A stretch of DNA of 64,000 bases from Candidatus Bathyarchaeota archaeon (GCA_963833575.1 CAWHXY010000004.1:32001-96000); one strand, 5' to 3'; counted from the first letter of the stretch, positions 1 through 64,000 are shown. A program made the numbers and translations. Notes: generated by a model not told the origin, from the letters alone.

Positions 1-438
1 AATGTATGATGCGGCGACTACTCCTATGAAGGCAGTTTTAGACCAGTAGTCGAGACCAGTATAAGCGTAGCCTACCCATATGAAAACGGCAGTAGCGATA
101 CCATAAGCTACAACCGGCGTGACCCATCGTATTTTTCTCTTGGCTATGTAACCTATCAAGAAAAATGCGACAAAATTGCTGGTTACTCCTGCAATTAAGC
201 TAAGCAATAGGTTGTTTCCGAAGATAGCGTCGCTTAGGAATATACCAACTGCTGCGCCAACCCCTCCGACGAGCGGACCAAACACTACAGCGAAAACGGC
301 GGGGACGATGACTGGAGGCCAGAATCGGACTCCACCATATGAGATAGGGATTAAACTATAGAATATGTAACCGACTGCAACATACAATGCTATGTTTAAC
401 GCTAACCCTGCAACGTCAATTGCTTTCAATTTTAACAT
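1..438 (-). CDS. ECF transporter S-component-like membrane protein (3' truncated by window edge)
   Basis: Manual translation from ATG at 438: MLKLKAIDVAGLALNIALYVAVGY...GGVRFWPPVIVPAVFAVVFGPLVGGVGAAVGIFLSD; the FGPxxG..G...D pattern is typical of S-components. Confidence 0.7.
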   Translation of the reverse strand, partial: MLKLKAIDVAGLALNIALYVAVGYIFYSLIPISYGGVRFWPPVIVPAVFAVVFGPLVGGVGAAVGIFLSDAIFGNNLLLSLIAGVTSNFVAFFLIGYIAKRKIRWVTPVVAYGIATAVFIWVGYAYTGLDYWSKTAFIGVVAASYI

Positions 439-515
439 CTTAACTTTTTCTTCCTAGTTGGCGGTATTTATTGCTGTTGAGAGATTTTTTTTGATAGATA
501 AGACTTCCCTATGAA

Positions 516-537
516 TTGTTTAAACATGTTTAAACAA
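516..537. promoter_or_regulatory. Perfect 22-bp palindrome, candidate operator
   Basis: TTGTTTAAACATGTTTAAACAA is self-complementary and lies about 80 bp upstream of the S-component start. Confidence 0.5.
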
Positions 538-652
538 CTGCAATTAAATTAATCCATAATATGGGAATTCGTCAAAAAATTCGAGACAAAAAATAATTGT
601 AGAACTTGGATCAATTGATTAAAGTACAAAAATCTAAAATGCAGAAATAGAG

Positions 653-1003
653 TTATTTTTTGTGACGTTTGATACGTTCTGACCTTTGAGTTTTCATGCG
701 CCAGTCTTTTTTTCTTTGGGTTGCCACCGTGAATTTTCCAGGCCTGCCCATGGGCTGATCTAATTTGCGGTAGCGCGAAATATTAACGTAGAATGTTTGG
801 GCGTCAATTTTGTTTTCTTTTAGATCTTCAAGGTTCTGGTTGAGGTCTTTTTTGGCTTGTGCATCGGTATTTGCGTCAAATGTGTCTGAGTAAACCATGT
901 AGGCTGCGTGAAATTGAAAGTTTGAGGGGTCGTCGAATAAAAGTTTCTCGATTTGAGATGTTGGTTCGTTATTGGTGTTTGGTTCGTTTGGTTTTTCGGT
1001 CAT
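653..1003 (-). CDS. Hypothetical protein with basic C-terminus
   Basis: 116-aa ORF with plausible composition and an R/K-rich tail. Confidence 0.65.
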   Translation of the reverse strand: MTEKPNEPNTNNEPTSQIEKLLFDDPSNFQFHAAYMVYSDTFDANTDAQAKKDLNQNLEDLKENKIDAQTFYVNISRYRKLDQPMGRPGKFTVATQRKKDWRMKTQRSERIKRHKK

Positions 1004-1258
1004 GTTTATTCCGCTTTTTGATGTAGGGATGATGGTTTTTCCCTCTTTTATACGTGTGCCTAAACTAAACCTTTTCGCCTAAACCAGCCCTAAACTGTTG
1101 CTCAGAAAAAACTATACATCATTATATTGCCGGAGTAGCAACATGTGGGACGGATTGTTTTACAGAAAACAACATTTTTCAGTCATCGAAACTCATACCT
1201 TTCAGCGGTTTGATTGTAGGACATAGTTTTAATAGAATTTCCTAGTGTGTAATACTTT

Positions 1259-2290
1259 ATGGAACCTTATGTTGATGATATTGGCAGTTTCCCTTTGCCA
1301 GCGGGAATCAAAAGAGAAGACTACGTTAAGGCGTACGAATTGGCACGGGAGGCCATAATCAAGGGACAAGACCCGTCGAAGGATGCGTTTGTAGAGAAAA
1401 CTTTCTGCAAAGTGGTCGTTGAGTCATTTAAGAAAAAACTTGCCACAGGCTTAGACGTAGTAAATTTTCCACAGCACTTTAATGGACTTAGACAAGTCGG
1501 CGACGCCATCCATGCCGCCATGCAGAAAGGTTCCTTTGTCGTCGACCAAGAAACCGCAATCCTACCAGAAATCTACGTCCTAAATCAAGAAGCAAAATGC
1601 CTGAGCGAAGAATATGGTAAAAAAATCCAGCTGCGAGTTTCAATTTTTGGTCCCATCGAGCAATACCTCAACGAGGTTGGCTCCACCGCTTACCCCGACG
1701 TTTTAGACGGGTTTGCCCAAACCATAAATCGTTTTGCAAGGAACAGCATCCTGAACAACAAGTACATCGAAACTAAAGTAATTTCGATTGATGAACCCAG
1801 CCTTGGGCACAGCAGCTTCACAGGCTCACCCGAGTTGATTCGGGAAGCACTTGAGAAAGCTTACGGTTTCCAAGGTCCAATCCGGCAAATTCATTTGCAT
1901 TTTGCTTCAGGTATACACGATTTGTTAGCAGTAAAAGGACTTGATGTACTCTCGTTTGAGTATGCAGCGTCCCCAAAAAATATAGAAGCCGTCCCAAAAA
2001 ACATGCTGGAAAAAGCTGATAAGCAAATTCGTGTTGGTATCGCCCGAACAGACATAGATACAATATGGGCAGAACTCTACGAGAAAGGCATAACCCAACC
2101 GTCAACTGAGCAGATTGTGGAACCTTTGGAAACCATAAAGAAACGTTACCGATTCGCCAAAGAAAAATATGGAGAACGATTGACGTTTACTGGTCCTGAC
2201 TGCGGTTTAGGCAGTTGGCCTAGTCAAGAAGCAGCCGAGTTATTGTTGGAGCGTACAGTAAAAGCAGTAAAAACGGCTAATTCTAATTAG
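1259..2290 (+). CDS. Core (MetE C-terminal-like) methionine synthase, MesC-like
   Basis: DDIGSFPLP N-terminus, SIDEPS, IHLH and PDCGLG Zn-ligand motifs; single-barrel size. Confidence 0.75.
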   Translation: MEPYVDDIGSFPLPAGIKREDYVKAYELAREAIIKGQDPSKDAFVEKTFCKVVVESFKKKLATGLDVVNFPQHFNGLRQVGDAIHAAMQKGSFVVDQETAILPEIYVLNQEAKCLSEEYGKKIQLRVSIFGPIEQYLNEVGSTAYPDVLDGFAQTINRFARNSILNNKYIETKVISIDEPSLGHSSFTGSPELIREALEKAYGFQGPIRQIHLHFASGIHDLLAVKGLDVLSFEYAASPKNIEAVPKNMLEKADKQIRVGIARTDIDTIWAELYEKGITQPSTEQIVEPLETIKKRYRFAKEKYGERLTFTGPDCGLGSWPSQEAAELLLERTVKAVKTANSN

Positions 2291-2324
2291 TTTTTCTAAA
2301 AAAGAAAAGGAAAAGTGGGTTTGT

Positions 2325-3188
2325 TTATTCTGTTTGTTCAGGTTGGGGTGGCAGTTCCTGGCTTGGCATAGGTTTCTTTCTTGCTGCTTGAGCTTGTTGT
2401 GCTTGGGTTAGGTCTTTGAAGCCGTAGGTTCCGATTGGAGGCCAACCTGCTTCCGGCATAGATGATGGCACTAGCATGATTGTGTTTGTTTGTGATTGCT
2501 GTCCTAACTCGTAGAGTATGTTCATCCATCTGAGTCTCAGACCTTCTGGGCTTGCCTCATACATTTTTGCTGCTTCAATCATTTTTGCTGATGCTTCGAA
2601 TTCAGCTGTGGCTAAGGTTACTCTTGCTATGCGTTCTCGTTCAGCTTGTGCTTGGCGGCTCATGGCGTCTTGTAGGTTGGCTGGGATGATGACGTCACGG
2701 ACTTCTACAGATGTTACTTTTATTCCCCATGACTCTGTTTTTTCGTCGATGATTTCTCGTAGGCGTGCTCCGACTTTTTCTCGTTCAGCAAGTAGCTCGT
2801 TGAGGCTTACTTTGCCGATGACTTCCCGCAAAGTGGTTTGTGAAGCCAATTGGGTAGCTTGGTAGTAATTTTCAACTTGCAACACTGCCTTTTCTAAATC
2901 CACAGGTTTCATGTACAATACTGAATCCACGTTTACTGGTACGTTGTCTTTGGTTAAGGTTGATTCGGTTCGGAATTGAATAGTGTCTAGTCGGGTTGAG
3001 ATTTTTAATGGTGCTCGGTCAATTAATGGAACCAGATATATGATTCCGGGGCCTTTCAAGCCGACGTAGCGTCCGAGCCTTAATACGGGCATTCGTTCCC
3101 ATTCTCTTAGAACACGAATACCGCTTAACAGGAAAAGTGCAACTACAATAGCTATAAAACCTATAATTGGAGTTAAAACATCAGCCAA
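2325..3188 (-). CDS. SPFH/stomatin (slipin) family protein
   Basis: N-terminal TM, RLGR..GPG, TKDNVPVNVD, WGIKVTSVEV, AMSRQAQAERE. Confidence 0.92.
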   Translation of the reverse strand: MADVLTPIIGFIAIVVALFLLSGIRVLREWERMPVLRLGRYVGLKGPGIIYLVPLIDRAPLKISTRLDTIQFRTESTLTKDNVPVNVDSVLYMKPVDLEKAVLQVENYYQATQLASQTTLREVIGKVSLNELLAEREKVGARLREIIDEKTESWGIKVTSVEVRDVIIPANLQDAMSRQAQAERERIARVTLATAEFEASAKMIEAAKMYEASPEGLRLRWMNILYELGQQSQTNTIMLVPSSMPEAGWPPIGTYGFKDLTQAQQAQAARKKPMPSQELPPQPEQTE

Positions 3189-3229
3189 TTTTCATACCTT
3201 CAACTAGTGGTATGCGGTGCTTTGGAGAA

Positions 3230-3625
3230 TTAAGCTTTTTGCTCGGCGGGTTTTACGACAAGTAACATGCCTTGCATGCCTATAACTTCTACCGGTTGAC
3301 CGGAGGCTATTTCGCTGTCTTTGGCGGTTGCTTCCCAGAATTCGCCCATAACTCTGATTTCACCTTTAGGTTTAAGGTCGCTGGTTGCTACGCCCCTGGC
3401 TCCGATTAAGGCTTCTTTGCCTGTTTTTACTCTTCGAAACTGAGCTTTAACGCCCACATAAAATATGAACCCAACAATTAAAGCGACAATAATGAGAGTT
3501 GCTGCAATGGTAACTTCCACTTGAACGGCAAGACCATAAAATGATGTTCCTGAAATTGCAGCGTAAAATAGGAAAGCCGCAATAGTTACCAAAATTCCAA
3601 CGAGAAAAGCTAACCCAGCGTGCAT
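3230..3625 (-). CDS. NfeD-like protein (short, C-terminal OB-fold)
   Basis: Two TM helices, then TGKEALIG..G...PKGEIRVMGEFWEA; adjacent to stomatin. Confidence 0.88.
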   Translation of the reverse strand: MHAGLAFLVGILVTIAAFLFYAAISGTSFYGLAVQVEVTIAATLIIVALIVGFIFYVGVKAQFRRVKTGKEALIGARGVATSDLKPKGEIRVMGEFWEATAKDSEIASGQPVEVIGMQGMLLVVKPAEQKA

Positions 3626-3760
3626 GCAAATTCCTTGATAGTTGATAGTTGGAGTTTACTTATAAGGCTCGTGTTTGTGCGAATTTGCCACAATTTTTTT
3701 CCTTTGTGCATTGGATTGCTTTATTGAATCGGGGCTCAGATCAGTTGCAGGTTGATACAT

Positions 3761-3810
3761 TTTTTGACATAATTTGACACAAATTGACATGATTTGACAT
3801 TTTTAGACAT
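3761..3810. repeat. 10-bp-period array of TTGACA (5 units)
   Basis: tttTTGACAt aatTTGACAc aaaTTGACAt gatTTGACAt tttTAGACAt. Confidence 0.85.
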
Positions 3811-3972
3811 TGCATAATTCAAATGAGAAGCACCACAAATTATTAAGAAGATAGAATTCACCGTTTTTTATCTTGTTTAATCTGAGATCTTCGGGTAAGT
3901 CGATATTTCTTATTTCTCAGTAAATTTGAAATAAAAAAATAGAAAAAAGAAAAAGTTGTTTTTTTTTTTGCT

Positions 3973-4116
3973 CTAATCACAAATTAATAGGATAGGAGCA
4001 GTTGAAGCAACAACGCTTGCGTTGCTGAGTTGTGGCATCGGGTAGGGTGAGCGTCGAAGTGGCGGCGGATGCATCGGTGTTGGCGGTTCAAGCTCTAATG
4101 GTATTTGTTTTATCAG
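3973..4116 (-). CDS. Putative Pro-rich microprotein (47 aa, CTG start), not in ORF track
   Basis: (M)IKQIPLELEPPTPMHPPPLRRSPYPMPQLSNASVVASTAPILLICD; CTG overlaps the HtrA TGA stop, GGAGG lies upstream, a U-rich tract follows. Confidence 0.45.
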   Translation of the reverse strand: MIKQIPLELEPPTPMHPPPLRRSPYPMPQLSNASVVASTAPILLICD

Positions 4117-5045
4117 TCTTCTTCGCCTCCGTGAACGGTTGGAACGATTGTTGTTTCGATGAGGCTTTCTCTTCGTATGATTGTCAGTTTGGTTTCTTTG
4201 CCGATTACGTCTTCCGCAAGTAATCTTGGTAAGTCATAGAAGTCTGTGACGGGTTTGTCGTTAAATTTGACTAGTACGTCGCCCATAGCCAAACCTGCTT
4301 TGCGAGCTGGGGAACCTGCTTCTACACTGAAAATCATCACTCCGCTTTCCTGTTCTAAACCTGCTTGTTCAGCGATTTCTTCTGGAATAGCAACAGTATT
4401 TGCGATTATGCCAAGATAACCTTTTTGAGCTATTTTTCCAGTCATTAATCTGTCTGCAACGGCTTTTACTTTGTTTATTGGTATAGCGATGCCTCTTTGC
4501 CAAACGTAAGCTGTGTTTATGCCAATGATTTTGCCTTCGACGTCCACGAGGGGTCCGCCGCTAAAGCCGGGGTTTAGTTGTGCGTCGGTTGCGATTACAT
4601 TTTCCATTGCTGTCATTCCACGCCAGCCTCTTATTGTACTGTTTACGTTTGTTACGATCCCAGTTGTGGCTGTTGGCTGGTTTCTATTGAATGGATTCGC
4701 AAGTGCGAAAACATATTGGCCTACACTTAGTTTTTCTGAATCACCCAACTCTATAGGTGTAAATTCTCCTTTCTCCGCCTTTAGCAGAGCTAAGTCACTA
4801 TATGGATCTGTTCCAACGATTGTAGCGTTGAATGTTTTGTCGCCTTGCCCAATTTTTACTCCGTTACATCCTTGTAATACGTGATTGCATGTGATTATGT
4901 AGCCGTCTTTGCTTAAGACGACGCCTGTGCCGCGTGACATTTGCGCTTTAACGCTAACTACTGACTCCGAAATTTTCTTGATTAAGGTGCTTGTTGCTTC
5001 TGAGAGCGATTTGAGAACCTCTAAAGGGTTAACTGTTTGAGTCAT
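4113..5045 (-). CDS. HtrA/DegP-like trypsin serine protease with PDZ domain
   Basis: ITCNHV (His), DLALLK (Asp), NPGFSGGPL (Ser), C-terminal PDZ; likely start MTQTVNP at 5045; no signal peptide. Confidence 0.9.
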   Translation of the reverse strand: MTQTVNPLEVLKSLSEATSTLIKKISESVVSVKAQMSRGTGVVLSKDGYIITCNHVLQGCNGVKIGQGDKTFNATIVGTDPYSDLALLKAEKGEFTPIELGDSEKLSVGQYVFALANPFNRNQPTATTGIVTNVNSTIRGWRGMTAMENVIATDAQLNPGFSGGPLVDVEGKIIGINTAYVWQRGIAIPINKVKAVADRLMTGKIAQKGYLGIIANTVAIPEEIAEQAGLEQESGVMIFSVEAGSPARKAGLAMGDVLVKFNDKPVTDFYDLPRLLAEDVIGKETKLTIIRRESLIETTIVPTVHGGEED

Positions 5046-5117
5046 TTTATTCACAAAAGAGTATACGTTAAAATGGTATTTGTTGACTAAGGAGCAGCGA
5101 AAGTTAGTCACAAAAAC

Positions 5118-5756
5118 TTAGGCTGGAAACATAAACGGTGAATTGCCGTAGTAGGCAACATTCTGGGCTAAGGCACCCTTGGATGCATGAGAGCTTTGGC
5201 AAATCTTGCCGATATTTGACATGAGCTGGTATGATGCCTTTAACGCAAGGTTTAGGTTATTGTTCGTTAAGAATTTGGCTTCAATGTTTAGTGCTGTGCC
5301 CTGAATGTTTGCAGATATTTGGATACCGCCATCTTCGGTGATCCACTTTAACGTGACACCGTGATTGTTTTCTGAAATGCCCAACCATCGCAGGACACCG
5401 AACCATTTGCCCTTTAGCGCTAAAATAAGCTGTTGCGTCATGAGGTCTGATGGAAGAAATGTTTGAATAAGCGGGGTAGTCGGCTTTTCATTGTGTGATT
5501 GGTGAAGTTTAAGTTTAGTTACCTTTGGGGTTACTCTGTATCCTTGGGGTTCTTTTTTTACAATTCCCTCTTGCTCGAGGCGGCTTAGAACGCGAGAAAG
5601 CGTTTCAGAATGCAGACCTGTTCTTCTTTTTAATCCATCGAATGTGAATATGGCTAAGTCTTCGTTTTCTATTAGTGCCAACACGTCAGTATCCCGCTCG
5701 CTAAGGGAGTAGTCGGCTGGAGGGCTTTGCCAATTAACATTCAGAAGAGGTATCAT
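5118..5756 (-). CDS. Winged-HTH domain protein
   Basis: FTFDGLKRRTGLHSETLSRVLSRLEQEGIV wHTH. Confidence 0.7.
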   Translation of the reverse strand: MIPLLNVNWQSPPADYSLSERDTDVLALIENEDLAIFTFDGLKRRTGLHSETLSRVLSRLEQEGIVKKEPQGYRVTPKVTKLKLHQSHNEKPTTPLIQTFLPSDLMTQQLILALKGKWFGVLRWLGISENNHGVTLKWITEDGGIQISANIQGTALNIEAKFLTNNNLNLALKASYQLMSNIGKICQSSHASKGALAQNVAYYGNSPFMFPA

Positions 5757-5879
5757 TAGCTAATTCAATGGTCAAACTGTTGCTTTTGAAGGTTACCCTA
5801 ATCTCGTAAGAAAACATCGATGAAGAATCCAAAATTTACACGAAGCCTTAAGATTTGAATCAATCAAGTAATAAGCGTG

Positions 5880-6530
5880 TTATCCTAAGCTTATCTTTTC
5901 TCCAGTCGCTATGTATACGATTGATTCGCAGACATAAACAGCATGGTCAGCTATACGCTCTAAATACCTGGTCATTAACACGCTTGAAATTACGCATTTG
6001 CTGTTTCCTTCTTCTGATTTGATTAGTTTTTTGACGTAGTCAAGGTACATTTTGTCTACTTCACGTTCTGTTTGCGAAATGGATTTGGCAAGCGTAATGT
6101 CATGTTTCCTAAGTGAGTCAATGCTTATTCTCACAGCTAAAAGGACGTTTTTACTCATTTCTTCGACATCCTCTTTGCACCAATTTTCGCATCCTCTTAA
6201 GCCGCTGAGCTCGTCATTAATGAATGATATATCAAGTGAATACCTACCAAGTCTCGCAAAGTCAGTGGCAATTTTCATGTACGATTTTATTGTTCTGAGA
6301 TCACTAGCAACTGGCTGAAACCTAGCTATCAACTCAAAGCTTTTATCTTCAATTTTATCTACCATAGCGCCTAGCATGTCAGACATTTCACGTACTTCTT
6401 CTTGAACGCTTTTTCCTTTGAGGTACCCTTGAATGGATTCAGTAAGCGTTTCATAGGTTAACTCAGCCATCCTTGTTATCAATACTGATTGTTCTTCTAG
6501 CCCATGGTCAATTATTCTGCTCATAGCCAT
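5880..6530 (-). CDS. phoU: Phosphate transport regulator PhoU
   Basis: QPVASDLR and LERIADHA motifs; downstream of pstB. Confidence 0.92.
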   Translation of the reverse strand: MAMSRIIDHGLEEQSVLITRMAELTYETLTESIQGYLKGKSVQEEVREMSDMLGAMVDKIEDKSFELIARFQPVASDLRTIKSYMKIATDFARLGRYSLDISFINDELSGLRGCENWCKEDVEEMSKNVLLAVRISIDSLRKHDITLAKSISQTEREVDKMYLDYVKKLIKSEEGNSKCVISSVLMTRYLERIADHAVYVCESIVYIATGEKISLG

Positions 6531-6538
6531 CTATCTCT

Positions 6539-7378
6539 TTATCCAAATTCGCCTGTTATATATTTCTCTGTTAACGGATTTTTAGGACGCTCAAAAATGT
6601 CTTTCGTCGGCCCAAACTCCATGAGTTGACCTAAATACATGAAAGCTGTGTAGTCAGAAACACGCGCTGCCTGCTGCAAATTGTGGGTAACAATAACAAT
6701 TGTAAAGTCCTTCTTAAGCGATGCAATAGATTCTTCAATTTTAGCTGTTGCTATTGGATCAAGAGCTGAGCAGGGCTCATCCATTAGAATAATTTCTGGT
6801 TCCACAGCAAGAGCGCGAGCTATACATAGTCTCTGTTGTTGTCCCCCAGACAAGTTAGTGCCTGATTTCTTGAGATCATTTTTTACTTCATCCCAAAGGA
6901 ATGCCATTCGAAGACTTTTTTCCGCCATACTGTCGAGAAGTTCTTTGTTTCTCACACCAGCTAGCTTTAAGCCTGCTACTGCATTGTCATAAATGGACAT
7001 TGTAGGGAAAGGATTGGCTTTCTGGAAGACCATGCCTATTCTTCTGCGTATTGTGACAGGATCAACTTGAGGAGAATAGATGTTTACTCCGTCTAAGATG
7101 ACTTCTCCTTCGACTTTTGCATTTGGAGTTAATTCATGGATTCGGTTGAGACATCGTATCAAAGTGGTTTTTCCACATCCAGAAGGTCCCATGATAGCTG
7201 TTACCTTGTTTTCAGGGAAGGTTAAGTTGATACCCTTTAGAACTTGTAGTTTTCCAAATCTGGCTTTCAAATCCTTGGTTGCTAACTTAACCGCTGATAA
7301 ATCCACGTTTTTGCTGTCTCTCAAATCATTGGATCTCCTAACATGTCTTTTTATTAATTCTATTGATTTTTTAGCCAT
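6539..7378 (-). CDS. pstB: Phosphate ABC transporter ATPase
   Basis: [37 protein letters not shown]. Confidence 0.97.
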
Positions 7379-7382
7379 TATC

Positions 7383-8258
7383 CTACGTCTCCACTCTTGC
7401 TCCAGTTAGATGTCTGCCAACTGTAAACTTGACCAGAAGATTCAACCCCAGCATGATAAGTATCAGGACTAAAGCCGCTCCCCATGCCTGAGTTTGCCAA
7501 ATTCTGGAAGCGGAAGTACCGTAATTATAGATAAGGACTGTTAATGAAGCTGTTGGCTGGAAAATACTTTTTGCAAAATAAACACTTGTTGAAGCTGTTA
7601 ACAGGATAGGAGCGGTCTCTCCAGTTGCTCGAGCCACAGCCAACAAAATACCAGTTAAAAGTCCATTTTTCCCTGTGCTAATAACTATTCTAAGTACAGT
7701 TTTCCATCTGGGAATTCCTAGTGCTAGCGACGCCTCTCTCAAGGTCGTAGGAACAAGCTTCAGAGATTCGCTTGTTGTTCTTGCGATTATGGGAAGCATT
7801 ACAAGACTAAGAGCAACACCGGCAGCAAAAGCAGAAAACTGTTTGGTACTTAAGACAATTACAACGAAAACGAATAGTCCTAAAACAATTGAAGGAAAAC
7901 CAGTAAGAACATCATTCATAAAACCTGAAACTGTGGAAAGCTTAGATGAAGACCATTCGGAAAAGAATATGCCTGCTCCCACACCAATTGGGACAGAGAT
8001 TAGGGAGGCAATACCAACCATCGTGAAAGATCCAACTATGGCATTTGCTATTCCTCCGCCTGGAACATTTGGCGCGGTAGGTAATCTCGTTAGGAACCCT
8101 ATGCTTATGGCTGGTGCCCCTCGGATGAAAACGTCTCCAAGTATGAGCAAAAGGGGTATTACAGCTAGAACTACGGTCACAATTATCAATACTGTCATTA
8201 ATTTGTTGAGAATTTTTCGCCAGAGTGAAATACCGGTAGGCAGATTAGACTTTTTCAT
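7383..8258 (-). CDS. pstA: Phosphate ABC transporter permease
   Basis: [33 protein letters not shown]. Confidence 0.95.
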
Positions 8259-8272
8259 TGCTTCATCCTCCT

Positions 8273-9202
8273 TCAGTTCTTAACTCGTGTTCCTCGAGTC
8301 ATCCTCCAAAGCAGAAATCGAGCAAGAAAGTTAACTAATAAAGCTACAAAAAACAGGATTAGTCCTATTTCGATTACAGCGGATTGATAAACTCCTGAAG
8401 ATTCGCCGAACTCGTTTGCAATTAGCGAAGATAGAGTGGCGCCAGCCGAAAACAAATTTGTACTAATGTTTGGAATGTTGCCAATAACCATGGTTACAGC
8501 CATCGTTTCGCCGAAAGCGCGACCTAGCCCCAAAACGAAGGCTCCAAATATTCCTGATCGAGCATAAGGCAATACGCTTTTTTGGGTGACTTCCCAATCT
8601 GTAGCGCCAAGTGAGTACATTGCTTCTCGCTGACTATTCGGGACTACACTCAACACATCTCGTGTAACTGCCGACATTGTTGGAATAATCATTATGGCTA
8701 AGATTACTCCAGCGGTAAAAAAATCGTATCCAAAAGGATTCCCCGAAAATAGGGGAATAAAACCAAGAGATTTATGCAAAGGCACCTCAATATAATCACG
8801 TAAAAGGGGAATTAGAACGAACACGCCCCATAGACCATAGATAACACTAGGCACCGCTGCCAAAAGATCAACAACTGTGCCTAATGCGTAGCCAAAATTT
8901 TGATGGCTTTTCAATTTCTCAGAGATAAAGACGGCTACGCCCAGACTAATTGGAAATCCTATGACGATTGCAATCGCCGATGTTAACAATGTTCCATATA
9001 TAAAAGGTAAAGCACTAAGTACATTTTGAGTTGGTAACCACTTTGTTCCTGCCAAAAAACTAAAACCAAATGTTCTGATGGATTGGGCAGAGCCAAGATA
9101 AAGTTCAATCGCAAGTCCAACAACAATGGCTATAATGAACAGAGCAGCAGCAACAAGTACGATTTTTAGTATTGTGTCTCCTCTTGGCAGTCTGAATCGC
9201 AA
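8273..9202 (-). CDS. pstC: Phosphate ABC transporter permease
   Basis: PSVIYGLWG, GRAFGETMAV. Confidence 0.95.
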   Translation of the reverse strand: MRFRLPRGDTILKIVLVAAALFIIAIVVGLAIELYLGSAQSIRTFGFSFLAGTKWLPTQNVLSALPFIYGTLLTSAIAIVIGFPISLGVAVFISEKLKSHQNFGYALGTVVDLLAAVPSVIYGLWGVFVLIPLLRDYIEVPLHKSLGFIPLFSGNPFGYDFFTAGVILAIMIIPTMSAVTRDVLSVVPNSQREAMYSLGATDWEVTQKSVLPYARSGIFGAFVLGLGRAFGETMAVTMVIGNIPNISTNLFSAGATLSSLIANEFGESSGVYQSAVIEIGLILFFVALLVNFLARFLLWRMTRGTRVKN

Positions 9203-9266
9203 CTCTATAGTGCCTCAATATTTGGGTTAATATAAAAAAAATATGGGAATAATATCATATTAAGCT

Positions 9267-10598
9267 CTAGTGTAGTATTGGTGTTCCGTTGTATGTTACT
9301 AGTTTGAGCGTTGCGTTGTCGACGGCCACTATGTTAGCTGGCAATGGGACGTATCCTAATCCTGTTCCTAAGTTCTGGCCTGAGTTCACGATCCATGACA
9401 TGAAGTTGACGAGAGCTGCACCTTGAGTTATGCTAGTTTGTGCTTGATAAACTAAAGCGTAAGTCATTGTAACAATTGGATAGACGGTGGTGGCTGTCGT
9501 ATTGCCGTAAATGTTGTCGATTATTGAAGTTCCTGTCCATGAAGCATTTCCGGCGGGAAGGCCAACAGAGGCTCCTGCGTCAAGCGCGGCTTGAATGTCT
9601 GCTACGTTAGCTAAGACATAGGTGCCTGCGGAATTTTGAACTGTTCCGTAAAAGAGTGAGGTTTGACCTGTGTTTTCAAGTATGTAGGCAATTTCAAGCG
9701 GACCGATTGCACCATCTTTAGTAGAAATTGCTCCTGCGACACCAGCGTTTTTGGGAGCTGCTATTTGAGCTGGAGCAGATGGCCAACTTGGAGACGTGCT
9801 TGGCGCCCCAACTGTTGATAGCCAAGTGCTACTCGATTTGCCCAAGAAATCAACGAAGGCGAACATTGTTCCGCTTCCGTCAGATCGGTGAACTGTAGTT
9901 ATTGTTGTAGCAGGCAATTGAGCAGCTACTGATGGACTTTGTAGTGCTTGGATAGCTGGGTCATTCCATGTGGTTATAGTTCCTAAGAAAATGTTTGCTA
10001 AGACTGTTCCTGTAAAATTGAGACCATTCTGACAAGCTGAACCATTAACAAGTTTCAAGTTATAAGCAGGTACTACTGCGCTAGCAGATATTGGTATGGT
10101 AAGAGCGGTTGTGCCTGATGGAAGTGCCGAGTATTGAGCTGCTGTCATTGGCGCATCAGATTCGCCGAAATCAACTACTTGTTGAGTGAATTGAGTAATT
10201 CCGGCTCCGCTGCCAACTGGGTTGTAGTTAACTGTTACTTGTGGAGTTACTTGTTGATAAGCTGGTTGCCAAACAGACATTAATGGGGCCACAAGTGTGC
10301 CTCCTGCGCCGTTAAGGGTTGCAGGCGATATTGTTGGCGTTGGAGTTGGTGCGGGTGTTGCAGTTGGTGTTGGTGTCGGTGTGGCTGCGGGTGATGCAGT
10401 TGGATGTGATGCTGGAGACGAAGTGGGAGATGAAGTTGGCGATGAAGTAGGTGTTGCTGTTGGAGTTGGAGTAGGAGTAGGCGATGGCGTCGACGAGGAT
10501 GAAAGAGACATGTAAGCAAAGACGCCGCCTATTACGATAATGATTACGACGATTGCTGCGATTATTATATAGGTACTTTTCATTTTTTTTACCTTCAA
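9267..10598 (-). CDS. pstS: Phosphate-binding protein with N-terminal anchor and Ser/Pro/Thr linker
   Basis: GSGAG, DFGESD, VHRSDGSGT, YPI motifs. Confidence 0.93.
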   Translation of the reverse strand: MKVKKMKSTYIIIAAIVVIIIVIGGVFAYMSLSSSSTPSPTPTPTPTATPTSSPTSSPTSSPASHPTASPAATPTPTPTATPAPTPTPTISPATLNGAGGTLVAPLMSVWQPAYQQVTPQVTVNYNPVGSGAGITQFTQQVVDFGESDAPMTAAQYSALPSGTTALTIPISASAVVPAYNLKLVNGSACQNGLNFTGTVLANIFLGTITTWNDPAIQALQSPSVAAQLPATTITTVHRSDGSGTMFAFVDFLGKSSSTWLSTVGAPSTSPSWPSAPAQIAAPKNAGVAGAISTKDGAIGPLEIAYILENTGQTSLFYGTVQNSAGTYVLANVADIQAALDAGASVGLPAGNASWTGTSIIDNIYGNTTATTVYPIVTMTYALVYQAQTSITQGAALVNFMSWIVNSGQNLGTGLGYVPLPANIVAVDNATLKLVTYNGTPILH

Positions 10599-11145
10599 TA
10601 AAACAACTATTTAGTACTTTGTTATATGAGGATGTTCTCCATAAACAATATATACTATATATAATTCAATGTAAATATGTATAGTTTGAATGTAAAAGCA
10701 TGGCAATAAAAAAATTGCAAATTAAGAGAAAAACATATACACACTTGACAAAAAATCGCTCTGGATAAGATGTATATAAAGCAGGAAAAGAAGCAACAAA
10801 GGAAACAGCATCATGGAGTTACATTTGTTATTCCATGGTCAAATCAATAGATAGCGCTCGCAAATTAAGAAATTCCTTCTCAGTTATCGGTTGATAGATC
10901 GTTTGTATTAAACAAGAACAAATGTTATGATAGTTTTCTGATGGTAAGAAGAGGATCGGTTTTGCGGACTCATTCAAAGTTGTTGAACCACCAGATATTT
11001 AGTTTTCATATTTCTACTTGCTACTACATATTGGCTAAAGGTGCAACATTTTATATAGAAAAACTCAATATTATCAATAGTCTATATAGATATACCTAAT
11101 ATAATTAGTATTCCGTAGAAGCATTAAGTTGGAGCCAGGTCAAGC

Positions 11146-12195
11146 GTGACTAAAGAAGTAGAAAAAATAAATGAAGAACAACGCAAACTGCAGGTAACAG
11201 GCGGATCAACATTTATACTCTCACTCCCAAAAGATTGGGCCATACGGAATGAGTTGAAGAGAGGAAGCTCAATGTTAGTCCGGGAAGAAGATGACGGCTC
11301 ATTGTCAATTGCGCCCTCAAGTTTTCCGAAAAAAGAAAAACAAGATGAAGCATTCATAAAAGCTTCATTAAACGATAATCCTGATGCCATTATGAGAACA
11401 GCGATTTCTGCTTATTTAGATGGCTATAACATTTTGCATATTAAAGCACAAGGACAAAAAGTTCTCTCCTCGAAACTTCGAAACCATCTTAAAAACTTTG
11501 CCAGGCATTACCTAGTTGGAACAGAAATTGTCATTGATACTCCAACGGATCTGACATTGCAAGTTTTGCTGAATTATCCTGAACTCACTGTTCAAAACGC
11601 GCTCAGCCGAATGTCGATTATAGCCTCATCCATGCATAAAGAGGCGATAAATGCGCTTAAGAAACTGGATTATTCAACTGCAAAATCGGTTATTGAAACG
11701 GACCGTGAAGTAAATAGGTTCGGTCTTTACATAGTGCGCCTTTTGAAGTTGGCGGTTTCTAACCCAAGGATCGTTAAAGAAATCGGGTTGAATAGCCAAA
11801 AAGACTGTTTAGGATACAGGCTTATTGGAAAAGCTGTTGAGAGAACAGCTGATCATGCAACTAAAATTGCAGAAAATACTCTCCTTTTGAAAGAGCAAGT
11901 AAGTGAAGACGTTCAACAAAAAGTGGACCAACTGAGTGGTTTAGCTAATTCTATGTTTGAGAACTCAATGGATGCGCTGTTTAGGCATGATTTTAATTTG
12001 GCGGAAAGTGTTATTGAAAAGCTGAATCAGGTTCATAAATTAGAAAAAGAAACCGTGATTTGCTTGCAAACTGCCAAGATTGAAGAAGTGGTTAACTTGC
12101 GTCTTGTTATTGAGAGTGTTAGGCGAACAGCGGAGTACGCAAGTGACATTTCCGAAGTTGTGCTTAACTTAAATGTTGATTCGGTCCTCACTTAA
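11146..12195 (+). CDS. AbrB-PhoU family phosphate regulator
   Basis: RKLQVTGGSTFILSLPKDW AbrB domain plus two PhoU repeats. Confidence 0.92.
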   Translation: MTKEVEKINEEQRKLQVTGGSTFILSLPKDWAIRNELKRGSSMLVREEDDGSLSIAPSSFPKKEKQDEAFIKASLNDNPDAIMRTAISAYLDGYNILHIKAQGQKVLSSKLRNHLKNFARHYLVGTEIVIDTPTDLTLQVLLNYPELTVQNALSRMSIIASSMHKEAINALKKLDYSTAKSVIETDREVNRFGLYIVRLLKLAVSNPRIVKEIGLNSQKDCLGYRLIGKAVERTADHATKIAENTLLLKEQVSEDVQQKVDQLSGLANSMFENSMDALFRHDFNLAESVIEKLNQVHKLEKETVICLQTAKIEEVVNLRLVIESVRRTAEYASDISEVVLNLNVDSVLT

Positions 12196-12355
12196 TTTTT
12201 TCTCTTTTCCCAAAAGAACTTTTTGCCGTATTGTAAAGGCTAAGATTATAAAAAATAGTGAAAACTTTTGCTTACAAATAAAAAGAAATATTGAGTATTC
12301 TTTGGTCCCTTCAACTAATGCCGTTTGATGAGTCTCATCGGTACTTTCTAAATTA

Positions 12356-12526
12356 CTAAATCGCTTCTGAGAAGAAGATTACTTCGGAGTTTGGATTGAC
12401 ACTGTAACTGTCAACCAGATGAGCGGTTCCATCAGGGCAGTAGACTTTATCACCTTTTACAGTTTTTTGGTAGCGTTTGCTACATTCTTTAAGCTTGCAA
12501 CAGCCATCACAATCTCGTGAGAGCAT
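12356..12526 (-). CDS. Cys-rich microprotein (56 aa), not in ORF track
   Basis: MLSRDCDGCCKLKECSKRYQKTVKGDKVYCPDGTAHLVDSYSVNPNSEVIFFSEAI; GAGGTGA Shine-Dalgarno upstream. Confidence 0.7.
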   Translation of the reverse strand: MLSRDCDGCCKLKECSKRYQKTVKGDKVYCPDGTAHLVDSYSVNPNSEVIFFSEAI

Positions 12527-12691
12527 TCTTTTTTCACCTCTTCCACATGTTCAAAATAGAGATTATCCATGGGCGCCTATAGAGATTCTCCACATAGTCT
12601 ATATAGAAAACTTTACATCAGGTTAATTCTCCAAAACGTTGAGAAACATTTATGAAACAAAGAGTAACCTCTCAAGAGCAAGATACATCTT

Positions 12692-13345
12692 ATGTGTGAA
12701 AACGGGTTGAAAGTAAAGGGTATTTTCTTGGACTTAGACGGCACCATAGTTGACTCTAAAGAAGCCTACATAGAAGCCGCTAAAAAAGCGTTCCAAGCCA
12801 TCGGACAAAGAACCCCAGAAAATAAAGTTGCCTTAGAAATTCCCCGAAGGCTCGAGCAAGGGTTAACAATCAAAGACATAACAAATGGGTATACCAAAAA
12901 ATTTCTAAAAGTATACTTTCAAACATGGTATTCAATCAGTCACAAAAAAACCACGCTAATACCAAACGTTTCGGCAACACTTGAAACATTGTCACAGAAA
13001 GCTAAACTGGCATTAATAACCATGCGTCATGTCCCAGCGCAAGCCGTCATAAAAGAGCTAGAATGTTTTGGCATATCACAATATTTTACCCATGTCGTAA
13101 CTGCGCTAGATACTTGTCCGAAACCGTCTCCTGAAGCATTAATAAAATGTGTGGAAGCGTTAGATGTTGAGATGTGCAATTGCATTATCGTGGGTGATTC
13201 AGTTAATGATATTCGAGCTGGAAAAGCCGCGGGAGCGGGCACCGTGGCCTTATTATCGGGGCTGTTCCAATGTGAAGAATTGATCAAAGAATGCCCAGAT
13301 TTAATTTTGAAGGACATAACCGCACTCCCAGAATACATCAAATGA
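12692..13345 (+). CDS. HAD-superfamily hydrolase (phosphoglycolate phosphatase-like)
   Basis: DLDGT motif I, KPSP, GDSVND. Confidence 0.92.
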   Translation: MCENGLKVKGIFLDLDGTIVDSKEAYIEAAKKAFQAIGQRTPENKVALEIPRRLEQGLTIKDITNGYTKKFLKVYFQTWYSISHKKTTLIPNVSATLETLSQKAKLALITMRHVPAQAVIKELECFGISQYFTHVVTALDTCPKPSPEALIKCVEALDVEMCNCIIVGDSVNDIRAGKAAGAGTVALLSGLFQCEELIKECPDLILKDITALPEYIK

Positions 13346-13480
13346 TGAGTTCAAGATGTATCTAAATTTGCAATATAGCTTAAACTGCCTTACCAAGTTA
13401 TATTGGTCTTGAGAAACAAAGTTTAATTAAAAGCTTAATCTTTAATCAATATTGGAGAGGGCTTCGGAGCGGGAATCAGG

Positions 13481-14095
13481 ATGAACTTTGTCGAACTAAT
13501 GATCGGGGAGAAATTGAAAGAATCGGATCCAGCCTTAGACATCATGGGGTCGGACCGCAAAGTTTTGCAGGTCGCCTGTCAAGACTTCACCAACTACCTT
13601 AAATTCCATTGGAACTTAATGGGAAAGGAATCAAATCAATGCGAACTCGTTGAGAAACTTGAGAATCTTTTCAAAGAAGACTCATCTGAGTTAGACGCGT
13701 TTTTGACAATTTGGATTGGAATTTGGTTCAAGAAATGGAAGGAGCGAGTAAAGCTGCTTATTGGCGATCAAAATGCTAGCAGATGGAATAAAATTTCAAA
13801 AACTATCGGTAACGCTGAACCGTTTTGGAAGAAGTTGGAAAACAAACAGGAACTTCAAGAGATCGTGGTGACAACCTTAGTTAAGAACGGCGAAATTTGC
13901 GGCACAGAAATTTTGTCTGAAAACCTCATCAAAATGGAGTTGGGAGAAAAACGGGTTCAAGACCTCAGCGACAGGGAAAGAGTTTTCACTGTACTAAATG
14001 AAGTATTGCGCAAAGCTCGAGAGATGGCTCAAAGCAAGGGGCCGCTTATCTTTGTCAAGATAGACAAAGGGTACTACAACACTCCAAGCCAATAG
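13481..14095 (+). CDS. Hypothetical protein
   Basis: 204-aa helical-looking ORF; no recognisable motif. Confidence 0.7.
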   Translation: MNFVELMIGEKLKESDPALDIMGSDRKVLQVACQDFTNYLKFHWNLMGKESNQCELVEKLENLFKEDSSELDAFLTIWIGIWFKKWKERVKLLIGDQNASRWNKISKTIGNAEPFWKKLENKQELQEIVVTTLVKNGEICGTEILSENLIKMELGEKRVQDLSDRERVFTVLNEVLRKAREMAQSKGPLIFVKIDKGYYNTPSQ

Positions 14096-14228
14096 AAAGC
14101 TTGCATCTTCTCTTTCCTTAATTTTCTATTTTTAACAAATCAATTTAAGGCGTAAGTGGTGAATGCTAAAAAGTAAATATTTTAGTCTTATAAAAGGAAT
14201 AAAATTATTTTAGTCGGTTTAAGAATGG

Positions 14229-14417
14229 TCAAACTACGCGTACTCTTTGAAGAGTTTTGCGCATCCATGTGTAATGTCGCATGGTTGTGGTTTCGCCATA
14301 GCCGCATGCTGCACAACGCTTGTGTCGCACGTGGTATGCTCGTCTTCCGCAGCGCCTGCATTTAATATGGACAGTTTTGCCTTGGCGCTTGCCCATTGAT
14401 GGAGTACCTTTACCCAC
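14229..14417 (-). CDS. rpl37e: 50S ribosomal protein L37e
   Basis: GKGTPSMGKR..HIKCRRCGRRAYH..CAACGY; GTG start after AGGTGA. Confidence 0.95.
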   Translation of the reverse strand: MGKGTPSMGKRQGKTVHIKCRRCGRRAYHVRHKRCAACGYGETTTMRHYTWMRKTLQRVRVV

Positions 14418-14422
14418 GGCAC

Positions 14423-14650
14423 TCACCTAGGCGGAGGCGATATAAGGACTACGTTGTCTCCTCGAACGATAATTAGTCCCAGTTTCTTTTGGTTTTCAAC
14501 TTGTGTCGTATCTTCTGTTTCTTCTAGAACAAGGTTTAGGTGCTGATCGAAACCCTTCAGTCTTCCTCTAAGGCTCTTTCCGCCTTTAAGTCTAACAAGT
14601 ACAACTTTGCTGAGATTTTGTTCAAGGATTTCGGTTGTCATTTCGCTCAT
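14423..14650 (-). CDS. Sm-like (Lsm) protein
   Basis: GRLKGFDQHLNLVL, IIVRGDNV; conserved Sm-L37e linkage. Confidence 0.95.
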   Translation of the reverse strand: MSEMTTEILEQNLSKVVLVRLKGGKSLRGRLKGFDQHLNLVLEETEDTTQVENQKKLGLIIVRGDNVVLISPPPR

Positions 14651-14700
14651 ATTGGAATCCTCATGTATCTATATCTCTTCTATACTTTATCTCTCCCAAT

Positions 14701-14724
14701 TTAAACCTATCTCACGGACTCTGG
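14701..14724. repeat. Direct repeat copy 1 (TTAAACCTATCTCACGGACTCTGG)
   Basis: 22/24 identical to 15662-15685; 15-bp core also at 17671-17685. Confidence 0.8.
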
Positions 14725-14882
14725 AAAAGAAATACTGGTTGAATCCTCATTTCTTAGAAGTGAAAATTTTAGTTGTTTCTTACATCAGATTGGGTTGAAG
14801 AGGTCTACTTGTTGTAGAACAGGGGAATAATAAGAGTGATAATTAAGAAACCTTTTATCACAAACTATCTGTACAATGAAGT

Positions 14883-15659
14883 ATGGACAGAATCAGCAAG
14901 AATTTCGCATTAATTCTGATTATAATTACGGCTACATCAAGTCTAAGTTTATTGATGATTAAACCAGCATTTGCTCAAACAATACCTACACCTTCTGTTC
15001 CAAAATTCACCTTAAAGTTTGTAGATAATTCGTATGATTTACCTACCACTTCGTCGATAGACCCCTATACAGGAAAAACCGTGACAACACAATCTGGTTA
15101 TCACGTAGAAAATAAATCGATAGAGGTCATTATTATCGACCAACCATGGATACGGCCTAATGATAATGAGTCGATTGATAACCAACTTACCTTAGTTTAC
15201 AATATTACTGCGAAAGGACATTATGCAAATGATTGGACATATTACTCTTTTCAATCTAAGCAAGGTCATTATGGTGGTGTAAGTTCGGGCTCTTTTGTAA
15301 CTGTTGCTACATTCGGCCTAGGGGAAAACAATGGTTCTGATGTTTATTCTTATACGTTACCGAATATTACTGCGGGGGGTCAGGTAGATTTTCAAGTTCA
15401 GGCATCCATAGGAACTACGGTACTACAATACAACCCTCAAGTTACCCCAAACCCATACAGTTACTATTATGTTTGGATGGGTGAATCAAGCGGTTGGAGC
15501 AACACACAAACATTAACCATCCCTGAATCTTCCATTTCAACTTCTTCACCAACCCCTGCCATTCCAGAGTTTCCAACTTTGATAATTCTGCCGCTATTCA
15601 TCTTAATCCTATCAATTCCCGTCATAGTTAGACTAGGAAAAACTTGGAGAATAATATAA
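14883..15659 (+). CDS. Exported surface protein with PEF-CTERM-like C-terminal sorting signal
   Basis: Signal peptide ending AFA; S/T/P linker, then IPEFP + TM helix + basic tail. Confidence 0.75.
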   Translation: MDRISKNFALILIIITATSSLSLLMIKPAFAQTIPTPSVPKFTLKFVDNSYDLPTTSSIDPYTGKTVTTQSGYHVENKSIEVIIIDQPWIRPNDNESIDNQLTLVYNITAKGHYANDWTYYSFQSKQGHYGGVSSGSFVTVATFGLGENNGSDVYSYTLPNITAGGQVDFQVQASIGTTVLQYNPQVTPNPYSYYYVWMGESSGWSNTQTLTIPESSISTSSPTPAIPEFPTLIILPLFILILSIPVIVRLGKTWRII

Positions 15660-15661
15660 CA

Positions 15662-15685
15662 TTAAACCTATCTCACGGAATCAGG
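15662..15685. repeat. Direct repeat copy 2 (TTAAACCTATCTCACGGAATCAGG)
   Basis: Starts 2 bp after the stop of the 14883-15659 gene; matches 14701-14724. Confidence 0.8.
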
Positions 15686-15924
15686 CGAGTGGCGACTCGA
15701 TTGATTTGGCTTTTCAGAAATTACCTGGGACGTATTTACCCTTATTTCCATTTGATAAGAATAGCCATCATGAAATCGAGCGCACTTTCACGCCATTTCT
15801 CTTCCTCAGTTTTGTGCGAATAATTATTTTAAATATGTTTTCTATGTTAACACACCTTTTAAGCACCATTGGATTTTAGTTCAATCAACAAGAATCACGT
15901 GATTCTTAAGAGACGATAATTAAT

Positions 15925-16869
15925 ATGCATATGAAGCCAAGCACCCAAATTGAAGAAATGGCATGTTTCACCACCGACGCATGTTACAAAGGAAAGGTCC
16001 CGGTTAATTCAAAAATAAAACTGAAAGACGTCGATACTGGGTGGGCGCAAAATGAGGAAGCCAAATTCCTTGGAAAAGGCAAATTAAAGGAAATGGCAAA
16101 TACAATTTTAGAGCAGAACCGCCGAGAATTGGCGAAAGCGCAGGAGTTGCTTTACGCAAATAATAGTTATGCTTTGCTTGTGATCTTGCAAGGTATGGAT
16201 GCAGCTGGCAAAGATGGCATAATCAAACATGTAATGTGTGGAGTTAACCCTCAAGGTTGTCAGGTAACAAGTTTTAAGCAGCCTTCTAATAGGGAGTTGG
16301 AGCATGATTTTTTGTGGCGACAGATCGTGGCTTTACCTGAAAAAGGCGAGATTGGCATCTTTAACAGATCGTACTACGAAGAAGTCTTGATTGTTAAAGT
16401 TCATAGAAATCTTTTAGAAAATCAAAATCTTCCGGCGAGAAAATACAACAGCGAGTTTTGGAAAAACCGCTATGAGGATATAGCAAATTTTGAACATCAT
16501 CTTGTGCGAAATGGAACAATAATTCTAAAGTTTTTTTTACATATTTCCAAAAATGAGCAGGAAAAACGCTTTACTGAACGTTTAAACAACCCTGACAAAT
16601 ATTGGAAATTTTCAGATGCTGACATTAAAGAAAGGGATTGTTGGGATGATTACATGAAAGCTTATGAGGACATGATAAACAATACAAGCACAAAATGGGC
16701 GCCCTGGTATATTATTCCAGCAGACTACAAATGGTTAGCTCGCTCACTAGTTGCGGACATAATGACCGCAAGCATACTATCTTTGGGTATCAAATTTCCA
16801 GTCGTGAGTGAGCAAAAACTGGAAGCGATTAAAGCAGCCAAAAGAAAACTGGAAAACAACAAATCATAG
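15925..16869 (+). CDS. ppk2: Polyphosphate kinase 2 family protein
   Basis: QGMDAAGKDG Walker A, FKQPS, FNRSYYE, WKFS. Confidence 0.93.
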   Translation: MHMKPSTQIEEMACFTTDACYKGKVPVNSKIKLKDVDTGWAQNEEAKFLGKGKLKEMANTILEQNRRELAKAQELLYANNSYALLVILQGMDAAGKDGIIKHVMCGVNPQGCQVTSFKQPSNRELEHDFLWRQIVALPEKGEIGIFNRSYYEEVLIVKVHRNLLENQNLPARKYNSEFWKNRYEDIANFEHHLVRNGTIILKFFLHISKNEQEKRFTERLNNPDKYWKFSDADIKERDCWDDYMKAYEDMINNTSTKWAPWYIIPADYKWLARSLVADIMTASILSLGIKFPVVSEQKLEAIKAAKRKLENNKS

Positions 16870-16930
16870 GATACTTCGGAATTGCTTTTTGAGTAGGCAG
16901 AAATGATGTTTACTAAATGGACATTTGTGA

Positions 16931-17626
16931 CTACTGCTTTATTTCATTTGGTTCTTTAGGTTTTTTTCTCAGTATGGGAATTACAAATTCGATGACTACA
17001 AGCAAGAGTATGAGGGCAATTATTACTGGGACGCCTAACGCAGTATTTCTCATGAATAGTGTTATCCATCCGAGCCATGGAATGCGCATAATCACTTTAC
17101 CGATCACGTAGTTTTGAGGAATCCCAGTGTTACTGTATTGAGAATTGGACCAAATGGTGTGGCTGTCATATTGGTTAATTGAAGGTATCGCTGGCCATTG
17201 CTGCCCGTTGCCGTCACCTTTGGTTTGGAAGTACCATGTGCCGTTAATTTCTTGTTTTGAAACTATTCGGTGAACAATAGGTGTGCCTGATGGATCAGAT
17301 GGATCACGATAAATAATTATGTCACTATTAGGGTAATTCGCGTTCAAGTCTGCAGGGTTTACCCCTTGAATGATTATTATGTCGCCTACACTCAGAGTTC
17401 GATCAAACGGGTGCGTTATGCTTAACCAAAAGCCCTGCCAGGTTTGACTTTCCAAAGAATCATAAGGAATGCTCATGCTTCCGCTTTCCACAATTAACGC
17501 TGGATTAGAAGTGTGAAGCCCTAGTTGCAGACCAAAAAAGAAGCCAAGAACAATTGCTATAATCAAAACGATTGCGACTAAAGTTTTGAGGTATTTGTTT
17601 TTCCAAATCTTTTTTAAAGCAATCAA
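16931..17626 (-). CDS. Signal peptidase I (archaeal Sec11/S26B type)
   Basis: VESGSM (Ser), IVHRI (His), TKGD, N- and C-terminal TMs. Confidence 0.88.
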   Translation of the reverse strand: MIALKKIWKNKYLKTLVAIVLIIAIVLGFFFGLQLGLHTSNPALIVESGSMSIPYDSLESQTWQGFWLSITHPFDRTLSVGDIIIIQGVNPADLNANYPNSDIIIYRDPSDPSGTPIVHRIVSKQEINGTWYFQTKGDGNGQQWPAIPSINQYDSHTIWSNSQYSNTGIPQNYVIGKVIMRIPWLGWITLFMRNTALGVPVIIALILLLVVIEFVIPILRKKPKEPNEIKQ

Positions 17627-17883
17627 ACGGTTGCCTCAGACAGCGATATTCTTGCTGACTAACAGTTCTATTAAACCTATCTCACAGGCTCCCTAAAAGA
17701 AAAATATTGATTTCCCTTTTAGGTCCGTGGAATGTTTATAAAAAATCAAAACAAATTTGGACCAGCTCAAAATAATTGATTTAGGTTAATATTTAACTTT
17801 TCATTCAACGCCAGTCCCGTTTCATTTGCTTGTACTTATAAGCATGCTAATGGATTATTTTCAGGGAAAAATAGGCAGGGTAT

Positions 17884-18486
17884 ATGCTGTTTACCATTGA
17901 GTTCATAATTACTTTCCTTGTTGCTTTTGGCTTAAACTTGATACCCTTCTTTGGCCCCTCAAACCTTTTAATAGCATCCACAGCAGCGATCGGCATGGTA
18001 AATGCTGACGCTACCGCCCTACTTACAATAGCTTTTCTTATCGCATTGGCAGCAGCCTTAGCAAAAGGCATCCATTACTTAATCACTTTCTTTGTCAGCG
18101 GACACCTAAGCGAGAAAAGTCAAAAGCGACTTGATTTAGAAGCGGGAAAGATCAAGCGCTGGGCTTTTCTGCTGCTCTATTTAGTTGCTGCAACACCCAT
18201 TCCTGATGAACCAGTCGTTATACCATTGGGGCTAATGAAGTATAGTCCACCTAAATTTTTCCTATCATATTTCTTAGGCAAAATTACGATAACTGTTGCA
18301 GGAGCGCTTCTGGGCAGTTGGGTAGAAGCCAACTTTTCAGGTTTATTTAGTCCTATAGAAATGGTTGCGCTTTCCATAGCTCTGACAGTTGTCATCACAA
18401 TTATAATGTTTAAAGTGGATGTAGGTAAGGAAACAGATAAGGTAATAAAGAAATTAAGAGGCAATAAAAAACAAATAAGTGACTAG
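17884..18486 (+). CDS. DedA/VTT-like membrane protein
   Basis: NLIPFFGP, ATPIPDE..IPLG motifs; hydrophobic. Confidence 0.75.
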   Translation: MLFTIEFIITFLVAFGLNLIPFFGPSNLLIASTAAIGMVNADATALLTIAFLIALAAALAKGIHYLITFFVSGHLSEKSQKRLDLEAGKIKRWAFLLLYLVAATPIPDEPVVIPLGLMKYSPPKFFLSYFLGKITITVAGALLGSWVEANFSGLFSPIEMVALSIALTVVITIIMFKVDVGKETDKVIKKLRGNKKQISD

Positions 18487-18487
18487 T

Positions 18488-18988
18488 ATGCCGACAAAAC
18501 AAAGACGATACGCCCTAAAGGCAAAAGAAGCAAAACAAATTTTAGATGAGTCCTCAAAAACGTTAAAACTCGACATGCAAACGCTTTTCGGTAAATCAAC
18601 CGTGGAAGTTGTGGAATCCGACGTAGGCGAAATCTACCTTATCGGCGGAAAACCCTTACTCTACAAAGCCGGCGACAAGATTCTACCCACCCTACACTTC
18701 ACCGAGTTCACCTCCAAAACACCCAAAATAGTGGTTGACATGGGGGCTATTCCATACGTTTGCAAGGGCGCAACCGTTATGGCTCCAGGTATCGTGCGTA
18801 TTGAAGGAGAATTTGGTAAAGGCGAGATTGTTTTGGTTGTAGATATGAAGTTTTGCAAAGCATTGGCGTTGGGCGAAAGCCTTTTGGATTCAACTTTGGC
18901 AAAGCAAACCAAAAAAGGCCCAATAGCTAAGACGCTGCATTACGTTAGCGATAAAATCTGGGACTTCACCAAAACACTGATCGAATAA
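18488..18988 (+). CDS. PUA-domain RNA-binding protein (DUF1947/MCTS1-like)
   Basis: VVDMGAIPYVCKGATVMAPGI, HYVSDKIW. Confidence 0.88.
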   Translation: MPTKQRRYALKAKEAKQILDESSKTLKLDMQTLFGKSTVEVVESDVGEIYLIGGKPLLYKAGDKILPTLHFTEFTSKTPKIVVDMGAIPYVCKGATVMAPGIVRIEGEFGKGEIVLVVDMKFCKALALGESLLDSTLAKQTKKGPIAKTLHYVSDKIWDFTKTLIE

Positions 18989-19128
18989 TTTCGCCACTTA
19001 ATCCCCGCAAGGCGGATTTCAGAAAAATTAAAAATCTAAAATTTTGTCTTTTTTAGAATCTCAACAGATATAGCGCATAGAAATGTTAAAGAAAAGAAAA
19101 TTAACCCTTGGCTATATTGCTAATGCTT

Positions 19129-19145
19129 AATTGGGCTTTGACGTA
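19129..19145. repeat. Pre-16S processing stem, downstream arm
   Basis: AATTGGGCTTTGACGTA is the exact reverse complement of 20821-20837. Confidence 0.85.
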
Positions 19146-19207
19146 CCTTTGTGGGTTCGTATGCTTTCCTTGCTCCTCCAGTTAAGCACTCTTCATGCTT
19201 TTTACTT

Positions 19208-20702
<1,495 letters not shown>

Positions 20703-20820
20703 TATGCACTCCAAGTTAATTTCTGCGGATCTTCTCTATCTTGTTTTTTGTGTGGTACGTTCTGCACTATTCGCATGATTTATGCCTAACTGGATTTGGA
20801 GGGAAAAACATTCCACTCAA

Positions 20821-20837
20821 TACGTCAAAGCCCAATT
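20821..20837. repeat. Pre-16S processing stem, upstream arm
   Basis: TACGTCAAAGCCCAATT pairs with 19129-19145. Confidence 0.85.
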
Positions 20838-21406
20838 CAGACCTAACTGAGCAATTAGTCAGGTCCACATTCGTGTCCCCGCAATTGGAGGCCAACTCCG
20901 TCATTCCTGCAAGGCAATCGCCGTTTCGGTAGGGGTTGAGCCGCCGCCATGTGAAAATTGCGGGGCTAGCAATTATAGCTGAATTCTAACAGAAGCCTAG
21001 TCAACTGATATAAACATTTCTTTTCATTCAATTGAACACTCTTCGATAACCCTCTGTGTACAAATTTTTTGGAGACGTTAAATTTTTGAATAATATATCC
21101 CATCTTTCGCCTTTTTTGTTCAAAAATGAGACTAAAAAAACGTGAATGCAACCTTTTGCTCACTATTTATTGTGAGTTAACAGATCTTATTTCCTTATAC
21201 TTTCAAGAGTACTTCTGAGTAATGTTTCTGTAATTGTTTCTTATATTGAAGATTTTATTATCCGCATTGCAGGTGAATTTGCCGCCGGAATCAGTTTTGA
21301 GTCTATATTTAAGCGCGCGGTTCTAAGCAAAAAATTCATCTTCTGTTTAAATTCTTAAAATGTCTTCTTAGAACGTTTTTAATTATGTTTTTATTATCGA
21401 TCTAGT

Positions 21407-21547
21407 TTGCCCCTGTTTGAATGTAGAGTGTGCGGTCGCAAAACACGAGTGGACTATGATATTAGCTGTACAGGTGACGTCAAGCGTAATGTTGAGAAAT
21501 CACCTTGGTGTTGCGGCCAACCTATGATTGAGGCAATTGATGATTAA
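21407..21547 (+). CDS. Desulforedoxin-like metal-binding microprotein (46 aa), not in ORF track
   Basis: MPLFECRVCGRKTRVDYDISCTGDVKRNVEKSPWCCGQPMIEAIDD: CxxCG...CCGxPM. Confidence 0.75.
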   Translation: MPLFECRVCGRKTRVDYDISCTGDVKRNVEKSPWCCGQPMIEAIDD

Positions 21548-21699
21548 CAAAAGCCAAACGATACGATTTCATATCGTTCAGTTCTTATTTCGCGTTATCC
21601 GACACGATTTTATATCGGTTGGCGAAGACGAAGTTTAGCAAATCAGGAAAAAATAGCATTGCTCCGCTTTCGTTATTATCAGCATTAAGTTGGGTCTTG

Positions 21700-22047
21700 C
21701 TATATTGTGTAGTTGTCGCCGGTTTTGTCCTCTTCGGCGACATAAAAAGTAGAGCAGAGTTTACAAAAATCAAGTGTCACCTCAGCCCATGTTGTTTTTT
21801 GATTTGCTAGTTGTTTAGCGATTTTTTTTGCTTCTGCTTGTATTCTAGGCAGGATGTCGTTGAATTGTTCGTTGCCTTTTGAGGCGCGTTTGGAGGTTAG
21901 GTATTGGCTGACTGCTGCTTGGGTGGTTTTGAGTTTTTTTGCCGCTTCAACCTGTGTTAAATGATAAGTGTTAATGAGTTCTTTAGCTACAAGGGACCTG
22001 AATAGAGGAAGCACGAATTTTCCAATGCTTTCGCATCGAGCAGTCAT
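21700..22047 (-). CDS. HTH transcriptional regulator with Cys pairs
   Basis: CE...LP.FRSLVAKEL..LTQVEAAKKLKTTQAAVSQYL..KR; C-terminal CxxC. Confidence 0.85.
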   Translation of the reverse strand: MTARCESIGKFVLPLFRSLVAKELINTYHLTQVEAAKKLKTTQAAVSQYLTSKRASKGNEQFNDILPRIQAEAKKIAKQLANQKTTWAEVTLDFCKLCSTFYVAEEDKTGDNYTI

Positions 22048-22127
22048 TTTTGTTCGGCATTATAACAGCATTATAACCTAATAAATTAAATGGAGAGCCC
22101 ATAACCATGCTTTTCTTATGAGTGAAG

Positions 22128-22682
22128 TTAGAGCATTCTCAATAAATCGGCTTTAGTGATTATGCCTTCAACGTTTCCTTTTTTTGCCACCAAAACTGCC
22201 TGATACGTTTGCAAGAGGCTAGAAATTAGAGACAAAGGTGCATCTTCGGCAACTTGAGGGAAAGCTTCCTCCATAATGTTTTCTATGGGCAGATTAGAGA
22301 TTTGTTCCAAATCTTTGCCAGCCAAAATCTCGCGCAAAATCGTTTTTTCAGAAATGCTCCCTACAGACTGTTTGCCGTTAAACACAGGAATCTGGGAGTA
22401 ACCGTGCTCTTTCATGAGCGTGACAACCTTCAAAATGGGCTCATTTTTCTGTACGCTTATAACTTGGTTTGGCACAACTTTTCTTTCTTGAATTTTGGTT
22501 TTAGCCTCTAGCCTTTCGATAACATCGAAGATTGTTCGTACTTTGGTGAATGATGAGTCGATGGTTCCCGCTTCTAGCTTGGCGATTAAAGATTGACTTA
22601 CTCCCGCCATTTTGGCTAGTTCTGACTGTTTTAGGCCCAGTTGGCGTCTGCGTTTTGCGATGTCATCTAAGGTTGGGAACAT
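22128..22682 (-). CDS. HTH-XRE + CBS-pair transcriptional regulator
   Basis: LKQSELAKMAGVSQSLIAKLE plus two CBS domains (SQIPV, GIITKADLL). Confidence 0.92.
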   Translation of the reverse strand: MFPTLDDIAKRRRQLGLKQSELAKMAGVSQSLIAKLEAGTIDSSFTKVRTIFDVIERLEAKTKIQERKVVPNQVISVQKNEPILKVVTLMKEHGYSQIPVFNGKQSVGSISEKTILREILAGKDLEQISNLPIENIMEEAFPQVAEDAPLSLISSLLQTYQAVLVAKKGNVEGIITKADLLRML

Positions 22683-22780
22683 AGTTTAATAACTGGTTGC
22701 TTGAAGTAATATTCTTTTTGGAATATTTTTGTCAAAAACTAATATAACGCCGTTATGCAATATTGCCCTGTAAAAGGTGA

Positions 22781-24088
<1,308 letters not shown>

Positions 24089-24097
24089 CCCCCATTT

Positions 24098-25243
24098 GTG
24101 GAGGAAACAAAATTAGCAGACGCTAATCAAACACTTGAGAACAAAGAAACAAAATACTTCACATTCGTTAACCCACCAGAGGAGCTGCGTCTTGAATCTG
24201 GCGAGAAGTTAGGTCCAATAACGATTGCTTACGAAACTTATGGGGAGTTAAACGCACACAAATCAAACGCGATTCTTGTCCTTCATGCCCTCTCAGGCGA
24301 TGCCCATGCCGCTGGAATTAGCGGTTGGTGGGGCAGTTTAATTGGTCCGGACAAAGGCTTAGACACAAACAAGTATTTTGTAATCTGCTCCAACGTTATT
24401 GGAGGTTGCCAGGGCTCAACGGGTCCCTCTTCAACGAATCCAAAAACAGGTGAACCTTACGGCACTGATTTCCCACTAGTAACGATTACCGATATGGTTA
24501 ATGCTCAAATTCACTTAATTGATCACTTAGGCATAGAAAAACTGCTAGCCGTCGTTGGTGGGTCAATGGGTGGTATGCAAGTTCTGCAGTGGATGGTCGC
24601 CTACCCAGAACGAATTCGATCGGCAATATCCATCGCCACAACTTTGAAGCATACGCCTCAGCAAATAGCTTTCAATGAAGTTGGTCGCCAAGCAATTATG
24701 GCCGACCCTGACTGGAAAAAAGGGCACTACTATAACTCATTGGTTCCTGCGAAAGGTTTAGCGGTGGCACGAATGATTGGACACATAACGTACATGAGTG
24801 ATTCTTCAATGGCTGAAAAGTTTGGCAGACGCGTCCGTGAAGACAAGGAGCCGTTCAAATTTAGCGCAGAATTTGAGGTGGAAGGCTATTTACAGTATCA
24901 GGGAGACAGCTTCGTTAAACGATTTGATGCCAACTCATATCTCTACATAACCAAAGCCATAGATTACTTCAACATCCTAAACGGAAACAAGAACTTATGT
25001 AACATCTTCAAGGGCTTAAAAGCTAAAGTGCTGGTAATATCATTCAAATCTGACTGGCTATACCCATCTTACCAATCTCAAGACATTATGAAAGCCTGCA
25101 AACTATCAGGTGTCGACACTACCTACTGCGAAATAAACTCAACTTACGGGCATGATTCATTCCTTCTGGAAACAGAGCAAGAAACACAATTAATCAAACA
25201 TTTCCTAAACACTGTATCAAATGATCATAACGGCGGTAAATAA
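24098..25243 (+). CDS. metX: Homoserine O-acetyltransferase
   Basis: HALSG, GGSMGG nucleophile, RFDANSY, YGHDSFL. Confidence 0.95.
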
Positions 25244-25848
25244 TGACGCAGGCAACACTGAAAGCAGAACACAAAATCATTCTCGGGTGGATACCTAAAG
25301 AAGCCTCAGTGCTTGACCTTGGATGCGGCGATGGCGAACTATTATCGCTTCTCATAAGCGAGAAGCAGGTGCATGCTCAGGGAGTGGAACTAAGCGAAAG
25401 CTCTATCCACCGTTGCATAGCACAAGGACTAAGCGTCTTTCAACAGGACATAGACACTGGATTATCTGAATACGCCGACAATTCATTCGATTACGTTATA
25501 CTTAACCAGACACTGCAGCAGGTGAAGAGGCCAGACTTCGCATTAAAAGAGGCTTTACGCGTCGGAAAGAAGGCGATTGTTGGCTTCCCAAATTTTGTGC
25601 AAGCTTCCGCTAGATTCCAAATATTTTTCAAAGGAAGAGTTCCAGTAACGAAAGCCTTGCCTTATGAGTGGTATAACACTCCGAACCTACATTTTCTCGG
25701 CATCTCTGACTTTAGGATTTATTGCAAAAAGAGCAATATCCGCGTAGAAAATGCGGCTTTTATTCGAAAAGATAACATTGTCAAGCTGTTTCCAAACTTG
25801 TTTGCAGAAATTGGGCTATTTCTTTTGTCGGCAAAATTCTTGCTTTAG
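25243..25848 (+). CDS. metW: Methionine biosynthesis protein MetW
   Basis: VLDLGCGDG, GFPNF, WYNTPNLH; follows metX. Confidence 0.93.
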   Translation: MTQATLKAEHKIILGWIPKEASVLDLGCGDGELLSLLISEKQVHAQGVELSESSIHRCIAQGLSVFQQDIDTGLSEYADNSFDYVILNQTLQQVKRPDFALKEALRVGKKAIVGFPNFVQASARFQIFFKGRVPVTKALPYEWYNTPNLHFLGISDFRIYCKKSNIRVENAAFIRKDNIVKLFPNLFAEIGLFLLSAKFLL

Positions 25849-25866
25849 ACAATTAAAACTTGGTTT

Positions 25867-26682
25867 CTATTGAAAAGTCACTATTGGGTGATTTGTATTC
25901 TCAGAACTAAATGATGCTGAGTTCCACATGTTTTCGAAATAGCTTTTACCTAAAGCGATGAGGCTAGGGTTGTTAGACCATAAGGCAGATGTTTCCAAAG
26001 TGCCAGTTGCAGATGTAATAATCATTACTTCTTTTTCATCAATTAAAAGGATTAAGGCTGGAGGCGGTGTAGATAGAAACCTTGTAACTGCTCCTGCTTG
26101 TTTCTCAATCGCCATTATTTCTTCCAAAGCCATATTAATTGAGGTTAGTTTTTCGCTGACAACTCGAATTTTTACGCCTCTTTGCAGTGATTGCATGCGT
26201 GAATCAAAAAATTCAACGACAGCCCTAGGGAACCTTTTTCTTGAAGTAACAATATCAAGGCTCAACTGAACATTACTAGTAACATTATTTATTTTTTGGA
26301 TAACAGCTTGATTTCCTGGAATGAGTATAAATTCAGAGGTCTCTTCTTCCAGTTGCTGTTTTTTGGTTTCACTTTCAGACGATAGTTTATTTGCTTTATT
26401 AATCAATTCATTATATTGCAGCATTTTATTTTCCGCTAAAATTGATACCCCAAGTTTTAAGGGAGTGGGTTTGAACATTGTTGGAGATGTAATGCTTTTT
26501 TCTACTAGGCCAATGTTTTGAAGCGTAGGCATTATTCGATAAACATCTTGTCGCGTTATGTTTGTTTTTTTTGAGATTTCCTTAGCGGTTGAAAGACGCG
26601 CTGAACCAAGAAGGGCGACGTAAATTCTTGCTTGGTTAAGGGTTAGTCCCAGTTCAGTTAAGGTTTCTGTTATCGCTTCCAT
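25867..26682 (-). CDS. TrmB family transcriptional regulator
   Basis: LGLTLNQARIYVAL..ITRQDVYRIM..L..GLV; C-terminal PLD-like domain. Confidence 0.88.
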   Translation of the reverse strand: MEAITETLTELGLTLNQARIYVALLGSARLSTAKEISKKTNITRQDVYRIMPTLQNIGLVEKSITSPTMFKPTPLKLGVSILAENKMLQYNELINKANKLSSESETKKQQLEEETSEFILIPGNQAVIQKINNVTSNVQLSLDIVTSRKRFPRAVVEFFDSRMQSLQRGVKIRVVSEKLTSINMALEEIMAIEKQAGAVTRFLSTPPPALILLIDEKEVMIITSATGTLETSALWSNNPSLIALGKSYFENMWNSASFSSENTNHPIVTFQ

Positions 26683-26837
26683 GATCTCTCTTATCGAGGG
26701 TTTATTCGCCCTATGTTAATATTTTCCCAAATATGACCCCTGTTAGTGTTGGCAAACACTTGTACTAAATTAAATCTTCTTCCTGACTGTGTAATTCTGG
26801 AGATCAAAATACATAGTCCTCAGTTTTAGAAGGGGGA

Positions 26838-27866
26838 TTGTTGTCAACACAAAAACAAAACTTAGCAACGGCGCCATATTCAAAAAGCAAATCTACGAAA
26901 GTTAGACGTGCCATCTCTATAATTCAATCCCAGGGACTTACTTACTACTCCCAAAATTACCTTAAAAGAAGATTATACAATAGATTTTTACAGAAAAAAC
27001 TGCACGCAACATTAAACGATTGTGGCTGGAAGGAAATTAACTTTAAAGCTTTAAACCTGCACGGTTCAGCAAAGATCCTTCTAAACCCGTCAGATATGGG
27101 TTTTTCAAGGGAATTCAACGTTTACGGTTTCCGCGAACCCTTAAACACTTACGCATTCTTCTGCGATGTGGCCAAAAAGAAGCCTGTGGTTTTGGACATA
27201 GGCGGAAACCTAGGATATTTTTCACTAATTGAGCTACAAGCAGGCGCTAAAAAAGTCATTTCAGTGGAGCCTGTTCCATCCACATTTGGGTTGCTTACTA
27301 GGACATTGGAAAAATATAAAGAGGCTGAACCTTTGAACATTGCAATTTCAGACCACAAAGAAAGTCTGAAATTGTATGTTGGGATTGATCGTAATGTGAC
27401 TTCTTCGTTTAGACAACTATTTGTTGATACTGGTCATTTATTGGCATATGAGATTATGGCGACGGCGGAAACACTTCAGAGCATGGAGGAGAAGTATCCG
27501 ATAACTATGATCAGGATGGACGTGGAAGGACATGAATACCGCATACTGTCGGAGCGTATCCCTGACCAAATTGACAGCATAAATATTGAACTACATGTTC
27601 TGCCTCCCTTCAACAAAAAACATGCAGTTAATCTTCTTCGATGCCTAAATAGCCAAAACTTCAAGGTTCATACGGCAATAAACGAGATGAACTATGAATA
27701 TTATGATTTTGTTCAAAGATTTGGATTAAAAAGGGGTTACACGTTGGCAAGAACGCTTGGTTCGAAATTAACTGTTTGCCCATGTATTCAAGTTAACCCT
27801 TCGTTTCAAGAAATAGTTGCTAAGATTCCTGAGCGAGGCCAAATTCATCTAACATTTGAAAGATAA
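26838..27866 (+). CDS. FkbM family SAM-dependent methyltransferase
   Basis: LDIGGNLGY, VEP, RMDVEGHE. Confidence 0.88.
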   Translation: MLSTQKQNLATAPYSKSKSTKVRRAISIIQSQGLTYYSQNYLKRRLYNRFLQKKLHATLNDCGWKEINFKALNLHGSAKILLNPSDMGFSREFNVYGFREPLNTYAFFCDVAKKKPVVLDIGGNLGYFSLIELQAGAKKVISVEPVPSTFGLLTRTLEKYKEAEPLNIAISDHKESLKLYVGIDRNVTSSFRQLFVDTGHLLAYEIMATAETLQSMEEKYPITMIRMDVEGHEYRILSERIPDQIDSINIELHVLPPFNKKHAVNLLRCLNSQNFKVHTAINEMNYEYYDFVQRFGLKRGYTLARTLGSKLTVCPCIQVNPSFQEIVAKIPERGQIHLTFER

Positions 27867-27987
27867 AACATAGAATATCCGTTCCAAAGATCGAAGTTAT
27901 TCATGGGACGTTTGTTGTTGTGTTGCTACAACCACTTAGTTTTAAGAGCACCAAGAACCAAGCAAGTATGCGCAGACTTACTCAAGA

Positions 27988-29556
27988 ATGATAACTATGG
28001 AAACCATAATTTCTCCAAAATTTAAACGAACAACTGGGAAAGAGGTTTGGCGAGAAAACCTGCGTCTATCTATTTTTGCAGCTGACAAAATCAGGAGTAC
28101 ACTGGGTCCACAGGGCGCATACAAATTGGTTTCGTACAACCGTGGTCCCGAACAAGTAGTCAAGATTACCAAGGATGCTATTGCAATTCTAGATGAACTT
28201 GCAATTCAATACCCTCCTGCCGTCATCATTGCCGAAGCTGCCAAGATGCAACGTGAAGAAGCTGGGGATGGGGTAGCATCTTTTGTTATACTGTTATCTG
28301 CTCTTCTGAAAAGGGCGGATGTGCTCTTGTCCAATAAAATACATGCTAACATCATAATTCATGGTTACAGATTAGCGCAAGATCACGCGTTGGAAGTTAT
28401 AGACAAAAAGGCTGTGGTTTACAACGGTAGAAAGGAAGACGTTTTAGACGTTGTTGACTGCAAAAGAAAGCTCTTAACATCAAATTTGCGATTAATGATA
28501 ATTCAAGCTTACCCGCTAGCTTTTTCGGAAGGGAGATTTGATAAGGAAAATATTAGATTTTTAAAGAAAACAGGCGGCAGCATCCAGGAATCAAACTTGA
28601 TCAAAGGAGTCGTCATAAAAAAAGAAAAGGCACATCCTAACATGCCCGACAGGATGGAAAACTTGCGAATAGCCATTACCAATGAAAGACCAGGAATAAA
28701 CCGTTTGGATGTTAAAATGAAGGGAGAAGGTCCAGCTCAGATCAAATTAAATATTAAGAACGCAGACCAAATAAGAAAATACAAAGACGCTGAAAACAAG
28801 CTAAGATTTCAATCTTTAGACAAAATGGTTGCGCTAAAAGCAAACGTTTTGCTATGCGAACAACCAATCGACGAAAGTTTGAAAGATAAACTTCTTTTCG
28901 ATGGGATTTTTACTCTTGAAAGAGTTGACCAGAAAGATACGCAGGCAGTTGCCAAAGCTACAGGCGCCAAAATTGTAGGAAAACTTGCAGACCTAACGGA
29001 AGAGGATTTAGGTAGAGCAGATGAGCTATTTACAGACAGAATAGCGCTTGAAAAAACAGTTACTTTCCAAGGGTGTAAAGGAGCAGCCTTTGTGCTCAGA
29101 GGAAACACTACTCAAACAATTGATGAACTTGAAACTGCAATCCGCAACAGCCTGACACTTCTAAAAGTTTTGGACGATGACGACAGGGTCTTACCTGGCA
29201 GTGGAGCAGCTGAAGTTCACATCGCAGAAGAGCTCAAACAGTATGCAAAGGACTTTGCAAGCAGGGAACAAATTGCGATTGAATCATTCGGAGATGCGTT
29301 GATGGATATTCCAACTTGCTTAGCTGAAAATTATGGTTTAAACCCTACCGACATCCTGCCTGAATTAAGAAAGTGTCATGCTGAAGGGCTTAGCAACTAC
29401 GGTGTATCTGAACAAAGGTGCAGTGAAATGGTTTGCTCAGAACCAATTAAAGTGAAGCATTCGATAATTAGGAGGGCTTATGAGGTTTCATCTATGATGC
29501 TCCAGATAGATGAACTGTTAATCTCAAAAGAGATTCCCAAATTCCATAAAAAATAG
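27988..29556 (+). CDS. Divergent group II chaperonin (TCP-1/thermosome family)
   Basis: IRSTLGPQG, GDG, VLRG, LAENYG, IDE; ATP motifs degenerate. Confidence 0.85.
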   Translation: MITMETIISPKFKRTTGKEVWRENLRLSIFAADKIRSTLGPQGAYKLVSYNRGPEQVVKITKDAIAILDELAIQYPPAVIIAEAAKMQREEAGDGVASFVILLSALLKRADVLLSNKIHANIIIHGYRLAQDHALEVIDKKAVVYNGRKEDVLDVVDCKRKLLTSNLRLMIIQAYPLAFSEGRFDKENIRFLKKTGGSIQESNLIKGVVIKKEKAHPNMPDRMENLRIAITNERPGINRLDVKMKGEGPAQIKLNIKNADQIRKYKDAENKLRFQSLDKMVALKANVLLCEQPIDESLKDKLLFDGIFTLERVDQKDTQAVAKATGAKIVGKLADLTEEDLGRADELFTDRIALEKTVTFQGCKGAAFVLRGNTTQTIDELETAIRNSLTLLKVLDDDDRVLPGSGAAEVHIAEELKQYAKDFASREQIAIESFGDALMDIPTCLAENYGLNPTDILPELRKCHAEGLSNYGVSEQRCSEMVCSEPIKVKHSIIRRAYEVSSMMLQIDELLISKEIPKFHKK

Positions 29557-29621
29557 CAAAAACGAAAACTGATGGAAGAAAGCAGTCTAAAATCAAAGCC
29601 ACAAAAGCCAATAACTTTTGT

Positions 29622-30053
29622 TTAGTTTGGCATTGTAAAGTAGACGACCGCGCCTAAGGCAATGCTAGTAAGCCATAGAATAGCTGTAATAACCATCCAT
29701 TTCTTAGTGTTTTTCGGCAGATCATTGAATGCAAAAATTAGCGTCAGAGCCATAGCAGGAAATCCTATTACGGCATGAACAATTTGTGTGATTGAGAAGG
29801 CTGAAGTTGGGTTCATGTTTGGGTTGATGTAGAAGAAGACAAGTGAAGGGAGCATTACCACCAATGCCGCAATCAAGGTTAAACCAACGGCACCTGTCAT
29901 AATCCAACGGTGAAGCTGAAAAGAGTCTTTGTTTTTTATTTTTCCGAAAGCAAATCCTATGATTCCTAATCCAAGAGCAACGAATACTAGCATTAGAGAT
30001 TCTTGTTGCAATAGAGGAGGAACAACCATATTAGCGCCCGCACTCATGCTCAA
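29622..30053 (-). CDS. DUF420-like 4-TM protein
   Basis: Four TM helices with the H-R-x-x-M and H...G pattern; family is commonly next to oxidase operons. Confidence 0.65.
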   Translation of the reverse strand: MSMSAGANMVVPPLLQQESLMLVFVALGLGIIGFAFGKIKNKDSFQLHRWIMTGAVGLTLIAALVVMLPSLVFFYINPNMNPTSAFSITQIVHAVIGFPAMALTLIFAFNDLPKNTKKWMVITAILWLTSIALGAVVYFTMPN

Positions 30054-30102
30054 AACTTGGTTCTCCTTAAGAAAGAATCACATTCGGTCGTAATATACTT
30101 CT

Positions 30103-30137
30103 TTGTGACTGTGCGAAAGCAACCACAACAGTTAAAA
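30103..30137 (+). promoter_or_regulatory. Shared upstream motif + TATA (cupredoxin promoter)
   Basis: TTGTGACTGTGCGAAAGCAACCACAACAGTTAAAA; near-copy at 32563-32598. Confidence 0.55.
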
Positions 30138-30197
30138 CTTGCTTTTCCCTTAATTTCGATTTAGTATTTTAGAGCTCATTTTTCAGGTGAAAACTAA

Positions 30198-30734
30198 ATG
30201 ATGACTCAAACCCCAAAAAAAAGTAATATCGCTTGGTATATTGCTGCAGTACTCATCATAATTGTCATAATTGCGTCAAGTGGTCTTACGTATCAATATA
30301 CTAAACCAAACAGTCCTTCACCATCGCCAACCTCATCAACATCTCCTTCAGGATCACCGTCGGCGGGAAGCGTAACTATAACGATTTACGCAGGTGAAAT
30401 AAATTCGTCAGTATACGGTTTTGGAAATACAGAAAGCAACATAACTTCGCCAGGGCCAACATTTACAGTTAAAGTTGGAACGACAGTCACAGTTGACTTT
30501 ACGAATGCAGGAACCATGCAGCATAATTGGGCTTTAGTTACTGAAAAAACCGCTGGAAACACCAATTTAGCTTTCAGCAAAGCTCAAATCGCATCGGGAA
30601 GCTACGCCGTTTCGCCGGGAGGAAAAGGGTCAGCAACATTCGTGGCCAATAAGGCAGGAACATATTACTATATTTGCCAAGTAGATGCACATGTAGTGCT
30701 AGGAATGTGGGGAACATTCATAGTGACCCCATAA
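30198..30734 (+). CDS. Membrane-anchored cupredoxin (sulfocyanin/rusticyanin-like)
   Basis: N-terminal TM, S/P linker, PGPT, HN...YYYICQVDAHVVLGM type-1 Cu ligands. Confidence 0.88.
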   Translation: MMTQTPKKSNIAWYIAAVLIIIVIIASSGLTYQYTKPNSPSPSPTSSTSPSGSPSAGSVTITIYAGEINSSVYGFGNTESNITSPGPTFTVKVGTTVTVDFTNAGTMQHNWALVTEKTAGNTNLAFSKAQIASGSYAVSPGGKGSATFVANKAGTYYYICQVDAHVVLGMWGTFIVTP

Positions 30735-30766
30735 AGCCCAACATAATTTTCTCAAGATGGAAAATG

Positions 30767-32338
30767 TTAGGAAGAATCTGACGTTTCGTCAGAATTTGCT
30801 TTTTTACCTGTTGTCTCATTTCTCTTTTTACGCCTTGACAGCTTTTGCAAAGACGGAAAGAGTATAGACGTTCTTGCTCGAATGATCTTTCTTGTTTCAA
30901 GGCTAGCATGAGATTTTGTCATCAGCTTTTCTATCTCCATCTTGCTTCTTTCTAGTCTTTCGGTGAATTCTATATCAGAAATCTTCCCTTCTGACCTTAA
31001 CCTTTGAACCTCTTCTATAGATGAAGATATTTTTTCGAATTCCTCATCGAGCGCAGTTTCCTTAAAAGCATCTGAATCAGGTATTTTACGCCTCACGTAA
31101 CGGAATAGGATAGGCACCTGGATCATGATTGAAATAAAAGCGACGCCAAAAACCATTGTGTTTATTGTGTGTAAATCGGTTTGAGAAATGACTGCTGAAG
31201 TAGTAATTGTGGCTGCAAGCGCGATTGAAAGGGCACCTCTAACTCCACCTAACATAGCGACGTTGGCCCAAATGAGTGACATTTTTCCGCTAATCTTTCT
31301 AAAAAAGGCGAATATCGGATAAACTGTGGCAGCTCTGGCTGCGGTAACAGCTGCAAAAGCAGCGACTATTATCACAAGTGATTGGGGAAAAGTTTTGATT
31401 ATGTTTGCTTGAAATCCTATAAGAAGAAAAGCTACCGAGTTACCAAGGAAGGCGGCTAACTCCCAAAAAATTGTTACAGCCTCTCTAGTAGCTGGCTCCA
31501 TTGCGGTTCGAATAGTATTATTTCCAAAGTATAATCCTGCAACAGCGACAGCAATTAGTCCAGATGCGCCAATGCCAGAGGCAAGCGCATAAGAGCCGTA
31601 AACAACTACGATTGTCAATATGGTTTCGGCAACTCTATCCTCAATTAAACTCGACAGGATTTCACCTACGAATGCAACGCCTAACCCAATTAAAACGCCA
31701 GCACCGAGGGTGAACCCAAAATTAAGAAATGAACCAACTAAAGTTATTTGCTGCAATCCTATCGACGAGAGTATTATGGTAAAAATAATGATTGCAGTAG
31801 CATCATTAAACGCTGCCTCAGTATCTAGGATCGTTGAAAGTTTGGATGGAACTTTCACGCGTCGAAACACTTCTAATACTGTCACGACATCGGTCGGAGC
31901 TATTAATGCAGCGAACAGAAAAGAAACATATGAAGAAAGACCAACTACTTTCCACAAAATCAATCCTCCAACTGAAGTTGCTATCAAAACACCAACGGTT
32001 GCAAGTGCCAACGAAGGCTTAATTACTGCTTTCAGGTCGCTTCCACGAATATGAATCATCGCCTCAAAAATCAAGGGAGGAACAATTAAACCAACAAAAA
32101 GACCACCGCCGCCCCCCTGGATTAACTGATTATAAATTAATTGAATTTGCAAAGAGATGTTTTGCATGGGAACTTGAAGCAGCCCGCCTTGAACAGACAG
32201 CAAAGCTACAATTATGCTGATCAACACGCCGGTGAAAACTAAAACCAATGTATATGGAACTTTAAACCGTATTGAAATGAGGGCAGCTACAAAAGTCAAA
32301 AGCAAGAATGCTGATATGACTAATTCTATACTTGCCAT
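30767..32338 (-). CDS. CPA1 Na+/H+ antiporter (NhaP-like)
   Basis: PPLIFE, APTDVV, EAAFND, GVRGA. Confidence 0.92.
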   Translation of the reverse strand: MASIELVISAFLLLTFVAALISIRFKVPYTLVLVFTGVLISIIVALLSVQGGLLQVPMQNISLQIQLIYNQLIQGGGGGLFVGLIVPPLIFEAMIHIRGSDLKAVIKPSLALATVGVLIATSVGGLILWKVVGLSSYVSFLFAALIAPTDVVTVLEVFRRVKVPSKLSTILDTEAAFNDATAIIIFTIILSSIGLQQITLVGSFLNFGFTLGAGVLIGLGVAFVGEILSSLIEDRVAETILTIVVVYGSYALASGIGASGLIAVAVAGLYFGNNTIRTAMEPATREAVTIFWELAAFLGNSVAFLLIGFQANIIKTFPQSLVIIVAAFAAVTAARAATVYPIFAFFRKISGKMSLIWANVAMLGGVRGALSIALAATITTSAVISQTDLHTINTMVFGVAFISIMIQVPILFRYVRRKIPDSDAFKETALDEEFEKISSSIEEVQRLRSEGKISDIEFTERLERSKMEIEKLMTKSHASLETRKIIRARTSILFPSLQKLSRRKKRNETTGKKANSDETSDSS

Positions 32339-32562
32339 CAGCCGTTCGCCCTCTAGTCTTAATTTTAATTATGCTTTTCATATCAAGGTGCTTAATCAAT
32401 CTCTCGCTACCGATTAATAACCAAGCTCTTACTAACGGATTAAACAAAGCCTTAGCGACTATGGTCGATTAATAGCAGTATTAACACAAATTTTCTGAAT
32501 TGATTTTTTTTATGAAAATTTCTTAAATAAAGTCAATTCCATGTCTGTTTGCCATTGCTAAC

Positions 32563-32598
32563 TTGTGACTGTACTAAGCAACCAACACAGCTTTAAAA
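32563..32598 (+). promoter_or_regulatory. Shared upstream motif + TATA (cox operon promoter)
   Basis: TTGTGACTGTACTAAGCAACCAACACAGCTTTAAAA. Confidence 0.55.
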
Positions 32599-32693
32599 CT
32601 AAAAAATTCTGACTATTACATAACCACTTTTCGAACTTCTGTTAGAAGTAAAACTAAAGAAATCATAGTGGTCTAAAATAAACAGGCTAAACC

Positions 32694-33368
32694 ATGTCAC
32701 AACCATTACCTCCCTCAGCGGTAGATTGGAATAATCTCTTCAATTTAGCCGCCTTCATAGCAATGGCAGCAGTAGCCATAGTCATGGGTGCAATGATTTT
32801 CTTTGCGATAAAATATCGCGAGAAAAAAGGGCAAGCAAACTATATTCCACAAATAGAATTATCAAAAGGTCGTGCCAGAGAAGCTGTGATTTTCGCCATG
32901 ATCTCGATAATAATTTTGACCAGCCTGACAATAGCTTCTTACAGACTTACGCCTAATGAGAGGTTTCCTCCTCCAGTTTCACAAAGTTTAGTAATAGACG
33001 TGACTGCTCACCAATGGTATTTTAATTTCACTTATCCCAACGGAGTATACTACGTTGGAACATGTTATGTACCCGCCAACAAAAGCATAATTTTTAACGT
33101 AACAAGCGCTGACGTTATGCATGATTTTGGCCTAATGGACTTCAGGGTCAAAATTGATGCGATACCAGGTAGATACAACGTAATTGGGGTTACTACTCCA
33201 CCTTTAGTTGGAAATAGTCAACTAAACTACACTATTCGATGTTACGAACTCTGTGGCGGTTCACACACCACCATGCAAGCACCGCTTATAGTTCTAGACC
33301 CTACTATTTTCAATCAGTGGCTCACTAACCAGACGGCCACAAACTCAACAGCATCAGGAGGAAGCTAA
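32694..33368 (+). CDS. coxB: Heme-copper oxidase subunit II with CuA site
   Basis: Two TMs, HQWYF, DVMH, CYELCGGSHTTM. Confidence 0.95.
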   Translation: MSQPLPPSAVDWNNLFNLAAFIAMAAVAIVMGAMIFFAIKYREKKGQANYIPQIELSKGRAREAVIFAMISIIILTSLTIASYRLTPNERFPPPVSQSLVIDVTAHQWYFNFTYPNGVYYVGTCYVPANKSIIFNVTSADVMHDFGLMDFRVKIDAIPGRYNVIGVTTPPLVGNSQLNYTIRCYELCGGSHTTMQAPLIVLDPTIFNQWLTNQTATNSTASGGS

Positions 33369-33372
33369 AAGC

Positions 33373-34956
33373 ATGTATCAAGGCTTCTCCCTCAAAGAGT
33401 GGCTAACCACAACCAACCACAAGCGAATAGGCATACTTTACATCATAACAGCAGTCTTTTTCCTAATAATTGCAGGATCACTCGGCATGCTCATGAGAGT
33501 TCAACTTGCTGCGCCAATGCAAAATTTCCTTGACGCATATCAGTATGATCAAGTTGTCACTTTACACGGACTTTTAATGATTCTATGGGTTCTCACACCA
33601 CTAGGAGCCGGATTAGCAAATTACATTGTACCACTCCAAATAGGCGCAAAAGACTTAGCGTTTCCCCGTTTAAACGCAACAAGCTACTGGACATACCTTT
33701 TCAGCGGAGTACTCCTTGTCGGAACAGTGTTTCTTCCTAATGGCGCACCAAACACAGGCTGGACTCTCTACGCACCACTAAATACCATCCAGTTTTCCCC
33801 TCAACCAGGAGCAACACTTGCAATTTTGGCACTTGGACTACTTGCAGTTTCAATAACAATGGCATCAATTAATTTTATCACAACCATCGTAAAAAACAGA
33901 GCAAAAGGAGTAACCTGGACACGCCTACCAATCTTCACCTGGTCCATATTGATGACTATGGCGCTGGCACTTTTCGCGTTTCCTCCGCTAGCAGCAGGAC
34001 TGGCATTGCTAACAAGCGACAGAATTCTAGGCACCGTCTTCTTCAGCTCTACACAAGGAGGCAGTATTTTATGGGACGAACTTTTCTGGTTTTTCGGGCA
34101 TCCAGAAGTTTACATTGTCGTGTTTCCGGCCTTAGGCATAATTGCAGAAGTTTTCATGACATTTGCTAAAAAGCCCCTGTTCCAGAGAAAAATTTTCATA
34201 ATAGAGTTTGCCGCAGTGACTTTTCTAAGTTTGGGAGTGTGGATGCACCATATGTTCACAACAGGAGTGAACTATGACGTGCTTCAAGCCTTCTCGGTTA
34301 CGACATTGGCTATTTCCATACCTTTTGAAGGTCTAGTTCTCGGCTTAGTTCTGACTCTCTATAAAGGGAGGATAAAGTTCACTGCGCCTATGCTTTACTG
34401 CATAGCTGCCATATTTACTGTCACTCTCGGCGGCGTCACAGGCGTCTTACAAGCCTTCCCAACATTAGATTACGCTTTCCGAGGCACATACTGGATAGTA
34501 GGGCACTTTCACTATGTCATGGCGGGAACCACACTATTCGGGCTTATTGCAGGGCTCTATTATTGGTGGCCAAAAATAACTAAGCGAAAATACAATGAAA
34601 CTGCCGCCAAAATCACATTTGCAATTTCATTCGTCGGATTTAATGTTCTCTATTTTCCGTATTTCTTCCTGTTAGATATGCCAAGGAGAATATCGACTTA
34701 CACTGTGCTCTCTGGCTGGGCATCTTTGAATTTTGATGCAACCGTCGGCGCTTTCGTTTTCGGACCCGCCGTCATATTGACTATACTAAATCTCATTATA
34801 AGTTACAGGAAAAATGTGCCTTGCGGACCGAATCCTTGGGAGGCAAAAGAGATGGAGTGGACAGGCGACTACAGCGGATCTGCAACTGTTACCCAAACAG
34901 CCACAACTCCCAACAATCTTGAGAACTCAAAGCCAAATGAGGATAATTCAAAATGA
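33373..34956 (+). CDS. coxA: Heme-copper oxidase subunit I (A-family)
   Basis: [46 protein letters not shown]. Confidence 0.97.
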
Positions 34957-35726
34957 AAGATGAAAAATCACAAACTGAAGAAAACAAATCTAGCTTCATG
35001 CCGCTCATAATTGCCGGAGGAGTCGCATTGTTCCTACTGGGACTTGCAATTTACATTCCGCTCCTCGTGGCTGGACTAATCATCGTCGCGGTTGCACTAC
35101 TCAAAGTATACAAAGACGGAAATGGGGAAAAGTTCGCCCAAACGAAAGAGACTGAGGAAGAAAAATTTCCTCTTGAATCGGTAAGTAAAGAGAAACTTGG
35201 ATTATGGATTTTTCTTGCATCCGAAATCTTGATTTTCGGATCCCTCATAGTCGCTTACATATATGTTCGAGTGAACAGCGTTTCGTGGCCAATAGCAACG
35301 CAAACACACGACGTACTGCTCGGAATGACAAACACAATTATTCTTCTTACGAGTAGCTTGACTATGATTTTGGCTCTTTACTCAATAAGAGCAGGCAACG
35401 TAAAAGGATTAAAAATCTGTTTAGGCAGCACCGTTGCGTTGGGCGTAGCTTTCTTAAGCATTAAGCTCGGAGTTGAATGGCCTGCTCTTATCCGCAACGG
35501 ATTCTCCATAAACAGTGGCTTGCCAGCCTCTACCTACTACGTGCTAACAGGACTTCATGCCATGCATGTTGCTGTGGGCTTAGTAGCAATTGGGTACTTA
35601 ATGATTCGAACATTTAACGGAGGATTCACCAGCACAAAACATGTTGCTGTGGAAAACATTGGGTTGTACTGGCACTTTGTGGACATCGTATGGATGTTCC
35701 TCTTTCCGCTTTTTTACTTGATTTAG
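34953..35726 (+). CDS. coxC: Heme-copper oxidase subunit III
   Basis: [31 protein letters not shown]. Confidence 0.95.
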
Positions 35727-35736
35727 GTGAAAAAAA

Positions 35737-36006
35737 ATGGCTGGAATAAAACTCTATATAGGAATCTGGCTTGGACTTGTGATAGCAACGGTTATGGAAG
35801 TTGTTGTTAGGTCTCTGCCAGGGGGAGAATCGTTAATTGTGCTTGTCATAGGTTTAATTGCCGGCGCAAAAGCCATCGTTATAGCGTTGTATTATCAGCA
35901 TCTGCGTTACGAAGGAATTAGACTCGCTACTCTACCTTTAGCTGCTGTTGTAGGCGTCGTTTTCCTAGGAGTTTCTGCCGCATTTACTCTTGCAATGGGG
36001 ATGTAA
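35737..36006 (+). CDS. coxD: Heme-copper oxidase subunit IV
   Basis: Three TMs with AKA..IALYYQHLRYE motif. Confidence 0.85.
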   Translation: MAGIKLYIGIWLGLVIATVMEVVVRSLPGGESLIVLVIGLIAGAKAIVIALYYQHLRYEGIRLATLPLAAVVGVVFLGVSAAFTLAMGM

Positions 36007-36008
36007 AC

Positions 36009-36530
36009 ATGCATAAATCAGACGTATCGCTTATCGCAATCATAGGTTTGGCAGCAATTTTCTACTTTGCAACAATGTCCATGCTGGTCTTTCATATTCA
36101 GCTTCCTTTAACGGCAAGTTCAAGTATTTCAGGCAAAACGCCAACAGTCAACATTATACTCTATGAGGGAGAAAATTCTGGCGGTCAATATGGCTTTGGC
36201 TATTCGCCAAACACTTTAACGTCACCTGGACCCACGCTTAGATTCACAACCTCCGATATTGTGAACATAACCGTCATAAACGTGGGAAAAGTACCCCATG
36301 CTTTCGCCATTACCAATGCCCCCCGAACTGGAGCGGGTGTACTCTTCAACGCTAAAATTGGATCAGAAAGCAATCCGCTTCAGCCAGCACAAGAAGGCTC
36401 AGTTGTTTTTGAGCCCAACTTAACCGGCTCGACATTTAGCTACATTTGCCCAGTTTCAGGGCAGGCTGAAGAGGGTATGTATGGTTCGATTATAATCAGC
36501 ACGATTTCAGGAACTGGAATGGGAATGTAA
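36009..36530 (+). CDS. Second membrane-anchored cupredoxin (C-terminal His ligand replaced by Gln)
   Basis: Paralogous to 30198-30734 (YGFG..SPGPT); PHAF...YICPVSGQAEEGM. Confidence 0.82.
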   Translation: MHKSDVSLIAIIGLAAIFYFATMSMLVFHIQLPLTASSSISGKTPTVNIILYEGENSGGQYGFGYSPNTLTSPGPTLRFTTSDIVNITVINVGKVPHAFAITNAPRTGAGVLFNAKIGSESNPLQPAQEGSVVFEPNLTGSTFSYICPVSGQAEEGMYGSIIISTISGTGMGM

Positions 36531-36537
36531 ACTTTCA

Positions 36538-37425
36538 ATGATAGGACAAATAATGTTTATGAAGCAAAAAATAGGAAAATATGTTGAGCTTACAAAGCCA
36601 AAAGTGACTCTCCTAAATCTACTTGTAGGCGTCACTTGCTTTGTACTTGCAGCATTTCCTACAGTTGACTGGTTAAAATTGGGAGTGTTTGCGGTTGTGG
36701 GTTATTTGGCTGCAGGTGGATGCGGTGTTTTGAACAGCGTTTACGACCAAGACATTGATAAGTTAATGCCGAGGACTTCAAAAAGAGCAATCCCATCTGG
36801 ATATGTAGACCAAATTAAGGCGTTAATGTTTGGCATTGCAATGATTGTTGGAAGCTTTGCCATCTCCTACTTATTTTTTAACCCGTTGACCGCCTTAATG
36901 CTCGGAGTTGGAGCAACCTTTTACCTCATAATCTATACTGTATGGCTGAAGCGAATCAGCCCTTGGAATGTGGTTATTGGTGGATTCGCTGGTTGTTTTG
37001 CTGCACTTTCAGGTTGGACAGCCGCCGTCAACACGTTAAGTTTAATGCCTTTGCTGGTTGCAATGCTTGATTTTCTGTGGACACCTGGACATCTTTGGGG
37101 ACTCGCTATCAAAAAAATCAGGGAATACAGAAATGCTAAGATTCCAATGTTGCCTGTTAAAGTCGGCATAAGCAAGGCTTCAAAAATTGTTTTTCTTCTG
37201 AATGTTTTCACAGTGGCTTTCTCTCTACTATTTCCCCTTCTACAGCTCACAGGCATCATTTACTTGGCCATTGCGTTAGTTGCTGGGAGCGGGTTTCTTT
37301 TCCAAAATCGAAGCTTAATATTTTCTACTTCTGAAGTAGCTGGATTCAAAGTATTTGTTGCTTCAATGCCATATTTAACGTGTTTAATGTTAGGGCTGAT
37401 TGTTGACAAACTTATCCTAATCTAG
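36538..37425 (+). CDS. ctaB: Protoheme IX farnesyltransferase (heme O synthase)
   Basis: LTKPK, DQDIDKLMPRTSKRAIP, YTVWLKR, WTPGH. Confidence 0.95.
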   Translation: MIGQIMFMKQKIGKYVELTKPKVTLLNLLVGVTCFVLAAFPTVDWLKLGVFAVVGYLAAGGCGVLNSVYDQDIDKLMPRTSKRAIPSGYVDQIKALMFGIAMIVGSFAISYLFFNPLTALMLGVGATFYLIIYTVWLKRISPWNVVIGGFAGCFAALSGWTAAVNTLSLMPLLVAMLDFLWTPGHLWGLAIKKIREYRNAKIPMLPVKVGISKASKIVFLLNVFTVAFSLLFPLLQLTGIIYLAIALVAGSGFLFQNRSLIFSTSEVAGFKVFVASMPYLTCLMLGLIVDKLILI

Positions 37426-38004
37426 ACGGGGCTTAATTCTTGGAACATGGGATTTTTGGGTAACTTCACTTATTTGTTCTACCCTGTCTGTCCATCCTAG
37501 ACTGCGGTATAATTCAGATGCAATTGAAAGAGGCGTCACAGCTATTTTCTTCCCAACAACATAAACATAATCAGGAGTAAAATCGAGCACGTAACCCCAA
37601 TCCCATTCTCCAACCTTAAATTGCAGGTTCCCTTCAACCTTAACTTTAACACCGTTTAAACAAAAATCGAAATAGTAACTTCTAACATAAACCGGGTATT
37701 CTTTGCCTTCAATCATTGCGTTTCTTGTGAGACGTTGGACCTGAAAAGTGATTTGCTGCGATGCAAATTCCTGAAATGCATAAAAAATTAGTTGTGCATC
37801 ATCTTTTGACGTCACGATTTCTATATGGTCAGGTTCAACTTTCACTATTCTCAGGTGCTCTGCCAAGTCGCCGCTGACAACCCACTTAATATTAGTATTT
37901 TCAAGTTTATCATGCAATACAATCAATGCGTCGACGTATTGCTTTGGGGTAACACTTACGAAGTTGCTAAATTGATCCCAAAACTCTTTGCTTGTAATGC
38001 TCAT
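37417..38004 (-). CDS. Hypothetical protein, nucleotidyltransferase-like fold
   Basis: WVVSGDLA...VEPDHIEI resembles a degenerate GS...DID motif. Confidence 0.55.
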   Translation of the reverse strand: MSITSKEFWDQFSNFVSVTPKQYVDALIVLHDKLENTNIKWVVSGDLAEHLRIVKVEPDHIEIVTSKDDAQLIFYAFQEFASQQITFQVQRLTRNAMIEGKEYPVYVRSYYFDFCLNGVKVKVEGNLQFKVGEWDWGYVLDFTPDYVYVVGKKIAVTPLSIASELYRSLGWTDRVEQISEVTQKSHVPRIKPRLD

Positions 38005-38034
38005 AGCAAACGCTCAAAACAAAAAAAGGTAAAT

Positions 38035-39858
38035 TTATTGTGTAACCAGTGGACCCGGACTTGCCAAGTACCTCTTTATTCCGTCGGCAGCAAGATAGAC
38101 CATGGCTCCAGCAACATGAGTTCCAGCGGTTAAGTTATCGCCGAAAGTATCACAGATTTCTCCGGCAGCAAACAAGTTTTCACTTGTCCAACATTGCATC
38201 CATTTATTAAACACTGAAGTAGCAGAGTTTGAGCCTGTTCTTGCGCCGCCTCTCATATGGTGCCCCCACCAGTCAACGTGTTGGGATAGTTCAGCGACAG
38301 TAGTTTTTTTAATTGCTGAAGCGTTTCCCATTTTGCCCAAAATATCTGTGATGTAGGTTGATTTGTTAATGAGGTAGTTTGACACTCGGTATGTGTTGGC
38401 GTCCCAGTCCAGAGTTATTCTTCCGCATGGGTCTCCGTAAATATCGTTGTAGTGAGGATCTAAGTCGGCGTAATGTTCCAGAAGAGGTAAATTTGGGCCA
38501 GTTCCTGAAAGGGTTGCTGTTATTTTCTGGGGTATTTTTTCATCTTTAAGTGTAGCTTTCCAGGTGCTTCCAAAGTTAGTTCTACTAGGCAAGTGTGTAG
38601 TGAAGGTGTTGGGTCCACTTCCCAAATAGTTGCCAAAGCTAAGCAGAACGCCACCCATGAAACTCAAGTCATCTGAATGACTGAATTTTGGGTTAACCTC
38701 ATTCAAATCCATTATTCCATATCCGCCGCCGGCAGCATTTCCACTGACATAAGTGTTTGCCCCAACATCTAGCTGAACGCTTGCGCTTGAAGTTGCTGGA
38801 TAGTAGCCTTCGGTTAAGCCTCGTCCTAAAGAACCCGTGTGCTTAACAGGATCATATGGAACGCCCATGCCTGAGAGAAGCATAGCTCGTATTAGGTTAT
38901 AGCCCCACAAACCATTGAACACGACTTTTGCAGGTTGAACATGTACTTTGCCAGTAGAATCATAATATCTAACGCCAGTCGCTTTTCCCGTGTTATCGGT
39001 GTCTATTCGAAACACGTAGGATTCAGTGCGTAAGTCAAACAATCCTGTGTTAACAGCGGCGGGTATTGTTGTAACATGCGAACTGCTTTTGGCACCTACT
39101 TCACATGGATAATTGCATAAGCCGCCGCACCATCCACAATAAACACAACCGTTTCGAGATATACCGTATTGATTTGTGTAACCACCGCTTATCAAGCCGT
39201 TCACACTTGGAAAAGGAGTGTAGCCAAGGCTTTCAACAGCGTTTTTGAAGATTGGCGCATATGCGGTTTCCGGGTGAGGAGGCATTGGAAACTTGGCGTT
39301 CGGAATAAATGGGTCTTGATTCGTGCCGACTACGCCGATAGCTTGCTCCCATTGGTTATAATATGGGACCATATCATCGTAGCTTACCGGCCAGTCTTCT
39401 AAGTCGAGTGTGCCGCCTTTAACACTGTCTACTATCGTTTGGTATCCTGCGTCACCATACTTTGCTTTAGTCATCGTAACGGGTTGGTATGACCAAGGAG
39501 AAAATCTTCCTAAGCCACCACCATAATGGGTTCCGACACCGCCAACAGCATGCCCTAAAGCATGATACTGAATATTTTTTGTGTAGCGTCTTACTGGTAA
39601 GGCAAATTGGCCGTCGGTGTTTCGAATTGTGAAAGTTGAAATATACAGAGGATGATCAAACTTTCGTTCCACTGCAATTGCCCATTCATCATCTTTGTTA
39701 TCTTGCCGCCAGTCAGTTGTATAGTCCCAGAAAGGACCTTTTTCTATACCGACAACATTGTATTTTGCAGCGGTAAGTTCAGCGGCTATCGGACCGCCCA
39801 TATGGCCAAGACCACATACCACAACATCGGTTTGGGGATGATTAATAACAGCAGACAT
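38035..39858 (-). CDS. GMC oxidoreductase, gluconate 2-dehydrogenase flavoprotein-like subunit
   Basis: GLGHMGG FAD loop, GGVGTHY, DWPVSY, Cys cluster, DLDPHY.D.YG.P; start MSAVINH at 39858. Confidence 0.88.
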   Translation of the reverse strand: MSAVINHPQTDVVVCGLGHMGGPIAAELTAAKYNVVGIEKGPFWDYTTDWRQDNKDDEWAIAVERKFDHPLYISTFTIRNTDGQFALPVRRYTKNIQYHALGHAVGGVGTHYGGGLGRFSPWSYQPVTMTKAKYGDAGYQTIVDSVKGGTLDLEDWPVSYDDMVPYYNQWEQAIGVVGTNQDPFIPNAKFPMPPHPETAYAPIFKNAVESLGYTPFPSVNGLISGGYTNQYGISRNGCVYCGWCGGLCNYPCEVGAKSSSHVTTIPAAVNTGLFDLRTESYVFRIDTDNTGKATGVRYYDSTGKVHVQPAKVVFNGLWGYNLIRAMLLSGMGVPYDPVKHTGSLGRGLTEGYYPATSSASVQLDVGANTYVSGNAAGGGYGIMDLNEVNPKFSHSDDLSFMGGVLLSFGNYLGSGPNTFTTHLPSRTNFGSTWKATLKDEKIPQKITATLSGTGPNLPLLEHYADLDPHYNDIYGDPCGRITLDWDANTYRVSNYLINKSTYITDILGKMGNASAIKKTTVAELSQHVDWWGHHMRGGARTGSNSATSVFNKWMQCWTSENLFAAGEICDTFGDNLTAGTHVAGAMVYLAADGIKRYLASPGPLVTQ

Positions 39859-39859
39859 T

Positions 39860-40720
39860 TTACATACCTCCGCCTTCTTTCTGAAGATCACCCAAACTCT
39901 TGGGTTTTAACCGAGTAGGCGTTCCTGCAACCATTAACTTCTTTGCGCCTAAGCCAATGTCGTCTCCCCAGTAATTACCGTTAAAAGCTAATAGTTTCCA
40001 CCCTACTAATCCCTGGTTTCCGCCATATGCTGGATCAGCCCAGAAGCCAGCGACAACCATATCGTGAACTTCATTGAAGAATTCAGCGGCATTTGGACCC
40101 TGAAAAGCAGTCTGCAACGCTGTATTGCTTGATTTATTATCGAACAAATCTTGAAGCACCGATATCTGATCAGCAGAAGAAAGGATTTCAAATGGATTAT
40201 TTTTTGATGCCTTGCTATAATTTTCAAGAAATACGAGTCCTCGACGCCAGAACTCTCTTGGATTAAAAGCATACTGGTAAGCTGTTCCCGCCTGTAAACG
40301 CGGCGTTATGGTCCCTGTATAAGATATTGAACTTTTCGTTGTGTTCGGATAGACTGCTCCTATAACAGAGAGGGCACCAGCTTGTGGAGTAACAAATGGC
40401 CCCTGAAGATACATGTTGCCTCCTTTTCCATAGCTTCCAGCTAACATGTGGTCAATAAAATAGATGACACCAGCTTCTTTGGCGCCTGGACCGTTGCTAT
40501 CCGTTGGAATTATGGCTTCGGCTAAAGCTTCAACTATTAGACGTTCTGTTCCATTTAAAGTCAAGAATACTTGAGCACCTTGGTTCTGCTGCTGGCTCAC
40601 GTTGTTCTTTTCATTATTGATTGTATTTTCAAGAATGGGAATTTCAATTGCGCTTGCAACTCCAACACCTATCGCCGCTGCAGCACCAATTTTAATAAAT
40701 TCACGCCTATTCATCGGCAA
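39860..40720 (-). CDS. Gluconate 2-dehydrogenase subunit 3 (gamma)-like protein with Tat signal
   Basis: MNRREFIK Tat motif; IIPTD..GPGA.EAGV.YFID; DPAYGGN..VGW. Confidence 0.9.
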   Translation of the reverse strand: MPMNRREFIKIGAAAAIGVGVASAIEIPILENTINNEKNNVSQQQNQGAQVFLTLNGTERLIVEALAEAIIPTDSNGPGAKEAGVIYFIDHMLAGSYGKGGNMYLQGPFVTPQAGALSVIGAVYPNTTKSSISYTGTITPRLQAGTAYQYAFNPREFWRRGLVFLENYSKASKNNPFEILSSADQISVLQDLFDNKSSNTALQTAFQGPNAAEFFNEVHDMVVAGFWADPAYGGNQGLVGWKLLAFNGNYWGDDIGLGAKKLMVAGTPTRLKPKSLGDLQKEGGGM

Positions 40721-40882
40721 AAAACACCTTAACTAGCATAAACAAAAAAGAGCTTTTAAGTTTATGTTGTAGTCTAGTGCTTGCAACAACAACCAAGAGC
40801 TAAGAAGATACCTACCACTTAACATCAACTAACTGGTTAAGCAATCCCCTATTCTATCAGGAAGGGTACTTCCTTAATCATA

Positions 40883-41191
40883 TTAAAACTCTGGAACATC
40901 ATCAAAGTTGTCGGAAGCTACAGTGTTTTTTAAGTCAGTTCTAACGAAGTCTTTCCCATCCACAGTTACGAGATGTACATCTTGGCCTTTGCGCCATTTG
41001 CCCATAGGAGTTCTAAAAACTGTAGCGTAGGTACAACCTTCCTTTATTTTTGAAATAAGGTCAGTTCTGGAAAAAATGATGTTCTCGCAAACTACACAGC
41101 CAAAATCCGAATGGCACTCTACACAATCTATTTGCTTCTGGTCGGGGCTAGTTCTGACTGCAGAGACTAAGTAATCAGCCCATTTATCCAT
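40883..41191 (-). CDS. DUF3892-like protein
   Basis: WADYLVSAVR...W.KG..V...RTD.....DN...PEF pattern. Confidence 0.75.
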   Translation of the reverse strand: MDKWADYLVSAVRTSPDQKQIDCVECHSDFGCVVCENIIFSRTDLISKIKEGCTYATVFRTPMGKWRKGQDVHLVTVDGKDFVRTDLKNTVASDNFDDVPEF

Positions 41192-41414
41192 ATATATCGC
41201 CTGCCGCTGTCTTATTTCGAAGTATTATTTAACGCTTATTGAACATAGCAGAGAATATTTTAAAAATATTTAATATGCTCTAACAAAAAGAATTGGCTGC
41301 AAGGATATCTTTTGTCTATTTGAAGCTCAAAGTTTTGTTCCATTTGTTATAATAAAAACTAAAAAGGGATGAACTGGTTTCTACCGACAGAAATCCTGTT
41401 TTGAAAGATAGCAT

Positions 41415-41762
<348 letters not shown>

Positions 41763-41814
41763 TCACTCCATTAACATTGCACACAACAAGCTTAGCTATT
41801 AACTTTTTTCTTAA

Positions 41815-41991
41815 TTAACTTCTTTTCTCTTCATTGGAGGAAGCGCTCGACAGCTCTTCACTCATCTTGTAGGCTTTTTCCTTTAGCACGTTGATTTCTT
41901 CGCGAAGTCTATTCATTTCCCTATCTTTTGCCTGCTCAATGGCCAGGTTAAATTTGTTGAAGTCTTCATCTAACTTGTCCTTATTTGTCAA
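41815..41991 (-). CDS. Small coiled-coil protein (58 aa), not in ORF track
   Basis: TTG start; MTNKDKLDEDFNKFNLAIEQAKDREMNRLREEINVLKEKAYKMSEELSSASSNEEKRS fills the usp-atpK gap. Confidence 0.6.
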   Translation of the reverse strand: MTNKDKLDEDFNKFNLAIEQAKDREMNRLREEINVLKEKAYKMSEELSSASSNEEKRS

Positions 41992-42010
41992 AGAATAGGT
42001 GCTCCAACAT

Positions 42011-42454
42011 CTATTTCACAACTAGGACGGGGCAATGAGCGTATTCAATCACGCGTTCGGCTACGCTGCCGATGAGAATTCTTTCGGCGCCTCTTCGTCC
42101 GTAAGTTCCAAGCACAATTAAATCCATTTCTAAGCCGTTAGACAGATGTACAATTTGCTCAAATGGTCTTCCCTTTGCAATCAAAGACGTTGCTTTAACG
42201 CCTTCTTTATCAGCTAAACCCAGAATATAATTGACGTATCGTTGACCGTCATCTTTGAGTTCCCTTTCGATATCTTCGCGTTCTGTTACTTTGGCAAATC
42301 TGTCGATAACAACTTCATCTAACACGTAAACGACCATAATTTGTGCATCGTGGGTTTTGGCGATGCTTATGGCGTATTCTGCAGCATGAATGCTGTAGTC
42401 GGATCCATCGGTGGGTACCAAGATTTTTTTTATGGTTTGCGAACTGAACTTCAT
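42011..42454 (-). CDS. Universal stress protein
   Basis: KILVPTDGS, G..GR.G...LIGSVAERV..AHCPVLVVK. Confidence 0.93.
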   Translation of the reverse strand: MKFSSQTIKKILVPTDGSDYSIHAAEYAISIAKTHDAQIMVVYVLDEVVIDRFAKVTEREDIERELKDDGQRYVNYILGLADKEGVKATSLIAKGRPFEQIVHLSNGLEMDLIVLGTYGRRGAERILIGSVAERVIEYAHCPVLVVK

Positions 42455-42455
42455 T

Positions 42456-43085
42456 TTATTTTCGCTCCTTAATTACACGTTTGATTATTTTAGTTCTAAC
42501 AAATTCTTCTCGATCTTTTTCTTCTAGCACCAGTTCAATCCATTTGGCTGTTTGGCGATACCTTGGGATAAGGACATAGTTTAAGGCGTTGACTCGACGC
42601 TGGGTTCTGCGTACATCGTTGGCTATCTGAAATGTAGTTCCTTCTGTTCTAGCTAAATCAGCGATTAAACTTAGAACACCATAGAATTGCTTGAATGCTT
42701 TGTCTAGTTCTACACTGGTGTTGGCAAATCCGTAGTCTGGTTTGACGTCAGGTTCACTTTGAAATTTTACAGATGGCACGGTTACGCCCATGATGCTTTT
42801 GTAATCTACGGTGTAGTGAGCTTCGGTGCTCGAGCCTAAAGCAACGCTAACAACTGTCTCTGAACCCTTTGCCATGTTTGCTTCCCTTAATTTTTGGTAA
42901 GCTTTCTCAAGAGTCTTCAGCAGTTCCTCGCGGGTGCTTTCGGCTTCATAAATACTGTTTCTTAATTCACGCAACAGTATGTCACGTTTACGTTCAAGGA
43001 CTTCGCGACCGGACTCTGCGAGGTTCAATGTCTTTTTTGTTTGAATCAAGTTTATTCTTGTGGGACTAACATTTTCAGAGGACAA
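42456..43085 (-). CDS. atpD: A/V-type ATP synthase subunit D
   Basis: PTRINL, LERKRD, TQRRVNAL, LEEKDRE. Confidence 0.95.
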   Translation of the reverse strand: MSSENVSPTRINLIQTKKTLNLAESGREVLERKRDILLRELRNSIYEAESTREELLKTLEKAYQKLREANMAKGSETVVSVALGSSTEAHYTVDYKSIMGVTVPSVKFQSEPDVKPDYGFANTSVELDKAFKQFYGVLSLIADLARTEGTTFQIANDVRRTQRRVNALNYVLIPRYRQTAKWIELVLEEKDREEFVRTKIIKRVIKERK

Positions 43086-43090
43086 TTTTG

Positions 43091-44497
43091 CTATTTGACC
43101 TCACTGGCAAATTTAGGATAGTACTTCTGAATATATTCAGGCTTTATGCTAGTTAATTCTTCGTCGGGTAACAATGAAAGCACATCCCAAGCAATTGAAA
43201 GTGTCTGTTCGATTGTGCGGTTCTCATTTTTACCCTGTTGGATAAGGGTTTTCTCGAAGGCTTCACCGAAGCGCAGGTATTCTTTGTCTCTTTGACCCAA
43301 ACCTTCCTCGCCGATAATGGTTACTAATGATTTCACTGAGTTGTATTGAGCATAAGCTGAATAAAGCTGGCTTGAAACGTTAGCGTGGTCTTCTCGTGTA
43401 CTATCTTTGCCGATTCCGTCTTTCATCAGTCGAGAAAGACTTGTAGATACGTAGATTGGCGGATAAATTCCCTGTTTCTCTAAAGAGCGAGACAAAACGA
43501 TTTGTCCCTCAGTAATGTATCCGGTGAGGTCAGGAATTGGATGAGTAATGTCGTCATTAGGCATTGTCAGAATTGGCATTTGTGTAATAGAGCCTTTTTT
43601 GCCATGGATTCTACCTGCCCGCTCATATATGCTTGCTAAGTCACTGTACATGTAACCTGGGTAACCTTTCCTGCTGGGTACTTCTTCCATCGAAGCACTA
43701 ACCTCTCGAAGAGCCTCACAATAGTTAGTCATGTCAGTCAAAATGACCAACACATGTGTATCTTGTTCATATGCCAGATACTCAGCTAAAGTCAAACCAG
43801 CTCTTGGAGTAATAATACGTTCCACTGGTGGGTCATCAGCCAAGTTGAGGAACATCGCAACGTTTTTTATTGCTCCAGTTTCCTCGAAGCTTTTACGGAA
43901 AAAGGCCGCATCATCGTGTTCTAAGCCCATTGCAATGAAAACTATAGAGAAGTCTTCCCCTCCACTGCGAATCTGCGCTTGCCTCACAATCTGGGCGGCA
44001 AGTTCATTATGCGCAAGACCCGGACCACTGAAAACAGGAAGTTTCTGTCCACGGACAAGACTAGTTAACCCATCAATAGCAGAAATGCCTGTTTGAATGA
44101 ATTCCTTGGGGTATTCTCGGGCTACAGGGTTCAGTGGGAAACCGTTGACATCGCGTTTTTCTTCTGTAAAGAAACGTGGGTGACCATCGATTGGTTCTCC
44201 GAAACTGTTCATAACGCGTCCAAGCATTTCTGTGGAAACTGGAACTTCTAATGGATGCCCAAGAAATCGCGTGCGTGTTTCTGAGGGCGATAAACCTGTC
44301 GTACCTTCGAAGACTTGTACGGTGACGGCTTTCTGTGTGATTTTGATAACTTTTCCCAAGCGTGTTTCGCCACTTTGAGTTTTAACTGCGACCAATTCAT
44401 CGTAGCCTACGCCCTGCACGTTTTCTACCACGATGATTGGACCAGAAATTGAAGCAACCCCTTTGTATTCCAATCTTGAGCTTGTTTTTGCTGCCAT
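43091..44497 (-). CDS. atpB: A/V-type ATP synthase subunit B
   Basis: [37 protein letters not shown]. Confidence 0.97.
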
Positions 44498-44502
44498 AGT
44501 AA

Positions 44503-46272
44503 TTACCTCAATGTTGTCTCCAACACTGCGAAGTTTTCATACATTCGCTTTTCCAAATCATCTAACAACTCGCCTTTATCGTTGGGTATCGAAGTTTTCA
44601 TACGCATAATTTCCTCAGTAATTGGCAATTCTGCAACTTTGAATATTGGTGCACCCTTGCTTACCACGTTGTCTGCTAATCGGTGGTAATCCACGATTAT
44701 CTTCAACATCTTGAACTGCTTCTTCGGAGAACTGTACGTGTCGATGGCATCCAAAGCATTCTGCTGAAGGAAGGCAATGCGTATGATTCTGGCGGTTTCC
44801 AAAATTAAGCGTTGTTTGTCAGGTAAAGCTTCTGGACCAACGAGTTTTACAATGTTTTTAAGGTCATCTTCAGCCTGTAATATGCGCATGGCTTCTTCTC
44901 GGTAACTGTTCCAGTTTTTATCGACTTGTTTATGCCACCATTCTGCGAGGTCTTGGATATAGCCGCTGTAGCTTGCCATCCAGTTGATTGACGGATAATG
45001 TCTGGCAGCTGCAAGTTCAGCGTCTAATGCCCAGAAAACTCGGGTGAAACGTTTAGTATGTTGGGTAACGGGTTCAGAGAAGTCGCCTCCAGGAGGGGAA
45101 ACTGCTCCGATAGCGCAAATAGAACCAACACGTTTGTCTGAACCTAGGGTTTCGACGACGCCTGTGCGTTCGTAGAATTCAGCGAGACGTGAGGGCAGGT
45201 AACTTGGGAAGCCTTCTTCAGCAGGCATTTCTTCGAGCCGCCCGGATACTTCTCGGAGGGCTTCTGCCCATCTGCTTGTAGAGTCAGCCATCAAGGCTAC
45301 AGCGTACCCCATGTCGCGGAAATATTCTGCGAGGGTGATTCCAGTATAAATGCTGGCTTCTCGAGCAGAGACCGGCATGTTACTTGTGTTAGCGACAAGA
45401 ACTGTTCGCTCCATGAGCGGGTACCCTGATGTTGGATCGATTAATTTAGGAAAGCTATCTAGAACATCGACCATTTCGTTACCACGTTCTCCGCAACCAA
45501 CGTAAATGATAATGTTGGCATCTGACCACTTCGCCAATTGCTGCTGAGTTACAGTTTTTCCTGAGCCGAAGGGACCAGGGATAGATGCACTTCCTCCCTT
45601 AGCCACTGGGAAGAAAGTGTCGATAACACGTTGTCCAGTGATCAAAGGAGAAGTGGCAAACAGCCTTCGAGTGTGGGGACGGGGTTCTCTGACGGGCCAT
45701 TTCTGAAGCATGGGCAAGTCAATATCGGCTCCGTTTGATTCTATTGTAGCGATTGTTTCTGTAATTGTATAGTCGCCTTTCGGTGCAATCTTAGTCAGAT
45801 TGCCTTGAACATTAACTGGAACTAGTATGCGGTGCTCAAATAGGGCTGTTTCTTGCACCGTGCCAAGTATGTCGCCGCCTACAAGTTTAGCTCCAACTCT
45901 AGCTGTCGGTACAAAAGTCCATTTTTTATTTCTAGAAAGTGATGCCACTCCAGCTGCTTGCTTTATGAAAGCACCTGTTAGGTTTTTTAATTCTTCAAGG
46001 GGTCTTTGGATGCCGTCAAAGACGTTACCAACTATTCCTGGAGCTAATTCCACCGACAGGGGACTTCCTGTGCCCAAAACAGGTTCATCGAGTTTGAGCC
46101 CAGTGGTGTTTTGGTAAACTTGAATGGTCGCTTGTTCGCCCTCTAAACGGATAATTTCGCCGATTAAACGGTCGTTACCTACTTCGACCATTTCATGCAT
46201 GACTGCCTGTCCCATGCCTGTAGCCTCGACCACTGGTCCCGCAACGCTGATTACGCTTCCTTTAACGAGCAT
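44503..46272 (-). CDS. atpA: A/V-type ATP synthase subunit A
   Basis: [33 protein letters not shown]; no intein. Confidence 0.97.
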
Positions 46273-46275
46273 TTT

Positions 46276-46896
46276 TTATACCGACTCTCCAAACAATGTT
46301 TTCGCTATTTCAACACGTAAAACTGGTTTAAGTTCTTCCAACCGATTATCCAAGGTAACATCAAAGATTATTTTTCCGTCTTCGGTTTGGATTATACATC
46401 CCCCAAGATAATCACTGGTTTTTTCGATTAGCCTAAATTCACAATGCAACTTCTTAGATAAACGTTTCAGAACATCCCGCGTTAACCATTCTTTATCTTT
46501 AGCGTTTACCTGAATTGCAAGGTCTTTTTTGCCGATCCTTTCAGCGGCGTTTTGTATAATCTTTAAGAGATAATCATGATAACCGTCAGTTTTTACAAAA
46601 TTTCTAAATTCAACCAAAGCTTTCTCGAAAACGGCATCAACTAAATCTTCTTTTGTCCGAAGCAAACGATTCCTCATTTCCACCTCAGTAACGGAAGCAA
46701 TTTTCCGCCTTTCAGCTTCTGTTTTTGACTTGGCTTGGGTGATTATCGCTGAGTAGTTTTGATCTGCTTGCTCTTTTGCTGCCTTCAAAATTTCTTTCGC
46801 TTCACTTTCCGCAGCTAGAATTGTGGCTTCTGCTTCTTTTTGCACATCGCCCACAACTTCTTTAGCAATCGCTGAAACACCATTTTTAACGCTCAT
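46276..46896 (-). CDS. atpE: A/V-type ATP synthase subunit E
   Basis: N-terminal coiled coil, LGG.I...DG.I..D.T. Confidence 0.9.
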   Translation of the reverse strand: MSVKNGVSAIAKEVVGDVQKEAEATILAAESEAKEILKAAKEQADQNYSAIITQAKSKTEAERRKIASVTEVEMRNRLLRTKEDLVDAVFEKALVEFRNFVKTDGYHDYLLKIIQNAAERIGKKDLAIQVNAKDKEWLTRDVLKRLSKKLHCEFRLIEKTSDYLGGCIIQTEDGKIIFDVTLDNRLEELKPVLRVEIAKTLFGESV

Positions 46897-46908
46897 ATTA
46901 ATTCACCG

Positions 46909-47217
46909 TTACATTTTGATGCCTAATATTTTACTCACAATATCGGATAATGCCATTTTATTTGCGGGACCCTTGCTTCCAGGAATCTCCACGATTAGGG
47001 GGGTGACTCGTTCCTGACGCAATTTATCTACTTCTTGCCGCATGGAGGGATCCGATGAGAAGGCTTCGCTAATAATTATCACACCAATATCGCTTCGTGT
47101 GAGAGCTTTAAGTAGTGCCTGTCGAGCTTCATCACTTGTGGACGCTTCGACGCCTTCAACACCAACTAGTCTAAAGCCAGTAATCATATCACTGTCTCCA
47201 ATTACGAAGCCAATCAT
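46909..47217 (-). CDS. atpF: A/V-type ATP synthase subunit F
   Basis: VIGDSDMITGFRLVGV, PLIVEIP; start MIGFV at 47217. Confidence 0.92.
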   Translation of the reverse strand: MIGFVIGDSDMITGFRLVGVEGVEASTSDEARQALLKALTRSDIGVIIISEAFSSDPSMRQEVDKLRQERVTPLIVEIPGSKGPANKMALSDIVSKILGIKM

Positions 47218-47273
47218 GTCATCGCCAAATATAACTTTAAATGTCTGCTGGTAAATCAAACATTCTGTTAAAA

Positions 47274-49310
47274 ATGTTGCGACCAGAAAGAATGACCTCT
47301 ACATCAATAATCTGCGTTAAAAAAGACGTAGAGCCGATTTTGGAAGCATTGAGTAACTTCGGAGAATTCCATATAGAACAGACGACTCAAGACAACGCAG
47401 GTTTAACTGAGTATAACGAGAGCATCCAGAAGATCGAAGGATCTCTTGCAGATGTAAACATATTGATTAATCAGATTGTAAAAGAAAAATCAAGTCTCCT
47501 TAGCATTTTCCAATTAACGCAACCGACAATAACTCAGGTTACAGCCGAGAATTGGCACGCCTTATTGGAAGCTACCAGCCAAAAAATTTCAACCCTGAAA
47601 AAAGAAGTAGACAGCCTCAATGAAGCCCTTTCGTTCAATCAAGAAAAAACTGAACAACTCAATCACATCAAAAGCATGTTGGAAAGGCTCACCATAATGG
47701 AAGTAGACCTTGTTGCTATGGAAGATTTGAAGTTAATTTATGTTGCAGTTGCAAGTGTACCGACCAAAAACTTTTCCGGGTTAGAAACAGCCCTTGAAGG
47801 ATTCCCAATTTTTATTAATCGTTGCTCCATAAGCAAAGAAGTAACTTTTGCGTGTTTAGCCCTTCCCGTCAAATATCAAGCAGACACTGAGAAAATCCTG
47901 AGGACATATCATGCTGAAGTCTTTCATATTCCCAAAGAGTTACCACACGATGTAACTGAAGCACTAAAAGAAGTTAACAAGCAACTAAAAGAAAACGCAG
48001 GCAAAGAAAAAGGTCTGTGTGATTCACTCAATAAATTAGGTGAGGAAAACAAAAATAATCTTGAATCTTTGAAGGAAACTTCAGAAAACATTCTCACCCT
48101 TTTGCAGGCTGAAAGAAAAATATTACAGTCAGGTCGGCTTGCAACTGTTAAAGGATTCGTGCCACAAAAAAAATTCAAAGAACTCAACGAAAAAGTTACT
48201 GGCATGCTCGACGGAAAAGTTATAGTTTTGAAAAATGAAGTGGCTGTGTCTGCAGATCCCCCTACCAAAATTAGCCACAGCTGGTTCATCAGTCCCTTTG
48301 AAGAACTCACTAAACTTTACGGTTTGCCACACTACAATGAGTTAGACCCGACATCATTGATGGCGATCAGTTTCCCTATTCTTTTCGGGTTAATGTTTGG
48401 CGACATGGGTCATGGATTAATTCTGCTGGTCGGTGGATTGGCAATGTTTTTCCTAATTAAGAAAAACGATGGAATAAGAAATGTCTGTTGGATAATGGCG
48501 ACCTGTGGAGCAGCTGCCATAGTCGCGGGAGCGCTCTACGGCGAGTTTTTCGGCAAGGCATTGTTTCCGGCTTTATGGTTCGACCCTTTTAGCCCAACCA
48601 CTAACGTATTCAGCTTCTTAATCTTCGCACTAGTAATAGGCGTCATACAAATCTTAAGCGGATTAGTGTTGGAGATGGCGAATTTTACGATCCAGCGTGA
48701 TTTCGTTAATGCCATTTTCTTCTCAGTTCCCAGAATAGCATTTTACGTATGTTCAGTTTTGCTCATCGTAATTTATAAGTTAAATATCGCGGTATGGTTT
48801 TCAGGCCCTGTATTGCTGATTGTAATTCCGTTTATTTTAATGGTTATTGCGAAGCCAACTTTTATTGCGTTTTCGCATCTTTCATTTCGATCCATTGAAA
48901 CCCAAGGTGAAGAGGAGTTGGCGTCTCAAGCCCACGAAGGCTCCTTTGGCCAAAGCCTTTTTGAAGGGGGAGACTTCATGACCCGTTTGCTCAGTAACAC
49001 TATCTCCTATAGTCGTATTCTTGCTTTACTTATGGCGCACTGGGCCTTACTTCTCGTGACATATACCGTAGCCAATTTGATTGGTTTTTCTTCAATCGTT
49101 AGCTTGATTATCAGTTGTATAGTCATAGTTGGTGGGAACATCTTCGTGATTGCGCTTGAAGGATTAATTGTTTTCATCCACACGTTAAGACTACACTTTT
49201 ACGAGTGGTTCAGCAAGTTCTACAAAGGTACAGGAAAAGAGTTCAACCCGTTTAAACAAAAATTCACACACACTGATGTTGTGCTCAAACGGAAAAAAGA
49301 CTCTAAATAA
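47274..49310 (+). CDS. atpI: A/V-type ATP synthase subunit I (a), opposite orientation to the rest of the cluster
   Basis: MLRPERM, PPT, YGLP.Y.E.DPT, MFGDMGHG, SYSRILAL, HTLRLHFYEWFSKFY. Confidence 0.95.
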   Translation: MLRPERMTSTSIICVKKDVEPILEALSNFGEFHIEQTTQDNAGLTEYNESIQKIEGSLADVNILINQIVKEKSSLLSIFQLTQPTITQVTAENWHALLEATSQKISTLKKEVDSLNEALSFNQEKTEQLNHIKSMLERLTIMEVDLVAMEDLKLIYVAVASVPTKNFSGLETALEGFPIFINRCSISKEVTFACLALPVKYQADTEKILRTYHAEVFHIPKELPHDVTEALKEVNKQLKENAGKEKGLCDSLNKLGEENKNNLESLKETSENILTLLQAERKILQSGRLATVKGFVPQKKFKELNEKVTGMLDGKVIVLKNEVAVSADPPTKISHSWFISPFEELTKLYGLPHYNELDPTSLMAISFPILFGLMFGDMGHGLILLVGGLAMFFLIKKNDGIRNVCWIMATCGAAAIVAGALYGEFFGKALFPALWFDPFSPTTNVFSFLIFALVIGVIQILSGLVLEMANFTIQRDFVNAIFFSVPRIAFYVCSVLLIVIYKLNIAVWFSGPVLLIVIPFILMVIAKPTFIAFSHLSFRSIETQGEEELASQAHEGSFGQSLFEGGDFMTRLLSNTISYSRILALLMAHWALLLVTYTVANLIGFSSIVSLIISCIVIVGGNIFVIALEGLIVFIHTLRLHFYEWFSKFYKGTGKEFNPFKQKFTHTDVVLKRKKDSK

Positions 49311-49330
49311 GTGGAAAAAACCAAAAACTT

Positions 49331-50383
49331 CTAAATTAAAAGTTGGTTCCGAATTTCTTCAGGCTTCATCGCAGAATCGACTGCCAAACTCAAAATCGTA
49401 AGGTTGTAGACTTCCGTTTCCTTCTGTGTCATGAAGGCAAGAGGTGAACCAATGTTAAAAGTTTCACTAATTGCGCTTGACTTAGCATGTTGATTCACCG
49501 CCTTCTTGAAGGCTTTTGCAGCGGTTGATATTGTTTCCTCAGGATTTTGTGCTTTTACAAAGAATTTTGCGTAGTAACTGTCGAGAACGATTTTAAGTGC
49601 CGCTTCAAAATCAACTGCAGTTACTAAAGCCTCCATTGTTGATTTGTTTAGGTTGAAGTAGTTTTGAGGAATTACAAGCCGCAGCCAATTGGGTTCGTAG
49701 TTTAACGCTTTGCCCCTCAGCAAAGTAACCAATGCGAAGCTGTCGTTTTCTATACTTGCGTAAAAGTTTGCGTAAAGCTGCTCTTTTTTTCTAAGGCTTT
49801 TGTAGCTATCGTAAAGTTTTTCGTAAAAAAACTTGTCTAAAAATACATCAAAAGATGAGGTAGAGGCGTTTTCTTCATAATTTTTAAGCCCCATATTCAA
49901 AGATGAAAAATACTCTGTACCCTTTAAGGCATGAATTATTTGGGTTGGAGTAGAAGCTTTGACGGCTTCCTCCACGACTGCACGTCTCTTAAGATAATCT
50001 TCCACAGAAAAGAAGATTTTTGCTAATTTTTGTTCAGAAGTCAGTTTGGCGCTGGTTGCTTTCATAAGCGCCTTTAAATGCTCAATTTCGAATCGTAAAA
50101 GATACAAACTTAGATATTTTCCTGCTTTTTTAGGAGAATACTTTATTATTTTTATATAAGAGTCGATGAGGTTTTCGTTAAATGCTCTTTCAAGCTTTCG
50201 GCTTGTAAGTGGAAGAGACAATTTGGAGATTTGTTCCTGATAGCTTGTATCTCGAAGTTGAGCAGCAAATTCACTGAGGCTTTTGTTTTCTGCGAGCGCC
50301 TTAAGTTTAGCCTCACTGAGGAGTTTGCTTCTTTCCGCGCCTATTTTAGCTAGAACAGAAGCATAATGCGTTGTCTGATTCAA
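49331..50383 (-). CDS. atpC: A/V-type ATP synthase subunit C (d)
   Basis: 350 aa; YA...AKI...RSKLL, E..NL; operon context. Confidence 0.85.
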   Translation of the reverse strand: MNQTTHYASVLAKIGAERSKLLSEAKLKALAENKSLSEFAAQLRDTSYQEQISKLSLPLTSRKLERAFNENLIDSYIKIIKYSPKKAGKYLSLYLLRFEIEHLKALMKATSAKLTSEQKLAKIFFSVEDYLKRRAVVEEAVKASTPTQIIHALKGTEYFSSLNMGLKNYEENASTSSFDVFLDKFFYEKLYDSYKSLRKKEQLYANFYASIENDSFALVTLLRGKALNYEPNWLRLVIPQNYFNLNKSTMEALVTAVDFEAALKIVLDSYYAKFFVKAQNPEETISTAAKAFKKAVNQHAKSSAISETFNIGSPLAFMTQKETEVYNLTILSLAVDSAMKPEEIRNQLLI

Positions 50384-50700
50384 ATTTTAGTGTCCTCTAG
50401 TACGGCCTTAACAACTACTAAAACCGCTTTATCCATGTGTTTTTCAGCCTTTGATTTCAGGTTCCCGGCGGCTGCCTCATTCGCTTTTAGATGTTCATCC
50501 CGTTCCAGATTAGCTTCCTCTGTAGCTTTCGCGTAACGCTTCTGTGACTCAGCTTCGGCGTAAGTTTTGCTGTTTTCGACCAGTTTTTCCGCATCCTGCT
50601 TTGCGAGAAGAACCATTTTTTTTGCCCTTTCTTGTGCATCGCTTTGAATTTGCTCTGCTTGGGCTTCGATCTTTTTTAATTCATCCCAAACTTTTTCCAT
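50380..50700 (-). CDS. atpH: A/V-type ATP synthase subunit H (G)
   Basis: Ala/Glu/Lys coiled coil; overlaps the atpC start. Confidence 0.75.
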   Translation of the reverse strand: MEKVWDELKKIEAQAEQIQSDAQERAKKMVLLAKQDAEKLVENSKTYAEAESQKRYAKATEEANLERDEHLKANEAAAGNLKSKAEKHMDKAVLVVVKAVLEDTKI

Positions 50701-50850
50701 CGTTCCACAGGCGTTATAGGGTTTGTAGAGTCTTTAAAGTTTCTTTTGGTTCTTTAAACAAGAAAAAGCTCAACTGCGAGTGAATATATCACTTATAGAT
50801 ATGCAAAAGAATAGAATCGTTATCAATTTTTTTGTTTTCGTGATTTCTGG

Positions 50851-50920
50851 TTGACGTTTGTTGACTACCCTTGACGAATATTGACGACTGTTGACGTCTA
50901 TTGACGAATGTTAACGCAAC
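50851..50920. repeat. 10-bp-period array of TTGAC(G) (7 units)
   Basis: TTGACgtttg TTGACtaccc TTGACgaata TTGACgactg TTGACgtcta TTGACgaatg TTAACgcaac. Confidence 0.9.
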
Positions 50921-51086
50921 CTGCAAACGATTCAAACCCTAAAACAAAAAAGCAATTCAAACCCGCTTGATCAAAAATGGCAATTCCAACTGTTGTTGTT
51001 CTTCTTAAGAGTTAAAGGAAATTCGTTTTATCCAGCATTCGCTGCCAAAATGTTATGCTTCTTAATAAAATGCTATTGAATATTCA

Positions 51087-52253
51087 TCATTTTTGCGATG
51101 TTGCGGAAGCGATCACATGTGCTGCAGTATCTGAATCAATCTTTCCCGTGTTCAAAACCAAGTCATAAAGCTCTGGATCTTCCCAATCGATGTTGTAAAA
51201 TCTTCGCAGATATTCAGCTGTAGCTTGATCATTGTCTTTAATCAATTTTAAAGCATCTTCCCGATTCAATCCTCTGCTCTTCATGATTCTTTCAACCCTT
51301 AAGGCTACAGGAGAAATAATTCTCACATGAAGTACGCCTGCTTTATGCTTCAATATTGCTTGACCACCTCGTCCGACAATAACCGTTTTTCCTCTGGTAG
51401 CCAAACTATTGATAACGGCTTGTATCGAAGAAAGGCATTCTTCCTCGTCAAGTGTTTTCCTGATTACGGCACTATCTTTCAAGCTACTAGATACAGCTAC
51501 AGGTTTTTTGCGAAGGAAAATCTTATCCACGAAGCTTTTAACTTTGTAATCATCTTCAGAAAAATCCGCAATATCTTCCTCAGAAATACCAAGGCTTTTA
51601 GCCTCACTTAACATCAAACCTTTATCGAAGTAAGCATAACCAAGAATCTGGCTGACCTTAACGGCAATTTCGGCTCCTCCGCTACCTTCCTGCCTCGAAA
51701 TTGTTATGACGGAGGGTGCGATCTTTGCCTCTTGCTCCTCTGGCACGTTATGTTCTAAGACCTTTTTTATCTCCTCATACTTTGGTTCGTCAGTTGGATT
51801 ATCAGAAACCCATGTGTAACGAATAATGCCTTTTTCGTCTAGGATAAAGATAGAGCGTTTAGCAATAGGGTAACACCCACTTCCCCAACAACAGGCAACA
51901 AATTGACCCTGACGTCCAGCGTAATCAGTCACCTCCAACCCATATGTTTCAAGGACTTCGCGTTTGTGATCGCTCAGTATTGGGAAGGGTAACTTGTTCT
52001 TAACAGCAAGAACTTTATTTGAAATCGGGACATTTACGTCAATTCCGACAATTTGAGCCTTTAGATCAATCAACCGAGCCATCGAATCGCGAAAAACACA
52101 TATCTCTTTAGTACATTCTGAAGTGAAAGCTCCAACGAAGAAAACTAATACAACTTTTTGTCCTAAAAACTCCCTTAAACTTCTGGTTCTATTATCCACG
52201 TCGGTCAAAATGAAATCAGGGGCCTTATCTCCAACTTTAACTCGATTCACCAT
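51087..52253 (-). CDS. Peroxiredoxin (BCP/PrxQ-like) fused to cytidylate-kinase-like domain
   Basis: VGDKAPDF, AFTSECTKEIC, FPILSD; then ITISRQEGSGG, VIVGRGG, YDLVLNT. Confidence 0.85.
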   Translation of the reverse strand: MVNRVKVGDKAPDFILTDVDNRTRSLREFLGQKVVLVFFVGAFTSECTKEICVFRDSMARLIDLKAQIVGIDVNVPISNKVLAVKNKLPFPILSDHKREVLETYGLEVTDYAGRQGQFVACCWGSGCYPIAKRSIFILDEKGIIRYTWVSDNPTDEPKYEEIKKVLEHNVPEEQEAKIAPSVITISRQEGSGGAEIAVKVSQILGYAYFDKGLMLSEAKSLGISEEDIADFSEDDYKVKSFVDKIFLRKKPVAVSSSLKDSAVIRKTLDEEECLSSIQAVINSLATRGKTVIVGRGGQAILKHKAGVLHVRIISPVALRVERIMKSRGLNREDALKLIKDNDQATAEYLRRFYNIDWEDPELYDLVLNTGKIDSDTAAHVIASATSQK

Positions 52254-52340
52254 AAAAATCAGTCCCTAATAGAAAAAGAAGAGAGTGCTTGCATAAATAG
52301 CTAATGCCTAGCTCATGTTTCAATTCCAAAAAGAAGGGGG

Positions 52341-52838
52341 CTACTCTGTCTCGGCCGTTCCATGCCATCTTCTTTCTAAGTAAAGAATCAGACTGAAAAG
52401 ACCCCGACTGAAAATTACCAAAATAAGCAATTCGAAATCTGAAAAAGTTCTAGTAGCCACTGTACGAATGATTTCTGCCCCAATAAAAAAGTTCAGACTT
52501 AACGTTAAGTACCCTGATAAATAACGCGTTGAAGATGACGCCTGATAAGGATCTTTAAGCTTAAATTGAATAAATCGGATAATTACCAACAACGCACCAA
52601 AGGTGATCACACCGCCACCGAAAAGATAGAGAGCATCGGCGGCTATTGTTAGAACAACAAATATCGCATCGTAAATTACACCACCTGAAGTGTAGGTATT
52701 TCCAGCAAGCATATTGATGAATCCTGGATAAACAAAACTCAAAAAAGCGCAAAAAACGGCGACAACAATTATCATTGATATTAATATCAATGTTAATGAA
52801 TTTGGTCCCTGCTTTTTTTCATATTGGCTTTCAGCCAT
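52341..52838 (-). CDS. DUF1622-like membrane protein
   Basis: L.LSL.F.IGAEIIRTV...L..L...R..FS..L..E pattern. Confidence 0.7.
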   Translation of the reverse strand: MAESQYEKKQGPNSLTLILISMIIVVAVFCAFLSFVYPGFINMLAGNTYTSGGVIYDAIFVVLTIAADALYLFGGGVITFGALLVIIRFIQFKLKDPYQASSSTRYLSGYLTLSLNFFIGAEIIRTVATRTFSDFELLILVIFSRGLFSLILYLERRWHGTAETE

Positions 52839-53150
52839 AAAATCTGAACAACCTAATCTTTACTCGTAAATTCAGGTAAGTTCACTTAATAATTGAGTTA
52901 ACAGTTGCTTATTTAGCCTACGCAACATTTTGTCATGTAATATAGAAATGTTTTTGTTCCTTAACTTTTACGAATTCACTGTTTAGGCTTTTCAAGAAAA
53001 AACTGCTCAGGTCAATTGTCTCCAAGATGTTTATGACGGGGCAAGCTAATAGGTTGTTCGAGGCTACATATTTTTTACAAATTATTGCTACATCTTCATT
53101 TTTTTGGTGGTGAATTGGGAAAAGGCATTTAAAAAGGAACAATAACCTAA

Positions 53151-54140
53151 TTGAAAGCAGTACAGGACGACAAGAAAATGGTCAAGAGAAAAGAAGAGAA
53201 CCCAGCTCTCAAAATCGAAAAATTGAAAATCGATTTGAGCTTTGACTATCACTCTTCACGCTTCTTCTCTCTTCTTTTCTCAGCAATTTATGCGATTGCC
53301 ATAACAATTTTCTGCATCGAATACAAAATTATCCCAGGACCTGAATTCCTTGTTCTAGGCATTCTATTTTACGCTGCATACAATCAACGCACATGGCGTG
53401 CCTTAAAGGATTGGCTCCCATTCGTCACAGTATTCCTTTCTTATGAAATAATGTACAGCTTTGTAGGCACGGTTTCCCTGTATAATCTTCATGCTGGACC
53501 ACAGAATATGGATCTACAAATCTTCGGTCAGCTTCCAACTTTGATTCTGCAACAAAATTTCAGATTTCCCGCATTAGATTACATGGGAGCTGTTTTCTAC
53601 GGAATATATTTCTTTGTTCCAACTGTTTTCGCATTTGTCATTTGGAGAAAAAGCCCCAGTAACTATTGGAAATACACAGTAGCCTTCGGCGTACTAACGT
53701 ACAGCGCCTTGATAACTTTCCTCTTTTATCCTGTCGCGCCTCCGTGGATTGCGGTTCCCAACGTGACAAGAATATTAACTGGATCAGTTGATGTTCATCT
53801 TGGCCTTCCCGTGTACAAAACATTGTTCGATTTTCTAGGCGGAAACCTATATGCAGCCTTCCCCAGTATGCATTCAGCTATGCCTTGGCTAGTTTTCCTT
53901 TTTGCATTCAAAATCTGGAAGTGGAAAAGCCTTCCTGTAGCAATAATTCCAATTGGAACATGGTTTAGTGCAGTTTACTTAGGTGAGCATTATTTTACAG
54001 ATGTTTTGGGCGGGATTGCTTACGCTACAATCGCGTTTATCGCAGTTGAGAAACTGTTGCCTGCGTTGTCTGCAAGAAGTGGCTTTTTGAGGAAACATGT
54101 CCCAACCGAAAAGCCATCAATTGCTAAAGCAAGTGAGTAA
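53151..54140 (+). CDS. PAP2 family / inositol phosphorylceramide synthase-like membrane enzyme
   Basis: YPVAPPW, AAFPSMH, YLGEHYFTD. Confidence 0.88.
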   Translation: MKAVQDDKKMVKRKEENPALKIEKLKIDLSFDYHSSRFFSLLFSAIYAIAITIFCIEYKIIPGPEFLVLGILFYAAYNQRTWRALKDWLPFVTVFLSYEIMYSFVGTVSLYNLHAGPQNMDLQIFGQLPTLILQQNFRFPALDYMGAVFYGIYFFVPTVFAFVIWRKSPSNYWKYTVAFGVLTYSALITFLFYPVAPPWIAVPNVTRILTGSVDVHLGLPVYKTLFDFLGGNLYAAFPSMHSAMPWLVFLFAFKIWKWKSLPVAIIPIGTWFSAVYLGEHYFTDVLGGIAYATIAFIAVEKLLPALSARSGFLRKHVPTEKPSIAKASE

Positions 54141-54183
54141 AATTCTTTCCCTATTATATTTAGTATCTTTAAGTTTTGGTAAG

Positions 54184-54804
54184 TTATTTTTTTGAAACAA
54201 AAAGGTTGTCTTTTATGTAAAATCTTAAATGTTTGTTTTTCCATTCTCCGGCATAGTCTACACCAATTCGAGTGGTTTCTACAATGTCTTCTTTGGGTGC
54301 AGGTGCGTCATTTATGTAAAGTGGCAGAGCAGTTATGTCGGCGTTATTTTGAAGCTTGGATATATCCATCGCCATGCATAGCTTGCTTGGACCATTGGTC
54401 AAGTTGAGGTTTTTTCCCTCTGCTAATCGTCTACGTTTTGTCATGATGTCTTCGCCATCAACCGGTTCAATTGCCCTAATAAGGACAGCCTCAGGTTTTC
54501 CTGGAACATCACCCGCCGTGACGTTAAGGCAATAATAGAGACCGTAAATAAAGTAGACATAAGCATGACCTTTTGATCTGTACATAACCTCGTTTCTAGC
54601 TGTTCGGCGACCGCCCGAACTATGAGCAGCTTCATCTTCAGGTCCCAAATAAGCCTCTGTCTCAACTATTCTGCCTGCAGTGGTTCCATCAACGGATTCA
54701 TGAACAAGAATTTTTCCAAGAAGCATGGTTGCAACTTTTATTATTTCTTCCTCGTAGAATGACCTCGGCAAAATCATATATCTGGATAAGTGACTCTCGA
54801 CCAA
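54184..54804 (-). CDS. mpg: 3-methyladenine DNA glycosylase (MPG/AAG type)
   Basis: GRIVETEAY, YVYFIYG, AVLIRA, NGPSKL, RIG. Confidence 0.95.
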   Translation of the reverse strand: MVESHLSRYMILPRSFYEEEIIKVATMLLGKILVHESVDGTTAGRIVETEAYLGPEDEAAHSSGGRRTARNEVMYRSKGHAYVYFIYGLYYCLNVTAGDVPGKPEAVLIRAIEPVDGEDIMTKRRRLAEGKNLNLTNGPSKLCMAMDISKLQNNADITALPLYINDAPAPKEDIVETTRIGVDYAGEWKNKHLRFYIKDNLFVSKK

Positions 54805-54920
54805 TTAAGCCTGCCTACTATTTTGAACGGCGTAAGCGGTATATAAGAAAATGCAAATAGAAACTGTCCTTTGAAAAGTTGTTTATTCAGAACGGTAAAG
54901 TACGAAATTTTATTTTCGAA

Positions 54921-55331
54921 CTATCGATTTCCATATTTCTTTTTCATACAAGCTTGGCAGAAGTTCTTCCTATAACGCCTTATTCTTTGAGGGCGAAAAA
55001 GAGTGCCGCATGAACTGCATTTGATTTGGGATGGTTGTGCAGGATCAAGCAGTTTTAGTCGTCTTTCAATTTCGGCTTTAATTACAGAGTCATTTTCAAC
55101 TTTTAAAGCCGCCGTTAACAATACTCTTGCTTGTTCAACGCTTTTTGTTCCAAAAAGCTTCAGGAAAACACTGTCTGTTTTTCCAGCTCCTAATTTTAGC
55201 GGTAGCATGCATACGAAGTTTGAAGGGTAACTCTCAGATTTACTAAAATCAACAACAGCGAATCGGAAGTTTCTTTGAAAAGGGTTGTCTTCCTTGCTAT
55301 TTAACTCGAAAACCTGAAGCCCCATGTTCAT
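54921..55331 (-). CDS. Hypothetical protein with C-terminal Zn finger
   Basis: CSSC...CQAC. Confidence 0.7.
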   Translation of the reverse strand: MNMGLQVFELNSKEDNPFQRNFRFAVVDFSKSESYPSNFVCMLPLKLGAGKTDSVFLKLFGTKSVEQARVLLTAALKVENDSVIKAEIERRLKLLDPAQPSQIKCSSCGTLFRPQRIRRYRKNFCQACMKKKYGNR

Positions 55332-55504
55332 TGTAATCAGACTTGAATAATATGAAATCAGCCTTAATATCTATACCTCAAAAAATTCTCTGGTTTTCTA
55401 TTGCCAATGCGTTAGTCTTCCACATCACTTGTCAATAGAAAGAGATAGATGCCTTCCAAATAAAACTCCAAACATGTTTCGCCTGCATTATTGAAAAATT
55501 TGGG

Positions 55505-55621
55505 TTATCTTTTGACGCATTTTCCAGTATTTGGATCATAGTGGTTGCTTTTGGAGTAATCGCATCTTTTACAATCATCTTTTATATCTTGGCCAAAGGG
55601 ACAATCTTTCAAGTCTGCCAT
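55505..55621 (-). CDS. Cys/His-rich microprotein (38 aa), not in ORF track
   Basis: MADLKDCPFGQDIKDDCKRCDYSKSNHYDPNTGKCVKR; GGGTG Shine-Dalgarno-like site and TTTTATAT TATA upstream. Confidence 0.6.
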   Translation of the reverse strand: MADLKDCPFGQDIKDDCKRCDYSKSNHYDPNTGKCVKR

Positions 55622-55718
55622 TCGCAACACCCAATTATTTCAATTATCATGATATTGTAAAATTTGCCATATAAAAGTTGAGCACAAAATGCAGTTATTC
55701 CTCCAATTTACTTAAGTT

Positions 55719-56639
55719 CTATCTGCCCAACGTTTCCACCAAAGTCTGAATGTCTCTAATCCACATTGTTATTGTTTCAAGGTTCTCTGTCTGCTTATGT
55801 GATAATTTCTGCAATCCTTTTAGTTCGTCAAGTTGGTGTTGGTAGTATCCAGCCAACAGGCTTAGGGGTTCTATGAATTGGAGTGTTGACTGGTGTTGTT
55901 CTATTTTGTCGCCTAAATGGTTAAGCGCAATGAGCATCTCCTCCACGGTCATGCCAGTGTTTTTCTTGAATTCTTGAAGAACCCATTGTTTGATCAGCAT
56001 ATTACGGTTCATCCAACCAGTGGATTGCTCAGTGAAGGTTTTGGATACGGCATTGTAAAGTTGGGTGATATGTTTTGTATCAGTTGCAAGAGTTTGAGGA
56101 GTTGAATTGGCTCTCATTCTCTCCACTTGGGAGTCATACGGTGGCTCAGAAGAGGAGATGGCTAAGCCCATGGAAAGCTTTAGTGAGGCACCTAACGCAA
56201 TCCACAGATTAGTCAGTTCATTTAGAGAAAGCGAATCTACTTTCATCTTGAGTTCGATATTGTTCGTGTTATCTGCAATAGAGATTAGTGGTGTTGCTAA
56301 AACTGCACATGTTATTTTTTCAAGTAATGCATGATCGTCTTTGTCGTTTCCGGTAAATGGCGTAATAAGATAATGCAGAACAAAAGAAAGGTTATTTGCG
56401 TTTTTCTCGGAACCATTCGCGGAAGGAGACATGGTTCTTGAAGTCATTTCTTCAGTTATGCTATACAGAAAAATCGATAGTTTTCGGGTTCCTTGATTGG
56501 ATTTTGGAGAAGAAAAAGAAATCTGGTCTTCACTTGAGATCATATTCTTGGCAGTTGATTCAGTTTCTATATTATTCCAGATAAGATTTGCCAACGCCTT
56601 ATCGGTATCGGTTATAAAGCCTTTTTGAACCATGAGCAT
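55719..56639 (-). CDS. DUF4255/Pvc16-like N-terminal domain with helical C-terminal extension
   Basis: ISFSSP..LSIFLY.I.E....R, LHYLITP......H.LL, LSL.EL..LW.AL motifs. Confidence 0.75.
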   Translation of the reverse strand: MLMVQKGFITDTDKALANLIWNNIETESTAKNMISSEDQISFSSPKSNQGTRKLSIFLYSITEEMTSRTMSPSANGSEKNANNLSFVLHYLITPFTGNDKDDHALLEKITCAVLATPLISIADNTNNIELKMKVDSLSLNELTNLWIALGASLKLSMGLAISSSEPPYDSQVERMRANSTPQTLATDTKHITQLYNAVSKTFTEQSTGWMNRNMLIKQWVLQEFKKNTGMTVEEMLIALNHLGDKIEQHQSTLQFIEPLSLLAGYYQHQLDELKGLQKLSHKQTENLETITMWIRDIQTLVETLGR

Positions 56640-57132
56640 CGCATAATTATCTTGTCAAGTTACTAAATAGTTTTTAGCCAAAATTCTTTTCAATTCTTTA
56701 TCAATAAAAGCTCCACAAATTCCTTACAGCTAAAATATTGTTGCTGTTTTGAGTTATTTTCAAAGGTTGGATATGGTAGCCAGGATAGGTTCAAACTCTC
56801 GTTCAAACAATTTCCAGAAACTATCATTTTGCTATTGAAATGCGATCATTATGCAATTGAAAGTGTAGTGTTTTAACCGTCTTTTGATAGTGTACTCCGA
56901 GAGTTCGACGGATTTTCATTGCCAGGTTTAGTAAATGTTATAACAAACTCGAAAACAGTGCTCCTAATAAGCTTATTTTGGAAAAATCTGAACAATTAAA
57001 GACTTTGTTATGGAAAATGAGGCTAATCGCACCATTTAATGAAGCGAAAAAACTTCGGAAAAAGTGAGTTGAGCCTGACTTATTTCCTAATACTTAAATA
57101 ATAATGGCTACAAACATATTCATGTAGCCTAA

Positions 57133-59334
<2,202 letters not shown>

Positions 59335-59461
59335 CAAGAGCCAGTAACGATACAGTAAGAATTGCTCGCTCGGACCAAAGAGTTTGTCAACGGATAGAAG
59401 CAAGCTAAGAATACGTTTGCGAAATGCGCGGTTGATTCTATGGCGTTTTGAGGATAAAATG

Positions 59462-59534
59462 TAGCCCGGGAGAGATTCGAACTCTCGTCAAGGGCTCCAG
59501 AGGCCCCTATGCTTGACCACTACACCACCGGGCT
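59462..59534 (-). tRNA. tRNA-Gln(CTG), intronless, CCA not encoded
   Basis: AGCCCGG acceptor stem, anticodon arm GGGGC-CT-CTG-GA-GCCCT, T loop GTTCGAATC. Confidence 0.95.
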
Positions 59535-59571
59535 TCAGGTTTTCAAATAAACATCGTTCCAATTATTAACT

Positions 59572-59796
59572 TTAACTTTGCGTCACTTTGTCGCCATTTT
59601 TCTTTTTCAGGGCTTCCCGAGTGCAATAGCATTCTTGGCTAACCTTATTATAATCCTCGCAATGCCAAAGTGTGTCAACTATGGGGTTTTTGTTTTTGCC
59701 GTAGCGGGTTGAGCAAAAAACTTTGGTTGGATAATCGTACGAGTTGTGGCTGTCACAGTTACCGCAGTACTTTTCCGCATCGTTGTCATCTGTCAT
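59572..59796 (-). CDS. Small Cys-rich protein
   Basis: YCGNC...FC...WHC...ECYC; tightly coupled to the dhs stop. Confidence 0.7.
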   Translation of the reverse strand: MTDDNDAEKYCGNCDSHNSYDYPTKVFCSTRYGKNKNPIVDTLWHCEDYNKVSQECYCTREALKKKNGDKVTQS

Positions 59797-59799
59797 TGT

Positions 59800-60819
59800 T
59801 TAGCTTCCTTTGTCTGGTTTTTCAAGCTGCATAAAAGGAATGCGTCTAAAGCCTTCACCTAACCGTTCAGATACGGAAGCAACAATGAATGGGAAAACCA
59901 TGAGTGCTTCTCCGATAACCATAACGTGGTCGGCATGTCCCTTCATTTTTCCCCAACTGACCGTTTCCTCTAATGTTGAGCCAGATAAGCCTCCTGTTTC
60001 CGGTCTATCTAAAGTGATTACTACAGCGTAGTCTAACCCTTTCTTGGATGCCAAAGCGGAAGATTGGATCGTATTGCGCGGTACTCCGCCGCCGATCACT
60101 ATCATACCGTTTTTAGGTGATTTAGCGCAGATATTGCAGATAGTTGGTACATCTTTGAAAGCGTCGACCAAAAGCACGGGTTTCTTGTTTTCTTGGGACG
60201 AGTGGAGCCAATGGATGAAACCAAATTCTGAGTCCCTAACAGCTGGCAGAAAAATGGGGACGTTCTCCTCGTAGGCCGCCCTCAAAATGGAGTTTTCGTC
60301 TGTGAGACGTTTACCGATTTCCCAGGCAAATTCGTTTGAAGCTAAACTTTCACCTTTGCGCTCGGCCGCTATATCGTCGTACATTTCGGATAATTTGAAA
60401 TCTAATCTAACATAGTCTTCTTCTGGAACAAAAATGTCATAAATCCGGAACAAATGATACTTGTAGAGTTCCTTATCATTCACCGCCCATCCACCTTGAT
60501 AATGATGCCCTCCGACTGCTTCGATGGCGTCATGAACCATGCATGCACCAGTGCTGACAATTACATCCACAAGTTTCTTTCTTATCAAATCAGTAATTAT
60601 TGTCCTCATGCCTGCAGGGACAACTGCGCCTGAAAGCGCTAGGAAGATAGTGCAGTCTTTGTCTTTGAGCATCTTCTCGTAGATGTCGCATGCCGTAGCC
60701 AAGCGTCCAGCTCCAAGAGCGCCTGAACCATTAAACTGCTTCATCAGCTCGTCAACTGTTAGCGCGCCGTCTATTTTTATGTGTTTAACTGGTGATTGGA
60801 GGTAATCTTTTCTTTCCAT
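59800..60819 (-). CDS. dhs: Deoxyhypusine synthase family protein
   Basis: SGAVVPAG, IGGGVPRN, GGLSGSTLEETVSWGK. Confidence 0.93.
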   Translation of the reverse strand: MERKDYLQSPVKHIKIDGALTVDELMKQFNGSGALGAGRLATACDIYEKMLKDKDCTIFLALSGAVVPAGMRTIITDLIRKKLVDVIVSTGACMVHDAIEAVGGHHYQGGWAVNDKELYKYHLFRIYDIFVPEEDYVRLDFKLSEMYDDIAAERKGESLASNEFAWEIGKRLTDENSILRAAYEENVPIFLPAVRDSEFGFIHWLHSSQENKKPVLLVDAFKDVPTICNICAKSPKNGMIVIGGGVPRNTIQSSALASKKGLDYAVVITLDRPETGGLSGSTLEETVSWGKMKGHADHVMVIGEALMVFPFIVASVSERLGEGFRRIPFMQLEKPDKGS

Positions 60820-61004
60820 CCAAGTTGCGCCTGAATTGTAGTTATTGCTGGATTATGGAAATACTTTTCTATATTTAAAGACTGACAAGCAAGTCAGAAA
60901 ATTTAATTGTCAAAATCTTAGGAAGGAAATTCATTCTCTAACCTCGTGAGCTTTTTCTCGGATTTCTTCTCCACGTTCAATAACTTGATGTCGCCACGTG
61001 TTTG

Positions 61005-61391
61005 TTATTTTTTGAAGAAAGCAAGAACGGCGCCTAAAAGACCCAAGATTAAGCCAATTAGCCATCCGCTGCCGACAAATATGCTTAGGACTGAAAATAT
61101 GATAACGATTACGCCTCCAACAGTTTCCATTCTACTGTAAATTAAGTAAGCTCCAATAATAATTAGGATTCCAAATATAACGGCAACTCCACCGAGTATA
61201 TTGAGGGCTAGCCCAGCTAGAAATCTATGTCTAACTTCATCGGATCCAACAAAAGTAATGATGTCACCAGCCACAATTCGGACAACACCACGCAACAAAA
61301 TCAGTATACCTCCGATCAATGAAATGGCAAATCCTAACATGGCTCTTTTAGGCAAGGAAGCAGATTGTGTATTTGATTGCTGCAAAAACAA
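61005..61391 (-). CDS. Small 4-TM membrane protein
   Basis: Gly-rich TM helices (SLIGGILI, G..IG.ILG..G..LA). Confidence 0.7.
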   Translation of the reverse strand: MFLQQSNTQSASLPKRAMLGFAISLIGGILILLRGVVRIVAGDIITFVGSDEVRHRFLAGLALNILGGVAVIFGILIIIGAYLIYSRMETVGGVIVIIFSVLSIFVGSGWLIGLILGLLGAVLAFFKK

Positions 61392-61615
61392 TTCTCCTTA
61401 AAATTTAGTGGATCAAGCGCTAATTTAAAGTTTACCGGGTTGTCTAGATTGATAAGAGCTTTCGGCTTAGAAGAAATGAGTAAAGTAACTTTAATTTTTC
61501 TAAGTAGTTTGCAATTAAATGTTATGTGATTGCAGCGGCACTGCAGATCTTCAGCTATGTCCTGCAAGCGAAGATATAATAAAACGAACAGGAAAAGGTG
61601 ATTGAGGTAAAATGT

Positions 61616-61810
61616 ATGCCTATAGTTCAGGTTTCTGTTTGGGAAGGTATTAGTACCGAGAACAAGAAGAAAACAGTCGAGGGAATAACAAAAGTTTTCG
61701 AGGACATGGGCATCCCTAAGGATGCAGTAACAATCGTGATTTATGAAGAGCCAAAGAGCAACTGGGCAACAGGCGGACAATTACATTCAGAAAGACACGC
61801 AAACCGTTAA
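61616..61810 (+). CDS. 4-oxalocrotonate tautomerase family protein
   Basis: M-PIVQV catalytic Pro1; E.P..NW..GG. Confidence 0.9.
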   Translation: MPIVQVSVWEGISTENKKKTVEGITKVFEDMGIPKDAVTIVIYEEPKSNWATGGQLHSERHANR

Positions 61811-61832
61811 AATGTAATGGGATTGACACTCA

Positions 61833-62117
61833 GTGCCTGAGAAAAAATTCAAGTTATTTGCAAAGGTAAGCAGCGCGAACCTATCCGCAATAAAACCAGT
61901 CTTGGAACAAGCAATCAAAAACGGCTCCATAAAACCTTTCAGCGAAGGATTTGAAGTTAATGCCGAATTGAAGGGAGAAAGCGCCAGAGACCTTAATCGA
62001 TTGCTACTTTCGGAATTGCGCAGAGTTGAAAGGAAAACAAGAATGCGCTCAGAATGGACATCTGAAGGAACGACTGAAAAATTCTTTGACTACGCTTTTA
62101 AAGGCGCCAAAAAGTAA
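61833..62117 (+). CDS. Hypothetical protein
   Basis: 94-aa ORF, GESARDLNR.LLS.LRR.E..TR.RSEW..FFDY. Confidence 0.7.
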   Translation: MPEKKFKLFAKVSSANLSAIKPVLEQAIKNGSIKPFSEGFEVNAELKGESARDLNRLLLSELRRVERKTRMRSEWTSEGTTEKFFDYAFKGAKK

Positions 62118-62486
62118 ATTAAAAGAGTTAGTAGCGGAATTAATTGTTCTTTAGTAACTATGTACCATAGTTATGTTGCTTTATGAGTAAAGCGAGAATT
62201 GTTTTTGAAAGAACCCTACTAAATGAAAAAATAGATGAGTCTTAGACTCATCTTAATCTACGCGTGTTTTAAGGAAAAATGAAGACGCAAAACAGAAATT
62301 GGAAGAAATAACAGACAGCCACCAACCTAATTAACAATCTTGACTCTGACCTTCAGCTAGCATCTGGGAATCAACACAACTTAGCTATTCTCTTATTTTT
62401 TTGGCTCATTCTCTTGTCTTGCTCCGCATTTGGCTCAGAAAAGTTATTACGACCAGCTATCACATAATTGCAATTAAGGAAACGTA

Positions 62487-63371
62487 ATGGCATCCGCTGA
62501 AGCAGAAGAAAAAACAAAAATCGTTACGATTGGTCTTATACAAACGTCTGTTTCAGATGACATAACAGACAACATGAAGAAGACCCTAAAAAGAATCAAG
62601 GAAGCCGCCGCAAAGGGAGCTCAAATTGTTTGCCTTCAGGAACTGTATAGAACACTTTACTTTCCACAAGAAGAAAAAAAGGACTTCAGCCATTTAGCTG
62701 AAACTATTCCCGGAGACTCTTCAAAAGCTTTCTCGGAGCTGGCGAAAGAAGAAAAAATTGTTATAATTGCACCAATATTTGAAAAGGCTTCAAACGGAAA
62801 ATTCTACAATTCTGCCGTTATAATTGATGCAGATGGAAAAATCTCGGGTTGTTACCGTAAGATGCACATCCCCCAGGATCCTTTATTCTTTGAAAAGAAC
62901 TATTTTGAATCAGGTAACCAAGGCTACTGTGTTCATAAAACCAATTACGCTAATGTAGGAGTGCTCATCTGTTATGACCAGTGGTTTCCTGAGGCGGCTA
63001 GAATTAATGCGCTTAAAGGTGCAGAAATTATTTTTTACCCCACTGCGATTGGCTACATTGAGGGGTATAATTCATCCGACGGCGACTGGCATGACGCTTG
63101 GAAAACAGTTCAGCGTGCACACGCCATAGCAAATGGAGTTCATGTTGCTGCTGTTAATCGGGTTGGTAGAGAAGGGCAGCTGAATTTTTGGGGCGGCTCA
63201 TTTGTGTGTGACTCGTTTGGAAAAGTGCTTGGAGAAGCAAGCAACACTAAGGAGGAGACGTTGGTTGTCATGGTTGACCTCAGCAAAAACAAAAAAATTC
63301 AAGAAGGATGGGGTTTTCTGAAAAATCGGCGACCCGATAGCTATAAGTCGCTTCTTGAAAATTGTCCTTGA
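62487..63371 (+). CDS. aguB: N-carbamoylputrescine amidohydrolase (nitrilase family)
   Basis: LQEL, YRKMHIP, ICYDQW E-K-C triad, YPTAIG; next to agmatine deiminase. Confidence 0.88.
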   Translation: MASAEAEEKTKIVTIGLIQTSVSDDITDNMKKTLKRIKEAAAKGAQIVCLQELYRTLYFPQEEKKDFSHLAETIPGDSSKAFSELAKEEKIVIIAPIFEKASNGKFYNSAVIIDADGKISGCYRKMHIPQDPLFFEKNYFESGNQGYCVHKTNYANVGVLICYDQWFPEAARINALKGAEIIFYPTAIGYIEGYNSSDGDWHDAWKTVQRAHAIANGVHVAAVNRVGREGQLNFWGGSFVCDSFGKVLGEASNTKEETLVVMVDLSKNKKIQEGWGFLKNRRPDSYKSLLENCP

Positions 63372-63377
63372 GGCAAT

Positions 63378-64000
63378 ATGATGACGAATGCAAATTGTTT
63401 TCCAAACAAGACACCTCGTGAATTAGGATACAGCATGCCTCCTGAATGGTGTAAGCAGGAAGCTATCTGGTTAGCTTGGCCACACGACCCCACGACTTTC
63501 ACATCTGGTGTTGAAAAAGTTGAGGAAACTTTCCTTCAAATTATCAAATTAATCCACAAAGACGAATATGTGAACCTTTTTGTTAAAGACAATAGCATGA
63601 AGAAGAAAATAACGGGTTTGTTTGAAAAGAGAAAAATTGATTTAAAGAAGATACGTTTTTTCGAATTTGATTATGCCGATGTTTGGTTTAGAGATTATGG
63701 TCCAATATTTGTGATGAACCGAGAACAAAAATTAGCCATGGTTCGTTGGATTTTTAATTCCTGGGGAGAAAAATACGAAGAACTACTAAAAGATGCCCAG
63801 ATTCCTCAGATAATAAACAATGCAATGCGTTTGAATTGTTTTGAACCGGGCATTGTTTTGGAAGGCGGTTCTATTGATGTTAATGGAAAAGGAACCTTGC
63901 TCACGACTGAACAGTGCCTTCTTAACAAGAATAGGAATGCTCAACTTGGCAAAGAAAAAATCGAAAAGTACCTGAGAGATTATTTGGGCGTGACTAACAT
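63378..64000 (+). CDS. aguA: Agmatine deiminase (3' truncated by window edge)
   Basis: Manual translation: YSMPPEW..WLAWPH, DVWFRDYGP, FNSWGEK, LEGGSIDVNGKGTLLTTEQCLLN. Confidence 0.92.
   Translation, partial: MMTNANCFPNKTPRELGYSMPPEWCKQEAIWLAWPHDPTTFTSGVEKVEETFLQIIKLIHKDEYVNLFVKDNSMKKKITGLFEKRKIDLKKIRFFEFDYADVWFRDYGPIFVMNREQKLAMVRWIFNSWGEKYEELLKDAQIPQIINNAMRLNCFEPGIVLEGGSIDVNGKGTLLTTEQCLLNKNRNAQLGKEKIEKYLRDYLGVTN

Follow-up and report, generated by a model that had tools for sequence, protein, structure and literature searches.

The window analysed here, a stretch of 64,000 nucleotides, carries an island of twelve genes between positions 29622 and 40720. Its products include a haem-copper oxygen reductase of the A family (A1-like) whose CuA entry site is complete, two cupredoxins, and the proteins of a flavoprotein dehydrogenase operon. 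All genes listed in an earlier sequence-only reading of this DNA were recovered at the same coordinates from open reading frames, Pfam, and NCBIfam. The oxidase core is encoded on the plus strand in the order coxBACD. CoxB (subunit II, 32694..33368; COX2, 46.9 bits) scores 137.9 bits with TIGR02866, under the cut-off of 147.7; alignment with R. sphaeroides subunit II puts its H143, C183, E185, C187, H191, and M194 at the CuA ligand positions. In CoxA (subunit I, 33373..34956; COX1, 448 bits), alignment to solved oxidases places the ligands at H65, H243, Y247, H292, H293, H378, and H380, and the protein keeps D94 and E245 (the latter within a GHPEV motif), which are D-channel residues of pumping A1 enzymes. 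Both the sequence and these alignments thus give complete sets of CuA, haem, and CuB ligands, in agreement with the earlier description of them as intact. The CoxA tree groups the protein in a bathyarchaeal clade of 29 rows (SH-aLRT 100), and its dN/dS against the related locus L007 is 0.10. CoxC (subunit III, 34953..35726; COX3, 93.9 bits) is syntenic in all 31 related loci. The small subunit IV, CoxD (35737..36006; COX4_pro, 44.7 bits), is likewise present in 31 of 31 bathyarchaeal loci and in no Nitrososphaerales, haloarchaeal, or bacterial locus compared.

With regard to the surrounding genes, a haem O synthase (CtaB/CyoE; 36538..37425, plus strand) is supported by TIGR01473 (258.6 bits, cut-off 210.3) and UbiA (172.8 bits). 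A DUF420 (CtaM-like) membrane protein (29622..30053, minus strand) gave a borderline Pfam match (30.6 bits, cut-off 30.5). It adjoins cox in 25 of the 31 related loci by tblastn, H48 and H93 are conserved without exception across 20 sequences, and it is likely an assembly factor of the oxidase, a reading based on the CtaM role as given in part of PMC9145763. Its profile has no similarity to that of compact haem A synthase (hhalign probability 1.5%). The Na+/H+ exchanger (30767..32338, minus strand; Na_H_Exchanger, 167 bits), which the sequence-only reading had counted among the module genes, is present but occurs in only three of the 31 related loci (the window's own, L001, together with L007 and L008), and it is an insert outside the conserved module.

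Two cupredoxins belong to the island, and the host genome has a third cupredoxin gene outside it. Cupredoxin 1 (30198..30734, plus strand; Copper-bind, 36 bits) is a membrane-tethered type-1 blue copper protein in which a hydrophobic N-terminal segment is followed by a Ser/Pro-rich linker. It matches rusticyanin and sulfocyanin models weakly, all 20 homologues compared share H109, C160, H165, and M170, and it is found as a separate copy near cox in 21 of 31 loci; it is the proposed mobile electron carrier. Cupredoxin 2 (36009..36530, plus strand; cupredoxin fold; Cu-oxidase_3, 23.3 bits; a weak rusticyanin model match of 27 bits) is encoded inside the cox operon. Its gene separates coxD from ctaB in all but one of the 31 loci, the exception being L015, whose best match occupies the cupredoxin-1 position upstream of coxB. 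The gene had been correctly listed, but one canonical copper ligand is missing and the site is non-canonical or degenerate: H97, C147, and M157 are present, with Q152 at the position of the C-terminal His ligand. A His occupies this position in 19 of 31 homologues, including the closest one (L007), and the Cys is also lost in six of the 31.

The dehydrogenase operon, on the minus strand, is convergent to the cox operon and not co-transcribed with it. The GMC-family FAD dehydrogenase catalytic subunit (38035..39858; GMC_oxred_N, 28 bits) can be read from an ATG at 39858 or a GTG at 39891 (38035-39891), and its best solved relatives are the alpha subunit of FAD-glucose dehydrogenase (6a2u_B, E 2e-9) and the large subunit of fructose dehydrogenase (7w2j_A). 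Across 43 sequences, C238, C244, C248, C252, H534, and H581 do not vary. When the protein is aligned with 6a2u_B, its cysteine-rich stretch falls on the Fe-S cysteines of that enzyme; dN/dS of the gene is 0.05. The gamma (small) subunit (39860..40720; Gluconate_2-dh3, 93.7 bits; TAT_signal, 18.8 bits) bears a twin-arginine signal, with R5 and R6 invariant in 20 sequences, and is presumed to be the export escort of the flavoprotein. It is the sole PF13618 gene of the genome, which also encodes TatC; in a crude twin-arginine scan, gamma and a multicopper oxidase alone were convincing. The third gene of the operon (37417..38004), unmentioned in the sequence-only reading, is conserved and accompanies GMC/gamma in all 22 loci with the pair, the inverted locus L028 included. 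Its product (195 aa) is a nucleotidyltransferase-fold protein by fold match: the model (pLDDT 89.4) is best matched among solved structures by TM1012, a putative nucleotidyltransferase (2ewr; E 1.3e-12, TM 0.84 by target length), and no NCBIfam family was matched.

The host is a Bathyarchaeon bearing Wood-Ljungdahl/PFOR genes, from soil or peat, in which strict-anaerobe machinery is kept beside an intact oxygen-reducing enzyme. Because CODH/ACS (CdhC) and three POR-family enzymes are retained, its core metabolism is of anaerobe type, as the sequence-only reading had described the lineage; CdhC is found in 105 of 120 genomes of the genus. An archaeal 16S rRNA gene, the cox island, CdhC, and an AhbD-like gene all lie on a single 1.19-Mb contig, and GC content is even from contig to contig (0.39-0.42). 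The nearest relatives are MAGs labelled Bathyarchaeota or Bathyarchaeia, and the arrangement of the island between thermosome and A-type ATP synthase genes recurs in more than 20 independent Bathyarchaeota-labelled MAGs. That the island stems from a different organism, by contig chimerism or mis-binning, is therefore extremely improbable, even though mis-binning of such contigs happens, as three related loci with bacterial or Nanoarchaeia bin labels (L016, L028, and L006) illustrate; the check for chimerism revealed no bin chimera. The adjacent ATP synthase, to which a functional role had been attached, carries no such weight, since its operon also occurs in four cox-negative relatives with no island gene adjoining.

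The window had been reported to lack CxxCH cytochrome c, a bc complex, and haem A synthase, and this extends to the whole genome, as judged by profile searches of an assembly that is 94.3% complete (about 6% missing). No match to Cytochrome_B, Cytochrom_B_N_2, Cytochrom_C_asm (cytochrome c maturation), or COX15-CtaA (haem A synthase) was found in it, and none of its 7045 ORFs of at least 60 aa has two or more CxxCH motifs (45 have one). COX15-CtaA was also absent from three of three related Bathyarchaeia genomes; the same search recovered compact CtaA in seven of seven other archaeal genomes with a related CoxA. On the quinone side, the genome yielded no futalosine-family gene, and its four UbiA-family genes comprise the haem O synthase and three that best match the DGGGP-synthase type, with no quinone-type prenyltransferase recognised. 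Cytochrome b and the UbiA-like prenyltransferase of a relative, used as tblastn queries, found no match in the genome either. The suggested genome-wide search for ctaA, ccm, Rieske/cytochrome b, and quinone synthesis thus recognised none of them, no cytochrome c partner appeared elsewhere in the genome, and the description of the module as copper-wired and cytochrome-c-free is supported across the genome. A complex-I-like operon of 11 subunits without a known acceptor hints that a membrane electron carrier of unrecognised type may exist.

A putative link between dehydrogenase and oxidase gains support from the comparison of loci and genomes. Of 31 informative related loci, 22 have the GMC/gamma pair adjoining cox, L028 in an inverted arrangement, and a second full-length GMC type (roughly 49% identical) occupies the same position in L008, L019, and L030; nine of the 31 have no GMC pair within the fetched flank. 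Within the genus, 34 genomes have this oxidase type, whether intact or broken, and gamma was detected in 27 of them, against 4 of the 86 that lack the oxidase; in a class sample of 401 genomes, gamma was detected in 19 of 77 COX1-positive versus 6 of 324 COX1-negative ones. These counts are drawn from related genomes and linked genes, so that the statistics overstate independence. GMC/gamma and cox are accordingly syntenic in other genomes, and the findings that the sequence-only reading had named as speaking against its proposal (a known aerobic host lineage or chimeric contig, a cytochrome c partner elsewhere, or a lack of co-occurrence of GMC and cox genes) were not encountered.

The oxidase might instead be fed by another donor, either the third cupredoxin with an unrecognised membrane enzyme or a lipophilic carrier served by the complex-I-like enzyme. 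GMC/gamma would then stand beside cox merely through a shared "oxic lifestyle" neighbourhood and would reduce O2, humic quinones, or some other acceptor. Consistent with this are the convergent operons, the loci without a nearby pair, the complex-I-like operon itself, and a genus of another family (g94) in which gamma and cox lie on different contigs. Moreover, the cox block and GMC/gamma differ in recent history and were not inherited as one unit, because the host and L007 are ~90% identical in the cox block but 73-82% in GMC/gamma, like the rest of the region. GMC homologues (49-61% identical) are also encoded by MAGs labelled Thaumarchaeota or Nitrososphaerales, a group with quinones and complex III. 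However, gamma is nearly restricted to oxidase-bearing genomes, its adjacency to cox outlasts both inversion and a change of GMC type, and quinone prenyltransferase, cytochrome b, and cytochrome c were not found in the genome. The invariant Cys cluster, by its alignment on the Fe-S cysteines of FAD-glucose dehydrogenase, also argues that electrons go to a protein and not to O2. The oxidase is intact in 27 genus genomes; 21 of them have gamma (four of these also a long cytochrome b) and the six without gamma all have a long cytochrome b; every one thus has gamma, a Rieske/cytochrome b/cupredoxin module, or both, and none lacks gamma and cytochrome b together. Another donor is on this evidence rather unlikely.

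The long cytochrome b of the relatives lies in a Rieske-cytochrome b-cupredoxin-UbiE-like-UbiA-like cluster adjoining S19e/L31e, and at that locus the host has a cupredoxin alone (56% identical). This lone gene would be expected if the host had lost its Rieske/cytochrome b/quinone module and been left with an oxidase lacking electron supply and turning into a pseudogene, as would the missing ligand of cupredoxin 2 and the pseudogenes of other genus members (the COX1 island is broken in G475, G447, and G413, and gamma pseudogenes also occur). Such decay is nevertheless very improbable, given that every oxidase ligand is intact and that dN/dS against L007 is 0.04-0.20 for all eleven comparable island genes, which indicates purifying selection. 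In addition, a gamma-only configuration with no cytochrome b at all is common to 16 of the 27 intact-oxidase genomes, the host included, and the cox block has the look of a recent exchange between lineages rather than of abandonment.

The reading preferred here, to which we give about an even chance of being correct, is a working aerobic respiration island, from GMC/gamma through cupredoxin to the CuA oxidase, in an otherwise anaerobe-type Bathyarchaeon. The adjacent Tat-exported dehydrogenase, a GMC catalytic subunit (with FAD and a Cys-bound Fe-S cluster) joined with gamma, would oxidize some sugar, sugar acid, or polyol and reduce a cupredoxin outside the membrane. The donor of single electrons to CuA would be a blue copper protein tethered to the membrane, for which cupredoxin 1 is the best candidate, and the oxidase would run on haem O and/or haem B, not haem A. 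Protons of the substrate would be freed outside and those for O2 reduction drawn from inside, while the A1-type enzyme would pump, the net result being a proton motive force without a quinone loop. Of the short chain put forward earlier, the cytochrome-free oxidase and the GMC/cox linkage stand, whereas we still infer, from sequence, the electron transfer from dehydrogenase to cupredoxin and on to CuA.

Under the fluctuating water table of soil or peat, the chain may also clear O2 around the oxygen-sensitive CODH/ACS and PFOR. That this protection is the main role of the same parts and wiring, with energy gain incidental, appears rather unlikely. It would suit the host's CdhC and POR-family genes, the wide occurrence of CdhC in the genus, the KatG-like catalase-peroxidase and AhpC/TSA protein encoded in the same window, and the patchiness expected of an accessory trait (any COX1 in 46 of 120 genus genomes, with the three broken copies). 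It accords less well with the retained D-channel residues, with purifying selection on all island genes compared, and with a dedicated substrate dehydrogenase, which would be superfluous for a pure scavenger; the two roles are compatible and inseparable from sequence alone.

Aerobic potential was published in 2023-2025 for three groups of soil or peat Bathyarchaeia with coxABCD-type genes, namely Houtuousia (PMC10321748), "Ca. Paludivitaceae" BC38-41 (PMC11619403), and the FEN-987 MAG SPRUCE 533 (PMC12296737), which the relevant passages interpret as (micro)aerobic or facultative. As described there, Houtuousia is without the Wood-Ljungdahl pathway and PFOR (PMC10321748) and Paludivitaceae use an aerobic CO dehydrogenase (PMC11619403); unlike both, the host keeps CdhC and POR. 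Electron donors, missing cytochrome c/b or haem A synthase, and a GMC dehydrogenase are not discussed in those passages of the three papers. An aerobic Bathyarchaeon is thus less surprising than the sequence-only reading assumed and, because this potential is already in print, what is new is the proposed route of electron input to the oxidase, free of quinone and cytochromes.

Ammonia-oxidising Thaumarchaeota (Nitrososphaeria) have a copper-based, cytochrome-c-free respiratory chain. The host resembles them in its archaeal A-family oxidase with CuA (the Nitrososphaeria CoxA shows ~50% identity and belongs to the same archaeal group of the tree) and in having cupredoxins in place of cytochrome c, and some of its genus relatives have a matching Rieske-cytochrome b-cupredoxin module. 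It differs in lacking a Rieske/cytochrome b complex, recognisable quinone genes, and the compact haem A synthase, which was found in three of three Nitrososphaerales/Thaumarchaeota genomes tested. Other differences are its separate CoxA and CoxC genes, its CoxD, the GMC/gamma dehydrogenase beside cox, and the retained CODH/ACS.

The combination of a twin-arginine Gluconate_2-dh3 small subunit with a GMC FAD subunit is shared with FAD-glucose dehydrogenase of Burkholderia cepacia (6a2u), fructose dehydrogenase of Gluconobacter (7w2j), and gluconate 2-dehydrogenase, and the Fe-S cysteines of 6a2u_B are matched in the host. Bacterial members of this family hand electrons to a multihaem cytochrome c subunit. 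In the archaeal host, no such subunit was found anywhere in the genome, the third operon gene encodes the nucleotidyltransferase-fold protein, sequence similarity to the solved enzymes is low, and the proposed acceptor is a blue copper protein instead of the haem c and ubiquinone of the bacterial complexes.

Sulfocyanin in the SoxM complex of Sulfolobales and halocyanin in haloarchaea exemplify blue-copper-fed oxidases, and the host would likewise use a membrane-anchored cupredoxin to supply a CuA-bearing haem-copper oxidase. In those systems, a quinol-using Rieske/cytochrome b complex reduces the copper protein; none was found in the host. Short periplasmic dehydrogenase-to-cupredoxin chains are represented by methylamine dehydrogenase-amicyanin and the rusticyanin chain of Acidithiobacillus, in which c-type cytochromes stand between cupredoxin and oxidase and the oxidizing enzymes are TTQ or outer-membrane haem enzymes. 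The proposed host route would share with them an extracytoplasmic oxidation that passes single electrons through a cupredoxin to an A-type oxidase, bypassing quinone, and would differ in starting from a GMC flavoprotein.

The cox/dehydrogenase island (positions 29622-40720 of the window) comprises, in order, genes for a DUF420 protein, cupredoxin 1, a Na+/H+ exchanger, CoxB, CoxA, CoxC, CoxD, cupredoxin 2, and haem O synthase. On the opposite strand, the gene for gamma, a Tat-signal small subunit of the Gluconate_2-dh3 family, overlaps the 5' end of a GMC flavoprotein gene, which is followed on the same strand by a gene for a 195-aa protein (37417-38004, minus strand) that the sequence-only reading did not mention. 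The ORFs and profile matches agree exactly with the list given in that reading. The window is a section of a 1.19-Mb contig, one of eight that make up a 2.75-Mb genome (94.3% complete, 2.2% contamination). An archaeal 16S rRNA gene (19208-20702, minus strand), the cox island, and CdhC (C4:917097) are located on this one contig, and GC content is even among the contigs of the genome; therefore, the island is not a binning artefact, and the chimerism considered earlier as a possible source of error was not detected.

The genome clusters with 119 others in a single genus of the genome collection, in which CdhC is found in 105 of 120 genomes and in 69 of the 73 high-quality ones. With CdhC and three POR-family genes retained, the host is a probable Bathyarchaeon of 'anaerobic type' with a CODH/ACS and PFOR core, as had been supposed from its lineage. 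It also encodes TatC, an AhbD-like haem b synthase, and an 11-subunit complex-I-like operon without NuoEFG alongside. Nearly all of the 29 closest CoxA loci (59-95% identity) belong to soil, bog, or peat MAGs labelled Ca. Bathyarchaeota or Bathyarchaeia; these loci are followed at ~50% identity by Nitrososphaerales, haloarchaea, and Acidilobaceae. Three contigs carrying the bathyarchaeal island (L016, L028, and L006) sit in Limnocylindrales, Sulfotelmatobacter, and Nanoarchaeia bins and are probably mis-binned in public MAG sets. Elsewhere, the window encodes a phosphate ABC transporter together with two PhoU-domain proteins (5880-12195), polyphosphate kinase 2 (15925-16869, upstream of the rRNA gene), and a protein joining an AhpC/TSA peroxiredoxin domain to a cytidylate-kinase-like domain (51087-52253, minus strand). 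A 727-aa protein with two peroxidase-family stretches (57151-59334, plus strand) resembles catalase-peroxidase KatG; its gene may have been acquired, because no other patch of the window is as GC-rich (0.50 vs. ~0.41).

CoxA is a clear member of the Pfam COX1 family (448 bits vs. a cut-off of 34.8), and its six histidines and cross-linked tyrosine (H65, H243, Y247, H292, H293, H378, and H380) align with those of solved oxidases. The CuA site of CoxB is likewise complete (H143, C183, E185, C187, H191, and M194), so the intact CuA, haem, and CuB ligands originally read from the sequence were confirmed against solved structures. Both proteins score below the corresponding NCBIfam equivalog cut-offs (CoxA, TIGR02891, 563.9 vs. 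670.75 bits; CoxB, TIGR02866, 137.9 vs. 147.7 bits) and are thus clear homologues outside the curated equivalog range. CoxA also has a helix VI glutamate (E245, in a GHPEV motif) and a D-channel aspartate (D94), which are taken here to be the defining residues of subtype A1. The best solved match of subunit I is QoxB of the aa3-600 enzyme (6koc, 447.7 bits), yet CoxB keeps all CuA ligands, unlike subunit II of the quinol oxidase branch (bo3, aa3-600). Moreover, R70, D74, H94, and E97 of QoxB, presumably the quinol site in helices I and II, face I33, L37, Q57, and Q60 of CoxA in the alignment to 6koc, none of which match. On the other side, a strict aa3-type cytochrome c oxidase would need a haem A synthase and a c-type cytochrome donor, neither of which was found in this genome.

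A quick maximum-likelihood tree of CoxA (LG+G4), in which deep branches were not resolved, groups the bathyarchaeal sequences in a single clade (SH-aLRT 100, stem length 0.76). The clade falls within an unresolved archaeal group, with bacteria outside. A recent transfer of the oxidase from Thaumarchaeota is therefore unsupported, since the bathyarchaeal CoxA is a long-stemmed clade of its own. This clade contains 33 loci, two of which are too short to judge, leaving 31 informative ones. With regard to assembly genes, the haem O synthase exceeds its NCBIfam equivalog cut-off, and the DUF420 protein, whose gene adjoins cox in 25 of the 31 loci, is borderline in Pfam (30.6 bits vs. 30.5). From its family match, this protein is a putative assembly factor of the CtaM family, whose members are required at a late stage of A-family oxidase assembly (PMC9145763). 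The possibility that it is a disguised compact haem A synthase was rejected, as its hhalign probability against six compact CtaA sequences was 1.5%.

The sequence-only reading had noted no CxxCH cytochrome c, bc complex, or haem A synthase in the window, and this absence extends to the whole genome. Profile searches of the genome did not find Cytochrome_B, Cytochrom_B_N_2, or Cytochrom_C_asm, and of its 7045 ORFs, 45 contain a single CxxCH motif and none contains more than one. A genome-wide search for COX15-CtaA (PF02628) gave no match at E<=1; the same family search detects a compact CtaA of 147-168 aa in all seven other archaeal genomes with a related CoxA, and CtaA in none of three related Bathyarchaeia genomes. 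Futalosine-family genes were found neither in this genome nor in the five relatives searched, and the four UbiA-family genes are the haem O synthase and three that best match DGGGP-synthase-type models. A hidden complex III might be sought in the five Rieske genes of the genome, but these encode small soluble ferredoxin-type proteins without a membrane partner, and this candidate was rejected. A search of sequencing runs with the window gave no RNA run and two partial DNA matches (word shares of 0.27 and 0.05).

The proposed donor to CuA is a blue copper protein. Cupredoxin 1 consists of an N-terminal hydrophobic segment, a Ser/Pro-rich linker, and a copper domain with a complete ligand set (H109, C160, H165, and M170) that is invariant in 20 homologues. 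The type-1 copper set of cupredoxin 2 is incomplete, with Q152 replacing the second histidine; this position is histidine in 19 of 31 homologues, the closest included, and the cysteine is also lost in six. In genomes whose cupredoxin 2 has lost this cysteine, cupredoxin 1 homologues (L016, L017, L030, and L063) carry a C-terminal PEFP/PEYP-like motif followed by a hydrophobic stretch and basic residues, a tail resembling an archaeal C-terminal sorting signal. A functional cupredoxin-fed, cytochrome-c-free A-type oxidase is highly probable.

The candidate electron donor is the convergent dehydrogenase operon. Gamma scores 93.7 bits against Gluconate_2-dh3, and the RR motif of its Tat signal is invariant in 20 homologues. 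The GMC subunit matches GMC_oxred_N, and the solved structures most closely related to it are those of the FAD-glucose dehydrogenase and fructose dehydrogenase catalytic subunits. A cysteine-rich stretch lines up with the Fe-S cysteines of 6a2u_B, and C238, C244, C248, and C252, together with two histidines, are invariant in 43 homologues; the subunit is thus predicted from this motif to carry an Fe-S cluster. GMC homologues of 70-89% identity come from soil/peat metagenomes and Bathyarchaeia, and those of 49-61% identity include proteins of MAGs labelled Thaumarchaeota or Nitrososphaerales. Bacterial enzymes of the FAD-GDH/FDH type pass electrons to a multihaem cytochrome c subunit, and no such subunit for GMC/gamma was found in the operon or genome-wide. 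The model of the 195-aa protein (pLDDT 89) has a minimal nucleotidyltransferase fold like that of TM1012. A twin-arginine scan of the genome gave two convincing signals, gamma and a multicopper oxidase, although the scan used a crude home-made regular expression and other exported donors may exist. This multicopper oxidase (760 aa, strong twin-arginine signal) is encoded on another contig (G000:C6:53801-56083, minus strand; L109:5802-8084). A co-fold of GMC, gamma, and cupredoxin 1 gave scores of 0.01 and 0.00, which weigh neither for nor against a contact.

The linkage between dehydrogenase and oxidase was assessed by synteny and co-occurrence, as had been proposed, and both are consistent with it. 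In tblastn searches of the window proteins against the related loci, the conserved order is thermosome, DUF420, (cupredoxin 1), coxBACD, cupredoxin 2, ctaB, the nucleotidyltransferase-fold gene, GMC, gamma, and ATP synthase. GMC and gamma adjoin cox in 22 of the 31 informative loci and were not found within the fetched flank in the other nine, one of which (L006) stops just past ctaB. In L028, the dehydrogenase block is inverted and lies upstream of cox, still adjacent, and in three loci (L008, L019, and L030), the same position is occupied by a full-length GMC/gamma pair of only ~49% identity. COX1 is present in 46 of the 120 genus genomes: the window type is intact in 27 and broken or partial in 7 (some with in-frame stops), and a second type occurs in 15, three of which also have the window's type. 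Gamma occurs in 31 genus genomes, 27 of the 34 with the window's oxidase type vs. 4 of the 86 without it. In a sample of 401 genomes of the class, gamma was found in 19 of 77 COX1-positive vs. 6 of 324 COX1-negative genomes. In G371, a genome of another genus, gamma lies ~7 kb from coxA, while in genus g94 of another family, gamma and cox are on separate contigs.

The second COX1 type, absent from the source genome, is ~480 aa long (Pfam COX1 about 258-272 bits for intact copies) and was detected in G330, G462, G469, G347, G409, G471, G401, G450, G423, G422, G445, G304, G193, G352, and G465. Copies of coxA that are fragmented or carry in-frame stops occur at G475:C17:25567-26911, G447:C8:88011-89302, and G413:C3:70006-71245, and gamma is also broken in G447, G413, G409, and G353. 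Such remnants show ongoing loss of the island in some species of the genus. Four cox-negative members contain the ATP synthase genes, with no island genes and no thermosome within ~18 kb, and AtpD gave no match in a fifth (G403); synteny differs in cox-negative members, which left the borders of the island undefined.

An alternative input to the oxidase is suggested by cytochrome b, which is found in 19 of the 120 genus genomes, in 15 of them as a long form of ~505 aa. The gene context was checked in three of these 15 (G410, G383, and G435), where a cluster of (polyprenyl synthase), Tat-signal Rieske, cytochrome b, cupredoxin, UbiE-like methyltransferase, and UbiA-like prenyltransferase genes adjoins those for ribosomal S19e, a dsDNA-binding protein, and L31e. 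The Rieske proteins of this complex-III-like module in relatives (L104:6422-7378, L106:6481-7437, and L108:896-1849) have, unusually, an N-terminal cytochrome-b5-like domain before the Tat signal. The S19e/L31e locus of the source genome has only a lone cupredoxin 3 (G000:C5:82760-83317, minus strand; L093:6761-7318; 185 aa), with an intact ligand motif and 56% identity to its G410 counterpart, and tblastn of the G383 module against this genome recovered neither cytochrome b nor a UbiA-like prenyltransferase. Of the 27 genomes whose window-type oxidase is intact, 21 have gamma (four of these also the long cytochrome b), each of the six lacking gamma has the long cytochrome b, and none lacks both. 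This complementarity has p = 0.0007 by Fisher's exact test, a value that overstates independence because the genomes are relatives. The pattern reads as two alternative feeds of the same copper/CuA oxidase, with the source genome having the dehydrogenase route only. The either/or pattern in the 27 oxidase genomes offers a concrete, testable answer to what feeds these oxidases.

The eleven comparable island genes have dN/dS values of 0.04-0.20 against L007, the locus closest to the window, and are therefore maintained. Nucleotide identity to L007 is 87-92% from DUF420 to ctaB, whereas it is only 73-82% in the dehydrogenase operon and 72-80% in the thermosome and ATP synthase genes that flank the island (blocks compared, window 29452-37451 vs. 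37452-45451). Similarly, dS is 0.32-0.52 in the cox block, compared with 1.1-2.1 for the gamma, GMC, and atpD genes. Lineages thus seem to have exchanged the oxidase cassette recently, whereas the divergence of the dehydrogenase operon followed that of the genome. These values suggest recombinational exchange of the cassette between species, which fits the patchy distribution of the oxidase. With such different histories, the two blocks do not form a single inherited unit, a finding that cuts both ways for a functional link.

In the proposed chain, an extracytoplasmic FAD/Fe-S dehydrogenase would pass electrons to a membrane-tethered blue copper protein, which would hand them on to CuA. From CuA they would move to the haem groups (probably haem O and/or haem B) and CuB, with O2 as the final acceptor. 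The parts with their intact sites, the missing genes, the synteny, and the co-occurrence are shown by the data; the dehydrogenase-cupredoxin contact, the substrate, the haem type, proton pumping, and the physiological role are inferred. The full sequence from dehydrogenase through cupredoxin to oxidase has roughly even chances of being correct. A broader reading, tentative and on balance doubtful as a whole, is that this Wood-Ljungdahl/PFOR archaeon respires sugars or sugar acids outside the cell when O2 reaches the peat, using a three-component chain free of quinone and cytochromes b and c (exported FAD/Fe-S GMC dehydrogenase, tethered blue copper protein, and a haem-O-type CuA oxidase that would pump protons), whose input swaps with a Rieske/cytochrome b/quinone module within the genus and whose oxidase cassette moves between species by recombination. 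The role of the chain might be energy or O2 removal. The data point toward an aerobic chain of the simplest type known, consisting of a dehydrogenase, one copper protein, and an oxidase, which would dispense with quinone, cytochrome b or c, and haem A, and they suggest cupredoxin as a new physiological partner for a dehydrogenase family used in biosensors.

Oxidase genes in soil/peat Bathyarchaeia have already been published. They were reported for Houtuousia (PMC10321748), as an 'aa3' coxABCD for 'Ca. Paludivitaceae' (PMC11619403), and as a potential for oxygen respiration in a FEN-987 MAG (PMC12296737), and these reports are repeated in a review (PMC12694404). The oxidase passages of these four papers, whose supplementary tables may list genus members, make no mention of electron donors, cupredoxins, missing cytochromes b/c or haem A synthase, or a GMC dehydrogenase, and the donor question is not raised in them. 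In the full-text literature, a search for gluconate 2-dehydrogenase with archaeal lineages gave the enzyme term, among the matches listed and as far as their text was covered, only in a soil phosphorus-cycling study, and one for GMC, Bathyarchaeia, and cupredoxin gave nothing relevant among the matches listed.

Compared with known systems, the copper-wired chain of the Thaumarchaeota type couples a Rieske/cytochrome b complex to a cupredoxin, and such a complex was not found in the source genome. With regard to the FAD-GDH/FDH/gluconate 2-dehydrogenase complex, the multihaem cytochrome c subunit was not found in this genome, whereas the Tat small subunit and the GMC subunit with its cysteine cluster are matched. 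Houtuousia is reported to be without the Wood-Ljungdahl pathway and PFOR (PMC10321748), whereas CdhC and POR are present here; the oxidase is not limited to lineages that abandoned the anaerobic core, and also occurs in a large soil/peat genus that keeps CODH/ACS and PFOR.
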